Source: Candidatus Parcubacteria bacterium (GTDB taxonomy: Bacteria > Patescibacteriota > Minisyncoccia > Phycocordibacterales > CAIZLB01). From it: DNA of 64,000 nucleotides. Under the pieces are notes generated by a model, which was not told where the DNA came from, made no database searches, and saw only the letters and a program-made list of their open reading frames with translations. The stretch is taken from positions 750 through 64,749 of the forward strand of contig JBDKKY010000001.1 of assembly GCA_039795875.1 (NCBI GenBank). The letters are read 5' to 3'. A program made the position numbers and the translations under genes. Below are positions 1-64,000 of this stretch, piece after piece; within the stretch, counting starts at the first letter, position 1, and each line of letters starts with the position of its first letter.

Positions 1-87
1 GAAAGTATAATAAATATTTTTTTGGCTTTTAGCTTTATCATGGATGATATTATAGTACAGTAACTTTCTTGGTGCAATAAAAAAGTA

Positions 88-849
88 TTATGGAGTTGTC
101 TTGGTAACCGTAATCGAATATGGATCTATATTGATATTCATTGACTGGCCAAAATTGGTTTGAACCAAAAGGCCATTGGATTCGACGGCCTGTTTCCAAC
201 TATTGGTTGGACCAAATGTCCCACATACATCCCAGAGAGGATTTTCTTCTTTCTCAGCCTTATCAACTAACACTTGTCCTGGTTCTGCAGTCCAAACCAC
301 AGCTCCATCTTTCTCCTCACGTTTAGGAGTACAATTGTTACGCTCTTCGACATTTGTGATAGCGGCAATATCGGCTTTTACAATCGCTTCTGCTCCTTTG
401 TCGGGAGTTAGAATCCAATAACTTAAAATATTTTGATTATATTTTACACTGTCTTGATAACCTGCCGGTACGTTGGCTATTTCTATATCAGCTTTGATTT
501 TTCCATTTTCAGCACGGATGTTTTTATAATCAGTGGCAAATAAATCTCGACCGTGTGTATCTTTACACACACCGTATCGGAAATTGATCTTGGCACCATT
601 TTCTACCGCAATTGCAGCAGTTTGTACAACACAGGTTGGCATCTGACTCATATCTCCATCCACACCATAGTTTATGACACCACCCAATTCATTTTCAACA
701 TATGATTGCCACAGAGCAGATTGCTCATTTTCCAAAGGTTTTGTTTCTATCGTTACATCTGGTCGAGAACGCTGTATCTCTATCACTTTAACAGTGATGA
801 AAATAAGAGCAAAAACTACGAGTACTATTGTGAGAGTTTTTTTAGTCAT
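88..849 (-). CDS. hypothetical membrane-anchored secreted protein
   Basis: 253-aa ORF with an N-terminal hydrophobic anchor (LTIVLVVFALIFITV); no recognisable catalytic motif. Confidence 0.5.
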   Translation of the reverse strand: MTKKTLTIVLVVFALIFITVKVIEIQRSRPDVTIETKPLENEQSALWQSYVENELGGVINYGVDGDMSQMPTCVVQTAAIAVENGAKINFRYGVCKDTHGRDLFATDYKNIRAENGKIKADIEIANVPAGYQDSVKYNQNILSYWILTPDKGAEAIVKADIAAITNVEERNNCTPKREEKDGAVVWTAEPGQVLVDKAEKEENPLWDVCGTFGPTNSWKQAVESNGLLVQTNFGQSMNINIDPYSITVTKTTP

Positions 850-940
850 AAAGTTATGAATATTGTATCATGTTCTCTATTTTGCTTTCAGCAGCTCATT
901 CACCTTCGCCCTAGTCTTTGGATCGAAGGGGCTTGTGAAA

Positions 941-1282
941 TTACACTGCATACGTCCAAAGCAGTTTGCCAACTTGGTCGATGGCTGCTTTTGAGACAAC
1001 TTTTTCTCCTGCCGGTGTCACGACGATCTTGTCTAGCTCCGCTTTAATCAAGTTAGCGCCGTCTGGTGTTACATTACTAAACTCACTAACTTCGATGCCT
1101 TTCATGGTGCAGACTGCGTCGATGCGCGCCAACTCTGCTGCAGAGTATGTGGCAAAGATAGCTTTCATCGGACCAACAACTTCAGTCAGACGAACGCCTG
1201 GTGCGACCTCTTGTTCCTTTGCCTCTTCATTTGCACCAGCAGCACTGCCGTGACCAATGAATACTTCATATTTCATTATCAT
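941..1282 (-). CDS. hypothetical protein (113 aa)
   Basis: intact ORF, slightly GC-richer than its surroundings; no family recognised. Confidence 0.4.
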   Translation of the reverse strand: MIMKYEVFIGHGSAAGANEEAKEQEVAPGVRLTEVVGPMKAIFATYSAAELARIDAVCTMKGIEVSEFSNVTPDGANLIKAELDKIVVTPAGEKVVSKAAIDQVGKLLWTYAV

Positions 1283-1336
1283 AATGCTGTTAATTATAAC
1301 ACATTCCTGCCTTAAGGTTTAAAACAACTTTTTTAA

Positions 1337-1996
1337 CTAAATAAACTTAAAATCATCAACAAACACTTGTAAAACGTTTGTAAATTCTATTATGGCTGAG
1401 GCATTTACCTTCTCCTGATCCTCATATGCCTTACCTTCAAGGTTATACGGCCAAGAACCGTGAACTTGTCCGACTATACAGTACTGTTTTTTACCATTTG
1501 AAACTGAATAGATACTCAAATCTTCATATTGGCCCATGGCTGCATCACCCCAATTTCTCTGAAGGATTGTGAGATTGGCTTTATTTTGTCTTGGCTCAAT
1601 AACATTTGGACGATTTTCCACTATCAATTTTGGCAAACACGCACCATTCTCTTCTTGCCATACAACAATCCGGCTTTTAATATTTGTCTTTGCATCAGGT
1701 CCGTACACATACACGAACTGAGGATTTTCACTTTCGTAGAATGACCAATTTACTGTGTCAGTTTTCATATCACCAACTCTCCCTTTGTTGCTGATGATTG
1801 TAGAAAATCCAACTGTTTGGTTTGAATAGTTCTGGTATCCGGCTGGCGCTGTAGTGGCTGAAACAATTGTCGTCGTATCGGTTGTATATTCGGTGACTTT
1901 ATCGTTCTTACTTAAGAAATATCCACCAGCCAAACCAATTGCCAAGACAATTATGATAAGTAGGGCAATTTCCGTAGAGCCTTTTTTTGTATTCAT
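1337..1996 (-). CDS. hypothetical N-terminally anchored extracytoplasmic protein
   Basis: 219-aa ORF with an N-terminal TM helix (IALLIIIVLAIGLAGGYFL). Confidence 0.5.
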   Translation of the reverse strand: MNTKKGSTEIALLIIIVLAIGLAGGYFLSKNDKVTEYTTDTTTIVSATTAPAGYQNYSNQTVGFSTIISNKGRVGDMKTDTVNWSFYESENPQFVYVYGPDAKTNIKSRIVVWQEENGACLPKLIVENRPNVIEPRQNKANLTILQRNWGDAAMGQYEDLSIYSVSNGKKQYCIVGQVHGSWPYNLEGKAYEDQEKVNASAIIEFTNVLQVFVDDFKFI

Positions 1997-2164
1997 GAAA
2001 TAATCATATCATGACTTTAGACTTTCAAAATATCCTTAAAAATCAATCCTATTCGTGCTAGCACGAGTTGGCAGGCGTATTCGTGCTAGAACCGTTTATT
2101 GTTAAGACTTGTAACGTCCGTTGGGGACATTGTAGTGTGTTGTGATCGACCCCACTCGGGCATG

Positions 2165-2863
2165 TTATAAGACTAGGTAAATATCATTAACGATTTTAGG
2201 TATTTCATCGTGAATCTTTTTTAACAACGGTAACGCTGAGACTTTATCATTGAATCGAAAATCAACCCATATTTCTTTTGTAACTGTTGTTTCTGGAGTA
2301 GAAACAGGCATTTGTGTATGAGGATTAACTTGTGCTCCATTTATAAACACACCCGAGCCAAACTGTACACCACTAGGATTCCACGACACGGACCCTCCCC
2401 CGATGTGGGTAGATGTGATCCTTTCGGTCTCTGTTTTGGTTTGTGGTGTCAGTTGAGAGTGTTTTGTATCAATATTAACTTCTGCAAAATCTGCTAGCCA
2501 AGAAAAATTTTCATGGTAAGGTTGAATACTTTCGAGGTAATCGAACATCTTCTTATTTTTTGATTCCAAGCCAGGTAAATTTCTACCAATAAAGCCCTTA
2601 AAGCTGTTTATATCTACTGTCCCTTCTACTATAGGGAAATATATCTTTGTTGCCGAAATCCCAAGAACCTCTGCAACATCATGCGCACAGTAATCAAGAG
2701 CTGATCTCGCGTTTTCAAGATAATTTTTAACATCAATTTTCAGACTTGAGTCTATTTCTTTCTTTTGGAGTGACGACGTATAGAGACTCTCAATTTTTGC
2801 ATATTGAGATTTAATATTTACAACTAAGGCATCTATATCATTTTTTCTTGAAGATGTTTTCAT
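2165..2863 (-). CDS. hypothetical protein immediately downstream of tRNA-Trp
   Basis: track ORF 2165..2989 has an N-terminus that is a translation of the tRNA gene; trimmed to the internal Met (MKTSSRK...); no TM, no recognised domain. Confidence 0.45.
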   Translation of the reverse strand: MKTSSRKNDIDALVVNIKSQYAKIESLYTSSLQKKEIDSSLKIDVKNYLENARSALDYCAHDVAEVLGISATKIYFPIVEGTVDINSFKGFIGRNLPGLESKNKKMFDYLESIQPYHENFSWLADFAEVNIDTKHSQLTPQTKTETERITSTHIGGGSVSWNPSGVQFGSGVFINGAQVNPHTQMPVSTPETTVTKEIWVDFRFNDKVSALPLLKKIHDEIPKIVNDIYLVL

Positions 2864-2929
2864 ACTATTTATTATATATACCACCCTTCTCATGCGCCCG
2901 AATGGGATACCCCACTCAGGCGCCCTTGT

Positions 2930-3004
2930 TGGCGGGCTCACCAGGACTCGAACCTGGAACTGCGCGTTTGGAGTGCGATGTTTTACCATTGAAACTATAA
3001 GCCC
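2930..3004 (-). tRNA. tRNA-Trp (anticodon CCA), anticodon stem with two mismatches
   Basis: minus-strand GGGCTTA acceptor, GTTT/AAAC D-stem, CCAGG-TTCGAGT-CCTGG T-arm, TGAGCCC-G-CCA 3' end; loop CTCCAAA; anticodon stem TCGCA/CGCGC gives only 3 canonical pairs. Confidence 0.55.
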
Positions 3005-3046
3005 TTTTGTGCAAAAACCTGCACTACATCAATATAGCACAGGTTT

Positions 3047-3316
3047 CTAAGATTTTTCACCCTTGTTTTTCTTCCGAGTTCGATATGTTTTATTAGCCTG
3101 GTGATGCAAATCAGACACTAGGTCCCACTCCGTACCATCCCACTCCTCCAGAGAATCATCATTTTTTGGAAGGAAATCAATTTGGTTTAATTCGTCTTTC
3201 AGAAGCAGTCTCCGCCCTTTATTTGTCCCCACGATCTCTTCAGTCAAAAAATCTGGATTATGGAACTTATCAGTCTTTTCTAAGAAAACCCCTGATTCTA
3301 ATCGATTGATAGACAT
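3047..3316 (-). CDS. hypothetical acidic protein (89 aa)
   Basis: intact ORF between rpmG and tRNA-Trp; no TM helix, so not SecE. Confidence 0.4.
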   Translation of the reverse strand: MSINRLESGVFLEKTDKFHNPDFLTEEIVGTNKGRRLLLKDELNQIDFLPKNDDSLEEWDGTEWDLVSDLHHQANKTYRTRKKNKGEKS

Positions 3317-3322
3317 ATACTA

Positions 3323-3487
3323 TTACTTCTTTGACTCTTCAAAAATCTCTCGTTTCCGAGTAACTTTACTGTATTTTTTAAGCTTGATCTTAGGCATTGT
3401 TGAAGAACCTGCTTTACCTGACTTTCGCATGTAAATAGTCTCCCCTGTCTTTTTGTTTCTAAGCTTTACTAATTTTTTCTGTGGCAT
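3323..3487 (-). CDS. rpmG: 50S ribosomal protein L33
   Basis: hand-translated 54-aa ORF MPQKKLVKLRNKKTGETIYMRKSGKAGSSTMPKIKLKKYSKVTRKREIFEESKK, L33-like; missing from the ORF track because it is under 60 aa. Confidence 0.8.
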   Translation of the reverse strand: MPQKKLVKLRNKKTGETIYMRKSGKAGSSTMPKIKLKKYSKVTRKREIFEESKK

Positions 3488-3513
3488 GTGATACTTCTGT
3501 TATATTGATAATT

Positions 3514-3599
3514 TGGTGCGCAGAGTAGGATTTGAACCTACGTAGCCCGAAGGCGTCTGATTTACAGTCAGATGCGATTGACCACTCCGCCATCTGCGC
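3514..3599 (-). tRNA. tRNA-Tyr (GTA), long variable arm
   Basis: GCGCAGA acceptor, anticodon arm TCTGA-CTGTAAA-TCAGA, long variable arm, GTAGG-TTCAAAT-CCTAC T-arm, CCA encoded. Confidence 0.85.
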
Positions 3600-3655
3600 T
3601 CGTGCATATGACAAATATACACTTTTCTTGAGAAATTACAACCTGTAGCTTGCGA

Positions 3656-6364
3656 CTAGTCTACATCTTCAACCAGAGCCTTGACAGTGTGAGAGCTCTT
3701 GATCTTGCTCTTATGTCCCGCTGATTTGATTTCAAATTTCATTTCATTGTTCTTATCCATGTCGATAACCACCCTCGCTCCACTTTTTATACCTTCAGTG
3801 ATCATCATAGACGCCAACGGTGTCAACACCTTAGTCTGAATCAATCGTCGAAGCGGTCGCGCTCCATATTGAGGGTTGTATCCTTCTTTGGCTAGATACT
3901 CATACACTGGATCTTTAAGTTCCAGAGTAATCTCTTTCTCAGTCAATCGAGCTTGAACTTTCTTAACTTCAATATCGACGATCTTACGTATGGCTTCTGG
4001 TTTCAAGACGTCGAACAGAATGATCTCATCAAGTCGGTTCAAGAATTCTGGTCGGAAATAATCTTTGAGACTTTCCATAACTTTTTCTTTAACATCATCG
4101 TATGATTGAGAGTCATCATTTGAAGTTGAGAAACCAATATTTTTCATCTTATCGATGTATTGAGCACCAATGTTCGAGGTCATGATAATGATTGTATTTT
4201 TAAAATTCACTGTTCGGCCTTTTGAATCAGTCAATCGTCCGTTATCAAGGACTTGCAAAAGAATATTGAAAATATCTGGGTGAGCTTTTTCAATCTCATC
4301 AAAGAGAATCACTGAGTACGGTCGGTGTTTTACTTTATCAACCAAGTTTCCAGATGTATCATCGTGACCAACATAACCTGGAGGTGCTCCGATAATCTTA
4401 GAGACTGAATGTCTCTCGGCAAATTCAGACATATCAACTCGGATCAATGATTTTTCATTTTCAAACATAAAGTCAGCCAAAGCTTTAGTAAGCTCTGTCT
4501 TTCCTACTCCGGTTGGTCCAAGAAAAATGAACGAGCCAATAGGTCGGAGGGGATCGTGAATACCAACCCGTGATCGTTTGATAGTATCAGAAACTTTTTT
4601 AACCGCCTCATCTTGCCCAACAACTTGGGCTTTAAGAACTTCTTCCATGCGTCCAAGTTTTTTAACCTCTTCTTCAAGCATACGGGTTACAGGAACTCCG
4701 GTCCATCGCGCAACAACCTGAGCGATATCTGCCTCGTTGATCTCTTCTTTCAGAACTCGTTTATTGCTGTCCATTTTTCGAAGTTTCTTCAATCGAGCCT
4801 CTAGGTCTTTTTCCAACATTGGCAATTTGCCATAACGAATCTCAGCCGCTTTTCCAAGATCAGCACGTGCTTCCGCACGCTCCGCCTCTTGCCGAAGAGT
4901 TTCTAGATTTTTCTTAATCTCTTTGATGCTATTCAAAGCATCTCGTTCTGACTGCCATTTGGCCTCTGTATCTTTGATGCCATCTTTGACATCAGCAATA
5001 TTTAACTCTAGTTCCTTGATACGCTCTTTAGTGGCTTTATTTTCAGGATCTTTGAGCAATGCCTCTCGTTCGATCTCTAGGCGCATGATCTTTCGATGCG
5101 CGTCTTCAACCGCCTGTGGTTTATTTTCCAAAGAAATCTTAAGAGATGAGGCCGCTTCATCGATCAGGTCAACGGCTTTATCTGGCAATTGTCTATCCGT
5201 AATATATCGTGCGGAAAGTGATACCGCTGCAACAATAGCTTCATCGAGTATTCGTACACCGTGGAACAATTCGTATTTGTCTTTCAATCCTCGCAAAATC
5301 GCTGTTGCATCTTCCAATGTTGGCTCCTGAACATACACAGGTTGAAAACGTCTCTGCAGGGCAGGATCTTTTTCGATGTGTTTTTGATATTCTCGTAGAG
5401 TGGTCGCACCGATAGCGCGAAGCTCTCCGCGTGCCAGTGCAGGCTTCAACATATTTGAAGCATCAAGAGATCCTTCTGTTCCACCAGCACCCATGATGGT
5501 GTGTGTCTCATCGATAAACATGATGATCTTACCGTCGGCCTTCTCAACTTCTTTTAAAATATTTTTTAAGCGATCTTCGAATTCTCCTCGATACTTAGTG
5601 CCTGCAACCAGCGACCCCATATCAAGTGACAACAGTTCTTTGTCCTTCAATGATTCTGGAATATCCCCCATGGCGATACGATTGGCCAATCCTTCGACAA
5701 TGGCTGTTTTACCGACTCCAGCTTCTCCAAGAAGTATCGGATTATTTTTTGTTCGCCGTGAAAGGATCTGAATCACTCGTGAGATCTCTGCATCTCGTCC
5801 GATCACTGGATCAAGTTTGTGCTCACGTGCAAGTGCAGTTAAGTTTCGGGTATATTTTGTTAAAACTTTGGCTTTCTTTGCATCTGTTTGTTGACCACCA
5901 GACGTACCGTTAGTTTTTTGAGATTTGATCAATTCCAAAGTCTCAATACATTTTTCTTTATCAATTTTAAATTTCTCGATCAATTCTCGTCCAGGATTGA
6001 GCGAGTCAAAAAAGGCAATGAAGAGATGCTCCACTGAAACAAAGTTGTCTTTTACTAAAGCTGAGACGGCACCTGAGGCTTCGATGATCGCAGCAAGTTC
6101 TGGTGTTAGGAAAAGTTGATACGCCGGGCTCAGTGTGTTTGAGGCCTCAGTTGAATCGATGGCTTCGAAAGCGTTGTCGGCCATCAAGATAAAATCAACC
6201 TCCATCTTTTCAAGCAGAGTGGTAACCAGAGTGTCTTCTTGGGTCAAGAGTGAGGCTAGGAGGTGCATTGGCTGGACATTTGTTTGTCCTCGTTCTATGG
6301 CCAATTCGTGGGCTCGACGAATAGCCTCCTTGGCTCTCGTAGTGAAGTGATTTAAGGGTAACAT
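3656..6364 (-). CDS. clpB: ATP-dependent chaperone ClpB (Hsp100)
   Basis: 902 aa; Clp N domain, two AAA+ modules ([15 protein letters not shown] and [15 protein letters not shown] Walker A motifs) and a long middle coiled coil. Confidence 0.95.
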
Positions 6365-6455
6365 ATAAGGAGTATAGCATAGCTGTCAATCCTTGATAAT
6401 AGCAGATCATTTCTTCATAAAGTCTTAATTTAAGGGATATTTTGAGTGGTCTGAC

Positions 6456-6484
6456 TTGACATCGCCTATTAAGATTGTCATACT
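6456..6484 (+). promoter_or_regulatory. sigma70-like promoter (TTGACA-17 nt-CATACT)
   Basis: consensus -35 TTGACA at 6456; placed upstream of the GC-rich small ORF. Confidence 0.4.
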
Positions 6485-6534
6485 TTAGACCACCCCTTCA
6501 TCCCCGCACTTTTAACCCTCCACTCTCCAAAAAT

Positions 6535-6759
6535 ATGCCCATGAATCCTATCACTCGCCGTATCCGAGTGAGACGCGGTCGTCGTCAACTTAAACACTGG
6601 ACCCCACGGGTCGCAGTCGGTCTAGCTCTCGGCATCGCTCTCGCCTTTTGCCTAGATTCAATTCAAGGCATGCGACTACTCACACCGGTCTACTGGACCA
6701 TCTCGGGAATACTCCTGCTCGTCGCGATCGGGCATGATATCCGCCGGTATCGCAAATAA
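6535..6759 (+). CDS. small basic two-TM membrane protein in a GC-rich cassette
   Basis: track ORF 6475..6759 overlaps the promoter; the internal Met MPMNPITRR is the likelier start; about 55% GC against a 40% baseline. Confidence 0.4.
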   Translation: MPMNPITRRIRVRRGRRQLKHWTPRVAVGLALGIALAFCLDSIQGMRLLTPVYWTISGILLLVAIGHDIRRYRK

Positions 6760-6782
6760 CACAGAGAAGGCTCTCTGCCCAA

Positions 6783-6823
6783 ACTCCCGGACCCAAACAT
6801 TGGTCCGCGGAGTTTATTTTTTT
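6783..6823. terminator. intrinsic terminator (GC-rich hairpin plus T-run)
   Basis: CTCCCGGACC-caaacatt-GGTCCGCGGAG followed by TTTATTTTTTTA; lies between the convergent small ORF and iscS. Confidence 0.6.
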
Positions 6824-8007
6824 ATAATTTTTCCTAGTACTTTTATAAATGTCTCCACATGCCGCTTAGTTGTTCCTCTTCCCATACTGATTCGTAGTGA
6901 CGATCCACCACATTCATTACCTAATGCATCCACAACATATGAACGTGAGTCCTCTTGTTTGTTTTGACAAGTTGTTCCAGTTGATAATTCAATACCAGCT
7001 ACATCAAATTTAAATAATAAAAATTCTGCATCTAGTCCTGGCAAACAAATATTTACATTGTTTGAAATTCTTTTATCGGGATCCATAGTGCCATTGATAG
7101 ACACACTTTCTGGTAAATTTTTCTTTATATATTCTTGAAAACTTCTCAAGCGATTATTTTCTTTTTCTTTATCCGCATGTACGAGTCGCAAAGCGGCAGC
7201 AAAACCAACAATACCAGGTAGATTTTCAGTTCCTGGCCGTAGATCAGACTCTTGAGCGCCGCCGAAAAATATCTTATGTATAGGAGTATTTCTCTTGATA
7301 TATAGACATCCTGTGCCTCGAGGACCGTATATCTTACCACCATCAAGCGTCAGCAGGTCAACACCCATCTTGTCAATCTGCATGTCAATATAGTTGGGCG
7401 CCTGACAGGCATCAGTATGAAAAATAGGATAGACACCACCCTGTTCTTTCCTGTATTTTCGAATCAAACTAGCGATCTCGGAGATTGGTTGAATAGTACC
7501 CAATTCGTTGTTAACCAACATGACAGAAACCAAAGCAATATTTTTGTGAGTTTGGAGGATTTCTTTAAGTTCTTTTAAGTCGACTAGGCCATCGGCGTCA
7601 ACTCCGACAAAACTGGCTGTGATTTTACTTTCTTTGATCAGATTCTCTACCAGCTTCTTTACTGAAGGATGTTCGATAGCTGTTGTGACTATATGAGGTA
7701 ATCCTACACCTTTCCAGGCCTTAAGTACCCCTTGAATCGCCATGTTGTTTGATTCGGTACCACCACCTGTGAAAATAATCTCATCAGAGTGAACGCTGTT
7801 GGCAGAAACACCAGAAAGGATAGCCGAAACATCCTTTCTCGACTTTTCTAGGTACTTACTAGCCTGAACCCCTGCGTCATATAAAGATGATGGATTATGC
7901 CAATGACTTTTCAAGATTTTGTTCATGATCTTGACCACCCTCAAATCTACCGGTGTAATAGCGGCATAATCGAGGTAAATCTTTTGGCCAAAAATCCTTG
8001 AAAACAT
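6814..8007 (-). CDS. iscS: cysteine desulfurase (class V aminotransferase, IscS/NifS-like)
   Basis: N-terminal IYLDYAAITPV, SNNMAIQG, TTAIEHPSV, PLP-lysine region HTDACQA; 397 aa. Confidence 0.9.
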   Translation of the reverse strand: MFSRIFGQKIYLDYAAITPVDLRVVKIMNKILKSHWHNPSSLYDAGVQASKYLEKSRKDVSAILSGVSANSVHSDEIIFTGGGTESNNMAIQGVLKAWKGVGLPHIVTTAIEHPSVKKLVENLIKESKITASFVGVDADGLVDLKELKEILQTHKNIALVSVMLVNNELGTIQPISEIASLIRKYRKEQGGVYPIFHTDACQAPNYIDMQIDKMGVDLLTLDGGKIYGPRGTGCLYIKRNTPIHKIFFGGAQESDLRPGTENLPGIVGFAAALRLVHADKEKENNRLRSFQEYIKKNLPESVSINGTMDPDKRISNNVNICLPGLDAEFLLFKFDVAGIELSTGTTCQNKQEDSRSYVVDALGNECGGSSLRISMGRGTTKRHVETFIKVLGKIIKK

Positions 8008-8023
8008 TGTATTTTCCTAAAAA

Positions 8024-10333
8024 ATGTGTATATTTACTTATAACATGGCTATCAAGAAAAACCTACAAAATACCCCTGATGAACAGGTGCCATCTGACGA
8101 TCATAAAGATGATACGGAGGACACTTTTGGTGGTGCCTTTGGAGGAGCTTTCGGCGGAGCCTTTGGAGGTGGTTTTGAAGTCAAATTTAACAGTGATGGC
8201 TCTACTTCTAAGGTGAAAAAGCAGAAAGATGAGGTAGCAGACAAGAAAGACGTCCCTCTTCGATCCTCTTCTCGAACTTTTACTGTGCAGACCGAAGCTC
8301 CAGTTATTCCAGCCAAAAAGACAGAAACCAAACAAGACGCATGGATGGACGAGATCGCCCGCTCATATGAAAAACGCACCAAAGTGGCTGAATCAACACC
8401 CGCAGTTGTTACTCCCCCAGTTCAAGCACCGGTCCACACATTTGTTGCTCCAACTCCTTTTCGATCAAAGATCTTAACAGTTGAAGAGAAAAAAGCTTTG
8501 AAAGCCAAAGAGGAGGCAAGTAAAAACACTCCCCCTGTCACCGCTCAATCAACTGATACTGACCGAGGCACAGCCTTTGCCAAAACATTTTTAAAAAAAC
8601 CAGGAGAGGTGGGTGCTGGTTTCCGAAAACCACTCAGTCCGTTTTCTCGACCGTTTCAACGACCTGACAATCGCGGACCACAAAGTGGTGGTGGATATTT
8701 TAAACGAACACCACGAGTAAAAGTTAAAAATGCTCCCACACTCAAAACTCGAGTCAGTGGAAAATCTTCTCAGAACAAACTAGAGCTAGTGAAAAATCAC
8801 AACGCTGATATCACTCGTCGCGCACCAGTGATCGCTATCATGGGTCACGTCGATCATGGTAAATCAACATTGTTGGATTACATTCGAAAATCAAATACCG
8901 TTGACCGCGAAGTTGGAGGAATCACTCAAAAGATGTCTGCCTACGAAGTGGAGCACAATGGACAAAAGATTACTTTCCTTGATACACCCGGTCACGAAGC
9001 ATTTACCAGCATGCGAGCCCGTGGAGCTAGTGCAGCCGATATTGCGATCTTGATCGTTTCAGCCGAAGACGGTGTAAAACCACAGACTCTTGATGCCTTG
9101 AAAGCAATCACAGATGCCAAGGTTCCCTACTTTATTGGTGCAAGTAAGATTGATAGACCTGGAGCTGATATTGAGAAAGCAAAACAATCTCTAGCAGAAA
9201 ACAGTGTATTCGTAGAAGGATACGGTGGTGATATTTCCATTGTACCTTTCTCAGGAAAAACTGGCGAAGGGATTGATGATTTGCTTGATATGATTCTCTT
9301 GATGGCCGATGTCGCCGATATCAGCGCGGCTCTTGATGTGCCAGCTGAATGTTTGGTCATCGAAGCCAGTCGAGATAAAGTACGAGGTATCCAGGCGACA
9401 TTGATTGTAAAAAATGGAACACTAAAAACTGGTGCTTTTATTATTTCTGGTGGCGAGGTGTCACCGATCCGAAGTATTGAAAATGCAGAAGGTAAGCAGA
9501 TCAAATCTGCCCTTCCAGGACAACCTGTACGAGTCATGGGTTGGATCGCCGAACCTCGCGTTGGAGATATGTGTGTCATGGCAGCAGATAAAGCTATGGC
9601 TGAATTGATCGCTGCAGAACAAAAATCAATACAAGATCTAGCCAAAGAGATGGATGGCACCCCTGTTGAAAAGAAGGGCGGTATTCCTGTAAACATCCGC
9701 GTACTCTATGGTCTTGATAAAGATGATACTTGGACTCTTCCTGTTGTACTGAAAGCAGACAGCGTTGGAACCCTTGATGCTTTGAAGCAAGAGATTGGGA
9801 AAATAAAATTGGAGCGAATCAATATCCGAGTGATCCGTGCTGAGACTGGAGACATCAATGAAAATGATATCAAACTTGCTCAAGGCAGTAATGATTCAGT
9901 TGTACTTGGATACAATACGAAGATCGACGCCGGTGCTCGACGGCTGGCTGAAGCCACAAAAACAACTGTCGAGACATTTGATATTATTTATAAACTGATC
10001 GAATGGACGACAGAGGAGGCGCAAAAACGAGCACCGAAAGTCCGAAACGAAGAATCTCACTCTACTCTCAAAGTACTGAAAGTGTTTAGTGCAAATAAAC
10101 ACAAACAAGTTCTTGGAGGACGAGTAGAGACAGGTACGCTATCACTTGGTAACACGGTCAAGATCTTACGACGAGAAAATGAAATCGGACGCGGTGAAGT
10201 TGTTGAGCTACAACAAATGCGTGTTGCAACGAAAACTGTCGAGGCTGGTGCTGAGTGTGGATTGATGGTTGAATCAAAGATCGAAATCGTCGCGGGTGAC
10301 GTTCTATCAGCTGTATCATTTATAGAAAGATAA
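8024..10333 (+). CDS. infB: translation initiation factor IF-2
   Basis: G domain [25 protein letters not shown], canonical domain order; N-terminal [16 protein letters not shown] repeat; alternative start at 8045 (MAIKK). Confidence 0.95.
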
Positions 10334-10338
10334 TTTAT

Positions 10339-10680
10339 ATGAAGAAAACTAACAACGCACGAAGCAAAGAAGTCACTCGAGGACGAGGAACATCAATTGT
10401 TCGACAACTGCTCGATCAATATATTTCTCGTAACTCTGGTGGACAATCATTGATCACCATCACATCACTTGAACAAGCTGATCGAAGCAACAACATGATG
10501 GTCCGTGTTTCTGTTTTACCTGAGACTCAGGAAAAAGCAGTGATCGATTTTCTACAACGACATGCGACTGAGATGCGAAATTATATTAAGGAAAATTCAG
10601 CCTTGGGCATGCTACCCTTTCTGTCTTTTGAAATTGATCAAGGTGAAAAACATAGACAAAGCATTTTTGAGATTATCTAG
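10339..10680 (+). CDS. rbfA: ribosome-binding factor A
   Basis: 113 aa directly downstream of infB in the conserved infB-rbfA order; RbfA-like pattern (ITITSLEQADRSNNMMVRVSVL ... LPFLSFEID). Confidence 0.7.
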   Translation: MKKTNNARSKEVTRGRGTSIVRQLLDQYISRNSGGQSLITITSLEQADRSNNMMVRVSVLPETQEKAVIDFLQRHATEMRNYIKENSALGMLPFLSFEIDQGEKHRQSIFEII

Positions 10681-10723
10681 CATCCGTGCTATATTGGCTC
10701 TGTGGTAGATCTATGCCTATATT

Positions 10724-10797
10724 GGCGCAGTGGCGAAGTGGCCCAACGCGGCAGTTTGCAAAACTGATATTCGCCGGTTCGACTCCGGCCTGCGCCT
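10724..10797 (+). tRNA. tRNA-Cys (GCA)
   Basis: GGCGCAG/CTGCGCC acceptor, anticodon loop TTGCAAA, T-arm GCCGG-TTCGACT-CCGGC. Confidence 0.8.
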
Positions 10798-10803
10798 CCC
10801 AAC

Positions 10804-10886
10804 GCCTTGGTGGTGGAATGGTAGACACGAGAGACTTAAAATCTCTTGGTAGCAATACCGTGCGGGTTCGAGTCCCGCCCTCGGCA
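10804..10886 (+). tRNA. tRNA-Leu (TAA), long variable arm
   Basis: GCCTTGGTGGTGGAATGGTAGACACG 5' half typical of tRNA-Leu, anticodon arm AGAGA-CTTAAAA-TCTCT, long variable arm, T-arm GCGGG-TTCGAGT-CCCGC. Confidence 0.8.
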
Positions 10887-10890
10887 CAAT

Positions 10891-10930
10891 AAACATAAAA
10901 GCATCCTTCGGGGTGCTTTTATGTTTATTG
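10891..10930 (+). terminator. intrinsic terminator after tRNA-Leu
   Basis: near-perfect hairpin AAACATAAAAGCATCC-TTCG-GGGTGCTTTTATGTTT with a TTCG tetraloop and U-rich tail. Confidence 0.75.
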
Positions 10931-11076
10931 CCAGAGGGACGGGACGAGAAAGCCGGAACCCTGTTGCCATGTCCCAACGGGACGGCAACAAGTGAGGCGG
11001 GGCTGCGCAAAAATTGCGCAGCAATTTTATGTGTAGCCGAGCCCCTCCCTAGCCTTGTAAGGGTCGAGTCCCACCA

Positions 11077-11105
11077 TTGACTCCTCGAACTACTAGTTAT
11101 ATAAT
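11077..11105 (+). promoter_or_regulatory. consensus sigma70 promoter TTGACT-17 nt-TATAAT
   Basis: exact -35 and -10 consensus with a 17-nt spacer, inside the GC-rich island. Confidence 0.5.
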
Positions 11106-11129
11106 ACCGATGGGCACGTGCCCCTACCT

Positions 11130-11276
11130 ATGAGACCCCTAACCGTCCTGTTCTTCCTCGCCCTTATCTGGACCGTCAACCGACACAACAACTCCAGCAA
11201 AAAGAGCCATCCGCCTACTGTAACCACCGAAACAGTAACGGCAGGAGCATCCATCCCCAACCCTGATCAGAAATAA
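11130..11276 (+). CDS. putative 48-aa single-TM peptide
   Basis: hand-translated MRPLTVLFFLALIWTVNRHNNSSKKSHPPTVTTETVTAGASIPNPDQK; downstream of the consensus promoter; GC-rich. Confidence 0.25.
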   Translation: MRPLTVLFFLALIWTVNRHNNSSKKSHPPTVTTETVTAGASIPNPDQK

Positions 11277-11472
11277 CACTGGTCAGAACCTTCCATCACC
11301 TGCAGCCTTGCTGCATGAGTGATTGGGAGGATTTTTTTTATTTGGGCCTTATTTTAAAAGATTATTTACCCTTTTAATCTCACTCGAGTCCTTGACTTTT
11401 ATACATATATATTATAGGATGATACACGAGCTTATTTGAAGGCTTTAAACCTTCCAGAACCATAAGCTCACC

Positions 11473-11739
11473 TTGAAAACGCAAAAAATGAACACCAACC
11501 GCATCGCAATTGGGCTTTGTCTGCTCGGAGCGATTGGCGTCCTTCATTGGGCCGCCACTCATCCAGCCGATAAAGCATCACCGGACACGGCCGTCACCAC
11601 GACATCTGCGCCCAAAAAAACCAAAACCCATAACCCGGGAGTCGTAGCGCAGCTGGAGGGTCACGCCTCCTTCAACCAAACTGCCCCCACAAAACTCGAA
11701 GTCAAACCCGAAATCACCATCCACCCCATCTCCCAGTAA
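11473..11739 (+). CDS. small secreted protein (signal peptide) in the GC-rich island
   Basis: 88 aa; N-terminal hydrophobic segment IAIGLCLLGAIGVL; about 58% GC. Confidence 0.45.
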   Translation: MKTQKMNTNRIAIGLCLLGAIGVLHWAATHPADKASPDTAVTTTSAPKKTKTHNPGVVAQLEGHASFNQTAPTKLEVKPEITIHPISQ

Positions 11740-11742
11740 AAC

Positions 11743-12949
11743 ATGAAAACCATCCTACACTTCTTCATCCTGCTCATCCTCATCACCACCAGCTTCGGCC
11801 AGGTCATCCCCGGCGCCGCACCACCGGTGCCGGCCGGGTTCCCTGCACAAATCCCAGCCTCCTTCGAGGAGGCATGGGACGCAGCGATCACCCGCTCCAC
11901 GACCTACCGTCGCCACATCGGCAGCAACCCTGGCGGTGAAGGTGAGCTGACAGTCATCGGTGGTGGTGCACAGAATCTCGTCGCCATCCTCACTACGCCA
12001 GGAACAATGGACACCATCGACAATGCGACAACGCTCGACAACGCGTACTTCCGGTTGGCCGACGAAAGGACAACCGTGTACGTCTCACGCACCATCACCG
12101 ATGGCGACGGGTTCAGTACGTTCGAATCGTACAGCTCGTTCCAGTTGGAAAAAATCGAGGGACCGGTCGTTATCGGACAGCCCGTCCTGTCACAGCCCAC
12201 GTATCGCATCCCGGAATGGGCCCGGGCAGTCGGATACAACCTGTCCTACTATACGCCTATCCCCTTGCCGGACAATGTGAACAATGCCGAGGTCATCACG
12301 TATGATCCAGAGCGCCCCTGGCACGTCGAAACACATGAGATGCCCATCATCCGGCACGGAGCCAAGACGTTCGTGATGATGGAAAATTGGATCTACGGAG
12401 ATCCAGAACTGCTGAAAAACTCAGTTCTGGTCATCCATACAGACACGGATCCTGTTCGCTACGACTTCGGAGATGGCGGACAGATCTCGAAGCGCCGGAC
12501 CTCTCCGGTTGGCATCGCACCGACTCGCGTCGAATGGAATGGCGGAAAAAAAAATCCGCATCCCTTACACGACCGGGGAACTGGCCCCAGTTGAAGAAAC
12601 TATCTTTCGCTACGGCGAAGAAGGTCAGTTCCTCGAAAACGTCGTGTATGACATCGCCATGACCAACGCGCCGGCAAACAGCTTCAAGATCTTGAGGTTT
12701 CGTGTGCTCGGTCAGTGGGGCAACGGCGGTGTAGCACCTACCGCGCTCCGCATCGTCACCCGCAACAGTGCAGGTGTGGTGGTCGAGAATGCCACGGAAC
12801 CGTTGAGTATCAACTCGGACCTCTGGTTCCGGGTCATCCTACGCAGTAGCGCATCATCCTGCCGCGTCTGGGCTATCTGGCCCGACGGCATCACAACCAC
12901 CAACGGCCAACAGTATGGCCGTCCGACCATGACGGAGAAAGGAAACTAA
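11743..12949 (+). pseudogene. secreted protein gene broken by a frameshift at an A9 tract (track ORFs 11743..12594 and 12473..12949)
   Basis: signal peptide MKTILHFFILLILITTSFG; frames join exactly at GGCGG-AAAAAAAAA-TCCGC (12546-12554); removing one A gives a continuous ~402-aa ORF (...VEWNGGKK|IRIPYTTGELAPVEE...). Confidence 0.5.
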
Positions 12950-12989
12950 CCCTCCGTCATATCCAACCCGAACTTTTAACCCCTAACCA

Positions 12990-13033
12990 CCCGCTCGCAC
13001 AGACCCAACTGTGCGCGCGGGATTTTTTATTTA
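12990..13033 (+). terminator. intrinsic terminator ending the GC-rich island
   Basis: CCCGCTCGCACAG-acccaa-CTGTGCGCGCGGG then ATTTTTTATTTA. Confidence 0.7.
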
Positions 13034-13036
13034 TAT

Positions 13037-13480
13037 TTACTCAAACACCACCAAAAACTCCACCCCCTCATGCCACATTACATTCCACGGATATGGGGTT
13101 ATAGTCTTACCCTCTCCCTTTCCTTCTCGTATCACTACCGCTTCTAGTCCTGGATCAGCGATGAAAGCCCTCTCGCCTAAAGCCACCGTCCTGGTTCCGT
13201 CAATCAGTTCCTTATGATCAATCTCAAATGACACCAACTCTTCAGCTGTCGCAGCTCGTGCAATCATATCATCATGCGCCAATCCATTTATACTTTTTAG
13301 TGCATCATCTGAAGTAATAGGCTTGTTTGGGCGCCACACATATCCTTTTTTCTTACCAATAACATGTGAGGAAAAATTCTTGGAATTTATTTCAGGCAAC
13401 ATTAACTCTACATCAAACCCAGCTTCTTTTATTTTCTCTTCAAATGAAGAATCGGTAACTTCAAAGTCGTATATTTGCAT
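13037..13480 (-). CDS. hypothetical protein (147 aa)
   Basis: intact ORF, baseline composition, no recognised motif. Confidence 0.5.
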   Translation of the reverse strand: MQIYDFEVTDSSFEEKIKEAGFDVELMLPEINSKNFSSHVIGKKKGYVWRPNKPITSDDALKSINGLAHDDMIARAATAEELVSFEIDHKELIDGTRTVALGERAFIADPGLEAVVIREGKGEGKTITPYPWNVMWHEGVEFLVVFE

Positions 13481-13487
13481 AAATCTA

Positions 13488-14651
13488 TTATAGCAATTTT
13501 TGATATACCTCCTCTATCCTATCCACCATGTGTCGCAAGGTAAACTTTTCTGGAAACGAAGATTTACTCAATGTCATCTTTCTGATCTTCTTAGCATTTA
13601 AAAAATCTATAATCTTTTCTGTTAAAAACTTGGCGGAACCTGGAGGCACCAACGGTGCAGCAGCGTATTGCTCGATCTCCGGGATACCACCAACCCGTGT
13701 AGCGATAAAGGGAACTTTAGCCAACATCATCTCAAGTAGGGCATATGGAAAACCTTCTTTAACAGACGGCATGACAAATAGATCAAACGCTTTGGCATAT
13801 CGATATGCATCAGGGATAGCTCCAACTAAAAAGAATATTGTTCCGAGATCCAATTCTTTGATCTGTTGTTCTAATTCTTGCCGCAATTCACCTTCACCAA
13901 TCACTACAAAGATAGTATTGTCCAGACCTTTGTATCGTCGTGCCAGATATGCTGCTTGTATCAGATGCGTCACACCTTTGGCCGAATACAGATTGGCCAC
14001 CAGTCCAATCATACGCACAGTCTGTGGCAAAGCGATTCCCATTTTTCTATATATCACTTCTCGAGCGTCGTTCCGCTCCAAAATCTTATCAACATTTTGC
14101 TCATTGATTCCATTGTAAATAACGGCACCTTTTTTCTTTGGAATAATGTGCATGTGCCGACCAACATCAAAATCGAATTTGGAAACGGTGATTGTAAAAT
14201 TTCTAAAGAAGCGTGAAATAAACTCTGACAGAATATAAAAATATCTTTTCAGTTTCGACATCGGTTCTGTGAAAACAAAACCATGAACTGTATAGACAAC
14301 CTTGGCCCCAGCTAATTTGGCAGCAACAGCGCAGACCGAACCAGCCTTAGAACTATGCAGATGTACAATCTCGGGACGAATCGATCTGACCAACTTAATT
14401 GTTTCTAAACCAGCTTTGATATCTCTCCAAAAACTAACAGAACGACTCAGATTTTTAATCATTCGCAATTGGTGGCCTTGAAAACCGTGAACTTTCAGTT
14501 CTCCAAATAGCCAAGCATCTTGCGGACCTTCTTGAATCCCAGTCGCCACATACGTTTGATGTCCTTTGCTTTGTAGACCAACAATAACATCACGCACATG
14601 GGCTTGAGCTCCTCCCCTTTCACCTTGAGTAATGATATGAAGAATTTTCAT
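13488..14651 (-). CDS. glycosyltransferase family 4 (GT-B fold)
   Basis: N-terminal MKILHIITQGERGGAQAHV and a C-terminal EGFPYALLEMMLAKVPFIATRVGGIPE motif typical of GT4/RfaB-like enzymes. Confidence 0.8.
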   Translation of the reverse strand: MKILHIITQGERGGAQAHVRDVIVGLQSKGHQTYVATGIQEGPQDAWLFGELKVHGFQGHQLRMIKNLSRSVSFWRDIKAGLETIKLVRSIRPEIVHLHSSKAGSVCAVAAKLAGAKVVYTVHGFVFTEPMSKLKRYFYILSEFISRFFRNFTITVSKFDFDVGRHMHIIPKKKGAVIYNGINEQNVDKILERNDAREVIYRKMGIALPQTVRMIGLVANLYSAKGVTHLIQAAYLARRYKGLDNTIFVVIGEGELRQELEQQIKELDLGTIFFLVGAIPDAYRYAKAFDLFVMPSVKEGFPYALLEMMLAKVPFIATRVGGIPEIEQYAAAPLVPPGSAKFLTEKIIDFLNAKKIRKMTLSKSSFPEKFTLRHMVDRIEEVYQKLL

Positions 14652-14668
14652 ACAGCGCTATGCCCAGA

Positions 14669-15451
14669 TTATACTATATCTTTGTCTATGTATAGCTCGA
14701 CAGCTGCTTGAAAATCTTTTGGAAGTGGCGACTCAAAGTTTCTCATCTTGCCTTTTAAGTCGACGAAGTTGATCATGTGTGCATGTAAAGCCTGGCGGCC
14801 AAACCCTAAAGCTTTTGGATGAGATGGTGCATACAGTGTATCGGCAACAATAACGTGATTCACAACTTTCATATGAACGCGGAGCTGATGCGTTCTACCT
14901 GTTCGCGGTCGGAGTGACATATATGAAAAACGTGGAGTGATAGCAACTTTGGGAAATTTCTTAGTTTCAAATTCTCCTAACACTTCATATTCGGTGACGG
15001 CATCTCGCATGTCACCACGAGCAAAACGTCCAGCTGAATATTGCCGAAAATCTGTTCGACTACGTCCAATAGGTGCATTAATAATTCCTTTCTTAGTCCC
15101 TTCTTTAAACCAGCCCCAAACAAAAGCTCGATATTCTTTTTGTACCAAGTGCTCTTGAAACTGAGTTTTAATATGATCAAAAAACTTTTTTGTTCGAGCG
15201 AAGATCATCACGCCTGACGTCTCAGCATCAAGTCTATGAACTACCCCTGGACGCTCCACAGTGATCAAGGTGCCACCCTTCTCTGTCAATTGCATAGGTT
15301 CACCGATCTTGGACAGATCAGGATACAACTTAACCAACTGCTCACACAGAGTCTCCTTATCACCAGACCCTGGCTTGCCATCAGGGTGCGTGACAACACC
15401 TGCCGGTTTGTCGACAATAATAAAATCTTTCTCTTCATGCAGGATTTTCAT
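14669..15451 (-). CDS. RluA-family pseudouridine synthase
   Basis: IIVDKPAGVVTHP and the catalytic HRLDAETSGVMIFA motif. Confidence 0.85.
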   Translation of the reverse strand: MKILHEEKDFIIVDKPAGVVTHPDGKPGSGDKETLCEQLVKLYPDLSKIGEPMQLTEKGGTLITVERPGVVHRLDAETSGVMIFARTKKFFDHIKTQFQEHLVQKEYRAFVWGWFKEGTKKGIINAPIGRSRTDFRQYSAGRFARGDMRDAVTEYEVLGEFETKKFPKVAITPRFSYMSLRPRTGRTHQLRVHMKVVNHVIVADTLYAPSHPKALGFGRQALHAHMINFVDLKGKMRNFESPLPKDFQAAVELYIDKDIV

Positions 15452-15501
15452 ACTATTGACTGTATCAGTATAACGTTACACAATCAAGCTCTACCGCTTT
15501 G

Positions 15502-16119
15502 TTATATCAATCTTTTTAACTGCTCCAACTCTTGCGCTAGCTTGTCTGAATCTTTCTTATAATTTTCAAAATTGCGCTTAGCGATCTCCATCTTTTCTCG
15601 AATACTGGTAACAAAAGCTGTTTTTTTGTCGGTGATCATTTTGGCCGTCTTACCATTCTGCTCTAGCCTAGAAATATCTTGAATCAGTCTCTGGTGTCTG
15701 TTTTTAAATGATAGCAAGTCCGCTTCCATCTGATGAATTTTCTTTTCCAAATCCTCAGCTTCTTTTTTGTGTGTCGGTAGGTCTTGTATAGCTCGCTTTT
15801 CTTCGGATTCAGCATGACCAACTTCTGTCTCATATCGAGTTAGCTCTGCGTGCAATCTCCTCTCCTCATTCTGAAAACGTTCTTGTGAGGCCAACAGCCC
15901 ATCATGTTCTCGCTTTTTACTATCATATTCCATTCGTGCACGCTCTTTATCTCTTCGCTCTTTTTCTTTTTTTAAATATTCCATCTCCATCCGCTGAGCA
16001 CCACCAGCATCATATGTACCACTATGAGAGGCACCACGAATTTCCTCAAGTTTGTTTTGAGTTATTCGATTTGTACTATTATTGTTTTGTCTTGACGGAG
16101 GGGTTGTAATGCCAAACAT
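15502..16119 (-). CDS. coiled-coil protein of unknown function
   Basis: 205 aa, highly charged heptad-like E/K/R-rich sequence. Confidence 0.5.
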   Translation of the reverse strand: MFGITTPPSRQNNNSTNRITQNKLEEIRGASHSGTYDAGGAQRMEMEYLKKEKERRDKERARMEYDSKKREHDGLLASQERFQNEERRLHAELTRYETEVGHAESEEKRAIQDLPTHKKEAEDLEKKIHQMEADLLSFKNRHQRLIQDISRLEQNGKTAKMITDKKTAFVTSIREKMEIAKRNFENYKKDSDKLAQELEQLKRLI

Positions 16120-16208
16120 GCAAATATTTTAGCACAAATCCATACTCAAGAAAAAAACAATGCTCAAGTTCGAGACATTGTTTTTTTCTTTCCGTGTGGA
16201 TTTCTCTA

Positions 16209-16281
16209 GAGCCGCCTCCCAGATTCGAACCGGGGACCTACTGTTTACAAAACAGTTGCTCTACCAACTGAGCTAAGGCGG
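16209..16281 (-). tRNA. tRNA-Thr (TGT)
   Basis: GCCGCCT acceptor, anticodon arm ACTGT-TTTGTAA-ACAGT, T-arm CCCGG-TTCGAAT-CTGGG. Confidence 0.85.
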
Positions 16282-16325
16282 CAAATGTAGAAAGACGATC
16301 TCTCGACCTCCCTACTATACACTAT

Positions 16326-16826
16326 CTACTTTCCTATTTCAAATCGTGCGAATCGCACCAATTCTACTTTCTCACCGAACTTTTGAATAGCCCCATCAAC
16401 TAGACCTTGAATTGTAATATCTCCATTTTTGATGAATGGCTGTGACATCAAAGCTTCTTCTGCAGATGCCCCAGCTGCTGTGGCCTCATCAGCTTTTAGA
16501 TAGGCTGGATTCATAGCGACAACGTGCATCGCAATGTCATTTGCAAGCGCCCGAAACTCTGGGTTGTTTGACACAAAGTCCGTTTCTGAAGCCAGTTGAA
16601 CCATGGCACCCATCAAACCATTTGAGTGAATGTATGATTGAATAACACCGGCACCCAATTCTCGATCAGCCTTTTTAGCAGCCTGCTCAGCACTTTTTTC
16701 TTTTAAAATAGCAAGCGCCTTCTCTCGATCCCCGTCCGCCTCTTCAAGCGCCTTCTTGCATTGCATGACTGAGATTCCGGTTTCTTCTCGCAAGGCTTTG
16801 ATTTGATCAGCTGTGATTGTACTCAT
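16326..16826 (-). CDS. tsf: elongation factor Ts (short form)
   Basis: N-terminal UBA-like IKALREETGISVMQCKKALEEADGD; rpsB-tsf synteny. Confidence 0.9.
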   Translation of the reverse strand: MSTITADQIKALREETGISVMQCKKALEEADGDREKALAILKEKSAEQAAKKADRELGAGVIQSYIHSNGLMGAMVQLASETDFVSNNPEFRALANDIAMHVVAMNPAYLKADEATAAGASAEEALMSQPFIKNGDITIQGLVDGAIQKFGEKVELVRFARFEIGK

Positions 16827-16879
16827 AATTTAATTGTGTGAATGTTAAAAAATTGATTAATGTAAATATTCTACACTAT

Positions 16880-17548
16880 TTAGGCAACCAATTGGTGTAG
16901 GATGAAATCTACTGATGATCGTGATGAATCATTGGCAAGGATAGGATACGTAATATTTGAAATCTTGCAGTCTGTGTTCGCAATGGCAATAACAGGAACT
17001 TTCATAGCGATAGCTTCGTCAACCGCAATAAATTCTTTCTTAGGATCCAACACAACAATAGCGGCCGGCATAGCTTTTAGATCTTTTACTCCTGAGAATA
17101 GCATCTGTAGCCGCTCAACTTCTTTGTCCATCAAAGATTGTTCTTTCTTTGTGTATTTTTTTAATTCTCCTTTGGCTTTCATATCGATAAGCTCAAGCAT
17201 TCGATCGATTCGTTTTCGGATGATCTCGAAGTTTGTAAGTAGACCTCCTACCCATCGGCCTGATACATACATCTGTCCTAGCTTCTCGGCGTATGTTTTT
17301 GCCAAGTCTTTGATTTCATTTTTACTAGCTACAAAAACAATAGGTTTGTTTTCAGCAATCAATGTTGCAAGAAATTCTTTAGCTGTAGCAATCTGTTTTG
17401 CAGTGACCTCGATATCAATGATATCCATGTTGCCTTTTGTACCATAAACATGCTTTGCAACTGAAGGGTTTCGTGAAGAACGTAGTGTTCCGTAGTGAAC
17501 TCCAGCCTCGAACATAGCTTGTGTGTCTGCTGTTTTTTGTTGTGTCAT
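16880..17548 (-). CDS. rpsB: 30S ribosomal protein S2
   Basis: MFEAGVHYGT, YVSGRWVGGLLTNF motifs; 222 aa. Confidence 0.92.
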   Translation of the reverse strand: MTQQKTADTQAMFEAGVHYGTLRSSRNPSVAKHVYGTKGNMDIIDIEVTAKQIATAKEFLATLIAENKPIVFVASKNEIKDLAKTYAEKLGQMYVSGRWVGGLLTNFEIIRKRIDRMLELIDMKAKGELKKYTKKEQSLMDKEVERLQMLFSGVKDLKAMPAAIVVLDPKKEFIAVDEAIAMKVPVIAIANTDCKISNITYPILANDSSRSSVDFILHQLVA

Positions 17549-17646
17549 ATAAGGTTTATGTATATCAAATTATAAGCCATAAATCAAGGGTTTTTTGGGT
17601 GGTTTCCGAGGGAGTGGCCGGGGTGGGTTTGGGGGTGTGATGGTAC

Positions 17647-17674
17647 TTGACTTTAGTTCTAGATATGGTATAAT
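17647..17674 (+). promoter_or_regulatory. consensus sigma70 promoter TTGACT-16 nt-TATAAT
   Basis: textbook hexamers upstream of the GC-rich small ORF. Confidence 0.5.
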
Positions 17675-17737
17675 ATACACATAAGACTCAATTAGGCACA
17701 GTGCCTATTTCTTAAAATCACCAACCTACCCACGTAC

Positions 17738-18145
17738 ATGAAACCAAAAACCAATAAAGCCTACAATGTTCCCCTATGGATCTGCATACTCATAGCAGGC
17801 ATCCTATTGGCCGTCTATTCCATGAACACCTCTTGGCTCGGCGAAGGCGGACCCATCGTCGCCTGTCTCGCTCTCAGCGGATCCCTTATGTCAATCCTCT
17901 TCTTGTTCTTCGAATGGGACCGTCGGCGTGAGCCACTACCTAATCCAGAAAAGTTCAGGTTTACTTGGAGGCAATTCTATATTGACACCCCCACCCTGCA
18001 CCGACGCGCGACCCCGCCGTTGAATGCAGCGGCGGGGTTTTTATTTTATATATTTTCTAATGGCGATCCTCATATTGCCTCAAGATCTCGGCTCCTCTCT
18101 GAAGCCAAACAGCCTTGCCGGCCAAATCAGTACCTATTTTTCTAG
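17738..18145 (+). CDS. small two-TM membrane protein in a GC-rich cassette; 3' end uncertain
   Basis: 135-aa ORF; hydrophobic segments LWICILIAGILLAVY and IVACLALSGSLMSILFLFF; the ORF reads through a strong terminator at 18012-18047, so its C-terminus is doubtful. Confidence 0.35.
   Translation: MKPKTNKAYNVPLWICILIAGILLAVYSMNTSWLGEGGPIVACLALSGSLMSILFLFFEWDRRREPLPNPEKFRFTWRQFYIDTPTLHRRATPPLNAAAGFLFYIFSNGDPHIASRSRLLSEAKQPCRPNQYLFF
18012..18047 (+). terminator. intrinsic terminator
   Basis: CCCCGCCG-ttgaatgcag-CGGCGGGG followed by TTTTTATTTT. Confidence 0.7.
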
Positions 18146-18593
18146 ATATCTCTACCAACATCTCAGCTCCTGCATGTTCTGTGGCCTCATCAGCAATCCT
18201 CATCAGGCACTCGGCAGATACTTTTATGGAACGAGCTAGAGCACCCCAAGAAGCTCCGTTGTCCAGTCGAACTCCTGCCACAGGCTTCTCATCGAGTGAA
18301 GAGAGTAAAGGCGCTAATTCATTTAGCGCCTGGGTAATTTCGAATATATCTTCAGAGGAAGTTATTTTTCTATCCAACCTCGTGGAGACATCACGAATAC
18401 GGGGAATATTTTCCGGTGATGTTAAATGAACCGTATAGTGTCCTTGTTCTCGAAGAGCAAGTGCGTGCGCTATTTCTATACATCTAATTTTTAATTTTAC
18501 ACACTCGCTGTGAATACTCTCAAGAGACTCTGGAGAAAATTCAACACCACCCCCAGATTCAACTGGAGTTGTTACATCAAAGCGTTCATACAT
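18057..18593 (-). CDS. hypothetical protein (178 aa)
   Basis: intact ORF, acidic, no recognised domain. Confidence 0.45.
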   Translation of the reverse strand: MYERFDVTTPVESGGGVEFSPESLESIHSECVKLKIRCIEIAHALALREQGHYTVHLTSPENIPRIRDVSTRLDRKITSSEDIFEITQALNELAPLLSSLDEKPVAGVRLDNGASWGALARSIKVSAECLMRIADEATEHAGAEMLVEISRKIGTDLAGKAVWLQRGAEILRQYEDRH

Positions 18594-18622
18594 ATCTATA
18601 TAGAATATCCTAAGCTGCGCGA

Positions 18623-19615
18623 TTAGTCACTATCTTCGTCATCCACAATTATTTCACCACCATTTTCAAAATACGTCACAACTTCATTTATCATCTTATC
18701 AATCTGACCTTGGAAAATAGTCTGGATACCATGCCATGATTGTTTAAGTCGATGATCTGTTACTCGATCTTGCAATACGTTATATGTTCGAATCTTTTCT
18801 GATCTATCTCCAGTTCCCAACTGAGACTTTTTCAAACCTGAAAACTTGGCCATGTCTTCCTCTTCTTTTTTAAGCGCAAGCTTGGCCTGCAAAATAGACA
18901 TAGCTTTTTCTCGGTTCTTCAGCTGACTTCGCTCCGATGTACAACGCACATCAATACCGGTTGGCTTGTGAATCAAACGCACAGCCGTTTCCACTTTGTT
19001 CACATTTTGTCCTCCAGCTCCACCTGATCGGGAGAATTCCATCTCTAGATCCGCCGGATTGATCTCAAACTTAACTCTTTTTCGGATCGGTAGTACTGCT
19101 ACAACCGCAGTTGACGTGTGCACTCGCCCTGACTTTTCTGTAGAAGGGATTCGCTGAATTCGATGTACACCGATCTCATATCTAAAAAATCTATACACTT
19201 CAAGACCACGGACCTCGAAGGCCGCCTCTTTATATCCACCGATACCGTTTTCAGAAATATCGACGGTCGAAAAGTTCCAACCTCTCTGCTCAGCCCAGAT
19301 CTTGTACATCTCTGACAGATCAGCCGCAAACAAGGCCGCTTCTTCTCCACCAACTCCGGCTCGGATCTCAAGCACGATCTCATTTGGATAGGCATCAGCA
19401 ACCTCTTCTTCTTTGACGATATCTTTGATCTTGGCCACAACTGCCTCCATCTGCTCATCAATGCCCTTCATGTCACCTTCGGCCATCTCTTTCATCTCAG
19501 GATCTTTCATCATGTCCAAAAGAGACTCCTTTTCTTTTTGGAGTCGCTCCAATTCGCCGACAAAAAAGCTTGTCTTAAAATCTTTCTTTAATTCTTCTAG
19601 GTTTAGATCTTCCAT
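18623..19615 (-). CDS. prfA: peptide chain release factor 1
   Basis: GGQ motif ([16 protein letters not shown]) and PST tripeptide (the PxT motif of RF1) in [14 protein letters not shown]. Confidence 0.85.
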
Positions 19616-19689
19616 GGTTTTGTTTGATTATATCATGCATATAACACAAAAGAGCCCTGTTATTGAGCTCTTTGTGGTGCGCGTAAGCG

Positions 19690-19920
19690 CTATTTACTCT
19701 TCTTAGCAACCTTCTTTGTTGTCGCAGCCTGTCGAGCCTTGAATTTCTCAACTCGTCCAGCAGTGTCAACGATCTTCTCATTTCCAGTATAAAATGGGTG
19801 GCACGCAGAGCAGATTTCTACGACGTTTTTCTCTCGGGTTGAGCCGATAGTATATGTGGCTCCACAAGCACAGGTAAAGCTTGCTGCAGGAAAATAGGTT
19901 GGATGTATCGATTTCTTCAT
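19690..19920 (-). CDS. rpmE: 50S ribosomal protein L31
   Basis: MKKSIHPTY..., CxxC...CxxCHPFYTG zinc-ribbon pattern. Confidence 0.9.
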
Positions 19921-19936
19921 AAGGCCCTATTATACA

Positions 19937-21280
19937 TTAATTCGTAATTAAATCAATATCAGCTTGTAACTTAAGGGCATGGGCCATAACTGAGTTTCCA
20001 TAGCTGGTATTTCCACTCACAGAGCCGCAGGCTTTGCCCGAATAGTATCGACAGGCCGCGTTTCGCTCAGCAGAGGCAGTCTGAGCACTAGCTCCAAGAT
20101 CCGCTACATAGAGAGCTGTCGCAGTGAAGGCATCTTGCGCATTCCAAGGGTTGGCTGTGCCCCCTCCCCCTCTGGCAGACACCACTCGAGCGGCGAACAT
20201 TTCCCATGTCGAAGGAATGAACTGTGATGGCCCCATAGCGCCTCCATATCCGATAGACAAAGGACAAGAAACGCGAGTTTTATATGGATCTTTGCCTAGG
20301 GCTTTGGTGATTCGCAAGAAAGGCTGAACATCTCGTGAAGGCTTCATCACGTTGGCCACAGCTTTGCCTGAGTTCGCCCCTACCCCTGCTCCTGTATCAG
20401 CGTCAGACAGATAACATGAACCGAGATTTGATCCGATATTGGTTTCTTGTTTCAAAATACCGAGAATAAATGCAGGCCGTACACCCGTGGCCGCTCCGGC
20501 GGCTTTGGCATATTTTACCGCATCCTCGAACTTGATAGAACCTGAGTCACGCAAAGCGAACAGTGCGTTCTTGATTTCATTTACTTTCTTTTGCTTTTCA
20601 TTGATCACCACATTGTACTCAGCTTTTTCTTTATTTTTTAAATTCAACAACCTCTGTTTTTCGGCCTCAGCTTTTTCTACAACTTTCTTTTTTTCTTCGA
20701 TTTGATATTTGGTATCATACTCTTCATTTCGTTTTTGGCCGAGAGAATCTTTTTCTTTTTCTTCGTCTTGCTTATCTTTATTGATATAACCGATCTCGTC
20801 TTTGATACGTGATTGTATGGATGTATATGCATCCATGTCTTGGAAAAAAGCTGACATCTCTTGCTGTGCCAGTAAGGCCTCAACCATAGTGTAGTTGTCT
20901 AACTCATAACTAGCCCGAATAATCTCAGCCAAACCCTCTCTACTGCGCACAATTCTACCCTGGAGAGTATTGATGTTTTTCTCTTTAGTGGTGATGTCTT
21001 TACCCAACTTGGCAATAGAAAGCTCTCGAGCTTTGATCTGTAGTTTGGCCTGCTGAATCTCAATCTCTAGGAGTTTCTTATCACGAGAAATAGAAGCCGC
21101 TTCACTTTCTAGCTTGCCGGTCTGAGTCTTTAAGCCAGCAATCTCAGCCTCGATCTTAGCCAATTCGGCCAGACAAGAGTCACGGTTCTCCGGTAAGTTA
21201 CAATCTAGAGACTGGGCACTAGCGAAAGTGAAAGCGGAAAAGATTGCAACAGCAAAGCCAATGGAAAAGACATATTTCAT
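19937..21280 (-). CDS. secreted coiled-coil protein with a C-terminal MltB-like lytic transglycosylase domain
   Basis: signal peptide, long coiled coil, then GAMGPSQFIPSTW (the GAMGQxQFMPS motif of the lytic murein transglycosylase B family). Confidence 0.6.
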   Translation of the reverse strand: MKYVFSIGFAVAIFSAFTFASAQSLDCNLPENRDSCLAELAKIEAEIAGLKTQTGKLESEAASISRDKKLLEIEIQQAKLQIKARELSIAKLGKDITTKEKNINTLQGRIVRSREGLAEIIRASYELDNYTMVEALLAQQEMSAFFQDMDAYTSIQSRIKDEIGYINKDKQDEEKEKDSLGQKRNEEYDTKYQIEEKKKVVEKAEAEKQRLLNLKNKEKAEYNVVINEKQKKVNEIKNALFALRDSGSIKFEDAVKYAKAAGAATGVRPAFILGILKQETNIGSNLGSCYLSDADTGAGVGANSGKAVANVMKPSRDVQPFLRITKALGKDPYKTRVSCPLSIGYGGAMGPSQFIPSTWEMFAARVVSARGGGGTANPWNAQDAFTATALYVADLGASAQTASAERNAACRYYSGKACGSVSGNTSYGNSVMAHALKLQADIDLITN

Positions 21281-21340
21281 ATATGAATATCATTATACCA
21301 GCTCCATCCATATATGCGAGTCCTGATATAGAGTAGGTGA

Positions 21341-21979
21341 CTAAGCCGTAGGTTCGTCTGCGCCCTCTTCATCCTTCTTACCTTTTTGATCAGACACTTC
21401 GATCGCAGTCATGTCTATCTCTGTAGCAGCCTCCTCTTCAACTTCTTCCTTGTGTTTAGCGGCCAAAACAATAACCTCATCTGCTCCTGTTAGGTATTTA
21501 ACACCTGGCAAGGCTGGTAGATCAGAAACAAGGATTTGATCCTCAACTTCTGCCAATTTTGCAAGATCAACTTCAATCTCGTGAGGAAGATCTTTTGCTT
21601 CAGCTTCAACTTCAACTTCGTGGAGAACTTTGACGAGATCGGCGTTGAGAGCTTTTACGGCATTTGATACTCCTGTAAAGATGATAGGAATATGTACGTG
21701 TAGTTTCTTTCCTTTCTCTACTACATAGAGGTCAGCGTGAAAAATATTTCCTTTTACAACATCTTTTTGGATATCGTGAATAAGAACATCTTGATCCTTA
21801 TCTAAGCCTTTCAGAGTAATAACTGAAGACTCTCCAGCATCTTTATATAATTTTGCAAATTCTTTTGTATCAACGGCAATCGGAGTTGACGGAAACTTTG
21901 CCCCATAGCAAACAGCCTTCATCTTGCCTGTCATATCAAGACCAGCCTCGATTTTCACCGCATTTAGTGTGTATGTCAT
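21341..21979 (-). CDS. rplY: 50S ribosomal protein L25 / general stress protein Ctc
   Basis: L25 N-terminal beta-barrel pattern plus an acidic C-terminal extension, as in the Ctc form. Confidence 0.8.
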   Translation of the reverse strand: MTYTLNAVKIEAGLDMTGKMKAVCYGAKFPSTPIAVDTKEFAKLYKDAGESSVITLKGLDKDQDVLIHDIQKDVVKGNIFHADLYVVEKGKKLHVHIPIIFTGVSNAVKALNADLVKVLHEVEVEAEAKDLPHEIEVDLAKLAEVEDQILVSDLPALPGVKYLTGADEVIVLAAKHKEEVEEEAATEIDMTAIEVSDQKGKKDEEGADEPTA

Positions 21980-22029
21980 AATGTACCGAAGTATACACTA
22001 ATTCTTGGATTTATCAACGTCTCTACCTA

Positions 22030-22713
22030 CTAATATCCAGTTGGTCCTAGGGCGTTCGTATCGTCGATAACACCTGTCGTATAGTTGTTGTTGAGGGACA
22101 CAGGGGGTGTTGTACCAACACTTATACCTTCAACTGAAGTATAGCCTGAGAAAGTTTTTTGGGTTTCTCGAGGAAAGGCAAATACGGCATTTGGAGACTT
22201 TGTCACTTCAGTTGCGGCTAGGTAGATAGGCTCTCCTACGTATGATTGACCCTCAAGATCGAAGACTGCTCCGGCGACCATATTACCCTCTGCTCCTTGT
22301 CCAACAGATTGACCAGCATCAGTGATATATACATAACAATATCCTTGACCAGCTAATGGATCTGGAGAAGGTGCGGAAGCTAGATATTTCTGAGACACAA
22401 GAATACCGAACAGTGTGTCATTATTGGTTTTAACCGCGCCTAGACAATCAAGCTGACCGCTGGGTAGTTTTGCATCGTCCCAAGTGTGGAACTGTGAGTT
22501 TGGCAGATATCCTCTATGATCAATCGAATACAAAGACAAAGCCTTTTCGATAGAATGGACTTCAGCTTGTCGTTTGGCATCTCGAGCTTTGGCCCGTGCA
22601 GTTGAAAGACTGGCACTGACAATAGAGGTTAAGAGACCGATGATGGCGATCACCACCAAAAGTTCGATGAGTGTAAATCCTTGTTGATTTGAACGATTTT
22701 TTAATTTCATCAT
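22030..22713 (-). CDS. type IV pilin / pseudopilin
   Basis: class III signal QQGFTLIELLVVIAIIGLL (prepilin cleavage and N-methylation motif). Confidence 0.85.
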   Translation of the reverse strand: MMKLKNRSNQQGFTLIELLVVIAIIGLLTSIVSASLSTARAKARDAKRQAEVHSIEKALSLYSIDHRGYLPNSQFHTWDDAKLPSGQLDCLGAVKTNNDTLFGILVSQKYLASAPSPDPLAGQGYCYVYITDAGQSVGQGAEGNMVAGAVFDLEGQSYVGEPIYLAATEVTKSPNAVFAFPRETQKTFSGYTSVEGISVGTTPPVSLNNNYTTGVIDDTNALGPTGY

Positions 22714-22726
22714 AGGTATATAAATA

Positions 22727-23050
22727 TTATAGTGTAGGGCTAATAATAGCTGGATTGACTCCGGAACTCTTGAATATTACAACTGTGGCGATGATCAATA
22801 ATATACAAATGCCGATCGTGACCGCCACGGCTTGATTTTCAGTTTTTACAAAGCCTTTGGTAACCAAGAATCGAATCATTGTTGGCACTTCAGGCTGACC
22901 GAGGATCTTCCGAGATCGTAGTTTGAATTTTGATTCATCAAAGGTAAGCTGGCCTGTTGATTGGCCTGGATTTGGCATTGTTTCAAATGTTGACATATAC
23001 CATAAGTCTACACCACAATATTTGACACCACAACTTGAATGCCTGGGCAT
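22727..23050 (-). CDS. hypothetical small protein with a C-terminal TM helix
   Basis: 107-aa ORF upstream of the pilin gene; start uncertain. Confidence 0.35.
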   Translation of the reverse strand: MPRHSSCGVKYCGVDLWYMSTFETMPNPGQSTGQLTFDESKFKLRSRKILGQPEVPTMIRFLVTKGFVKTENQAVAVTIGICILLIIATVVIFKSSGVNPAIISPTL

Positions 23051-23055
23051 AATAT

Positions 23056-24105
23056 ATGATAATCAATACTATGAACAAAATAAACTTCCTGGCCATCGGA
23101 GATACCGTAATCGATGCATTTATCAAGCTGACAACCGCTTCTGTACACGAAGATCCGCACGGAGAGAATAAAACTCTCTGTATGCCATTTGCGGAAAAGG
23201 TCCCTTTTGAGAGTGTGACCGAGATCCCGGCCGTTGGAAACAGTGCTAACGCCGCCGTATCCGCTGCCCGACTGGGACTATCGTCTGCCCTGCTCACTTG
23301 TTTGGGTGCTGATGAAAATGGAAAAAAATGTTTGGATCAATTTGCTGCGGAGAAAGTGGATGTATCTGAAGTAAACAGTATTCCAGGAAAAATTACCAAC
23401 TATCACTATGTGTTGTGGTACCAGAACGACCGGACCATTTTAATCAAGCACGAACTCTTTGAATATCATGTACCAATTATTGTGCCTGAATATATCTATC
23501 TCAGTTCACTTGGAGAAAACTCTCTGCCATTCCATCATGACATGGCTGCCTATCTGCAAGCACACCCAGAGGTAAAGTTGGTTTTCCAACCAGGCACATT
23601 TCAGATAAAGTTTGGGACGGATGAGCTGGCCGAGATTTACAAAAGGACTCATATCCTGTTTTGTAACAAAGAAGAAGCCATCCGGATTTTAAAATTGGAC
23701 GACAAAGCCGATCATGATATTAAACATTTGTTACTAGGATTACGGAATCTAGGAGTGCAGCTGCCTGTGATCACTGATGGTCCCTTTGGAGCTTATACAT
23801 ATGATACTGATATACGAGTTGTCGACAGCGCGACATTTGATGAATTGACACCTGTTGTGCACATGCCTATTTATCCTGATATCAAACCACCACTTGAGCG
23901 AACTGGTGCTGGTGATGCTTTTGCCTCTACATTTACCAGCGCATTGGCTTTGGGACGAACTATCACTGAAGCGTTGATGTGGGGATCTATCAACTCAATG
24001 TCAGTCTGCCAAGATATCGGCGCACAACGAGGGTTGCTGACTGAAGAGAAGATCGAAGCGTACATCAAAGTGGCACCAGAGGGTTGGGGTCCGGTAACGC
24101 TTTAA
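23056..24105 (+). CDS. PfkB-family carbohydrate/nucleoside kinase
   Basis: ribokinase-like fold signature TGAGDAFASTF near the C-terminus. Confidence 0.8.
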   Translation: MIINTMNKINFLAIGDTVIDAFIKLTTASVHEDPHGENKTLCMPFAEKVPFESVTEIPAVGNSANAAVSAARLGLSSALLTCLGADENGKKCLDQFAAEKVDVSEVNSIPGKITNYHYVLWYQNDRTILIKHELFEYHVPIIVPEYIYLSSLGENSLPFHHDMAAYLQAHPEVKLVFQPGTFQIKFGTDELAEIYKRTHILFCNKEEAIRILKLDDKADHDIKHLLLGLRNLGVQLPVITDGPFGAYTYDTDIRVVDSATFDELTPVVHMPIYPDIKPPLERTGAGDAFASTFTSALALGRTITEALMWGSINSMSVCQDIGAQRGLLTEEKIEAYIKVAPEGWGPVTL

Positions 24106-25112
24106 AGCGCAGCTTTTACAATATCCCCAGCATCAAGCTTATACTCTTTCATCAACTCTGCCGGTGTTCCTGATTGACCAAATCGATCATGTATCCCGAT
24201 TCTTTTAACTGGCTTTGGACATTGTTCAGATAAGATTTCACATACCAAGCTGCCAAATCCAGCAGCGATCTGATGCTCTTCTACTGTCACAACTTTTTGT
24301 GCATGTTTCGCATATGCAATCAGAGTTTTTTCATCAAATGGTTTTATCGTGTGAAAATTGATAACGACTACTTTTTTCCTGTGAGTCTTTTCCAGTTCGA
24401 TGCAGGCTTTGATAGCGTTAAACACCAGCGGGCCAGTGGCACAGATGAGCACGTCAAAATCGACTCCTTGGGTTACACCTTCAGTCATATATAAAATATT
24501 GGCTTTGCCAAAAACAAATGGAGTTTCTTCGGTGGTAATCACTGGTGTTTTTTCTCGAGCTAGGCGGATGTAGACAGATGATGTTACTTTTTTATCAAAT
24601 GCCGCAACAGTGGCTTTTCGTGCTTCGATGACGTCGCAAGGATAAATAATCTGCATGTTGGGAGTTACACGCATGAGGGCAATATCTTCAAGTGCCTGGT
24701 GGGATCCCCCATCAGGTCCGACAGAAAGTCCTGAGTGCGATCCTGCGATGATGACCTTGCGATCGTTATAGCAAATAGTGGTCCTGATCTGCTCCCAGTT
24801 ACGTCCTGGACTGAACATGGCATATGACGTTATAGCTGGCACCTTGCCCATAGCAGCCATTCCTGAGGCCACTGAGGCCATGTTTTGCTCAGCTACACCC
24901 ATCTCGACGAAGCGGTTGGGGAATTTCTTTTTAAATGCAGACATCTGCGTTGATTCTGTTAAATCGGCACATAGTCCTACTATAGATTCGTCCTTTTCCC
25001 CGGCCAACACAAAACCATCACCAAAACCTTTTCGCGTGTACACTTGCTCTACATCTTCGTCGAAAAGTTTTGGATTGAGGTTTGATGGGGCGTATAACAT
25101 ATATAGATACAT
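24102..25112 (-). CDS. transketolase C-terminal subunit (split transketolase, pyrimidine-binding plus C-terminal domains)
   Basis: FVEMGVAEQNMASVASGMAAMG, GSHSGLSVGPDGGSHQALEDIALMR; the N-terminal subunit gene is not adjacent. Confidence 0.8.
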   Translation of the reverse strand: MYLYMLYAPSNLNPKLFDEDVEQVYTRKGFGDGFVLAGEKDESIVGLCADLTESTQMSAFKKKFPNRFVEMGVAEQNMASVASGMAAMGKVPAITSYAMFSPGRNWEQIRTTICYNDRKVIIAGSHSGLSVGPDGGSHQALEDIALMRVTPNMQIIYPCDVIEARKATVAAFDKKVTSSVYIRLAREKTPVITTEETPFVFGKANILYMTEGVTQGVDFDVLICATGPLVFNAIKACIELEKTHRKKVVVINFHTIKPFDEKTLIAYAKHAQKVVTVEEHQIAAGFGSLVCEILSEQCPKPVKRIGIHDRFGQSGTPAELMKEYKLDAGDIVKAAL

Positions 25113-25334
25113 TATACATTAACAAGGGTGCGGACCAACTTTTTTGTGGTCACAGATAATCTCTTCGCCGTCGCTCAGATATTTGCTCGACCCTTACAGG
25201 GTCAGTACACCTTTTGGATCTTTTGCAGAGCAAAAGCTCTCAAAAGGTTTTACGCCTTGGGTCCCAACCCAAGACTCACCCGACTCGCCCGTTTTTCCAC
25301 AAGGAAAAACATGGCTCCGTCTCGCACATGTACG

Positions 25335-25364
25335 AAAAAAGAGCGGAACTATCCGCTCTTTTTT
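25335..25364. terminator. bidirectional intrinsic terminator downstream of tRNA-Ile
   Basis: AAAAAA-GAGCGG-aactat-CCGCTC-TTTTTT. Confidence 0.7.
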
Positions 25365-25370
25365 GTCATG

Positions 25371-25443
25371 TGCGCATGCTTGGGTTCGAACCAAGGACCT
25401 TTCGAGTATCAGTCGAATGCTCTACCAACTGAGCTACACGCGC
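25371..25443 (-). tRNA. tRNA-Ile (GAT)
   Basis: GCGCGTG acceptor, anticodon arm TTCGA-CTGATAC-TCGAA, T-arm CTTGG-TTCGAAC-CCAAG. Confidence 0.85.
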
Positions 25444-25669
25444 ATTATTCGTCTTCGTTCTCGGACCGCACGAAGCAGTCCTTCACTCATCCTCATAATG
25501 AAGAAGACAAGACATTCTCCGCGCTCCGACGCTTCACGATAGAAGCGCTGCGCGCATCGTCGTAAATGCCTACAGAGACGTGGACAATCTACAACGACGA
25601 ATAAACGATATTATACACAAAAACTGCCATTTGGCAATTTATTCTGATTTTAAATAGCTATTTTGGACC

Positions 25670-26272
25670 TTATTTAGCAACAGCTTTTTGTACGAAGAAC
25701 TTACCAGCGTCCTCCATTTCTGTCAAAGACTCACAGGCATTTGTTCCAGACAATCGGCCTGCATTTGTAGCAGTTGCCTTACCTCGTAGCTTAGGGTCAG
25801 ACTCTGTCGAACTTACAAGTTCACCCAATGAACCATATGTGTCAACTCGCTTCTTAATATACATCTCAACCGCAGTACGTGATTCTGCCCCACTGTCGGC
25901 AACAAAGACTTTGGTGTCTGATTTTGCGGGGAATGCCGGAGCTGACGCCGCATCTGTATACCAGGCAAATGTACATGAAGTATTTCTCTGTACTATGGCT
26001 GATCTACTATAATTACAAGCTGAACGCTCCATACATCCATCTCCACCTTGTCCTGGGACGTATCTACCTTGTCCTGGGACATATCCACCTTTTGTGACAT
26101 CACCTGATACAGCGCCTGCTGTAGGAGTTGTTGCAGTAGTAGGGTTATTTATCAATACTGCCTTAGTTGTGGCGGCTTGATTATCTTTATTGCTAATCGA
26201 TGTGCGTACACTGTAGACAATTGACGCTACAATAATTGCCAAAAGAACAACAATAGTTAATGTTTTTTTCAT
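25670..26272 (-). CDS. hypothetical signal-anchored secreted protein encoded in the 16S/tRNA-Ile spacer
   Basis: 200 aa; N-terminal TM LTIVVLLAIIVASIVY; contains a 21-nt tandem duplication encoding YVPGQG RYVPGQG. Confidence 0.5.
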   Translation of the reverse strand: MKKTLTIVVLLAIIVASIVYSVRTSISNKDNQAATTKAVLINNPTTATTPTAGAVSGDVTKGGYVPGQGRYVPGQGGDGCMERSACNYSRSAIVQRNTSCTFAWYTDAASAPAFPAKSDTKVFVADSGAESRTAVEMYIKKRVDTYGSLGELVSSTESDPKLRGKATATNAGRLSGTNACESLTEMEDAGKFFVQKAVAK

Positions 26273-26566
26273 ATACTAATATTGTATCACCTACTTCAAG
26301 AAAAAGAAAAAACCTTTATGAACATAATTCACACAGGTCTTTTCTCAACAAATAAGAATTTTCACAAATCAACGCTTGTTACAAGTTAAATAATTAAATC
26401 TATTATTTTGTTCTGTTTGGCCAGTCTTTCCTGGGGTCAAAATCTTTACGTGATTCCCACGCTCTAAATGCGACGAGTTAGAGTCTCGTTTATACAGTGC
26501 AAGCAAAGTATAAGAACGACCGCTATAAATTTTATACCCTCCCTAAAGAGGACATAAAACAGTTTT

Positions 26567-28110
<1,544 letters not shown>

Positions 28111-28554
28111 ACTCAAACAGAACAAAAGAAAGGATTCAATAAACTTAACTTAATAACTTGCGTTTTTTTGTGATGTATTCCTATTTAGTTTTCAAAAAAC
28201 AATCACAGAGTTCCCTCTATCTTTCTGATAGAAGTTCTTCTACTTTCCACAAGTGGAGTTAGAGGACACTTACTGCAATGGAACCAATTATACGCATATG
28301 GAAACCAAAGTCAAGCGTCTCATAGACTATTTTATCCTTATGATATAAGGGTTTTTTAGTGGTCTTTTTATTTGTCTTTAAAAGACCCTTATTTTACAGC
28401 GCTTTTATCCAAAAATAGTATCTAACTTTTAATTGGAGGCTCGTCGTAAGGGGTCACTTGATGTATTTGACAAGATTTTTGGGGTTGATATACTTACATC
28501 ATCTTCGGGACTTTCCCGCGACTCCACGAAAGTGGAGGCAATGACAAGGGCTCC

Positions 28555-28962
28555 TCAATTGAGGGGCTCTTGTTTTATATACAGACTTTCAAACTCTTTC
28601 TGTATGTTTCGCTTATCAAGTCGATCTACTTCGCCCAATTTATTCATTAACCTTCTATAATCCAGAACCCTGGCTTGATGCAGACAGACTCTAACCTCTT
28701 TTCCTTTTTGCCTAATAGGTACATACCAACTGCCACTTTTCGATTTAGAAGTCATAGGTAAGGTGAAATAAAAATTATGACTCAACTTAGTGTGTATATA
28801 CACAGGCCGAGCAAAGTTCTTACCCTTTCCATTAATTTCCTGTCCAACATTGTCGCCCATATTTGCCCACCAGATATCACCCTCTAAAACATATGGTGGT
28901 GCATGCCCCCGATCATGAATCTTCATCTTTAGTTTGATCCACTCCAAAAACCTTTTTATCAT
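28555..28962 (-). CDS. PemK/MazF-family endoribonuclease toxin-like protein (no apparent antitoxin gene)
   Basis: GDIWWANMG...GQEINGKGKNFARPVYIH, LPMTSKSK and QARVLDYRRL align with the Kid/PemK/MazF pattern (GEIW...G.E..G.RPV.I / P.TS / Q.R..D). Confidence 0.65.
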   Translation of the reverse strand: MIKRFLEWIKLKMKIHDRGHAPPYVLEGDIWWANMGDNVGQEINGKGKNFARPVYIHTKLSHNFYFTLPMTSKSKSGSWYVPIRQKGKEVRVCLHQARVLDYRRLMNKLGEVDRLDKRNIQKEFESLYIKQEPLN

Positions 28963-29057
28963 TGAATAAATATTAACAATAAATACCTCAAGGAAACCTT
29001 AGGGACTACCTAAGAAAATATAAATTTATTCCGTTCTTCCTGAACATATTCTGACTT

Positions 29058-29134
29058 TGGAGCCAATGGCCGGAGTTGAACCGGCGACCTACTCCTTACC
29101 ATGGAGTTGCTCTACCGCGCTGAGCTACATCGGC
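29058..29134 (-). tRNA. tRNA-Thr (GGT)
   Basis: GCCGATG acceptor, anticodon arm ACTCC-ATGGTAA-GGAGT, T-arm GCCGG-TTCAACT-CCGGC, CCA encoded. Confidence 0.85.
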
Positions 29135-29151
29135 GATGTATAGAATATACC

Positions 29152-29868
29152 CTAATCTCGTTTTCTTTCCAAATAGACACTAATCGTTCGTCTCTTAAAC
29201 GGCTTACCCTCTTTGGTGACGTGCTTATATGATTTGATCATTTTATGAATCACAAAATACGGTGCGAATAATTCCTCAATCTCAGTCTGGGTAAACACAT
29301 GCTCCAAAACTTTCAATCGCGGGTGTATATATGAATTGTGCTCTTTATCAGGTGTAGGATATTGCTTAATCATACGTTTAGCATTCTCATCGGCTTCAAG
29401 AACAAAGGTCTTTAAAAACATCCAGCCAAAAGGCTTCACCACACGAGACAATTCTTTAGCATAGGCCGCTCGAGATTTCTCATTGAGAAAATGCATAGTC
29501 ATCATATCCAAAACAATATCAACGGATTCATTTTCAAGCTCAAGCTTATCTCCTACTTTACCCTGCTTAAATACAAGGTTAGGCAGATGCAATGTCTCTA
29601 TAAACTTGTGTTTTGCCTGAGCTAAAGCCGTCTCTGAAATGTCTATCCCAAGACCTCCCATCTTAAATTCTTCACAAACATTGCCAATATTGCGTCCATT
29701 GCCACACCCAATATCCAAAACAAACCCGCCTTCAGGAAAAGGGTCCCATTCTGAGTTTCTTTTGGCCCACCGTACAAACGACAATAGGTCCTCTGCTGGA
29801 TCCTCTGATAACGTTAAGTGTTCACCGGTTTTATACTCTTTGTTCCAGAATTGTTGGGTCATTGACAT
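29152..29868 (-). CDS. class I SAM-dependent methyltransferase
   Basis: motif I VLDIGCGNGRN and an acidic motif II. Confidence 0.7.
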   Translation of the reverse strand: MSMTQQFWNKEYKTGEHLTLSEDPAEDLLSFVRWAKRNSEWDPFPEGGFVLDIGCGNGRNIGNVCEEFKMGGLGIDISETALAQAKHKFIETLHLPNLVFKQGKVGDKLELENESVDIVLDMMTMHFLNEKSRAAYAKELSRVVKPFGWMFLKTFVLEADENAKRMIKQYPTPDKEHNSYIHPRLKVLEHVFTQTEIEELFAPYFVIHKMIKSYKHVTKEGKPFKRRTISVYLERKRD

Positions 29869-29910
29869 CCTTTATACAACATTTTTTAAATTTGTGCTAT
29901 ACTCCCCTAC

Positions 29911-30705
29911 ATGTTAACTAAAGGACGTATACAATCTATAAGATCACTCTCTGAAAGAAAGCAACGAAATGCCAAGGGTGTTTTCGTGGTTGAAGGAGGT
30001 AAAAGTGTGGCTGAATTACTGATGACCGACCTTATTATCGAAGAATTGTACATCACTCACGAGTTTGCCAAGAAATACGAGACCGAATTGCACGCTGCCG
30101 GTAAGCGACAGGCTGAAGTCCAAAAATGGCTCAAGCCGCAACTGGTAGAAGCTGGTGAATTGAAACAGCTGAGCTCTCTTGAGGCTACTGACGGAGCATT
30201 GGCGATCGTAAAGCAACCAGCCAAGATTGAGATCGACATTGTGGAAGCAGCTAAGAAGGACATTGTACTTATACTTGAAGACATTCGAGATCCAGGAAAC
30301 TTGGGGACTATTATGCGTATTGCTGATTGGTATGGCGTTAAGAACATCTTTGCTTCTGTTGGAACAGTAGACATGTTCAACAACAAGACTATTATTGCCT
30401 CTATGGGCTCATTTGCTCGAGTCAATATTCAGTATGCCGAAGTGAAAGCGTTGATACAAAAATGTAACGAAAATAAAATTCTAACTATCGGTTCTGTTCT
30501 AGGAGGAAAAAGCTCTCACGAATATGCTTGGCCAAAAACGGGTGTGCTTGTTATTGGAAATGAAGCCAATGGTATTTACGAAGAAACACGATTTCTGTTA
30601 AAAAATACTGTGACCATTCCCTCATATGGAAAAGCTGAGTCCTTGAACGCGGGAGTTGCTACGGCTGTGTTGTTGGATGAGTGGAGACGAGCTGGCAGTA
30701 AGTAA
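29911..30705 (+). CDS. TrmH/SpoU-family RNA 2'-O-methyltransferase
   Basis: SPOUT motifs LILEDIRDPGNLGTIMRIADWYG, VIGNEANG, SLNAGVATAVLL. Confidence 0.85.
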   Translation: MLTKGRIQSIRSLSERKQRNAKGVFVVEGGKSVAELLMTDLIIEELYITHEFAKKYETELHAAGKRQAEVQKWLKPQLVEAGELKQLSSLEATDGALAIVKQPAKIEIDIVEAAKKDIVLILEDIRDPGNLGTIMRIADWYGVKNIFASVGTVDMFNNKTIIASMGSFARVNIQYAEVKALIQKCNENKILTIGSVLGGKSSHEYAWPKTGVLVIGNEANGIYEETRFLLKNTVTIPSYGKAESLNAGVATAVLLDEWRRAGSK

Positions 30706-30708
30706 TCT

Positions 30709-31278
30709 TTATCTTACCTTTGTAAAAGTAGAAGCAACATCTCTGAGTACGGTCAAATATTCAAATACGAACGGACTGTCGGCTTTCATGGAGCCATAGA
30801 TTGCAACTCCTAGCCCAGTATCCAATACCACCCTCACATCAGTATCTGCAGGGCTTTGTGTTGGACAAAGGAAGCGAATCTGCTGCTCCTTACCAGCTAT
30901 CGTAACTTTCTTAGGCGACAAACATTCCTTAAAATCTGAACCAAAACCTGTTGGCTTTGCAGTTATCGTAAATATGTATGGAAAACCTTCTTGAGAAAGG
31001 TACAGGGCATCCGGCACTTCTTCTACTTGCCAGTTTGAGGGATATTTAAATGAAAAGTTAGGAGTTGAGTAGAGCACCTGTGTTATGGGCACTGGCGGAT
31101 TATACAAAGGTTGATATGGTGTATCACTTCCTGTAACTGGAGTAGAGGTTGTCGATATAGTCATCGGTACAATAGGAGTCACATCCTTTCTCACATACCA
31201 ATACGTAACCCCAGCTGTTAGCGCAATAACAACAAGTAACATCAACAAAGTCCCTAAAAATCCTTTTTGGGTATTCAT
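30709..31278 (-). CDS. hypothetical N-terminally anchored protein
   Basis: 189 aa; TM LGTLLMLLVVIALTAGV. Confidence 0.5.
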   Translation of the reverse strand: MNTQKGFLGTLLMLLVVIALTAGVTYWYVRKDVTPIVPMTISTTSTPVTGSDTPYQPLYNPPVPITQVLYSTPNFSFKYPSNWQVEEVPDALYLSQEGFPYIFTITAKPTGFGSDFKECLSPKKVTIAGKEQQIRFLCPTQSPADTDVRVVLDTGLGVAIYGSMKADSPFVFEYLTVLRDVASTFTKVR

Positions 31279-31319
31279 GCATGTATTCTACTATATGTCG
31301 TGCTACGACGGAACCTTTG

Positions 31320-31961
31320 CTATATCATGCCCGGCACAAAGACAGCTGTATCTGGTACAAATGAGTTTACGACTTCCATAAAATCTGCGTACGCTGCAGT
31401 ACCTGGAGCATACGGATGAAAACCTATTTGGTAATATGATTTCCCGTCCATAGTGAAGAGATAATAATGTACCGTATGTGGTGCATCTTTATTTACATGC
31501 TCTATTCGTAACATCGGCACATTGGCACGAGTTTCCCAGACAGCTTTGGTTGGAGTGCCTTCATATACGTTCTCTTGCGAAACCAATGTCTGTACAAGAT
31601 TGAAAGAGTTACCTGTCACCGGATGTTTGCCAATAATAATATATTCTCCAAGGGCATATATTTCGCTTTCGATATTGGGAAATTCTTTTGATTTAAGAAG
31701 AAAGATCTGGCCATTCTTATCATGAACGGTCCACGCCCGAGAATTATATGAAAATGAAAATCCTTGCGCTACGCTTTTGTATGTTGTTTTATCCGTTGTG
31801 ACGCCTATGGTGGTGGTAGCGGTAACAGGAACTGTTGAGATGGGCGTCTGCACATCATTTCCCTCCTTGACGTCTTTTTGATATATAGCAAAGCCAATCA
31901 ATAGGATGAGAATAAAAAAGAATGCCGTGCTGCCGTTACCTTTGTTTGTAGGTTTATCCAT
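31320..31961 (-). CDS. hypothetical N-terminally anchored protein
   Basis: 213 aa; TM FFFILILLIGFAIY. Confidence 0.5.
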   Translation of the reverse strand: MDKPTNKGNGSTAFFFILILLIGFAIYQKDVKEGNDVQTPISTVPVTATTTIGVTTDKTTYKSVAQGFSFSYNSRAWTVHDKNGQIFLLKSKEFPNIESEIYALGEYIIIGKHPVTGNSFNLVQTLVSQENVYEGTPTKAVWETRANVPMLRIEHVNKDAPHTVHYYLFTMDGKSYYQIGFHPYAPGTAAYADFMEVVNSFVPDTAVFVPGMI

Positions 31962-31981
31962 ATAGCTCGATTATACCATAG

Positions 31982-33109
31982 CTATATTTCTTCATTCAGG
32001 AACTTGAAGTAATCCTTCACAAAAACCTTGTGACTCATGTATTTAAGGAAAAAGTTCATTATTTTTCTACCAAATGAAGATGTGGTGGCTGATATCTTTT
32101 GCATTCGGTGTGTAATCTTTAATGCCTTGGCGACTCTGGCCATACGTTTATCATTGTACACACGAAGTGCCACGTCTAGGTCCTTAGCCTTATATAGTTC
32201 AGAAGCCAAGACATAGGCGTCTTCCATAGCCATCGATCCACCTAGACCTGCAAAAGGTTCAAATCCGTGAGCAGCATCGCCAAGCAAGGCTATACGATTG
32301 TCATACATACACGAGGTATGTATCTCACTCAAATCACTTGGCAAAATATCCGCGGCTTGTTTATCAAGCAAAATATTTGGTACCAAAGTATTCTCTTTGG
32401 CAAATACTTTATTTAGCGTCGCCATACGATTTTCTTCTTTGTCCCACACTGTATGGTCTTGGCGAGCAACCAAGACCGCCAAGGCTTTGTCCCCTTCATT
32501 GAAAATGATAATATATTGACCTGGTTCAACGTGAGTAGATACAGCATGTGGATCAGCATATTTTGGATCAATCCAGATATACCAGACCCGCCAATCAACA
32601 AAGGTCCTGACTGCATGCTTAAAATACTTTTCTCTGGTTGCAGAACATGCACCATCTGCTCCGACCACCAAGTCATACGATTTTTTCTCTCCGTTGGCGA
32701 AGGTGACATTTGGACGTACTACATTTTCTATATCTGTAACAGTTTTTGAAAATTCAACCTTACCAGCCGGCAACTTTGATTGTAGCCCGTCGATTAGAGC
32801 CTTACGATGTATGTGGAAATAACCCATACCGTATTCTTGGAAAAATGGGTCGAAATTATATTGTTGTACTAACTCTTTTTTACCATTAAAAATATTGAAA
32901 TATCTAAATGGCTTTGCATGAGCATCGAACATGTCACGCAGACCCAACTTGGTCAGCATTCTCCGTCCATTGATCCACATACCGAGTGAAAACCCATGAT
33001 GAGACTGATCTGGCTGTTTTTCTACGATATCGTATTCTATGCCGAATTGTTCACAGAATCCTGCGAGGGCCAATCCACCAATTCCTGCTCCAATGATAAG
33101 TATTTTCAT
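31982..33109 (-). CDS. FAD-dependent monooxygenase/oxidoreductase
   Basis: N-terminal Rossmann MKILIIGAGIGGLALA and a C-terminal GDAAHGFEPFAGLGGSMAMEDA motif (FAD_binding_3-like). Confidence 0.75.
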   Translation of the reverse strand: MKILIIGAGIGGLALAGFCEQFGIEYDIVEKQPDQSHHGFSLGMWINGRRMLTKLGLRDMFDAHAKPFRYFNIFNGKKELVQQYNFDPFFQEYGMGYFHIHRKALIDGLQSKLPAGKVEFSKTVTDIENVVRPNVTFANGEKKSYDLVVGADGACSATREKYFKHAVRTFVDWRVWYIWIDPKYADPHAVSTHVEPGQYIIIFNEGDKALAVLVARQDHTVWDKEENRMATLNKVFAKENTLVPNILLDKQAADILPSDLSEIHTSCMYDNRIALLGDAAHGFEPFAGLGGSMAMEDAYVLASELYKAKDLDVALRVYNDKRMARVAKALKITHRMQKISATTSSFGRKIMNFFLKYMSHKVFVKDYFKFLNEEI

Positions 33110-33111
33110 AA

Positions 33112-33819
33112 TTATTGTTTTAATTTTGTTAGATGTTGTTTTGTTGCTTCGACGATTGCTTGATGGACTGCCTCCACGTCTCCATAGGCTCTGTATTGCT
33201 CTTGGCGACCAGGATCATTGAAGCGAACAAAGTATTGCAAAGCTTTATTTTTTGCTTTTGGATCTGTCATCTTATCGATTAAAGCGATCATTCTTTGGAG
33301 ATCGAACTCTTCCTTTGGATATTCTCTCATATACCGAGAGGCAAACTGTCGGGCATGGGCTTGGATCTCACCAAGATTGCTCAGATACTCGATGGACTCC
33401 GCGACGGTCTCTGGTTGTAATGGTGATCCAACATTGTCTATGTGCTCCACTTCGTGATAGACACTATCAATCAATGACTCCAAAGCATTCCTGATATCGG
33501 ACTCTTCGGTTGCGGCACGAAATTCTTCTAATCCGAAACTAAAACGGTTATTGTTAGAGTCATATTCCGTCGACAGTGGCTCAAACCGTACTCCATATCC
33601 CTCGGCAGTGAATACCGGTTTTCTGATCCATACAACCCCATCATTTTCTGGCCAGACCTCTAGAAGGCACTCGACGATATCTACCTGCTCTCCTTCTCTC
33701 TTTTTTCGTATATACAGTTCTGTGGCTGATCTTATTTTTTCTTCGATCAAACGAGAGAGCCTTTGTTTAATTACTTCCTGTTGTTCAGGAGAGATTAGTG
33801 TTTCTAGGATTTCAGTCAT
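33112..33819 (-). CDS. hypothetical acidic cytoplasmic protein
   Basis: 235-aa intact ORF, no recognised domain. Confidence 0.5.
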   Translation of the reverse strand: MTEILETLISPEQQEVIKQRLSRLIEEKIRSATELYIRKKREGEQVDIVECLLEVWPENDGVVWIRKPVFTAEGYGVRFEPLSTEYDSNNNRFSFGLEEFRAATEESDIRNALESLIDSVYHEVEHIDNVGSPLQPETVAESIEYLSNLGEIQAHARQFASRYMREYPKEEFDLQRMIALIDKMTDPKAKNKALQYFVRFNDPGRQEQYRAYGDVEAVHQAIVEATKQHLTKLKQ

Positions 33820-33838
33820 GAAAATGGTGTTAAATTAA

Positions 33839-34432
33839 TTATAATGAAAACATCTCTAACCAATTCTGTAACTCAGAGATGCGGGCTTGTGTGATAGCAC
33901 TCTTGCAACTTGAGATTGTAAAAGGTTGCAAACTTCCACCTTCATATTGATGTCCTTCAGCTTCACACTCACTGTCTCGATAAGCCAACCACTTCTCTTG
34001 GGATTTTTTGATCTTTGGACCGATATCTGACAAAAATTGCTCTTTCTGTGTTACTTGTGTGTATAGAGTATTCATTTGAACATCAAGATTTTGAAAAACT
34101 TCATACGCACATTGGTTCATGGGCTGTTGTTGGAGTAATTCCGCACATTCATCAGAACTTGTTGCAACATCTTCCGAAGTAGTCGTGGTGGGCATTTGCA
34201 TTACTACCCCAGATTCAACAGGCACCGGCAAGCTATATCTTTCTCCCAATCGAAAAAATACTATTGGTAAAATGATCAGCAGCACAATTACGCTTAATAG
34301 TTTTGAGTACCAGGTGACATGATTCCATTGGATAGACATATGTAAATTATACACTACCCCACGAAAAAACCCTCCCGAAGGAGGATCTTTTCTACCAATT
34401 AATTTGGCGCGACTTTGTTTTCTCGGCTGCAA
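33839..34432 (-). CDS. DUF1311 (LprI-like) domain membrane-anchored protein
   Basis: C-terminal W..YRDSECE...GGS....C.....T..R..EL pattern typical of DUF1311. Confidence 0.45.
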   Translation of the reverse strand: MQPRKQSRAKLIGRKDPPSGGFFRGVVYNLHMSIQWNHVTWYSKLLSVIVLLIILPIVFFRLGERYSLPVPVESGVVMQMPTTTTSEDVATSSDECAELLQQQPMNQCAYEVFQNLDVQMNTLYTQVTQKEQFLSDIGPKIKKSQEKWLAYRDSECEAEGHQYEGGSLQPFTISSCKSAITQARISELQNWLEMFSL

Positions 34433-34463
34433 AGCAGCTTAGAAAACAAGAAGTGCCCTTTAG

Positions 34464-34540
34464 TGGCGCGGTCGACCGGACTTGAACCGGCGACCTTCCG
34501 CGTGACAGGCGGACGCTCTAACCAGCTGAGCTACGACCGC
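34464..34540 (-). tRNA. tRNA-Asp (GTC)
   Basis: GCGGTCG acceptor, anticodon arm TCCGC-CTGTCAC-GCGGA, T-arm GCCGG-TTCAAGT-CCGGT, CCA encoded. Confidence 0.85.
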
Positions 34541-34748
34541 ATACTAAGACATTATACATAGATTTCCTTTAAAACCAAGGCCCTTGCTGACAGAATTGAG
34601 GACCGACAAAACACAATAGAACATAAGGAGTGGCGAAAAAGGCTTGACGGAGGATTTGCGAATGCAAATCTGAGTCAGAGGAAAATTCCCCTTGGGATGG
34701 GACCCAAGGGGAGTTATTCCGGTCTTTTTCAGAGCGACGTTGTTCTGT

Positions 34749-34822
34749 GTCAGTAGGTGGAATCGAACCACCGACCTTGGGCTTATGAGTCCCACGCTCT
34801 AACCGACTGAGCTATACTGACT
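34749..34822 (-). tRNA. tRNA-Met (CAT), elongator type (or tRNA-Ile2)
   Basis: GTCAGTA/TACTGAC acceptor with 1:72 paired, loop CTCATAA, T-arm GGTGG-TTCGATT-CCACC. Confidence 0.8.
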
Positions 34823-34831
34823 CTATCTTGT

Positions 34832-34902
34832 TGCGGAGCCCGGATTTGCACCGAGGCTTTCAGGTTATGAGCCTGACGAGCTACTGTTACTCCACCCCGC
34901 TA
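34832..34902 (-). tRNA. initiator tRNA-fMet (CAT)
   Basis: AGCGGGGTGGAG...GCTCGTCAGGCTCATAACCTGA...CAAATCCGGGCTCCGCA closely resembles bacterial initiator tRNA; 1:72 mismatched (A-A). Confidence 0.75.
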
Positions 34903-34952
34903 TTTCTATATACGTCTCCGTATACACATTGAAGCAGTATAATATACTTTTT

Positions 34953-35849
34953 CTATAAATGCAAACAGAATAAGCACCGTCCGGTAAAATACACCACATA
35001 CAAAGCGATGATCATAAATGGACCAAAAGGAATCTCCGTCCGGAGACCCATTCGAGGGAATATCTTTCTAAATGCAGAGCTTAATTTTCCATTAAATAGA
35101 CGAATACCGAGTGCATTGTTTTTACTTGAGAAGGCATCGATTGCCTCACCTAAAAAGATGCCACCAAGTATCACTACTGTACCGATCCAGAAAGAGTACA
35201 CAAGGGCCGTAAAGCCTTGAGATACACCCAACATCCAACCTATCACAAGAGCTAGTTTGGCGTCTCCTAGGCCCATCCAGCGGCCTCCCGACACAAGCCA
35301 CAAGAAGGCAAAAGGAGCTGCAATAATCAAACCAGCGATTAGACTTAGAAAAATATCAAGGCCTACCAAGTGTTTGACCCAAATGAATCCAAGCATTTTG
35401 ATGAAAGCTAAGACCGCGGCGGAATAAACCAATCCATTCGGAATAATCTTGTGTCTCAAATCGTACACCCCAATACATATAAGGAGCGCAGCAATGGCAC
35501 AATCGGTCATTAAAGAAATCCAATAATATATATTGGTCAGGTCAAACATCAGACCTCCCACGAATAAATACTTAGCGAAAATACTTGTGAGTACACAGGC
35601 TGTTAGAAGTTCAACTATCGGATATTGCCAAGATATTTTTGATTTACAAGTCCGGCATCGACCTTTATAAAAAATAAAACTAAATAGCGGAATCAGATCT
35701 TTGGCTTCCAGCGTTCGCCCGCAAGAAAAACATTTTGACCTTCCTTTTGAGATAGCCAACCCGGTGTTATATCTATAGATGACTACATTCAAAAAACTCC
35801 CCAGGATCAATGAGAAGAGGAAGAATAAAACAAGGAATAGATATGTCAT
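34953..35849 (-). CDS. pilD: type IV prepilin peptidase (A24 family)
   Basis: N-terminal LGSFLNVVIYR, zinc-binding CxxC...CxxC (CFSCGRTL / CRTCKSKI), multiple TM helices. Confidence 0.9.
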   Translation of the reverse strand: MTYLFLVLFFLFSLILGSFLNVVIYRYNTGLAISKGRSKCFSCGRTLEAKDLIPLFSFIFYKGRCRTCKSKISWQYPIVELLTACVLTSIFAKYLFVGGLMFDLTNIYYWISLMTDCAIAALLICIGVYDLRHKIIPNGLVYSAAVLAFIKMLGFIWVKHLVGLDIFLSLIAGLIIAAPFAFLWLVSGGRWMGLGDAKLALVIGWMLGVSQGFTALVYSFWIGTVVILGGIFLGEAIDAFSSKNNALGIRLFNGKLSSAFRKIFPRMGLRTEIPFGPFMIIALYVVYFTGRCLFCLHL

Positions 35850-36059
35850 ATAGGTACATTATATCATCACTGCACAATCGCCCCAAGCAGGATCATGGCG
35901 GTGGTAACAATCGCCAGGAAACCGAGGATAAATTTAATTGCAGTTGAATCAAGCATGTTGAGATTATAACAAAAAAAACAGAAAACCGCCCGAAGGCGGT
36001 TTTCTGCAATTTTTTGAATTTAGGTTAGAGATCTAGCTCTTAAACTAATCTGTTGAGGA

Positions 36060-37820
36060 CTAGTAAGTAACTGATGCTGTATCCATTAATTCGAATCCTT
36101 GTGTTTGTGCAACTTGTGATCCTCCTGTTGGTGTCCACAAAACTTTTGCAATCACAGCTTTGTATACTCCTGTTGAAGGGATTGAAGTTGTTCCGAAGAA
36201 TGCTGTGAACTCTGCGTTCTTAACAGCTCCTTCTGGGAATGTTGCTAGTCCACTCTCAACTACGGCTGTAGTTGTAGATGTTGAAGCAACAGCACCACTG
36301 TTTACGTTAACTAGTTGGATTACAGCTTGTAGAGTACCAGTGTTGATTGGACCTCCTTGTGCTGTAACTGTAGCAACGAACTTAGCTTCGATACCTGTAG
36401 GTTGAGCGTTTGCTCCGTTCTTGATAACAGTTGCTGATGAAGAAACTTTACCAAATTGTGGAACGACAGGGGCTAGGTAGTGGTAAGGACCTGCGATGTT
36501 AAGACCAGTCTGAGTTTCTGAAGAACCGTTTGGTTTTTCATATGTGACTTCTGTAACTGCTGTAGAAACTGTTGTTCCTGTAGCTGTGTTAGATGGGAAG
36601 TCTGCTCGGATTGTGAATGTCTTAGTTGTATCTTGTTCTACGTACACACTGTAGTTGTTTAGATCAAATGTAACTGTAGCTGGAGACGCTAGAGATGTCA
36701 CTGATCGTGCATCAATAAGTGTTGATCCATCATACAAGTATACGTTTGAAGGCAATGTACTTGAGTTTGTGTATGTTGAAGTTGTAGCGATTGAAACTTT
36801 TACAGCTGTAATCTTTGATCGGCCAGTTTCTGACTTCACAGCGAATGTAGATGTAAGAACTTTCTCTGCTCCATTTCCTGTTCGACTTACTCGGTAGTTC
36901 ATTGAGTAAACTGTTACAGCATCTGATCGTACTGAAGATTGTGATGTACCTGGTTTCTTGAATGTATGTACTCGTGTATCAGATAGTGCGTTATAACTAC
37001 TGATTCCTCGTCCATCCACTGTTCGAATACCTGATTGACCATAAACTCCTACTGTTACAACTCGATCTGAGTCAATTGAGTTTGTATCAAATGTTACTGT
37101 AAGTGTTTTTAGAGTATCTTTTGAAACTTTAACTCCTAGACCAGCGATTTGTAGGTAGTATTGATTTGGTGTAACTGAAGTATCTTTTGAGAAAGAACTT
37201 GAGTTAACGGGTACTGAAGCGATAACTGTTGAACCGTCTTTGATAGTAACTTTGTTAACCAAAGTTGCTGGGTTCTCGAGTGATCCTGCTTGAGTAACTG
37301 CAACCAATAGGTTGATTCTCTCAACTAGGATATCAGATTGCTTAGCCTTGAATTCAACTGCGTAAACTGGAACGTCAATGTTTGTTTGAACATTTGGGTT
37401 GTTTGTTACAACTGGAGAAACTCGTACTTCAGCAAATCCTTCTGATCCTACTAGTGTAGGACTTGTTGGAGTTGTTGCTGTACATGTAAATCCTGTTGGG
37501 CAAGTTGCTCCTGGAGTAGGTGTAGTTGCAACTGGTGATGAGTTAAGAACTCCTCGTGTTAGAACTCCTACAAAGCCTGTTCCTGGAAGATTGTTAGCTA
37601 ACTGGAATGCTACTACGGCTCGTTTTGTAACTGAACCGAAGTATCCTGTAGCTGCAACGTTAAAGAAACCTGCGTCTGCTAGATAGTTTTGAAGTGCTGT
37701 TACATCAGCTCCTCGCATACCTAGTTGTAGGCTTTTGTTAAACATGAATCCTTGCGCTGAAGCTGTTACAGAAACTGTAAGAGCAAGAGCAAAAATTGCT
37801 GCTGAAATTGATTTTTTCAT
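36060..37820 (-). CDS. secreted Thr/Ser/Val-rich surface protein with an N-terminal peptidoglycan-binding (PG_binding_1-like) domain
   Basis: signal peptide, then LQLGMRGADVTALQNYLADAGFF...GYFGSVTKRAVVAFQ. Confidence 0.6.
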   Translation of the reverse strand: MKKSISAAIFALALTVSVTASAQGFMFNKSLQLGMRGADVTALQNYLADAGFFNVAATGYFGSVTKRAVVAFQLANNLPGTGFVGVLTRGVLNSSPVATTPTPGATCPTGFTCTATTPTSPTLVGSEGFAEVRVSPVVTNNPNVQTNIDVPVYAVEFKAKQSDILVERINLLVAVTQAGSLENPATLVNKVTIKDGSTVIASVPVNSSSFSKDTSVTPNQYYLQIAGLGVKVSKDTLKTLTVTFDTNSIDSDRVVTVGVYGQSGIRTVDGRGISSYNALSDTRVHTFKKPGTSQSSVRSDAVTVYSMNYRVSRTGNGAEKVLTSTFAVKSETGRSKITAVKVSIATTSTYTNSSTLPSNVYLYDGSTLIDARSVTSLASPATVTFDLNNYSVYVEQDTTKTFTIRADFPSNTATGTTVSTAVTEVTYEKPNGSSETQTGLNIAGPYHYLAPVVPQFGKVSSSATVIKNGANAQPTGIEAKFVATVTAQGGPINTGTLQAVIQLVNVNSGAVASTSTTTAVVESGLATFPEGAVKNAEFTAFFGTTSIPSTGVYKAVIAKVLWTPTGGSQVAQTQGFELMDTASVTY

Positions 37821-38079
37821 AATGATTGATTTAAAATAAAAAATTGTGTTTTTGTTTATTGTCTGATTTATTAATAATTAAGTTGATAAGTCCAGACACA
37901 CAATTTTCGGGCTAAATCTTTGCGAACCCGTCTCGAGCATCATATATATAGAATATACACATGAGAATCAAAACGGACTCCAAAGGGCTAACCTGTACCT
38001 ATTAAAACGGGTACATAAGCAATATATTACACTTGTTTGCTAGGGACAGGCAAAGAGGGCTATATGTCCTTTAAAAGGC

Positions 38080-38886
38080 CTACTTTAGGGAGTACTTACT
38101 CCAGCGCCGTTCCCCTGACTTTTTGAGTGTCCCAGATAACACCAAAGAAGTCAACTCTCTCTGTATGGTCTTAGAGCTGCAGCCTTGTATGGAATCTATG
38201 AATTCATTGATGGTTACTTGACCCTTAGCCCGTACAATTTCCAGTATTTTCTTACGTCTTGACCCTATATCCATGCCTGCGGGTTGGGTAAAGTTTCGAT
38301 CTTTAGGCATGTCTCTAACAGCGGGCGTAACAGCGGGAGAGTTGTCTGAGACTGACTGTGCTGAGACTGATTGTGGAGTCGGCCGATAGACCTGAGAAAT
38401 CTGTGGTAGCGAATGACTTGTATGACTTGAGACAGCCTCATCTTTTTCTTCATGGACACCATCGCCCACACCTGTTCCGATATCTAAGACATGTGTAATG
38501 TCAACCGCAGGTTGGTCATTCAAAGTTGGTCTCAGCCCTTCAATCGCATTCATTAAAAGACGCGCATTCATCTCTGAAATAAGCTGTATATCCTTAGCTA
38601 TTCTGACCATCGAGTGCAGTTTTTGTAATGACTCTGCTGTATGACCTTTATCAAAACTAGCGACCGCCGCGACCGAAGTCTTTCGTAACCCTAAACGTAG
38701 TGGTTCGTCCAAATCAAAAAGATCTGTAACGAGATAGATTGCTTTCGAAATTGCCTCAATCTGTATCTGTCTTTTAATAACAATGGTGTTTGAATTGGCG
38801 TCGATTTGCTTGTCCATTAACTGACAGTATATATAAGACAAGTGAAAATGCAAGGCGAAAACAGCCCTTATGATAAAATAAGACAC
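38080..38886 (-). CDS. putative transcriptional regulator with a C-terminal winged HTH
   Basis: C-terminal KKILEIVRAKGQVTINEFIDSIQGCSSKTIQRELTSLVLSGTLKKSG; the true start is probably the internal MDKQID. Confidence 0.45.
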   Translation of the reverse strand: MSYFIIRAVFALHFHLSYIYCQLMDKQIDANSNTIVIKRQIQIEAISKAIYLVTDLFDLDEPLRLGLRKTSVAAVASFDKGHTAESLQKLHSMVRIAKDIQLISEMNARLLMNAIEGLRPTLNDQPAVDITHVLDIGTGVGDGVHEEKDEAVSSHTSHSLPQISQVYRPTPQSVSAQSVSDNSPAVTPAVRDMPKDRNFTQPAGMDIGSRRKKILEIVRAKGQVTINEFIDSIQGCSSKTIQRELTSLVLSGTLKKSGERRWSKYSLK

Positions 38887-41292
38887 ATGTCCAAAAAGAG
38901 TGCTAATTCTAAGAAGAAAAAAACCAAAAAAGATTATGTCTCTGAGAGCTCAAAAGGCCTTTCGGCAACTGGGTATTTAAAGAGTTTGACTCCTAACGTC
39001 TTGCCAGAGAACAGGTATGTAAAGAACACTGTGCTGGCACTTGTCTTTTTCGTCCTTTGTCTATTTTTCATACTGGCGGCGTGTGGCTTTGGTGGCACCA
39101 TTGGCACCTCTACCTATAGATGGTTCCACGGACTACTTGGTTATGGTTACTACGTATTGCCCTTCCTACTGGGTATTCAAGCCTACTTTTATGGCATACA
39201 CAAAGAGAGTAGTTCGTTTGCTAAGACTAAGATCTTTTTTTCATTATTATTATTAGCCTCTGCACTAGGAATATTCGAACTTTCTGTTGCAACCACAGGA
39301 GGGATCTTAGGCCAGTGGATTGCATCGCCTCTGATGAGCATGCTAGATAAGACGCTGAGTTATGTGGTGTTGACCGCCCTACTTTTGATCTCTCTCGTCG
39401 TGCTCTTTGAATATTCATTTGGCATGCGAAAACCAAGCGACGAAACAATCATCGGCGACGCAGAAATACAAGCAAACAAAACTCCTCGAAAAATTAGGAT
39501 TGATGGTGTTGACCTTGAGGACTTGCAAGTAAAAGACATCAAAATAAGCTCCCAAACCTTAAAAGACAATACTGATGATATAAAGGACAGTGTAAAAGAC
39601 ATGGAAAAAACCTTGGTAAATAAGGCCAAAACGGCGGCTCTTGAAGAAGCTGCCACAAAAGAAGAAGAAATGCTTCAAGTAAGCAGGAAATCTCTTTTGC
39701 TTGGCAAGCCCTACGTCCCTCCACCTCTCGCCCTACTTGAAAGAGATAAAGGAAAACCAGAAGTTGGTGACATTAAAGCTAATGCAAACATCATTAAAAG
39801 AACACTGCAGAACTTTGGAGTGCAAGTTGAGATGGACGAAATCTCTGTCGGCCCCTCAGTTACACGGTACGCGCTTAAGCCAGCAGAAGGAGTTAAATTG
39901 TCAAAGATCTTAGGTCTGCAAAATAACCTGTCGCTTGCGCTGGCCGCGCACCCTATCCGTATAGAGGCACCAATCCCTGGTAAGTCTTTGGTTGGTATTG
40001 AAGTGCCAAACACAACCAAGACTATTGTCGGGCTAGGAACTTTGTTGGGTAGTGATGAATATCAAAAATCTCCTGATCCCCTACTTGTTGCATTGGGCAA
40101 AGGAGTGTCTGGAAAAATGTATTATGAAAACCTGGCCAAGATGCCACACGTACTCATCGCCGGAACAACCGGTTCTGGAAAGTCTGTGATGATTCACAAT
40201 CTTATTACTTCTCTCTTATATAAGAACTCGCCTGAAAATTTACGATTTATTTTTATTGACCCTAAGCGCGTAGAACTTACTTTATATAATAGAATCCCCC
40301 ACCTCTTAACCCCTGTGATCACTGATCCTAAAAAAGCTATCCTTTCCCTAAAATGGGCAGGTAAGGAAATGAGTCGACGGTATGACATTTTGGAAAAATA
40401 TTCCGTCCGCGATATTGATTCATATCATAAGAATATTTTGATGCCAGCTCTCGAGAAAGCCAAACGAGACGCCAACAAGAAACCGGACACTGTTGATGAA
40501 GTGAGCGAAATGTTGCCAGATAGTATGCCTTACATTGTTATTGTGATCGATGAATTGGCTGATATCATGCAGACATATCCACGAGAACTTGAGTCAGGCA
40601 TCGTACGTTTGGCTCAAATGAGTCGTGCTGTTGGTATTCACCTCGTGCTTTCAACTCAACGGCCTTCTGTAAACGTAATCACCGGATTGATCAAGGCCAA
40701 TATCCCATCTCGATTTGCCTTGCAAGTGGCTTCTCAGATTGACTCTCGAACCATTCTGGATGCTCGTGGCGCTGAAGAACTACTTGGAAAAGGAGACATG
40801 CTCTTTATGACTGGACGAATGCCTAATCCTCAACGTGTACAGTCTCCAAATATTACTGAGGACGAGACCAAGTCAATCGTTAAGCATTTGATCAATAATA
40901 TGGAATACCTACCCGATACTATTGCGCTCGGCAATCAAGAGCAGGAAAGTTCAGGCACAAACGCCATCTTCTCTTCATCTATGGGTGATATGAGTGACCA
41001 TGATATGGAAGATGAAGACGATTTATACGCCGAAGCCAAGCAGGCTGTGATTGAGGCGAAGAAGGCTTCAACCTCATACTTACAACGCAAACTGCGCATA
41101 GGTTACTCGCGTGCCGCTCGACTTATTGATATACTTGAGTCTAAAGGAGTTATCGGACCGGCAGATGGCTCAAAGCCCCGGGACATCCTGGATGCAGGAA
41201 ACCCCACAGCACAAACATCCTCTACCCTCGAAAGCGCCGCTGACGCTTTGCTAGGAGAAGAGTCAGACGACAATAGAGATATGGTGATTTAA
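38842..41292 (+). CDS. ftsK: DNA translocase FtsK/SpoIIIE
   Basis: N-terminal TM helices; ATPase LIAGTTGSGKSVMIHN, VIVIDELADIM; C-terminal gamma-domain wHTH (SYLQRKLRIGYSRAARLIDILE). Confidence 0.95.
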   Translation: MKMQGENSPYDKIRHMSKKSANSKKKKTKKDYVSESSKGLSATGYLKSLTPNVLPENRYVKNTVLALVFFVLCLFFILAACGFGGTIGTSTYRWFHGLLGYGYYVLPFLLGIQAYFYGIHKESSSFAKTKIFFSLLLLASALGIFELSVATTGGILGQWIASPLMSMLDKTLSYVVLTALLLISLVVLFEYSFGMRKPSDETIIGDAEIQANKTPRKIRIDGVDLEDLQVKDIKISSQTLKDNTDDIKDSVKDMEKTLVNKAKTAALEEAATKEEEMLQVSRKSLLLGKPYVPPPLALLERDKGKPEVGDIKANANIIKRTLQNFGVQVEMDEISVGPSVTRYALKPAEGVKLSKILGLQNNLSLALAAHPIRIEAPIPGKSLVGIEVPNTTKTIVGLGTLLGSDEYQKSPDPLLVALGKGVSGKMYYENLAKMPHVLIAGTTGSGKSVMIHNLITSLLYKNSPENLRFIFIDPKRVELTLYNRIPHLLTPVITDPKKAILSLKWAGKEMSRRYDILEKYSVRDIDSYHKNILMPALEKAKRDANKKPDTVDEVSEMLPDSMPYIVIVIDELADIMQTYPRELESGIVRLAQMSRAVGIHLVLSTQRPSVNVITGLIKANIPSRFALQVASQIDSRTILDARGAEELLGKGDMLFMTGRMPNPQRVQSPNITEDETKSIVKHLINNMEYLPDTIALGNQEQESSGTNAIFSSSMGDMSDHDMEDEDDLYAEAKQAVIEAKKASTSYLQRKLRIGYSRAARLIDILESKGVIGPADGSKPRDILDAGNPTAQTSSTLESAADALLGEESDDNRDMVI

Positions 41293-41349
41293 CCACTTTA
41301 TAAAAACTTTAACCTTTCTTAAAGAAAATAATAATACAAAAAAGCTAAT

Positions 41350-41724
41350 ATGACACTGGGATACACCGATGGAAAAACCAAAATCAAAATAATCTTTTTT
41401 ACATTATGTATCCTAGGTATTTGTGGTCTTACCGCCTATGAACTCCGAAAAGTACTCCGCGGGCCAAACATCGTCCTTACTTGCGGTCATTGTGACCACA
41501 TCACAAGCGATGCCAACACCTACACCCTAGAAGGTCAAACCTCCAATATATCCGAAATACACCTGGGAAATAAGAAGATATACATTAGCTCGAAAGGAGA
41601 GTTTGCTGAGACGGTCCTCCTTTATCCTGGCGAAAACATGCTTTCCCTACACGCTAAGGACAGATTTGGCAAAGAAGTCAAGAAAGATGTCATTGTATAC
41701 TATAAGGGTGAAGCTAAAAAGTAA
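41350..41724 (+). CDS. hypothetical small membrane-anchored protein
   Basis: 124 aa; TM IIFFTLCILGICGLTAY. Confidence 0.5.
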   Translation: MTLGYTDGKTKIKIIFFTLCILGICGLTAYELRKVLRGPNIVLTCGHCDHITSDANTYTLEGQTSNISEIHLGNKKIYISSKGEFAETVLLYPGENMLSLHAKDRFGKEVKKDVIVYYKGEAKK

Positions 41725-41741
41725 TCAACAATTAATACAAT

Positions 41742-42863
41742 ATGCAAAAGAAAAAAAATACTACTAAACCGAAAAACCAAAAAGAAAGAGAAGACGATGA
41801 CAAACTAGAACTAGAAGAGGTAGAAGGTCAGAGTTCCGGCGCTAAGAAAAAAGGCGTCGGCAGTCGAGGTGACGATCAAGGTGTTAACATCAGCGACACT
41901 ATTGCCGAGATCAAGAGTCGTTTTGGAGACGAATCAATCATGAAGCTTGGGGAAAAACCCAAAGTTGATGTTGATGTTGTTCCGACCGGATCTATTGGAC
42001 TAGATGCAGCACTCGGTGTAGGTGGGCTACCTCGAGGAAGAATCATCGAGATCTTCGGACCAGAATCATCTGGTAAGACAACTCTTGCCCTTCATGTCAT
42101 CGCTGAAGCTCAAAAGAAGAATGGTATCTGCGCCTTCATCGATGCTGAACACTCACTGGATCCTGATTATGCTCAGAGACTTGGAGTAAAGATCGACAAT
42201 CTCCTACTCTCTCAACCAGATGCAGGCGAGCAAGCTCTTGAGATTGTTGAGAGCCTCGTTCGAAGTGGAAAGATCGATGTTATTGTTATCGACTCAGTTG
42301 CTGCTCTAACACCTAAAGACGAGATCGAGGGTGATATGGGCGCTCAACACATGGGTAAGCAAGCACGACTTATGTCTCAGGCTTTGCGAAAACTTACTGC
42401 TATCGTAGCCAAGAGTAAAACTATTGTTATCTTTATCAACCAGATCCGTATGCAAATCGGTGTGATGTTTGGTAACCCTGAAACAACACCAGGAGGAAAA
42501 GCGCTTAAGTTCTACACATCTATTCGACTCGACATTCGACGTATTGCTCAGATCAAGAAAGGAGAAGATGTTATGGGAGGACGCGTACGAGTAAAAGTGG
42601 TAAAGAACAAAGTCGCTGCACCATTCCGTCAAACAGAATTCGACCTTATGTACAACGAAGGTATTTCTCTAGAAGGAGAGATGATCGCTCTTGGAGAAAA
42701 AATGAAACTTATACAAAAGAGCGGTTCATCCTATGCATATGGCGATATAAAACTCGGCCGTGGCTATGACGCAACTCGACAATTTTTGAAAGATAAAGAA
42801 AATAAGGACATCAAGGCCAAGATCTTGAAAGAGATTCGTGAAGGTCTTAAGAATGCAGCGTAG
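41742..42863 (+). CDS. recA: recombinase RecA (with a ~45-aa lysine/acidic N-terminal extension)
   Basis: [13 protein letters not shown] Walker A, loops L1/L2, strong end-to-end RecA identity. Confidence 0.97.
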
Positions 42864-42872
42864 CTTCTCAAT

Positions 42873-42907
42873 AAAAAACTAGTTCACGATAGAACTAGTT
42901 TTTTATT
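42873..42907 (+). terminator. intrinsic terminator after recA
   Basis: AAAAAACTAGTTC-acgata-GAACTAGTTTTTT. Confidence 0.75.
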
Positions 42908-43166
42908 TGCGAGGCTCCGCAGTAGTGTACATTTGAGCAGACCTTGGTACACATTGTTTCGGATATAAATGCACTATGACGAAAGAGCTCTTCACCTTTT
43001 GTTCCCTTCGTTTCCTCGGAAAACTCTGAAACCTGTTGTAACAAGGTCACCCTCATGTACACTGCACTTCGGAGAGCAAGCTAAAACACCATCTCTATCG
43101 TGAGTGGTGTTTTAGCTAAACGACGAAGCTTCTATCGTGAGTGGTCTTTTCATTAAGCGCTGAAGC

Positions 43167-43373
43167 CTATGCGTTGTTTATATAAGGAATCATCGCCATA
43201 AACCGTGCTCGTTTGATAGCTAGACCTAGATTTCTCTGGTGCTTAGCTGTCACTCCGGATCGCTTTCGTGATACGATTCGTCCGTATTTGTTGATGAACT
43301 TGTTCAATACATCTGTATCTTTATAGTCGATGTGTTGAATATTGTTCTCTGTGAAGTAACACTTTTTTGTCAT
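43167..43373 (-). CDS. rpsR: 30S ribosomal protein S18
   Basis: 68 aa; ...DYKDTDVLNKFI...GRIVSRKRSGVTAKHQRNLGLAIKRARFMAMIPY. Confidence 0.9.
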   Translation of the reverse strand: MTKKCYFTENNIQHIDYKDTDVLNKFINKYGRIVSRKRSGVTAKHQRNLGLAIKRARFMAMIPYINNA

Positions 43374-43406
43374 AATATTCTTTTGATTGGTTAATAATTA
43401 AGGTAA

Positions 43407-43883
43407 CTAGAACGGAATGTCTTCAGGATTGATATCTTCATCAGGATATTTTACTCCATCATCTTTTGATTCACCTGGCATTGGGCCTGCATCATTAGAT
43501 CCTGGGATATCGCCTGAGTCTTGAGAATGACTGTTTCCAGAACTACCTGAACCAGCTCCTCGGGGACCAAATTGGAAGTTCTCAAGAACAATCTCTGTTC
43601 TATACTGCTTCTTTCCGTCTTGACCGTCCCAAGAACGAGTCTGGATTCGTCCTTCTAGATATATAGCACTACCCTTTTTCAAATACTGATTGATTACCTC
43701 AGCCTGTTTTCCGAAGGCCACGATATTGTGGAATTCAGCAACATCTTTCTTTGCTCCAGACGAATCCTTGGTAGAACGGTTTGTGGCAACACTGAATGAA
43801 CTTACGTGCATACCTGATGGTAATGACTTTAGTTCAGGGTCTTTGGTAATATTTCCGTATAAAGTTACTTTGTTTATGTACAT
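43407..43883 (-). CDS. ssb: single-stranded DNA-binding protein
   Basis: OB-fold N-terminus MYINKVTLYGNITKDPELK..., Gly-rich linker, acidic tail ending DIPF. Confidence 0.95.
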   Translation of the reverse strand: MYINKVTLYGNITKDPELKSLPSGMHVSSFSVATNRSTKDSSGAKKDVAEFHNIVAFGKQAEVINQYLKKGSAIYLEGRIQTRSWDGQDGKKQYRTEIVLENFQFGPRGAGSGSSGNSHSQDSGDIPGSNDAGPMPGESKDDGVKYPDEDINPEDIPF

Positions 43884-43976
43884 AATGTTTTCTCTTAGTT
43901 GATAATGTATGTTTGAAAGCTCGAAAGCTGCACACCCATACTCGGAAACTAAGGCGTATCTACTACATGCGTAGTC

Positions 43977-44474
43977 TTATTTTGCATCGACTGTATCTTC
44001 GACAACCGCGTCGGCTTTCACCTCTTCGATTGGAGCCACAGTTTCTGCTTTAGGGACAACATTCTCTTCCATACCGTCGGTATCATTGGCGAGTAGATCT
44101 TTTGAAACAAGAGTATCCTCTGCTACTGTCTTAACGAAAACATATCGAAGAGTTGAATCCAACTCCTTTACATATTTTTCGATAGCAGCAAGAGCTTTTG
44201 CTTCTAATTCGAACTTAACCCAGCCAAAGTACGCGGTTTCATACCATTTCTTTTGGGCTTTGATGGTCTTTGGAATCTCGTAAGCAAGTGAGAACAGTCG
44301 AGGAGCAGACTCAGAGATAAACTCTCCGTTTGCTTTTTCGATTTGTGACTTGATTTTTGAGAATTCAATTTGAACATCAGCCTCAGATAGGGTCGGAAGG
44401 AGATGAATTCCTAATTCATACACCTTGAAGCCTTCCTTTGTGCTTTGTTTTGTAATTTCGGTCATGCCAAACAC
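43977..44474 (-). CDS. rpsF: 30S ribosomal protein S6
   Basis: rpsF-ssb-rpsR synteny; S6-like pattern (YEL...HLLPTLSEADV ... LRYVFVKT); the track start appears to be a GTG, and the ATG at 44465 (MTEITK) may be the true start. Confidence 0.8.
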   Translation of the reverse strand: MFGMTEITKQSTKEGFKVYELGIHLLPTLSEADVQIEFSKIKSQIEKANGEFISESAPRLFSLAYEIPKTIKAQKKWYETAYFGWVKFELEAKALAAIEKYVKELDSTLRYVFVKTVAEDTLVSKDLLANDTDGMEENVVPKAETVAPIEEVKADAVVEDTVDAK

Positions 44475-44514
44475 TTTAGCATGAAAGCTTAAAAAACGCC
44501 AGTTTTATGGGCTT

Positions 44515-45306
44515 TTATAGGGTTTTCAACCAGTATCTACGGGCGTTGGTGGCAAGGGTATCTATAACCTCTTGTAAGGGCACCTGCTTGATCTCAGCGA
44601 TCTTCTTATATATCTCTATCACATAGAGCGGACTGTTCCTTTGGCCTCTGTAAGGGGTTGGAGCGACATATGGGCTGTCTGTTTCGGCGAACATACGGTC
44701 TAGTGGTACTGCTTGGACCAACTCCTCATAAGCCTTAACAAAAGTGATCACCCCAGTAAAAGAGATGCTAAAACCCAGGTCTAGAAATGCTTGGGCCTCT
44801 TCTTTGGAACCAACGAAGAAGTGAGCATTTCCTCTATATTCTACCTCTCCGGGCTTAAAGTATTCTTTAAGAATCTCTAAAGTTTTACTGTAGGCCTCAC
44901 GCACATGGAGCATCAATGGCTTTTTATATTTTATAGAAAATGCAATCTGTGTACGAAAGACTTTTTCTTGCATGGCCAAATCTTCCTCTGTCAATTTGAT
45001 ATCTCCTCGTTCAAAGTAATCCAAACCACACTCCCCTATACCAACTACTTTGGGATTAGCCGCCAATTCTTCAAACTTAGCATTATCCTCGTGCTCGTTA
45101 GCATGCACAGGGTGACTACCAATAATAGGAAAAATTTGCCCCGGATATTTTTCGGCCAGTACAATACCCTCTACTGAAGTCTTATGTGTAGTCCCGATAT
45201 TTATCGCCACCACATTTTTCTCTTTCATTTCAGTCAAAAGCTGCTCCCGATCTTCATCGAAATCTTTAAAATTTATATGGGCATGTAGGTCAATATATGG
45301 GTTCAT
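44515..45306 (-). CDS. tatD: TatD-family metal-dependent hydrolase/DNase
   Basis: IDLHAHI, IGECGLDYF, HVREAY, ETDSPYVAP motifs. Confidence 0.9.
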   Translation of the reverse strand: MNPYIDLHAHINFKDFDEDREQLLTEMKEKNVVAINIGTTHKTSVEGIVLAEKYPGQIFPIIGSHPVHANEHEDNAKFEELAANPKVVGIGECGLDYFERGDIKLTEEDLAMQEKVFRTQIAFSIKYKKPLMLHVREAYSKTLEILKEYFKPGEVEYRGNAHFFVGSKEEAQAFLDLGFSISFTGVITFVKAYEELVQAVPLDRMFAETDSPYVAPTPYRGQRNSPLYVIEIYKKIAEIKQVPLQEVIDTLATNARRYWLKTL

Positions 45307-45308
45307 GG

Positions 45309-46763
45309 CTAAATCTTATCAAACAACGGCCTCTCCGGCATTTGCCTTGTTTCAATGTGTTTAATAATCTCTGGCACATTGTCTGGTAGGATAGGCTGAG
45401 CAAAAGACGCCAAGATGTAAAACTTGACCATCATCTCACCCACAATCTTTTTTGCCTTTTCTGGATCAGTCTTGAATAATTTGAATGGCTCTGTCTCTTG
45501 AATCCAGACATCGATAGAAGCAAATCCTTGCCAAAGATAGTTAGCATAACCGGTGACGTCATTATTTTCTAGATACTCACCCACTTTCTCATGAACTTCT
45601 TGCCAATAGGTATTATTGGTAATAGTCATTGGATCAAACTGCACATCATAACTAATCATCATTTTCAAAAGACGGTTGGTCAGGTTGCCAATACCGTTTG
45701 CCAGGTGCGCATTGTATGATGCAACAATCAAATCTTTAGTGATCTCACCATCATCCAAAAGTGGCACATCGTGGGCAAAAAAGAATCGTAGACCCTCAGC
45801 TCCAACAAGCTCAATCATTTCGTATGGATCTATTACATTTCCCAAACTCTTACTCATCTTCTTACCACCTGATTGCATCAAGCCGGTAACCAATATTTTT
45901 TTAGGTAGAGAGATCCCAGCGGACAACAACATACCCGGCCAAATAGCAGCATGGAAACGTAAAATATCTTTTCCAATAAGATGTATGGCCTCTGGCCAAA
46001 ATGTCTTGAATGTCTCATCCACCATTGTGCCAAAACCGAGAGCAGAGATATAATTGACCAATGCATCACCCCACACATATATAGCTTGTGTTGGATCATT
46101 CGGAACAAGAATAGCATTCTTCTGACCATGATACGGTCGAGAAAAACTGATATCTTCTAAGCCTTCTTCAAGCACGGCCAAGATCTCATTCTTCCGAGCT
46201 TCAGGGCGCACCAGTAGTTCGTCGGACTCTATAGCCTTCTTGATCCGATCTCTATATTTAGAAAGTCTAAAGAAATAATTTTTTTCTTTTAATAATTCTG
46301 CAGGCGTTTCATGTATAGGACAGCAACCATGTATTAAGTCTTTTTCAGTTTTAAAAGATTCACAACCAACACAATAATATCCTTCGTAACTTCCCTCATA
46401 TATATCCCCTGCTTTTTCCAAACGATTCCACATCTCAATAACTCCCTGATGATGTGCATCCGGATCTGTAGTCCGAATATATTGATCATATGAGATATGT
46501 AATTGACCAAACAAGTGCTGAGAAATAGCTGCCTGCTCATCTAAAAACGCAATAACTTCTTTACCTTCTAAATCAGCCATTCTTTGTACCTTCAAACTAT
46601 TTTCATCAGCTCCTGTAAGGAAGTACGTTGGTCGTCCTACCATACGAGCCATACGGGCAAAAATATCACACATACTTGCAGCATATGCATGCCCGATGTG
46701 TAATTTGCCATTTGGATAAAAAATCGGCGTAGTTATATAAAATGGTCGGTTTTCAGAAGTCAT
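45309..46763 (-). CDS. metG: methionyl-tRNA synthetase (short form)
   Basis: HIGH-type motif (YPNGKLHIGHAY), KMSKS, zinc knuckle CVGCESF...CPIH. Confidence 0.95.
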   Translation of the reverse strand: MTSENRPFYITTPIFYPNGKLHIGHAYAASMCDIFARMARMVGRPTYFLTGADENSLKVQRMADLEGKEVIAFLDEQAAISQHLFGQLHISYDQYIRTTDPDAHHQGVIEMWNRLEKAGDIYEGSYEGYYCVGCESFKTEKDLIHGCCPIHETPAELLKEKNYFFRLSKYRDRIKKAIESDELLVRPEARKNEILAVLEEGLEDISFSRPYHGQKNAILVPNDPTQAIYVWGDALVNYISALGFGTMVDETFKTFWPEAIHLIGKDILRFHAAIWPGMLLSAGISLPKKILVTGLMQSGGKKMSKSLGNVIDPYEMIELVGAEGLRFFFAHDVPLLDDGEITKDLIVASYNAHLANGIGNLTNRLLKMMISYDVQFDPMTITNNTYWQEVHEKVGEYLENNDVTGYANYLWQGFASIDVWIQETEPFKLFKTDPEKAKKIVGEMMVKFYILASFAQPILPDNVPEIIKHIETRQMPERPLFDKI

Positions 46764-46797
46764 GTAATCTATGGTAGCAGAAAATCAACAAAAAAGG

Positions 46798-47886
46798 CTA
46801 TACAGCCTCAGGTAACTGTATATCCTCAGCATCCTCGATCATTTTCTTCCTTCGAGTATAGTCATCTAGGTATTCTACTATCAACACAGCGACAGGAATA
46901 GACAAGATGATGCCTACAAACCCAGCCAACTCTACTCCGGCGATCAAAGAGATGATAACAAGTAGTGGTGGGACACCTGTGATTTTTTTAACCACCAGAG
47001 GATAAATGATGTGGGATTCTACCTGGTGAATAACAGTAAAGATGATCACCACGATCAAGGCCACACCCAATCCGCCTTTGATCAACGTAAAGAGAAAAGC
47101 GATAGCGGTTGCAAGGAAGATCCCAACAACCGGAATAAACTCTAAGAGTCCTGCTATAAGAGAGAGCAAGAAAACATGTTGGATTTGATCGCCGAGGAAA
47201 ATCTTGGCGATCCCCAATCCAACAAACATCATCAGGAATACCAGCCCCATCAACATAAATTGTCCCTGAATCCATTTTCCAATCTTGTCTTGTACTCTGT
47301 CCCACAGGCTGATGACATATTTTTCGTATTGCCGAGGTGTAATCAGTCCTAAAAATCGTGCAACTCCTCTGTCTTCTATAGACAAATACACCGCCATCAC
47401 CAACACCAGAACCAAACTGATGATGCCTCCAAAGAAACGAGTGACGGTATCAAATACCCCTCCGGCAAAATCAGAAAACGAAGAGGTGATCAGACTGATC
47501 AAGTCTTCCATAGAGATTGTTTGCGGGATACCTGGAAATACATGCTTTGCACTAGCATATAAACTTTTTTGAATTGGATTTAAAATATCAGCAGTCTTAA
47601 TAGTTCCCGGCAAAGAGTTCAATGCTGAAAAAGTTTCTTTTACCAGTGGTGGTAGCGCCAACAAAATAAATGACGTGACTGCTATAATGATAATGCTATA
47701 TGAAAAAAATACAGACGAACCTCGACGCGAACCTTTACGTATAAAGAAATTGATCATTGGTTCCATAAATGAGGCCAACACTACCGCCACCAACACGGAG
47801 AGAAGAAGGCCTTGCAACTGAACAAGAGCCAGGAATACAAGTATGCCGCAAATGATCTTTGCGATGGCACCACCGGTAATATTCAT
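46798..47886 (-). CDS. AI-2E family transporter (PerM/UPF0118)
   Basis: 362 aa, about 8 TM helices, topology and size typical of the AI-2E/UPF0118 family. Confidence 0.7.
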   Translation of the reverse strand: MNITGGAIAKIICGILVFLALVQLQGLLLSVLVAVVLASFMEPMINFFIRKGSRRGSSVFFSYSIIIIAVTSFILLALPPLVKETFSALNSLPGTIKTADILNPIQKSLYASAKHVFPGIPQTISMEDLISLITSSFSDFAGGVFDTVTRFFGGIISLVLVLVMAVYLSIEDRGVARFLGLITPRQYEKYVISLWDRVQDKIGKWIQGQFMLMGLVFLMMFVGLGIAKIFLGDQIQHVFLLSLIAGLLEFIPVVGIFLATAIAFLFTLIKGGLGVALIVVIIFTVIHQVESHIIYPLVVKKITGVPPLLVIISLIAGVELAGFVGIILSIPVAVLIVEYLDDYTRRKKMIEDAEDIQLPEAV

Positions 47887-47919
47887 ATTTTTATAATATC
47901 ACACAAACAGGTTGCTTTA

Positions 47920-48453
47920 TCAATAGAGGTCTGGCTTTATGAAGGGAATCAAGGCAAAGATAGTGGCGTGCCGATCGAGCTCAACCCGGTCTATAATTCC
48001 ACCCGTCAAGAGACCGCTGGCCCCTGAACCTTGTTTAGAGTTCTGCATTTTGAATATTGTGTCTCCTACCTCACCTATCTCCATACCTTGGTCTATAAGC
48101 ATTGTTCTATATATAGAAGGAGCGATATAGGTCGCTGATCGTCCTTTGCCCTCCCGCCCATCGGCGGAACAGACATAGGTCCAAGAGAATTGGTGCAGTT
48201 CGCCCATGATGTCGTCGACCCCTCCTTCAAGTCCCACCCAGAAATCCGCGTTTGGATGTTCGGCCTTAATCCCAAGAACTCGGTTTCGAGCACCCAACAA
48301 AGTCTCCTCATCAGTCATCGGCTGTCCGGAAACGCCAGAGGCTGAGGCAACCCCTTCAAATACAAGCTCTTCATCGGGAAAAACTGCCGCGAAGGCACAC
48401 CGTGTTGATTCGATCTTTGTTGGATTGGTTGAGGCAACAATAATCTTTTTCAT
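47920..48453 (-). CDS. inosine/xanthosine triphosphatase (YjjX-type non-canonical NTP phosphatase)
   Basis: IIVASTNPTKI...SGVSGQPMTDEETLLGARNRV...FWVGLEGGVD...RSATYIAP close to the E. coli YjjX pattern. Confidence 0.8.
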   Translation of the reverse strand: MKKIIVASTNPTKIESTRCAFAAVFPDEELVFEGVASASGVSGQPMTDEETLLGARNRVLGIKAEHPNADFWVGLEGGVDDIMGELHQFSWTYVCSADGREGKGRSATYIAPSIYRTMLIDQGMEIGEVGDTIFKMQNSKQGSGASGLLTGGIIDRVELDRHATIFALIPFIKPDLY

Positions 48454-48461
48454 AAAATATC

Positions 48462-49712
48462 TTATAATAACAAATGATCAACATTCTCACCAATAGCGGC
48501 AAGATAGGTATTTTCTTTTTTAAATAATGCCCGAGCAATTCGCAAGATATCTTTTTCTGTTACGGCGTCGATCTTTTTATACATTTCTTTAGGCGTCATC
48601 AACTCGCCCGTTCGTAGATATTGCGATGCATAAAAGTTTGATAATTCTTCACACGACTCAAGACTCATAGCAATGGCAGACTTTATCATTTGTTTAGCTT
48701 TATCAAGTTCCGCCTTGCCTGTTCCATATGTAGCCAACTGCTCACACTCTCCCCAAATCCCCATCAGGCCGATCTGTGACCGAGCCATGTCAACACCGGC
48801 CGCTAGGATAAATCGCCCCTTGTTTTTGGTTGAAGTCTCTTGTACTGCGTGGACATAGTAACAGATACCGAGCTCCTCTCGCATTTTCAGAAATAGTCGT
48901 GAGCTCATACCTTGACCCAAGATGACGGCTATGAGCCTATATACAAATCGATCCTTATGAGTGTATCCCGGCGTCTCCAGTCCAAGAATCATATGCACCT
49001 GGTCTGTTGTTTTAGATAGAATCTCTTTTTTCTTTTGGGTTGGAACAATTTTTGGGTCAGCTAGAACTTGTTTTTTAAATTTTCCTTTTTTATCTTCAAA
49101 CAACTTTTTCAACAGAGTATGGATCTCTGCTGGTTTGATACCTCCTGAAACTGTAACCAACGTATTTTCTGGCACGTAGTATTTGTCATAAAAAGCCCGC
49201 AAATCTTCTTGAGAGAAACTTGAGACCGTTTTCTTAGTACCGAGTATACTTCGACCAAAGGCTTGGCCAGGATACATCAACTCATCGAGCATTATTGAAA
49301 CTTTTTCCGGATACATATCCTCATACATGGCCATCTCTTGGATTACCACACCTTTTTCTTTCTCTACTTCAGTGACCGGAAACTGTGCATTTTTATAAAT
49401 ATCCGAAAGAATTTCTATAATATTAGCAGCATTATTTTTAGAAGCTTTCGCCCAATACCCTGTCAGAGTTGTGGAAGTGAAGGCATTATTCATCGCACCT
49501 ATTTTCTCAAAATCAAAAGCGATATCTTTAGCACTGCCTCGCTTCTCTGTTTTCTTAAACATCATGTGTTCAAGAAAATGAGCAACCCCATTTTGCGGGG
49601 CCGTCTCGTAGGCTGACCCTGTTTTTATCAACACAGAAACCGCCACCGTTTCACTTTGGGTCGGAATTACTAGATATTGTAGGCCGTTTTTCAGTTTTTT
49701 GACTTTATACAT
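48462..49712 (-). CDS. M16-family zinc peptidase (insulinase-like)
   Basis: inverted zinc motif HFLEHMMFKKT (HxxEH) with a downstream Glu. Confidence 0.85.
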   Translation of the reverse strand: MYKVKKLKNGLQYLVIPTQSETVAVSVLIKTGSAYETAPQNGVAHFLEHMMFKKTEKRGSAKDIAFDFEKIGAMNNAFTSTTLTGYWAKASKNNAANIIEILSDIYKNAQFPVTEVEKEKGVVIQEMAMYEDMYPEKVSIMLDELMYPGQAFGRSILGTKKTVSSFSQEDLRAFYDKYYVPENTLVTVSGGIKPAEIHTLLKKLFEDKKGKFKKQVLADPKIVPTQKKKEILSKTTDQVHMILGLETPGYTHKDRFVYRLIAVILGQGMSSRLFLKMREELGICYYVHAVQETSTKNKGRFILAAGVDMARSQIGLMGIWGECEQLATYGTGKAELDKAKQMIKSAIAMSLESCEELSNFYASQYLRTGELMTPKEMYKKIDAVTEKDILRIARALFKKENTYLAAIGENVDHLLL

Positions 49713-49724
49713 GTTTAGGAATTT

Positions 49725-51113
49725 TTAGAGTAGGCTTGATAAATCCGCAATATTGATAGTCCTCTGTTCCCCACTATCTCGATCTCGTACTGTTACAGTG
49801 CCTTTCTCCAGAGAATCGAAATCAACAGTGACACACAAAGGCGTACCAATCTCATCCTGTCGTCGATATCGTTTACCAATAGAACCGGTTTCGTCGTAAG
49901 CGATCTTAGAAGCGGGAATACCATGTTTAGCAGCCAGTGCTCGGAGACCATCCCAAACTTCTTTGGCTTTGGCTATCAATTCTGGTTTATTTTTCAATAA
50001 TGGAAATACTGCGATACGATATGGCGCCACCGCTGGGGAAAGTTTGAGGAAAATTCGAGGCTCACCACCAAGATCATCGGTAGAATAAGCTGTGGCGATA
50101 ACCGCCAAAACAGCTCGATCCAAACCGAAGGCAGGCTCAATACAATGTGGCATAAACCGTTCTTTCGCCTCTTCATCATAATATGACAAATCCACTTTTG
50201 ATCCATCAGTATGGGCTTTCAAATCAAAATCTGTTCTGTATGCCAAACCAGAAAATTCTTTGGTACCGAACGGAAAATCATATTCAAAATCAATTGTCCG
50301 AGCTGAGTAGTGAGCCCTATCCTCTGCCGCAATCTCGTGCTCATGCATCTTTTCTTTATCTAACCCGATATCCTCTATAAAATTCCAAGTCTCTTTTCTA
50401 AATTCTTCAAATGACTTTTCCCAATCTTTTGGATTCACAAAATATTCAATCTCCATTTGTTCAAGTTCCCGCACTCGGAACACGAAGTCACGTGGGGCAA
50501 TCTCATTTCGGAAAGATTTACCAATCTGGCCCATACCAAATGGAAGTTTTGGATGAAATGTGTCTTGAATATTTTTGAAGTTAACAAACATACCTTGAGC
50601 GGTCTCTGGTCGTAGATACACAACATTGTCATCTGACTCAATAGCACCCATGTTTGTTTTGAACATCATATTAAATTGCCGAACTTCGCCAAGAGGATTT
50701 CCGTCTGGACTTTTTATTCCCTTCTCTTTGATCATAGTAGACATGTCATCAACCGACTTTCCTGCAGGATCAATACCCGCCTCTTCCAGAAGATGGTCAG
50801 CTCGATACCGTTTCTTTGTTTTTAAATCTTCAACCAGCGGATCGGCAAATCCAGCTACGTGTCCAGAAGCTTTCCAGACTTTTGAATTCATCAGAATCGC
50901 AGCGTCCATACCATACATATCTGTTTTATCATCAACAAAACGCTTCCACCAGATCTGCTTAATAGAGTTTTTTAGCATCACTCCGAGAGGGCCGTAGTCC
51001 CAAGTACCAGCTAGACCTCCATAGATCTCAGAACCTTGATAAATAAAACCTCGTCTCTTACATAGAGAAATGAGGTCTTCCATTGTTACTTTCGCTGTTT
51101 CGTCGTGTGCCAT
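49725..51113 (-). CDS. glyQS: glycyl-tRNA synthetase (class II, dimeric GlyQS type)
   Basis: N-terminal LCKRRGFIYQGSEIYGGLAGTWDYGPLG and class II motifs; 462 aa. Confidence 0.95.
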   Translation of the reverse strand: MAHDETAKVTMEDLISLCKRRGFIYQGSEIYGGLAGTWDYGPLGVMLKNSIKQIWWKRFVDDKTDMYGMDAAILMNSKVWKASGHVAGFADPLVEDLKTKKRYRADHLLEEAGIDPAGKSVDDMSTMIKEKGIKSPDGNPLGEVRQFNMMFKTNMGAIESDDNVVYLRPETAQGMFVNFKNIQDTFHPKLPFGMGQIGKSFRNEIAPRDFVFRVRELEQMEIEYFVNPKDWEKSFEEFRKETWNFIEDIGLDKEKMHEHEIAAEDRAHYSARTIDFEYDFPFGTKEFSGLAYRTDFDLKAHTDGSKVDLSYYDEEAKERFMPHCIEPAFGLDRAVLAVIATAYSTDDLGGEPRIFLKLSPAVAPYRIAVFPLLKNKPELIAKAKEVWDGLRALAAKHGIPASKIAYDETGSIGKRYRRQDEIGTPLCVTVDFDSLEKGTVTVRDRDSGEQRTINIADLSSLL

Positions 51114-51179
51114 AATAGACCCACTATAGCATTAAAAAACGCCCTTTTCGAGGGGGTTTTGATTGTGAGCAACCCTGGT

Positions 51180-53660
51180 CTAATAACTAACCGCCCCACC
51201 ACCTCCTGGACCCGACGTATCAAGTGCGCCGACACCACTCTCCATCGTGGTTCCAGTAAATGTATCTGTACCACTAATCTTTGGCGCGATGATGATCTGT
51301 GGCGTTGTGCCTTTTTGTGTTAGTGTCGGTGTAAACCCAAAGTCAAAATAGAAATCAATCGGATCTTTACCGATGCCTATGTCAGCCGGGATCTCTCCTA
51401 GTGTCAATGTGATCTCTCGCTTGCCCGAACTGTAGCTCACACCTTTCGCTGGAAGATTTGTACTATACAAATTTTTCCATGTACCGTTTGGAGGTAACTT
51501 AGCAACAAAGACCACATTTTTGACAGTGTTGGCTGAATTGGTTATACGTCCTGTGTATCGATATACAGTTTCTTGATTGACTTCAGCTGGTGACGGACCA
51601 GATATATGTGTCACAAATGATGATAAATTGAGCTCAGTCTGCAATCGTAATTCTCGTGATGTCCCATATGTAATTTCTTCAGGCACACGGTTTTCATTCA
51701 AACGCTTTCCTTTCACAGTGATGGTTAAGTTAGATGTTGCCCGACGCAGAATGCGAACCAAATCATCTCTGCGATTAGACACACTCATACTGAAACTCAG
51801 CTCTCGTGTTTCGCTGGGATTGATGATCTCGAGAGTTGGACTTTCTGCTTTATCCCAAAATAGGGTGTCATCGCCTGATCGATAAAATCCACCATCGGCT
51901 TTGACAGAAGTTCGATCAATCAGAACACCGGCCAGTCGCATTTCCACCACCGCATCTGTAAGTGGCACTTTTAAGTCATTTCTAAAAACGATACTTCCCT
52001 GCAATTGGTCTTCAAACTGCACTGGCTTGTTACCTTCGGCAGAGCCGTTGATCGTCAGAGTTGTGGCCACAAACGGTTTCCGGATAGAGACTTTTTGATC
52101 TTGCGTTGATAGCACAGTTGCCAATTCACCCGTTTTTTCATCGACTACACCCAAAGTAAATCTAAAGTTTTTCTCAAGATTGGTCGTGCCGACCAGAACA
52201 CCTTTCAACTTGATGACTTTTCTACCGAGCGCTTCGATATCACCGATGGCCCAAGCATTGTTATTGGCAACTGGTTTTACATTAGACTCAATCAATTTGA
52301 AACCAAAAGGATAATCTACTTTTAATTGAATATTTTTGATAATCTCGTCTGAGTTTGAGGTGACCTCGATGTCGAAAGCCAATTCCTGATTATTGGTGAT
52401 CTCTTTTACATTGATGATTTTGGCAGTCACCGGAGATCCTGAGATGAAAACACCAACGACTTTTTCTGCATTAAAAATATTATTTGAATCTTCAATATTA
52501 AACTCAAATGAATACCGAACATTTTTCTTCACATTCTCTTCTCCAAAAAATATAGCGCCGACTTTTCTTCGAGCCGTTTCTCCAGGAGCCACCGTACCGA
52601 CATCAATACGCTGATTGTTCAATGACTTAGACGTGTCGGCCGGGTCTTTTGTTCCTTCTGGGAATTGAATCACTAGATCCGATTGGACGAGCTCAGCATT
52701 GTTACGATTGGTAATATCGACATAGAATTCACTCACCTCTCCTGATCGTACAGATACAGGACCGGTGACTGCTATGTCAATTTTATCCGAAGAAATGACA
52801 TTGGTTCCTTTTTGGAAATATACATAAGCGTACCCTAGAGCTCCAACAAAAAATAGAAATATTAACAAAAACATTATTGTGCCAAAACCTACACGCTTTC
52901 TTTTTTCTTGTTTCTGGACTTGTGCCATTTCCTCCTCTTCTCGCTGTTTTGCTTCTGCAATGGCATCTTGAACTTTGGTTGGATTACCAGTATGGTGCAC
53001 AGCAAAGTCCATATCTTCAAGGCGTTTTTGACCCACGGTAAACACCTTAAAATCAGGATGGTACCGATCGGCCTCATTGACCTCCGCCGCCTTAAGTTCT
53101 TCGTTTATTTTGATCTGCTCTGGAGTAGGCTTCTTAACCAGATTTGGATATAGCGTGCTGCCAGTTGCTTTGGCCTGAGCAGCAGCATATGTTAAGGCCA
53201 CTTTTCCTGCAGCCAATTTCTTTTGTATAACTTCTGCTCGATCAGATGAAAATTTTTCACTCAAAAACTCACCGATAGGATTTCGTTTATGTTCTTCTAT
53301 TCTGCGAGCCAGCCCAGTATCGATAGGTTTACTTTTCACATGAGACAGTCGGCGATTTTTTTCTGCGTCTTCAGCTAGACTATAGTGACCATATGCACCA
53401 TATGCTGCAGATCCAAATCCAGGGTCTACTCCATCTGCCTCTTCCTCTGCTATTCTTTTACTCTCCGCCTCTTCAGCAGCGATCTTGGCATCAGTCTCAA
53501 CCCAGGTGTGTCCGACTTTAGTGCTATGCTTGTGTAGGGCTTCTTCTTGAGTGGCACTATGCATTGGACGTGCGTTTGAATACAACTTGCGCTTCAATGC
53601 TTCTATACGCAAAAGTTTATCATTTGTGGAGTCGTCAGGATTAACTTTATTCAAACTCAT
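51180..53660 (-). CDS. large single-pass membrane protein with a ~550-aa extracytoplasmic domain, unknown function
   Basis: 826 aa; charged N-terminal cytoplasmic region, TM FGTIMFLLIFLFFVGALGYAYVYF, Gly-rich C-terminus. Confidence 0.5.
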   Translation of the reverse strand: MSLNKVNPDDSTNDKLLRIEALKRKLYSNARPMHSATQEEALHKHSTKVGHTWVETDAKIAAEEAESKRIAEEEADGVDPGFGSAAYGAYGHYSLAEDAEKNRRLSHVKSKPIDTGLARRIEEHKRNPIGEFLSEKFSSDRAEVIQKKLAAGKVALTYAAAQAKATGSTLYPNLVKKPTPEQIKINEELKAAEVNEADRYHPDFKVFTVGQKRLEDMDFAVHHTGNPTKVQDAIAEAKQREEEEMAQVQKQEKRKRVGFGTIMFLLIFLFFVGALGYAYVYFQKGTNVISSDKIDIAVTGPVSVRSGEVSEFYVDITNRNNAELVQSDLVIQFPEGTKDPADTSKSLNNQRIDVGTVAPGETARRKVGAIFFGEENVKKNVRYSFEFNIEDSNNIFNAEKVVGVFISGSPVTAKIINVKEITNNQELAFDIEVTSNSDEIIKNIQLKVDYPFGFKLIESNVKPVANNNAWAIGDIEALGRKVIKLKGVLVGTTNLEKNFRFTLGVVDEKTGELATVLSTQDQKVSIRKPFVATTLTINGSAEGNKPVQFEDQLQGSIVFRNDLKVPLTDAVVEMRLAGVLIDRTSVKADGGFYRSGDDTLFWDKAESPTLEIINPSETRELSFSMSVSNRRDDLVRILRRATSNLTITVKGKRLNENRVPEEITYGTSRELRLQTELNLSSFVTHISGPSPAEVNQETVYRYTGRITNSANTVKNVVFVAKLPPNGTWKNLYSTNLPAKGVSYSSGKREITLTLGEIPADIGIGKDPIDFYFDFGFTPTLTQKGTTPQIIIAPKISGTDTFTGTTMESGVGALDTSGPGGGGAVSY

Positions 53661-53708
53661 ATGACTCTATTGTAAATGGAAAGCAGTTTATACGCTACTA
53701 TGCAGAAC

Positions 53709-54125
53709 TTAGTTGGTGGCAATTTTAACTTTACGAGCTGTTATGGTTTGACTTGTGGCATCTATCGAACCAGTAACGATGATCTTTTGACCGACTACTA
53801 TATCCTTAAAAGTGGCGGCCAAGCCATTTTTCTCAAACGTTGTATGGCTATTTGTTTGCACATCAATAGATACCGTTTTGGCACCCAGACTATTCTTTCC
53901 TGCTTGAGTAACAAAAGTAATAACCGTGCCATTAATACCTGTCACTGCTCCTACTACGTGGTTGGCCTTATTTTTAATATTCTTAAATTGATCTCTACGA
54001 GAAGCGTGCTCAGCACTACGTGTGATGTGGGCTGCCGCTTGTCCTCCTGATGCAGCAAATGTAGGTCCTCCCACTAAAAGTGATAGAGCGATTGCACCAG
54101 TTACGATGCGTCTTTTGTATTTCAT
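53709..54125 (-). CDS. small secreted protein, DUF5666-like
   Basis: signal peptide, repeated beta-rich G.V..ING..IT/V segments; adjacent to the two-component system. Confidence 0.45.
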   Translation of the reverse strand: MKYKRRIVTGAIALSLLVGGPTFAASGGQAAAHITRSAEHASRRDQFKNIKNKANHVVGAVTGINGTVITFVTQAGKNSLGAKTVSIDVQTNSHTTFEKNGLAATFKDIVVGQKIIVTGSIDATSQTITARKVKIATN

Positions 54126-54220
54126 ATGAAAATTAAGTGATTAGGTTAATTAATACCATCGAATCTTTGCAGTACAGTTACAATAATACGCCCTTGAAAT
54201 GAACTAAAAATGAAGTGGAG

Positions 54221-55189
54221 CTAGACTAGGGGCAAAAAGACTGTCACGGTGGTACCAGAATTGACTTCACTCTGTATGTCAATAGAACCTCTGTGACTTT
54301 CTATAATACGCTTGGCCAATGTTAGGCCAAGACCAGCACCCCCATTGTTGTGAGCCGCATCTCCTTGAAAGAACGGGTCGAAAATCTTGTCCAAGGCCTC
54401 TTTATCTATGCCAATACCAGTATCCCGAATCGTCACTGAATATCTTCGTGTCCGCTTTTGACCTTCTACAGTTACATTTCCACCCTTAGGTGTATATTTG
54501 ATAGCATTGTGGAGTAAGTTCAGAAATACTCGACCGAGCTCCAGTTGATGACCATTAATAGATGCCTCGTCTATTTGACCAGTGTGCAGAACAACACCTT
54601 TCTCTTCCGCCAAACGTGTAATTTTTTGGAGGACCGGATTAAGCACTGCTGTTATCTGTATTGGTGATTGGGTGCCGTGTATATCTGCATCGTATCTTGA
54701 AATATCTAGCAAGTGGTTACTTAGTTTAGAAAGCTCCCTCATCTCAGCCAGGGTGTCGTTCAGGGTTTCGCGGGCATCGTCCATAGTCAGGTTTTTATTT
54801 CGCAAAGCGACTTCGAGCCCAGAAACCATCACCGCAACCGGCGTTCGCAACTCATGAGAAGCGTCAGCCACGAATCTTTTTTGTCTTATCATGTTTTCTC
54901 GGATAGGTCGCAGGGTTCTATTTGCCCAAACAAAACTGATACAAATAACAACCAGCAGAATAACAATATCAATAAATAAAATTCTGTTTAGTAAGACATC
55001 TGACGTACGACTGATAATACTGTTGATGATGCGCGGATCAATAGCATAAATCTTGTCTTGGATAGAGTCACGGAAATCAGCTATCAACAATTGGTAGAGC
55101 AAAAGACTGTAACCGCCAGCCATTACGGCAGCGATCAGAGTGTACATAGCAGTCAGTTTGATACGTACCTTTAGAAAATCGTCTTTCAT
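54221..55189 (-). CDS. sensor histidine kinase
   Basis: two TM helices; H-box FVADASHELRTP; N, G1 and G2 boxes (NLLHNAIKYT, DTGIGI, GGAGLGL). Confidence 0.9.
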   Translation of the reverse strand: MKDDFLKVRIKLTAMYTLIAAVMAGGYSLLLYQLLIADFRDSIQDKIYAIDPRIINSIISRTSDVLLNRILFIDIVILLVVICISFVWANRTLRPIRENMIRQKRFVADASHELRTPVAVMVSGLEVALRNKNLTMDDARETLNDTLAEMRELSKLSNHLLDISRYDADIHGTQSPIQITAVLNPVLQKITRLAEEKGVVLHTGQIDEASINGHQLELGRVFLNLLHNAIKYTPKGGNVTVEGQKRTRRYSVTIRDTGIGIDKEALDKIFDPFFQGDAAHNNGGAGLGLTLAKRIIESHRGSIDIQSEVNSGTTVTVFLPLV

Positions 55190-55197
55190 ATATAGTT

Positions 55198-55863
55198 TTA
55201 TTTTATCTCATAACCAACTCCCCGAACAGTCTGGATTAATTTTCCATTATCCTTCAACTTCTTTCGCAAATTTTTGATGTGTACATCTACTGTATTACTT
55301 AGTGTCAGGTCAGCATAATCCCACGCGTGAGAATACAGTTCATCTCGAGACAGCACTCGTCCTTGGTGACGCAATAGATATTCGAGGACCATAAACTCTT
55401 TGAGCGTCAAAGGTACAGGTTTGCCCTTCAGTGTCACACTGTGACTTGTAGTATTTACACTGATATCTTTGAGGGTCAAAACTTCTGGGGCTGTTTGTTT
55501 TGGTCTTCGGAGTAATGCATGTGCTCGAGCCAGTAGTTCTTCAAATGCGAATGGCTTAGCCAAATAATCATCTGCTCCCGAGTCGAGGCCGACAACCTTG
55601 TCATCTGTGGACGATAAGGCTGTGAGCATCAGTACTGGTACGTGTACTCCCTGCTCTCGCCAATGAAGACATACAGACAATCCATCTTTGCCAGGAAGCA
55701 TGCGGTCCAATATGACCAGATCGTATTCATCTCGATTAACCAAGATCTTCTTTTCGGCAGCCAAACCATCCTCTTCCGTGTCCACTGCAAAACCTTCTTG
55801 AGTTAAGCCTTGCTTAATATTTTTAGCCAATTTGATGTTATCTTCGACAAGTAATATTTTCAT
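55198..55863 (-). CDS. OmpR-family response regulator
   Basis: receiver MKILLVEDN...DLVILDRMLPGKDG plus a winged-helix output domain (GVGYEI). Confidence 0.95.
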   Translation of the reverse strand: MKILLVEDNIKLAKNIKQGLTQEGFAVDTEEDGLAAEKKILVNRDEYDLVILDRMLPGKDGLSVCLHWREQGVHVPVLMLTALSSTDDKVVGLDSGADDYLAKPFAFEELLARAHALLRRPKQTAPEVLTLKDISVNTTSHSVTLKGKPVPLTLKEFMVLEYLLRHQGRVLSRDELYSHAWDYADLTLSNTVDVHIKNLRKKLKDNGKLIQTVRGVGYEIK

Positions 55864-55932
55864 ACTGTTTAGTATAGCTACTTACTAGTGAATACTTCAT
55901 GAAGTTCTCTGTACCCGCAAAAACCTTTGCAA

Positions 55933-56670
55933 TTAAGGACGATATATGATTTTTACCCCTGTGATCAAGCCTTTTGAGATAGTAAATTGGACAGGGTTCT
56001 CACAAGTAACACCGGCATTATATTTTCGATAGTAGGCATCCAGTATGGCAGGGGTTGGATTGTGGCAGATCAAGTACAAGTCATCCATGGTTATTTGTGT
56101 GCTGCTGTTTGAAATCGTGACACTTCCCAATTGCTTGTCTCCTGCGATCACACGAACTGCTGTTGATTTATTTCGTATATACACATATCCATCTGGAAAG
56201 GACCCGATGATACCAGCTCTGCTTTCTGTTTTAGATTGATATGATGCATACAACGCATCAAACTCTATCTCGGTCATTGCCCGTACTCCTTTGACTAAGG
56301 CTGCATATGTGGGATATCGATCTTTCATAATATCCCAATTGAAATTGGGGTTTGTTTCCGCGTCTGCTGCTGCGGCTAGAAAGGCTTCCTTTCCACCGAA
56401 TGATTGGACAAAATCTATAGTAAATGTGAATCGATCTGTTTTTGAAAGATTTCGAATATAACCAGTGTAGGTGCCATTGGCATACTCGCCAAGTGCGACA
56501 CTGTTTTTTGGAACGGCTACGTTTTTCGGAGTGGTTGAAGTAGCAGTGCTTGTGGCTGTCACCATGCGAGGCTCAGGATGACTTGTGGCAATATCATTGT
56601 TACCCCTAGCTACTGCCAGTGAAAGTAGTCCGATGAGAACAATGGCTCCGATGATGATGATTTTTTTCAT
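55933..56670 (-). CDS. hypothetical secreted protein
   Basis: track ORF extends to 56778 and would overlap the next gene; the internal start MKKIIIIGAIVLIGLLSLAV gives a clean signal peptide. Confidence 0.5.
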   Translation of the reverse strand: MKKIIIIGAIVLIGLLSLAVARGNNDIATSHPEPRMVTATSTATSTTPKNVAVPKNSVALGEYANGTYTGYIRNLSKTDRFTFTIDFVQSFGGKEAFLAAAADAETNPNFNWDIMKDRYPTYAALVKGVRAMTEIEFDALYASYQSKTESRAGIIGSFPDGYVYIRNKSTAVRVIAGDKQLGSVTISNSSTQITMDDLYLICHNPTPAILDAYYRKYNAGVTCENPVQFTISKGLITGVKIIYRP

Positions 56671-56713
56671 GAGGCTATTATAGCACGGTGGCAAGGGTGG
56701 GAATGGGGTTGTT

Positions 56714-57220
56714 TTAGGGCTTAGAGCCCTCGGCAATAAGCACATGAATGGCCTCAAATACATCCCTAAACTGGCCATCGTACTTGTTTTCCAACTCGTC
56801 TATCTTTTCTTTAAGTTCAGCATGGGTCAGGAGGAGTTCTCGGAGTTTGGTGAATGTTCTCATGATCTGAATGTTGACCTGTATGGCTCTATCGCTACGA
56901 AGGACACTCGAGAGCATAGCTATGCCTTGTTCGGTGAAGGCAAACGTCGGTCGTTTACGCGTCTTATTTCCAATCCTTACGATCACAAATTGTGATCGTA
57001 AGGATAACCGATCCGAATTATCTAATTTAAACATGAAATCTAAAGGAAATCTGTGAATATTTCTCTTCACTGCTTGGTTTAAGGTTCTAGGCTCAACGCC
57101 ATATAAAATAGCCAGCTCAATGTCCAGCATGACTTTTTGAGCTCTCACAATGTAAATCTTTGTCTGTATAGATTCTGGAATGATTATTAAAGCATTAGAT
57201 TGTTTCTGTTCTTTTGGCAT
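56714..57220 (-). CDS. ORF6N-domain (KilA-N-related) DNA-binding protein
   Basis: VRAQKVMLDIELAILYGVEPRTLNQAVKRNIHRFPLDFMFKL...LRSQF...FAFTEQGIAMLSSVLRSDRAIQVNIQIMRTF matches the ORF6N pattern. Confidence 0.75.
   Translation of the reverse strand: MPKEQKQSNALIIIPESIQTKIYIVRAQKVMLDIELAILYGVEPRTLNQAVKRNIHRFPLDFMFKLDNSDRLSLRSQFVIVRIGNKTRKRPTFAFTEQGIAMLSSVLRSDRAIQVNIQIMRTFTKLRELLLTHAELKEKIDELENKYDGQFRDVFEAIHVLIAEGSKP
56974..57004. promoter_or_regulatory. 31-nt perfect palindrome TCCTTACGATCACA-AAT-TGTGATCGTAAGGA inside the ORF6N CDS
   Basis: read directly; it encodes SLRSQFVIVR of the ORF6N protein. Confidence 0.6.
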
Positions 57221-57298
57221 AAATCCATTAAAACATATGAATCCTCAAGAATCTCTGAAGAACCGATCGAGAAACTTTAAAGATATCCACAGTTCCTC

Positions 57299-57329
57299 AA
57301 CTTGATATCACAAATTGTGATATCAAGTT
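57299..57329. promoter_or_regulatory. second palindrome AACTTGATATCACA-AAT-TGTGATATCAAGTT upstream of the ORF6N gene
   Basis: same 15-nt core ATCACAAATTGTGAT as the intragenic copy, with compensatory changes in the outer arms; sits in the 116-bp gap between the GNAT gene end and the ORF6N start. Confidence 0.6.
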
Positions 57330-57336
57330 CGATCCT

Positions 57337-57906
57337 CTACAACTCCTTCTCCATAATCAACTCGTTATGCCTCTTCCCGTCTCCCATTTTGCAATCCGCT
57401 TCTACTCCGATGTGTGTAAAACCCATTTTCTCGTACATAGAAATGGCAGCATTCTGTCCTTCGGTGACGTATAGCATTATTTTTGTGCCACCCTTCTTTT
57501 TTACTTCGTCTGTAACCATATTTACCAATTGTTTAGAAAATCTTTTACCTCGATATGGGACCGAAGTATACACGGCCATAAGTGCCCAGGATTTTTCATC
57601 CTCGTGCCACCGTCCTCCAGCCACAGAAACCAATTTTCCATCTTCTTCTATGCCTACATAAAAACTTTTTGGATCTGTCAGTCGTTCATGCCAATATTCT
57701 TCTTCTCCATCTATTTCCAATTTAGGATCACCCCAAAAAGCTTGAGGGTCTGTTTGCCACCCCTCTATACGAAGTGCTTTAAGTTTTTGCCAGTCGGTGG
57801 TAGTGAGAATTTTCATGTGATGACAATAATTATACCTTGACCGGTATATTGACAATTTGTTCGCAAAATATCCATGTGGTATGTTTAATGTATGCACCTT
57901 CGTCAT
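57337..57906 (-). CDS. GNAT-family N-acetyltransferase
   Basis: acetyl-CoA site PYRGKRFSKQLVNMVTDEVKKKGGTKIMLYV; the likely true start is the internal MKILTTTDW (about 57816). Confidence 0.8.
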   Translation of the reverse strand: MTKVHTLNIPHGYFANKLSIYRSRYNYCHHMKILTTTDWQKLKALRIEGWQTDPQAFWGDPKLEIDGEEEYWHERLTDPKSFYVGIEEDGKLVSVAGGRWHEDEKSWALMAVYTSVPYRGKRFSKQLVNMVTDEVKKKGGTKIMLYVTEGQNAAISMYEKMGFTHIGVEADCKMGDGKRHNELIMEKEL

Positions 57907-58000
57907 ATCTCCGAGGTGTTCGGTGGCTTTGCTTAGGCATGCCTACCATACACCCTAAGATAACCCATTGGGTGTTCTGGGTTGAAGGGTTCCTGTAGTT

Positions 58001-58291
58001 ATGGAAACAAACACTACACTACCCAATATACTCAAAAACACTCCCGAGCTTCCTGCTCACCGTTTCGGCTACCACACCATGGCCAGCAGATATGGAATCT
58101 CCTACCTCGATGTTTTCGCTACCACCGCCCGTCTTCAAGAGGGTGTTACTGTGGTTGGATGGCGTCGTGAAGGAGAAACTGCATTTATGGTTATGTTTGA
58201 AATGCCGGATGGACAAGAAGTGTTCTTCCACTACTCTGAAAAAATGTTTACTGTCGGACTAATGAAAGACGTCTTCGAGAACAGGAAGTGA
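58001..58291 (+). CDS. hypothetical protein (96 aa), first gene of a GC-richer three-gene block
   Basis: intact ORF, about 48-52% GC. Confidence 0.4.
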   Translation: METNTTLPNILKNTPELPAHRFGYHTMASRYGISYLDVFATTARLQEGVTVVGWRREGETAFMVMFEMPDGQEVFFHYSEKMFTVGLMKDVFENRK

Positions 58292-58388
58292 TACAACCCT
58301 GACGGTGGCCACGTGCTGCCGTTGGGGATTTATTTTGCATTTTTGATAAAGTCGTATAGTATACGAGCAAACAACCCCCCCATCATTC

Positions 58389-59024
58389 ATGGACCTTCCA
58401 ACAGCAATAATCCCAGCAATACAACTCACAGGCAAAGTCGAGTGGGTCGGACTCACCCCTCCACTTGGCAATTCAGCGGCAATCCCACGAAAGAGAATCG
58501 ATGTCTTTCAGGGTCAGGGAGTACAGTACGACAAGCATTGGGGCACACGGACTCTGGATGTGCGCGATGAAGTAGCCCAAGCATTCGGGCTGAAAAAAGG
58601 GCTCGAATGCTTCAACATGCGGCAGTGGAGTGCAGTTTCTGCAGAAGAGGTCGCCTTGATTGCCGCAGACATGGGCATACCCGACATCGAGTCTGGAGAC
58701 TTGGGTGAAAATCTGATCGTCTCGGGTATTCCGAATTTCACCTTGTTGCCACCCGGCACGCTGATTTTCTTCAAAGATGCACGGAAGGATACCCGGACCA
58801 CTATCCTGTGCGTCTATGCTGAGAATCAGCCATGCTACATCCCGGCCCAGATCATCCAAGCAAAAAACAAAGGGGTGCCTGGTTTGGTGGGAACATTTGA
58901 CTCCCACGCCCGCAATCGTCGTGGCCTCGTCGGTTGGACCATGTGTTCCGGCATCATTAAGCCCAATGATACTGTGATCGCCTACGTTCCCGCACAGCGT
59001 CCATACCTTGCTCAGATGGCTTGA
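58389..59024 (+). CDS. MOSC-domain protein
   Basis: GDLGENLIVSGI and surrounding beta-barrel pattern typical of MOSC (MOCO sulfurase C-terminal) domains. Confidence 0.6.
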   Translation: MDLPTAIIPAIQLTGKVEWVGLTPPLGNSAAIPRKRIDVFQGQGVQYDKHWGTRTLDVRDEVAQAFGLKKGLECFNMRQWSAVSAEEVALIAADMGIPDIESGDLGENLIVSGIPNFTLLPPGTLIFFKDARKDTRTTILCVYAENQPCYIPAQIIQAKNKGVPGLVGTFDSHARNRRGLVGWTMCSGIIKPNDTVIAYVPAQRPYLAQMA

Positions 59025-59210
59025 AGAGCCATATTACGAGAGCCGTCCAGGAAACTGGGCGGCGCTTTTTATACTAGACTTCCCAAACCCTCTCGGGTAT
59101 ATTTCGAGTAGAGCTTCGAATAGTTCGAGGCACTTGCAGGCCTAGAAAACCTGTATCACCAAACCCGTGGTTTTACGGTCCGCCGTTTCTCCACACAAGC
59201 ACATATAACA

Positions 59211-59852
59211 ATGCAAACAAATATAACATTAGGGATTCTGGTCCGCCAGACTCCACTAGCTGATACAGAGTGGGAAAAGATAATACTCGACCGACTGGAA
59301 CTGATCAAAGACGACTTACGCCGAATGCCTCTGGAAGTCCTAGGCGACAGGAAGATGCTCGTCGATCAGTTCGGTATCCACAGCCTCGCGACACATCCTT
59401 GTTCACGGGAGAGCGACGGAGATCTATCACTTACGACGAAGGTTATCTTCTCTGAAGAACACCACAGCGAGCATGTATACCCTGAACCAGGAACCAGCGA
59501 TGGGCACGCTATCTCAGCCATTCACAAATTCTGGGGCCTAACTCGCCTTGGAAGGTGGATTACCGTGGAGGTGCATACCATCTACCGCGATGAAGAATCG
59601 CACGCTGGATCCGGACGAATGAAAAAAGCACAAGTCGCGCAACAAGTTTACATTCGTTACTGCGACAACCTTCCCCAATTGTGCACCTTCTGTCACACAA
59701 CTCTACAAAGAGTCTGGAAAAGACTCGGAGAAGTTATCAAAGAGTGTGCTGCATACCGCAAAGGACTGTACGAGGAAGTCCAAGAATGGGCCACACGAGT
59801 CGAGCAAGAAGAAGAGCTGGTTGGGATGATTCCCAACCCTCCCAAGGAGTAA
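59211..59852 (+). CDS. hypothetical protein (213 aa), Cys/His-containing
   Basis: intact GC-rich ORF; no family recognised. Confidence 0.45.
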   Translation: MQTNITLGILVRQTPLADTEWEKIILDRLELIKDDLRRMPLEVLGDRKMLVDQFGIHSLATHPCSRESDGDLSLTTKVIFSEEHHSEHVYPEPGTSDGHAISAIHKFWGLTRLGRWITVEVHTIYRDEESHAGSGRMKKAQVAQQVYIRYCDNLPQLCTFCHTTLQRVWKRLGEVIKECAAYRKGLYEEVQEWATRVEQEEELVGMIPNPPKE

Positions 59853-59876
59853 TATATCACTCCGAAAAACATCCGT

Positions 59877-59908
59877 CCGCGCTGAAATATGCGCGGCGGT
59901 TTTTATTT
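59877..59908 (+). terminator. intrinsic terminator
   Basis: CCGCGC-tgaaatat-GCGCGG then CGGTTTTTATTTATTT. Confidence 0.7.
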
Positions 59909-60305
59909 ATTTAATAACCCTCATCTTCCACTTATCTTTATTTTTTAATAAATCTTTACTGGTGATAAGGTATGTAATCTCAAATCTGTCCTTTCTGGTA
60001 GAGTAGTTTTGAAATTCTATAATAAAGTTATCCAGGATATCTTCTACCGGAACATCTATTTCGATTATCACACCACCCTGTCCTTTTATGTACTGCTGAG
60101 TAATTTTCTTATTATCCGTAAAATATTGCCGTGTTAAAGATTGTATTTTATGTAAATCGATTATGATGTCATTTAACTTTTCAGGATATGCGAGATCTTT
60201 GCCTCGGTGGTTTAAAATCTTTCTCCAACCATCTTTAAATCGATCGTTGAACTCCTCGCTGTGTTCGATGTAATCCTTTGATGTGATGCCTCGATAGAGT
60301 TTCAT
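59907..60305 (-). CDS. hypothetical protein (132 aa), very AT-rich
   Basis: intact ORF at about 33% GC, below the genome baseline. Confidence 0.45.
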   Translation of the reverse strand: MKLYRGITSKDYIEHSEEFNDRFKDGWRKILNHRGKDLAYPEKLNDIIIDLHKIQSLTRQYFTDNKKITQQYIKGQGGVIIEIDVPVEDILDNFIIEFQNYSTRKDRFEITYLITSKDLLKNKDKWKMRVIK

Positions 60306-60330
60306 GTGTTTATATTATCATGGTGGGAGA

Positions 60331-61002
60331 TTACCTCTTACACACCTTGCCCGTCACAAATTCGTACAGTGGACCAGCCATCAAACCCATACCAAATGCC
60401 CACAATAATTCTTCAATCGGGATTTTCCAGACAAATATACCGGATATATTTTTAAGCTTCCACCAGGCATCTATAGCCTGAGGAAAGAGCGTCAAGAAAA
60501 TCAAATAGCAGCTGAAAAAACATATTCCCATCAGGATTCCGCTCATGAGACTGTCCATCAACAAATCTTTTCTATATATAATTATTATAAGAGCGAAAAG
60601 CATAAAAGTGACCATACTCACATATATAGAATTCAATCCTAGGGTGAAAAAGATATTGCCTGCACACAGTGCTAAGATCATCCACATAAAAACTATAGGA
60701 GACAATTTAGTCTTTCGTATATTATAGAGATGCCGACTAAATAACTCCTCATAAATCACGGCGGCGATCCCTCCTATGAAGAAACCGAATAGAAAATCTT
60801 CAATGCCAATGATCCATCCATTAAAAAGCTGCGGGTGCCAATAGTCTTGTAAATACCATACTTCTGATAGTGGTCCGATGAGTCCAAAGATTAGACTCAT
60901 GGTCCACAGTTCTTTTCTCAGATCTTTTCGTAGAAAATAAAACAACAACCACAAGGGCAAAAGAATACACAGGTTGCCGATCAAATAGGCATATTGGTAC
61001 AT
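60331..61002 (-). CDS. polytopic membrane protein of unknown function
   Basis: 223 aa, about 6 TM helices. Confidence 0.5.
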   Translation of the reverse strand: MYQYAYLIGNLCILLPLWLLFYFLRKDLRKELWTMSLIFGLIGPLSEVWYLQDYWHPQLFNGWIIGIEDFLFGFFIGGIAAVIYEELFSRHLYNIRKTKLSPIVFMWMILALCAGNIFFTLGLNSIYVSMVTFMLFALIIIIYRKDLLMDSLMSGILMGICFFSCYLIFLTLFPQAIDAWWKLKNISGIFVWKIPIEELLWAFGMGLMAGPLYEFVTGKVCKR

Positions 61003-61026
61003 GAATAAATTATAGCAAACCTGGCG

Positions 61027-61545
61027 TTATTCGGTAGGCAACTCGATACTGTATCTGATCTCCTCAAATGCAAAACCATTTCTAGGTATCACTTTTTCTA
61101 TGCCGTCACACATCCATCCCCTAGATTCATAAAAATCCCTTGTTTTCGTATTACCTTTCAACACCCAAAGTATTGTCTTTTTGTATCCTTTTTCTTTAAG
61201 AAAATGTAATCCCGTTTTCATCAAATCCTTACCCGCTCCTTTTCCTTGATCTTCAGGGTGGGCATATATTGCGTACAACTCCCCTACTTCCTCGATCGCA
61301 TCATCGCCACGCATAGGACCAACACTACAGAATCCGATTATCTTTCCATCTTCTTCAGCCACATAAGTTCTGCAATCCTCTGATGATTTGGCTAAGCTGT
61401 TGGTCCAAAAAGCAGCTCGATCATCGACGGATAGTACGTCCAAAAAATCATCAGGCATATGACCACGATAATGAGATTGCCAAGTTTCTACGTGGACCTT
61501 GGCTATTCCTGGAGCGTCTTGTTGTTGAGCAGGGCGGATTATCAT
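61027..61545 (-). CDS. GNAT-family N-acetyltransferase
   Basis: IGFCSVGPMRGDD...YAHPEDQGKGAGKDLMKTGLHFLKEKGYKKTILWV. Confidence 0.85.
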   Translation of the reverse strand: MIIRPAQQQDAPGIAKVHVETWQSHYRGHMPDDFLDVLSVDDRAAFWTNSLAKSSEDCRTYVAEEDGKIIGFCSVGPMRGDDAIEEVGELYAIYAHPEDQGKGAGKDLMKTGLHFLKEKGYKKTILWVLKGNTKTRDFYESRGWMCDGIEKVIPRNGFAFEEIRYSIELPTE

Positions 61546-61563
61546 GGATACAATTATACCATT

Positions 61564-61824
61564 TTACACATACAGCTTGGCATGAGTCCCAATATCTATC
61601 AATACAGCGACGCCATCACTTTCATATGCGAAAATAGCTCGGTAATCTGCATTTACATTAAAACTGTACTTACCTGCATATCTACCTCTAAGGCCATGTA
61701 CATTCAATATTGAGTCATACTGATCTACCATGAATAGAGCTTGTCGTTCTTTGAACTTTCGCTGTATATTCTTAGGCAACTTTTTATATTGCTTCACAAA
61801 ATATTTGCTGTATATAATCTCCAT
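61564..61824 (-). CDS. RelE/ParE-family type II toxin
   Basis: 86 aa; F.KQYKKLPK...L.G.L.G.....S..V..DYR.IF pattern of RelE/ParE mRNA interferases; 3-nt gap to the upstream antitoxin gene. Confidence 0.75.
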   Translation of the reverse strand: MEIIYSKYFVKQYKKLPKNIQRKFKERQALFMVDQYDSILNVHGLRGRYAGKYSFNVNADYRAIFAYESDGVAVLIDIGTHAKLYV

Positions 61825-61827
61825 ATA

Positions 61828-62103
61828 CTATTGTGCATCCAGCCAGGCAGCTGCTTCTTTGCTATTTTTAAACTTAGGAGACCTATCCCCCTTTTTCTCT
61901 TTCATAACCTCACGAATGGCCGCTTCCAGGTAAGGAGTCATCTGAGGTGCTAAAGACACCGTCAGCTCTTGGGTAGTAACAAAATTGCGCAGCATGGCGG
62001 ATACCACAGAGGACAAGTTGAAACCCATAGCATCAGCTAGATCTGCTGCTTTTTTCTTAAGACCTTTGTCTATCTTGATATTCATCATGGTTTTTATCTG
62101 CAT
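61828..62103 (-). CDS. RelB/DinJ-family antitoxin
   Basis: IKIDKGLKKKAADLADAMGFNLSSVVSAMLRNF resembles the DinJ/RelB RHH fold; operon partner of the RelE-like gene. Confidence 0.75.
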   Translation of the reverse strand: MQIKTMMNIKIDKGLKKKAADLADAMGFNLSSVVSAMLRNFVTTQELTVSLAPQMTPYLEAAIREVMKEKKGDRSPKFKNSKEAAAWLDAQ

Positions 62104-62147
62104 ATCTATAGTATATACTTTGGATAGGGCTTGTCAAATGGATATTA

Positions 62148-62867
62148 CTACACCTCCGGTTGAAAATTATTTCGACTCCAATTCCACAGAACTGGATGCA
62201 TTTCTACCGGAGTAAGTCCCGACCCTTCGAGGGTTTTAAACCACTCGGCGGCGATCTCTTCTGGACTGGCCCCTTCTTTGGTAATACCGAGATGGGCGGA
62301 ACACTGGGCAACGTGGGTATCGGGAATTATGGAAACAAGTTGTTTATTTTTGAGTTTGATATCGGTGTATTGGTCAAGAATGTACAACCAATAATTAGAC
62401 ATCTTGGCTCCGTTTAAATATGGAAACTTTTTCTTGTTGGTTTGGAGCTCTTGAATAATGGATGAAACATTCGCGTTAAACTTCTTGATCAGTTCTCGAG
62501 GATCACTTTTATATTCTTCATTAAATGTTTTACATAATGTGATCCAAATATCTGTGTGCTTATTGAGTTGCAGAGATAATTTATGTTTTCTAAGATCTGT
62601 TTGAACTTTTGAGTATGGAGTATGTACAACTCTTTCTGGGAAGAAGAGGTAGTTTGTCTCTGTATCATGCCAAGTCGCGAAAGCCGCCCTCCACATCGCC
62701 GGTGACTGTCTCTGAAAATTGAGACTGGGCGGCAAAGTGAAATATAAATAATTCTCTCTACTCCCTTTTGGGTTTTCTGGATGCACTTCGTGTTGAGCCA
62801 GAGTTAGGATCTTGCCAGAGTGAAAGAGTTGGTGGAGCTTTTTGATGCGGGTGAGGAGTGATGGCAT
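62148..62867 (-). CDS. hypothetical protein (239 aa)
   Basis: intact ORF; no confident family assignment. Confidence 0.45.
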   Translation of the reverse strand: MPSLLTRIKKLHQLFHSGKILTLAQHEVHPENPKGSRENYLYFTLPPSLNFQRQSPAMWRAAFATWHDTETNYLFFPERVVHTPYSKVQTDLRKHKLSLQLNKHTDIWITLCKTFNEEYKSDPRELIKKFNANVSSIIQELQTNKKKFPYLNGAKMSNYWLYILDQYTDIKLKNKQLVSIIPDTHVAQCSAHLGITKEGASPEEIAAEWFKTLEGSGLTPVEMHPVLWNWSRNNFQPEV

Positions 62868-62884
62868 GACGTATTCAATAGATC

Positions 62885-63421
62885 TTAATCATAAATGTGA
62901 AACTCTGTATATATAGAATCGTTTATAAGTCGAATGGGAGAATCTTCCCTTGTAAAGTGTGTAATCTGAAACAGAAGATGACTTCCTGTCTTGGCTGGCG
63001 GAAAGGTTATTGCGATATCAACATGAGAATTTGCATTTATCTTGTATATAATAGGTCTCCTCCATTTATTACCATCTTTAGTTTCTCCGTGAATTTCAAA
63101 GGCATTTCGGTCAAGCGGTTTCATTTTTTGCTTATCTGTCTCCTCAAAAAAGACCTCTTCTGTTAGTACTTTTACCTTGAGCTCTGTCAGATTTAGGGAA
63201 TTATTTTTCTCGATGATTTTTAACTGGACCGAATATATGGGATAAGGATTATTATTGACGATTTGAATATTCCGGATTTCGGTAAAATTCTGTGGTTTTA
63301 TAACAATTTTATTCGGGACTACGTAGAGAGAATATCTCCATTCTCGAAATTTAGACGGCATATCGAGCGCAAAAAAAGTAATTAAACCTATAAAAATCAA
63401 AACTATAGCCATAAATGTCAT
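62885..63421 (-). CDS. hypothetical N-terminally anchored protein
   Basis: 178 aa; TM FMAIVLIFIGLITFFAL. Confidence 0.45.
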   Translation of the reverse strand: MTFMAIVLIFIGLITFFALDMPSKFREWRYSLYVVPNKIVIKPQNFTEIRNIQIVNNNPYPIYSVQLKIIEKNNSLNLTELKVKVLTEEVFFEETDKQKMKPLDRNAFEIHGETKDGNKWRRPIIYKINANSHVDIAITFPPAKTGSHLLFQITHFTREDSPIRLINDSIYTEFHIYD

Positions 63422-63424
63422 ATG

Positions 63425-63511
63425 CGGAGGATGTGAGATTCGAACTCACGGGGCAGTTTCCCACCCGACAGTTTAGTAAACTGTTGATTTAAACCACTCA
63501 TCCAATCCTCC
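63425..63511 (-). tRNA. class II (long variable arm) tRNA, Ser-like, with apparent anticodon ACT
   Basis: GGAGGAT/ATCCTCC acceptor, 3-bp D-stem, anticodon arm ACAGT-TTACTAA-ACTGT, long variable arm, T-arm GTGAG-TTCGAAT-CTCAC. Confidence 0.65.
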
Positions 63512-63577
63512 ATGCAAGCCACTATAACATAGCGACCCCATCATATCAAAACCCCGGACTAGCCGAGGTTCTGTAAC

Positions 63578-64000
63578 CTACCGTGTCACTTCTGTTTTCG
63601 AAGTAGTCTGATTATTCGCCTCGTAACTCGTATTCTGCACCTCAAAGAAATTCACCAACTCATGCACATCTGTCGCAGTCGCCATCCATTTTGCAGGGTT
63701 TGTTGTATTATAGTATGCCTCAAAACCAAGCTCCTCAAGACGTCGGTCGGCAACATATTTTACATACTGATTCACATACTCTGAGTTCAATCCGAGAATA
63801 CCATTTGGGAAAAGGTCTTTGTTGTAGTTTACCTCAAGCTCTACTCCCTTTAGGATGATAGCCTTGATCTCCTCAGCAAATTCTGGGGTGACGATGTGTG
63901 CATTCTCAGAAAGCATTTCTGTAATAAGGTTAATACCAAACTTTAAGTGCAAACTCTCATCTCGAAGCACCCAGTTAATCATTGATCCAAAGTTTCGTAG
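63578..64000 (-). CDS. nrdB: ribonucleotide reductase small (beta) subunit, C-terminal part; gene continues beyond the window
   Basis: RDESLHLKFGINLI... C-terminal helices of the R2 ferritin-like fold; N-terminus lies off-window. Confidence 0.8.
   Translation of the reverse strand, partial: LRNFGSMINWVLRDESLHLKFGINLITEMLSENAHIVTPEFAEEIKAIILKGVELEVNYNKDLFPNGILGLNSEYVNQYVKYVADRRLEELGFEAYYNTTNPAKWMATATDVHELVNFFEVQNTSYEANNQTTSKTEVTR

What the first reader, a model, noticed from the sequence alone, without database searches (positions are those of the whole stretch)
56714..57329. ORF6N-domain gene with two compensatory palindromes sharing the core ATCACAAATTGTGAT
A perfect 31-nt palindrome (TCCTTACGATCACA-AAT-TGTGATCGTAAGGA) lies inside the ORF6N coding sequence, where it encodes the conserved SLRSQFVIVR segment. 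A second palindrome with the identical 15-nt core but different, mutually compensating outer arms (AACTTGATATCACA-AAT-TGTGATATCAAGTT) lies ~80 bp upstream of the gene start, in the position of an operator. ORF6N/KilA-N domains bind DNA and are typical of phage antirepressors and mobile-element regulators, so this looks like an autoregulatory or mobile-element-derived regulatory module. Compensatory arm changes suggest selection for the hairpin or cruciform structure, not just for a linear motif. The upstream GNAT gene (57337..57906) may be co-regulated.
Basis: seen in the sequence. Interest (0 to 1): 0.65.

Follow-up and report, generated by a model that had tools for sequence, protein, structure and literature searches.

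The report
Conserved DNA palindrome inside ORF6N genes
The two palindromes are real. The one inside the gene is a previously undescribed DNA element kept at the same codon position in almost every ORF6N (candidate anti-phage defence) gene examined, so a nucleic-acid signal of unknown function sits inside the coding sequence.

Summary
Both palindromes exist as described. P1 (56973-57005) has 16+1+16 perfect arms inside the ORF6N gene. P2 (57299-57329) has 15+1+15 perfect arms, 78 nt upstream of the ATG. They are the only such palindromes in the 64 kb.

P1 is not a local oddity. In 79 of 80 homologues from more than 15 phyla, a 12-16 bp-arm palindrome sits at the same codon. 95.8% of stem cells are paired, 9 of 12 pairs show compensatory changes, and 11.3 of 12 pairs are Watson-Crick against 4.8 expected after synonymous-codon shuffling.

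It persists in 33-45% identical relatives, in a second reading frame, and where an otherwise invariant Gln changes. Extra copies occur upstream or downstream of many ORF6N genes, as arrays, and as in-frame tandem units.

Two syntenic relatives of this locus keep a perfect upstream palindrome 61-65 nt from the ATG, although the surrounding spacer has diverged.

There is no G·U excess, no Rfam match and no conserved partner gene.

Best reading (confidence about 0.4): a DNA-level, cruciform-capable dyad site that the ORF6N protein itself recognises, probably for autoregulation. Rivals are an RNA hairpin, a recombination or mobility site, and template-switch self-maintenance.

The protein matches defence candidate PDC-S05. 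I found no description of the element in the searched literature.

The parts
56973..57005 (.). P1: the intragenic perfect palindrome (16+1+16 nt). It encodes S73-R82 of the ORF6N protein and is the window's copy of the family-wide element.
   Evidence: The homologous position is palindromic in 79 of 80 homologues and far beyond synonymous-codon expectation.
57299..57329 (.). P2: the solo, non-coding perfect palindrome (15+1+15 nt). It has the same inner core as P1 and different, compensated outer arms. It lies 78 nt upstream of the ORF6N ATG.
   Evidence: Orthologous perfect solo palindromes occur 65 and 61 nt upstream of the ATG in syntenic loci L088 and L298, while the flanking spacer is about 55% identical or unalignable.
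56714..57220 (-). The ORF6N-domain gene (168 aa): an N-terminal ORF6N domain followed by C-terminal helices. It matches PADLOC defence candidate PDC-S05.
   Evidence: Pfam PF10543, E 2.3e-28. PADLOC PDC-S05, E 8e-54. PHROG anti-repressor family, E 3e-27. 29,453 cluster representatives at E<=1e-3.
57221..57298 (-). The leader or promoter region between P2 and the ATG. Its length is roughly conserved (78, 65 and 61 nt) in three syntenic lineages. No sigma-70-type promoter was recognised.
56945..56989 (-). The part of the coding sequence for residues 78-92. This is a low-confidence, indel-rich loop that hosts the 3' arm of P1. In homologues, extra in-frame palindrome units are inserted here.
   Evidence: The AlphaFold2 model has pLDDT below 50 for residues 79-87. 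Alignment gaps fall here. In-frame multi-unit insertions are seen.
57337..57816 (-). The upstream GNAT acetyltransferase gene. It is a syntenic neighbour in three related Parcubacteria and is not shown to be part of the module.
   Evidence: It is not a neighbour in the other 80 loci.

Best explanation
P1 and P2 are copies of a dyad-symmetric, hairpin- or cruciform-capable DNA element that is an ancient, integral part of ORF6N (PDC-S05-type) genes.

One copy is always embedded in the coding sequence. It lies at the end of a helix and the start of a permissive loop of the ORF6N domain. Further copies are often placed just upstream or downstream of the gene.

I propose that the element acts at the DNA level as the cognate cis site of the gene's own product, a predicted DNA-binding protein that is probably dimeric. 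In this model the protein reads the conserved AT-rich centre and inner core (TC-R-CA-A-W-T-TG-Y-GA). It needs the outer 7-10 bp only to be self-complementary, that is, able to extrude or fold.

Binding at P2 (promoter-proximal) and at P1 (an intragenic roadblock) would give negative autoregulation that travels with the gene wherever it lands.

Shown: the element exists, is conserved, covaries, is independent of reading frame, clusters around ORF6N genes, and has no other conserved partner gene.
Inferred: that the ORF6N protein binds it, that binding is to DNA rather than RNA, and that the outcome is autoregulation.
For: 1. Universality. The palindrome is at the same codon in 79 of 80 homologues from more than 15 phyla. 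It is also present in 33-45% identical long-form and plasmid homologues and in viral-contig homologues.

2. Selection acts on the nucleic acid. 95.8% of cells are paired against 80.4% in shuffles and 22-46% when partners are slid. 9 of 12 pairs have double-sided changes, with 164 compensatory cells and 0 of 500 shuffles as high. 11.3 of 12 pairs are Watson-Crick against 4.8±0.18 after synonymous-codon shuffling.
- Ser TCA to TCG compensates Val to Ala.
- In the Treponema homologue, Gln to Lys is compensated by a change to Ser.
- The same palindrome is read in another frame, as VVANCDHL or LITNCDK.

3. A DNA-level rather than RNA-level signature. There is no G·U excess on either strand. Intragenic copies show A·C 35, G·T 18, other 20. 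Solo copies show G·T 26, A·C 17, other 23. The central A-W-T is kept in non-coding copies (AAT 34, ATT 31). There is no Rfam family.

4. Operator-like copies. Solo palindromes lie 20-300 nt upstream of ORF6N genes, or just downstream, often in arrays. For this locus, P2 is retained as a perfect palindrome in two syntenic relatives at 65 and 61 nt from the ATG. Window against L298 is 27 of 31 identical with 2 compensated changes, against 44 of 78 in the adjacent spacer.

5. No partner. 136 flanking ORFs hit 119 Pfam families, and none occurs in more than 3 loci. Plasmids of 2.9 and 4.1 kb carry only Rep plus ORF6N.

6. The protein is a predicted DNA-binding domain with long C-terminal helices.
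Against: - There is no binding data of any kind. That ORF6N binds DNA is itself only a family-level prediction.
- A plain duplex operator does not need arm-to-arm covariation of positions that differ between P1 and P2 in the same genome. The model therefore has to add a structural requirement (cruciform or hairpin), or invoke template-switch homogenisation.
- Only about 12% of gene-anchored loci have upstream copies. Promoter-level control therefore cannot be the universal role.
- Some solo copies lie far from any ORF6N gene.
- In-frame arrays of up to 7 units inside one ORF are not predicted by simple autoregulation.
- No promoter could be placed relative to P2.
- The structure model is only moderate (pLDDT 70), and fold search gave nothing significant.
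Confidence: 0.4

Rival explanations
1. RNA-level element. The palindromes act as hairpins in the ORF6N transcript, one in the 5' leader and one in the coding region. They would control translation or decay, for example through RNase III, ribosome pausing, or binding by the ORF6N protein as a translational autorepressor.
For: - Both palindromes fold as stable RNA hairpins on the sense strand (-22.5 and -18 kcal/mol, z about -5 to -6).
- Upstream copies lie 0-80 nt from start codons. In L011 and L027 they abut or overlap the start region.
- The distance from P2 to the ATG is conserved.
- The variable centre behaves like a 3-nt loop in some members: GAT, AAC, TTT, AAA.
Against: - There is no G·U tolerance. 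On the sense strand, A·C (35) outnumbers G·U (18) in intragenic copies, and other mismatches are as common as G·U.
- The bases flanking the centre (A...T) are conserved as a pair even in non-coding copies. A hairpin loop does not need that.
- Copies also occur downstream of genes and far from any ORF6N gene.
- No Rfam family matches.
- It is unknown whether P2 is transcribed.
Confidence: 0.2
2. Recombination or mobility site. The palindromes are structure-recognised crossover or cleavage sites, comparable to attC, REP/RAYT or IS200-type hairpins. In this reading they bound exchangeable modules or a mobile unit, and P2...P1 would flank a replaceable N-terminal cassette.
For: - Between the window and syntenic L088, the segment from P2 to about 40 nt past P1 is 43-65% identical. 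The GNAT end and the ORF6N C-half are 77-82% identical.
- Palindromes flank genes on both sides in L195, L152 and L103.
- Gene fragments start at a palindrome in L178, L158 and L129.
- In-frame tandem units join two arm classes (L018, L028, L083, P0088).
- Isolated solo copies exist.
- The family is spread over many phyla in unrelated contexts.
Against: - No recombinase or transposase is conserved nearby, and the protein has only the ORF6N domain.
- Mapped mosaic breakpoints lie 60-108 nt 3' of the palindrome centre, at the start of the conserved AFTEQG block. That is what ordinary homologous recombination would give.
- The element is not multicopy in this genome region: 2 copies in 64 kb, both at the gene.
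- No target-site duplications or empty sites were found.
- Perfect stems without extrahelical bases are unlike attC.
Confidence: 0.2
3. Non-adaptive self-maintenance. Once present, a quasipalindrome keeps itself perfect through intramolecular template switching during replication, which copies one arm from the other. Solo copies would then be relics of decayed ORF6N genes, and the element would have no function.
For: - Template-switch correction of quasipalindromes is an established mutational mechanism (Ripley; Lovett and colleagues; cited from my own knowledge). It would produce exactly paired changes and no G·T bias, as seen.
- Arm divergence between window P2 and L088 P2' (5 of 15 pairs) is about as high as neutral spacer divergence.
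- The region is an indel and duplication hotspot.
Against: - Retention in about 99% of sampled genes, across two reading frames and at the cost of changing an otherwise invariant residue, argues for purifying selection on presence of the element.
- The non-coding P2 is far better conserved than its flanks between the window and L098-equivalent locus L298 (27 of 31 against 44 of 78), and it sits at a conserved distance from the ATG.
- Stems are unchanged in syntenic pairs whose flanks are 16-19% diverged (L036/L038, L138/L183).
- Solo copies have no ORF6N remnants around them.
Confidence: 0.13
4. P2 is simply the intrinsic terminator of the GNAT gene, and P1 is a coincidence of the conserved SQFV peptide.
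For: - P2 starts 7 nt after the GNAT stop codon.
- The codons for S-Q-F-V can spell TCACAATTTGTGA on their own.
Against: - No T-tract follows P2, and the terminator scan does not call it.
- In syntenic L298 the palindrome is 85 nt from the GNAT stop but still 61 nt from the ORF6N ATG.
- Codon-shuffled peptides give only 4.8 of 12 pairs.
Confidence: 0.02

Closest known systems
parS inside parB/spo0J (the centromere-like palindrome of ParB proteins)
   Same: A short DNA palindrome bound by a DNA-binding protein lies inside that protein's own coding sequence. It is conserved across phyla, and additional copies occur nearby (from my own knowledge).
   Different: The parS sequence is essentially invariant, whereas here the arms covary freely. 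The protein has no ParB domain. No partition ATPase is nearby. Binding has not been shown.
Autoregulatory operators, including intragenic auxiliary operators (lac O2 in lacZ, gal OI in galE) and roadblock repression
   Same: A dyad-symmetric site lies upstream of the regulator's gene at a conserved distance, with a second site inside a coding region.
   Different: Ordinary operators conserve each half-site towards a consensus and do not show arm-to-arm compensatory change. Here the universal copy is the intragenic one, and the upstream one is optional.
Integron attC sites
   Same: Structure is conserved while sequence is variable, with short conserved core motifs. attC sites are recognised as folded DNA, and cassettes are bounded by such sites.
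   Different: attC stems are imperfect, with extrahelical bases that set strand choice. They are 57-141 nt long, lie between genes and need IntI. Here the stems are perfect, 27-33 nt long, lie inside a gene, and no integrase is conserved nearby.
REP/REPIN elements with RAYT transposases, and the subterminal hairpins of IS200/IS605
   Same: Short palindromes flank a small single gene of about 150-170 aa. Dispersed solo copies and clusters exist, and structure matters more than sequence.
   Different: ORF6N is not an HUH/Y1 transposase. Copy number is low: 2 in 64 kb. One copy is always inside the coding sequence at a fixed codon. The hairpins are perfect rather than imperfect.
Quasipalindrome template-switch mutation hotspots
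   Same: Arms change in a concerted, perfectly complementary way, and there is no G·T bias.
   Different: That is a mutational process, not an element. It does not explain family-wide retention, the conserved position, or the conservation of the non-coding copy relative to its flanks.
ORF6N / KilA-N / Bro-N / Rha DNA-binding domains and the PADLOC candidate PDC-S05
   Same: The protein is a clear ORF6N member and matches PDC-S05 models. One PDC-S05 representative reduced T7 and T5 plating about 1000-fold in E. coli (preprint 10.1101/2024.09.26.614923).
   Different: The tested representative carried a RhuM domain, so it is a long form. This 168-aa form has no effector domain. None of the papers found mentions an intragenic palindrome.

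Membership tests
ORF6N domain family (Pfam PF10543) | Match to the family HMM above the curated gathering score | tested here: met
   98.7 bits against a cut-off of 27.8, E 2.3e-28, covering residues 21-106 and the whole model.
PADLOC PDC-S05 (single-gene phage defence candidate) | Match to the PDC-S05 HMMs | tested here: met
   Three PDC-S05 models hit at E 8e-54, 4e-51 and 6e-37.
PADLOC PDC-S05 (single-gene phage defence candidate) | Confers protection against phage | not testable with these tools
   Only a preprint result exists, for one RhuM-domain representative. Nothing is available for this short form.
Phage antirepressor (Ant/KilA-N type) in a prophage | Encoded in a phage or prophage, next to phage regulatory or structural genes | tested here: not met
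   The neighbours are a GNAT, a secreted hypothetical protein, a two-component system and a MOSC-domain gene. Homologues occur in only 5 of 50,697 phage records. Only weak-to-moderate PHROG anti-repressor similarity was found.
Rho-independent terminator (as a reading of P2) | G+C-rich stem followed by a T/U tract | tested here: not met
   The terminator scan does not call P2, and no T-run follows it on either strand. The distance to the GNAT stop is not conserved: 7, 3 and 85 nt.
Autoregulatory operator | Dyad-symmetric site at a conserved position upstream of the regulator's own gene | tested here: met
   Perfect palindromes lie 78, 65 and 61 nt upstream of the ATG in three syntenic lineages. 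Upstream copies are present in many other loci.
Autoregulatory operator | Bound by the product of the gene, with an effect on its transcription | not testable with these tools
   Needs EMSA, footprinting and reporter assays.
Simple duplex operator for a dimer | Each half-site is conserved towards one consensus, with no requirement that the two arms covary | tested here: not met
   9 of 12 pairs covary, with 164 compensatory cells and 0 of 500 shuffles as high. P1 and P2 in one genome differ at 5 compensated positions.
Structured cis-regulatory RNA | Covarying stem with G·U tolerated on the transcribed strand | tested here: inconclusive
   Covariation is strong, but G·U is not enriched: sense-strand G·T 18 against A·C 35 and other 20 in intragenic copies.
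Structured cis-regulatory RNA | Match to a described Rfam family | tested here: not met
   No meaningful hit at E<=10 in 56600-57500, and none at gathering score in the window apart from rRNA and tRNAs.
REP/RAYT or IS200/IS605-type hairpin elements | Associated HUH/Y1 transposase | tested here: not met
   The only Pfam domain is ORF6N. No transposase family is recurrent among 136 neighbours.
REP/RAYT or IS200/IS605-type hairpin elements | Many dispersed copies per genome | tested here: not met
   Only two copies occur in 64 kb, both at the gene. Isolated copies exist in some metagenome contigs, but a whole-genome census was not possible.
Integron attC | Adjacent IntI integrase, and imperfect stems with extrahelical bases and R/L core sites | tested here: not met
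   No integrase is conserved nearby. The stems are perfect and 27-33 nt long.
ParB-parS | ParB/Spo0J domain protein and an invariant 16-bp parS | tested here: not met
   No ParB domain was found. Fold matches to partition proteins are not significant (E>0.9). The palindrome sequence varies.

The most novel reading that the evidence does not exclude
ORF6N (PDC-S05-type) genes are self-contained two-part units, made of a protein plus a structured DNA hairpin or cruciform written into its own coding sequence. In this reading the protein recognises DNA structure rather than sequence. The embedded element, with its optional flanking or tandem copies, would be the working partner of the protein in defence or in the gene's own spread. 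It could serve as a cis loading, sensing or trigger site that responds to supercoiling or single-stranded DNA during infection, or as the substrate of a new non-HUH hairpin-directed recombination activity. This would be a new class of gene-internal, structure-conserved DNA element.
Probability: 0.2. Interest if true: 0.9.

Novelty: new variant of a known kind. Interest (0 to 1): 0.78.

Why it matters
The family has about 12,000-29,000 clusters at 50% identity. It is spread over most bacterial phyla and flagged as a single-gene anti-phage defence candidate. It carries a nucleic-acid signal inside its open reading frame that shapes the protein sequence, since the conserved L-[KR]-S-Q-[FI]-V-[IT]-S motif is largely the translation of the palindrome.

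Three consequences follow:
- It gives a concrete, testable handle on what ORF6N domains recognise, which has been an open question since the domain was defined.
- It warns that this "conserved protein motif" is partly a DNA constraint.
- It offers a clean natural case of DNA-level compensatory evolution within coding sequence, in two reading frames, with in-frame amplification.

The protein permits synonymous recoding, so decisive experiments are straightforward.

Tried and rejected
- Rfam, both permissive on the region and at gathering score on the whole window: nothing relevant.
- PDB sequence search and Foldseek with the AlphaFold2 model: no significant relative, only weak winged-helix or partition-protein-like hits at E>0.6.
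- Sigma-70 promoter and terminator scan around P2: no promoter between P2 and the ATG, and P2 is not terminator-like.
- Conserved-neighbour search for a recombinase or other partner: none found.
- Test of the palindrome as the crossover point of mosaic genes: only three usable pairs. Breakpoints fall 60-108 nt 3' of the centre, so this neither supports nor excludes the idea.
- Search for empty sites or syntenic pairs with and without the gene among 215 loci: none found. Only pairs that both carry the gene turned up.
- Strand assignment from G·T against A·C mismatches: no asymmetry usable for choosing a strand.
- E. coli complete genomes as a tractable host of a homologue: no DNA-level match.
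- Literature searches on ORF6N, PDC-S05, RhuM+defense and KilA-N+palindrome: no description of the palindrome.
- The idea that P2 is a decayed ORF6N pseudogene fragment: rejected, because translations around solo copies show no ORF6N remnants and P2 is conserved in orthologous loci.
Full report
**Observation.** The sequence and an inverted-repeat scan of the whole window confirm two perfect palindromes.
- P1 is ATCCTTACGATCACAA-A-TTGTGATCGTAAGGAT at 56973-57005. It has 16-nt arms and one central base.
- P1 lies inside the minus-strand ORF 56714-57220 and encodes SLRSQFVIVR.
- P2 is AACTTGATATCACAA-A-TTGTGATATCAAGTT at 57299-57329.
- P2 lies 7 nt after the stop of the upstream GNAT gene and 78 nt before the ORF's ATG.

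They are the only palindromes in 64 kb with fully complementary arms of 15 nt or more. Their shared 15-mer occurs nowhere else, even with two mismatches allowed, where shuffles give 0.4 matches. Five outer-arm positions differ between them, and every difference is compensated. Both fold far better than shuffled sequence as RNA or as DNA.

**The gene.**
- The ORF is a 168-aa ORF6N-domain protein (PF10543, E 2.3e-28).
- It comes from a Candidatus Parcubacteria MAG.
- It matches the PADLOC single-gene defence candidate PDC-S05 (E 8e-54).
- It matches PHROG anti-repressor families more weakly.
- In a preprint, one PDC-S05 representative with a RhuM domain reduced T7 and T5 plating about 1000-fold in E. 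coli (10.1101/2024.09.26.614923). Nothing has been tested for this short form.
- The family is large: 29,453 50%-identity clusters at E<=1e-3 and 12,170 at <=1e-10.
- It is rare in phage records (5 of 50,697) and plasmid records (25 of 72,556).

**The intragenic palindrome is a family-wide feature.** I fetched 80 genomic loci encoding homologues of 49-61% identity, from more than 15 phyla. I anchored on the invariant Ser-Gln in the protein alignment, so the extraction did not depend on palindromy.

In 79 of the 80 genes, positions 2-13 on either side of the first base of codon 78 are Watson-Crick complementary in 75-100% of genes. Complementarity falls to background beyond position 15. The arms differ between genes but stay complementary. 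Examples:
- CTTGAAATCACA / TGTGATTTCAAG
- TTTAAGGTCACA / TGTGACCTTAAA
- TGAACCTATCACA / TGTGATAGGTTCA

Even the "core" covaries: TCACA/TGTGA, TCGCA/TGCGA, TTCCA/TGGAA and TGCCA/TGGCA.

On the 79-sequence alignment:
- 95.8% of cells are paired, against 80.4% in shuffles and 22-46% when partners are slid.
- 9 of 12 pairs have changes on both sides.
- 164 cells are compensatory.
- No shuffle in 500 reaches these values.

When each peptide is kept and only synonymous codons are redrawn, 4.8±0.18 of 12 pairs are expected, against 11.3 observed. The constraint is therefore on the nucleic acid, and the conserved L-[KR]-S-Q-[FI]-V-[IT]-S motif is largely its translation.

**Distant relatives.** Homologues of 33-45% identity still carry the palindrome at the same place.
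- In a Treponema gene, the otherwise invariant Gln is Lys and the partner codon has changed to match (GGTCGAAA-A-TTTCGACC).
- In Legionella, in Segatella plasmid genes and in some viral-contig genes, the palindrome is read in a different frame, as VVANCDHL, VVENFDHL or LITNCDK.

The DNA element is therefore conserved independently of the peptide.

**Extra copies.** Ten of the 80 gene-anchored loci have solo, non-coding palindromes of the same type, mostly just upstream of the gene.

I then scanned public collections for one common arm class. That returned 6 viral and at least 120 metagenome stretches. In the 126 loci recovered, 106 palindromes are inside ORF6N genes and 84 are solo. The solo copies fall into these groups:
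- Most lie 20-300 nt upstream of an ORF6N gene, or 20-90 nt downstream.
- Several form arrays with 36-67 nt spacing.
- Some flank a gene on both sides (L195, L152, L103).
- About 14 loci have a copy with no ORF6N gene nearby, in non-coding or random-frame sequence.

Inside genes the unit can be amplified in frame.
- L100 is an intact ORF with seven units, spaced by multiples of 3 nt.
- Doubles to quadruples occur in L018, L028, L083, P0088, P0229, P0212 and P0217.
- 16 of the top 150 cluster representatives have their alignment split at query residues 63-80.

The AlphaFold2 model (pLDDT 70) places the palindrome at the end of helix 68-77 and the start of a low-confidence, indel-rich loop at 78-92. 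That is a permissive spot in the protein.

**This locus in relatives.** Two syntenic contigs from related bacteria have the same order: GNAT, then a solo palindrome, then ORF6N (L088 and L298). All three solo copies are perfect 31-33-nt palindromes:
- Window: AACTTGATATCACAA-T-TTGTGATATCAAGTT
- L298: ATACTAGATATCACAA-T-TTGTGATATCTAGTAT
- L088: ATCTTACGGTCACAA-A-TTGTGACCGTAAGAT

Window against L298 is 27 of 31 identical with two compensated pair changes. The adjacent spacer is 44 of 78 identical, and the upstream spacer cannot be aligned. The distance to the ORF6N ATG is kept (78, 65 and 61 nt). The distance to the GNAT stop is not (7, 3 and 85 nt). P2 therefore belongs to the ORF6N 5' region and is under constraint. 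It is neither a GNAT terminator (no T-tract) nor a decayed gene relic.

**DNA or RNA?** Among non-Watson-Crick cells, G·T is not favoured on either strand:
- Intragenic copies: A·C 35, G·T 18, other 20.
- Solo copies: G·T 26, A·C 17, other 23.

The A...T pair flanking the central base is kept even in non-coding copies, and the centre is A or T about equally (AAT 34, ATT 31). No Rfam family matches. These features fit a two-fold symmetric DNA element with an AT-rich centre, as favoured for cruciform extrusion, better than a sense-strand RNA hairpin. They do not exclude RNA.

**Partners.** The 136 ORFs flanking the 80 loci hit 119 different Pfam families. None occurs in more than three loci, and no recombinase or transposase recurs. 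A few loci sit in restriction-modification contexts. Two Segatella plasmids of 2.9 and 4.1 kb carry only a Rep gene and an ORF6N gene with its palindrome. The only component that always accompanies the element is the ORF6N protein itself.

**Recombination.** Between the window and L088, the N-terminal half with both palindromes is 43-65% identical. The GNAT end and the C-terminal half are 77-82% identical. Module replacement has therefore occurred. However, this breakpoint, and the two others I could map, lie 60-108 nt 3' of the palindrome centre at the start of the conserved AFTEQG block. Ordinary homologous recombination would give that pattern. No empty sites or target duplications were found.

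**Interpretation.** The best-supported reading is a DNA-level, hairpin- or cruciform-capable dyad element that is an intrinsic part of ORF6N genes and is recognised by their own product. The most likely outcome is context-independent autoregulation, with P2 at the promoter and P1 as an intragenic site. I give this a confidence of about 0.4.
- What is shown: existence, conservation, covariation, frame independence, clustering at ORF6N genes, and absence of another partner.
- What is inferred: binding by ORF6N, action on DNA, and the regulatory outcome.

The rivals and my confidence in each:
- An mRNA hairpin: 0.2.
- A structure-recognised recombination or mobility site: 0.2.
- Maintenance by template-switch homogenisation of quasipalindromes without function: 0.13.
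- A terminator plus coincidence: 0.02, contradicted by the data.

**Comparison with known systems.** In some respects the element resembles parS within parB, intragenic auxiliary operators, attC sites, REP/RAYT and IS200 hairpins, and quasipalindrome hotspots. It fails at least one defining feature of each (see the membership table). Neither Rfam nor the searchable literature describes it. I therefore rate it a new variant of a known kind: a cis element tied to its own gene. I put a 0.2 chance on it being something categorically new, namely a protein plus embedded structured-DNA unit that works in defence or self-spread.

Noticed in passing
window 63424-63511 (-): ARAGORN calls a tRNA-Ser with anticodon ACT, which is unusual for bacteria (normally GCU or NGA). 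Rfam confirms that a tRNA is there.
   Followed up: no
window 26568-28109 (-) and 25370-25443 (-): A 16S rRNA gene is followed by tRNA-Ile, but no 23S or 5S gene was detected anywhere in the 64 kb. The rRNA operon therefore appears to be unlinked.
   Followed up: no
window about 61564-62126 (-): A RelB-like antitoxin and YafQ-like toxin pair was mapped from the gene calls on the identical contig L001. An imperfect 16-nt-arm palindrome at 62103-62126 overlaps the antitoxin start and looks like a typical toxin-antitoxin operator. A second GNAT gene follows at about 61027-61545.
   Followed up: no
L057:2334 and L057:3584: In a gammaproteobacterial MAG, the ORF6N gene is flanked on both sides by copies of a different 27-nt palindrome, GGGGGACAGATTTCAAATCTGTCCCCC. 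It looks like a REP-type element unrelated to the ORF6N palindrome.
   Followed up: no
L216 (NZ_CP152354.1, 2955 bp) and L217 (NZ_CP152486.1, 4140 bp): Two small Segatella copri plasmids are annotated with only a replication initiator and an ORF6N gene. ORF6N is therefore the sole accessory gene of a minimal replicon.
   Followed up: partly
L063:1299-3659, L045:2061-3758, L089:1175-2023: ORF6N genes occur in tandem: four in L063 with nearly identical C-terminal thirds, and three in L045. In L089 two units are fused into one 282-aa ORF. This indicates frequent local duplication and gene conversion.
   Followed up: partly
window 55933-56778 (-): The longest ORF of the downstream gene overlaps the ORF6N 3' end by 65 nt. 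The likely true start is the MKKIIIIG methionine near 56672, which precedes a signal-peptide-like segment, and the syntenic L088 gene starts at the equivalent MKKVIIF.
   Followed up: no
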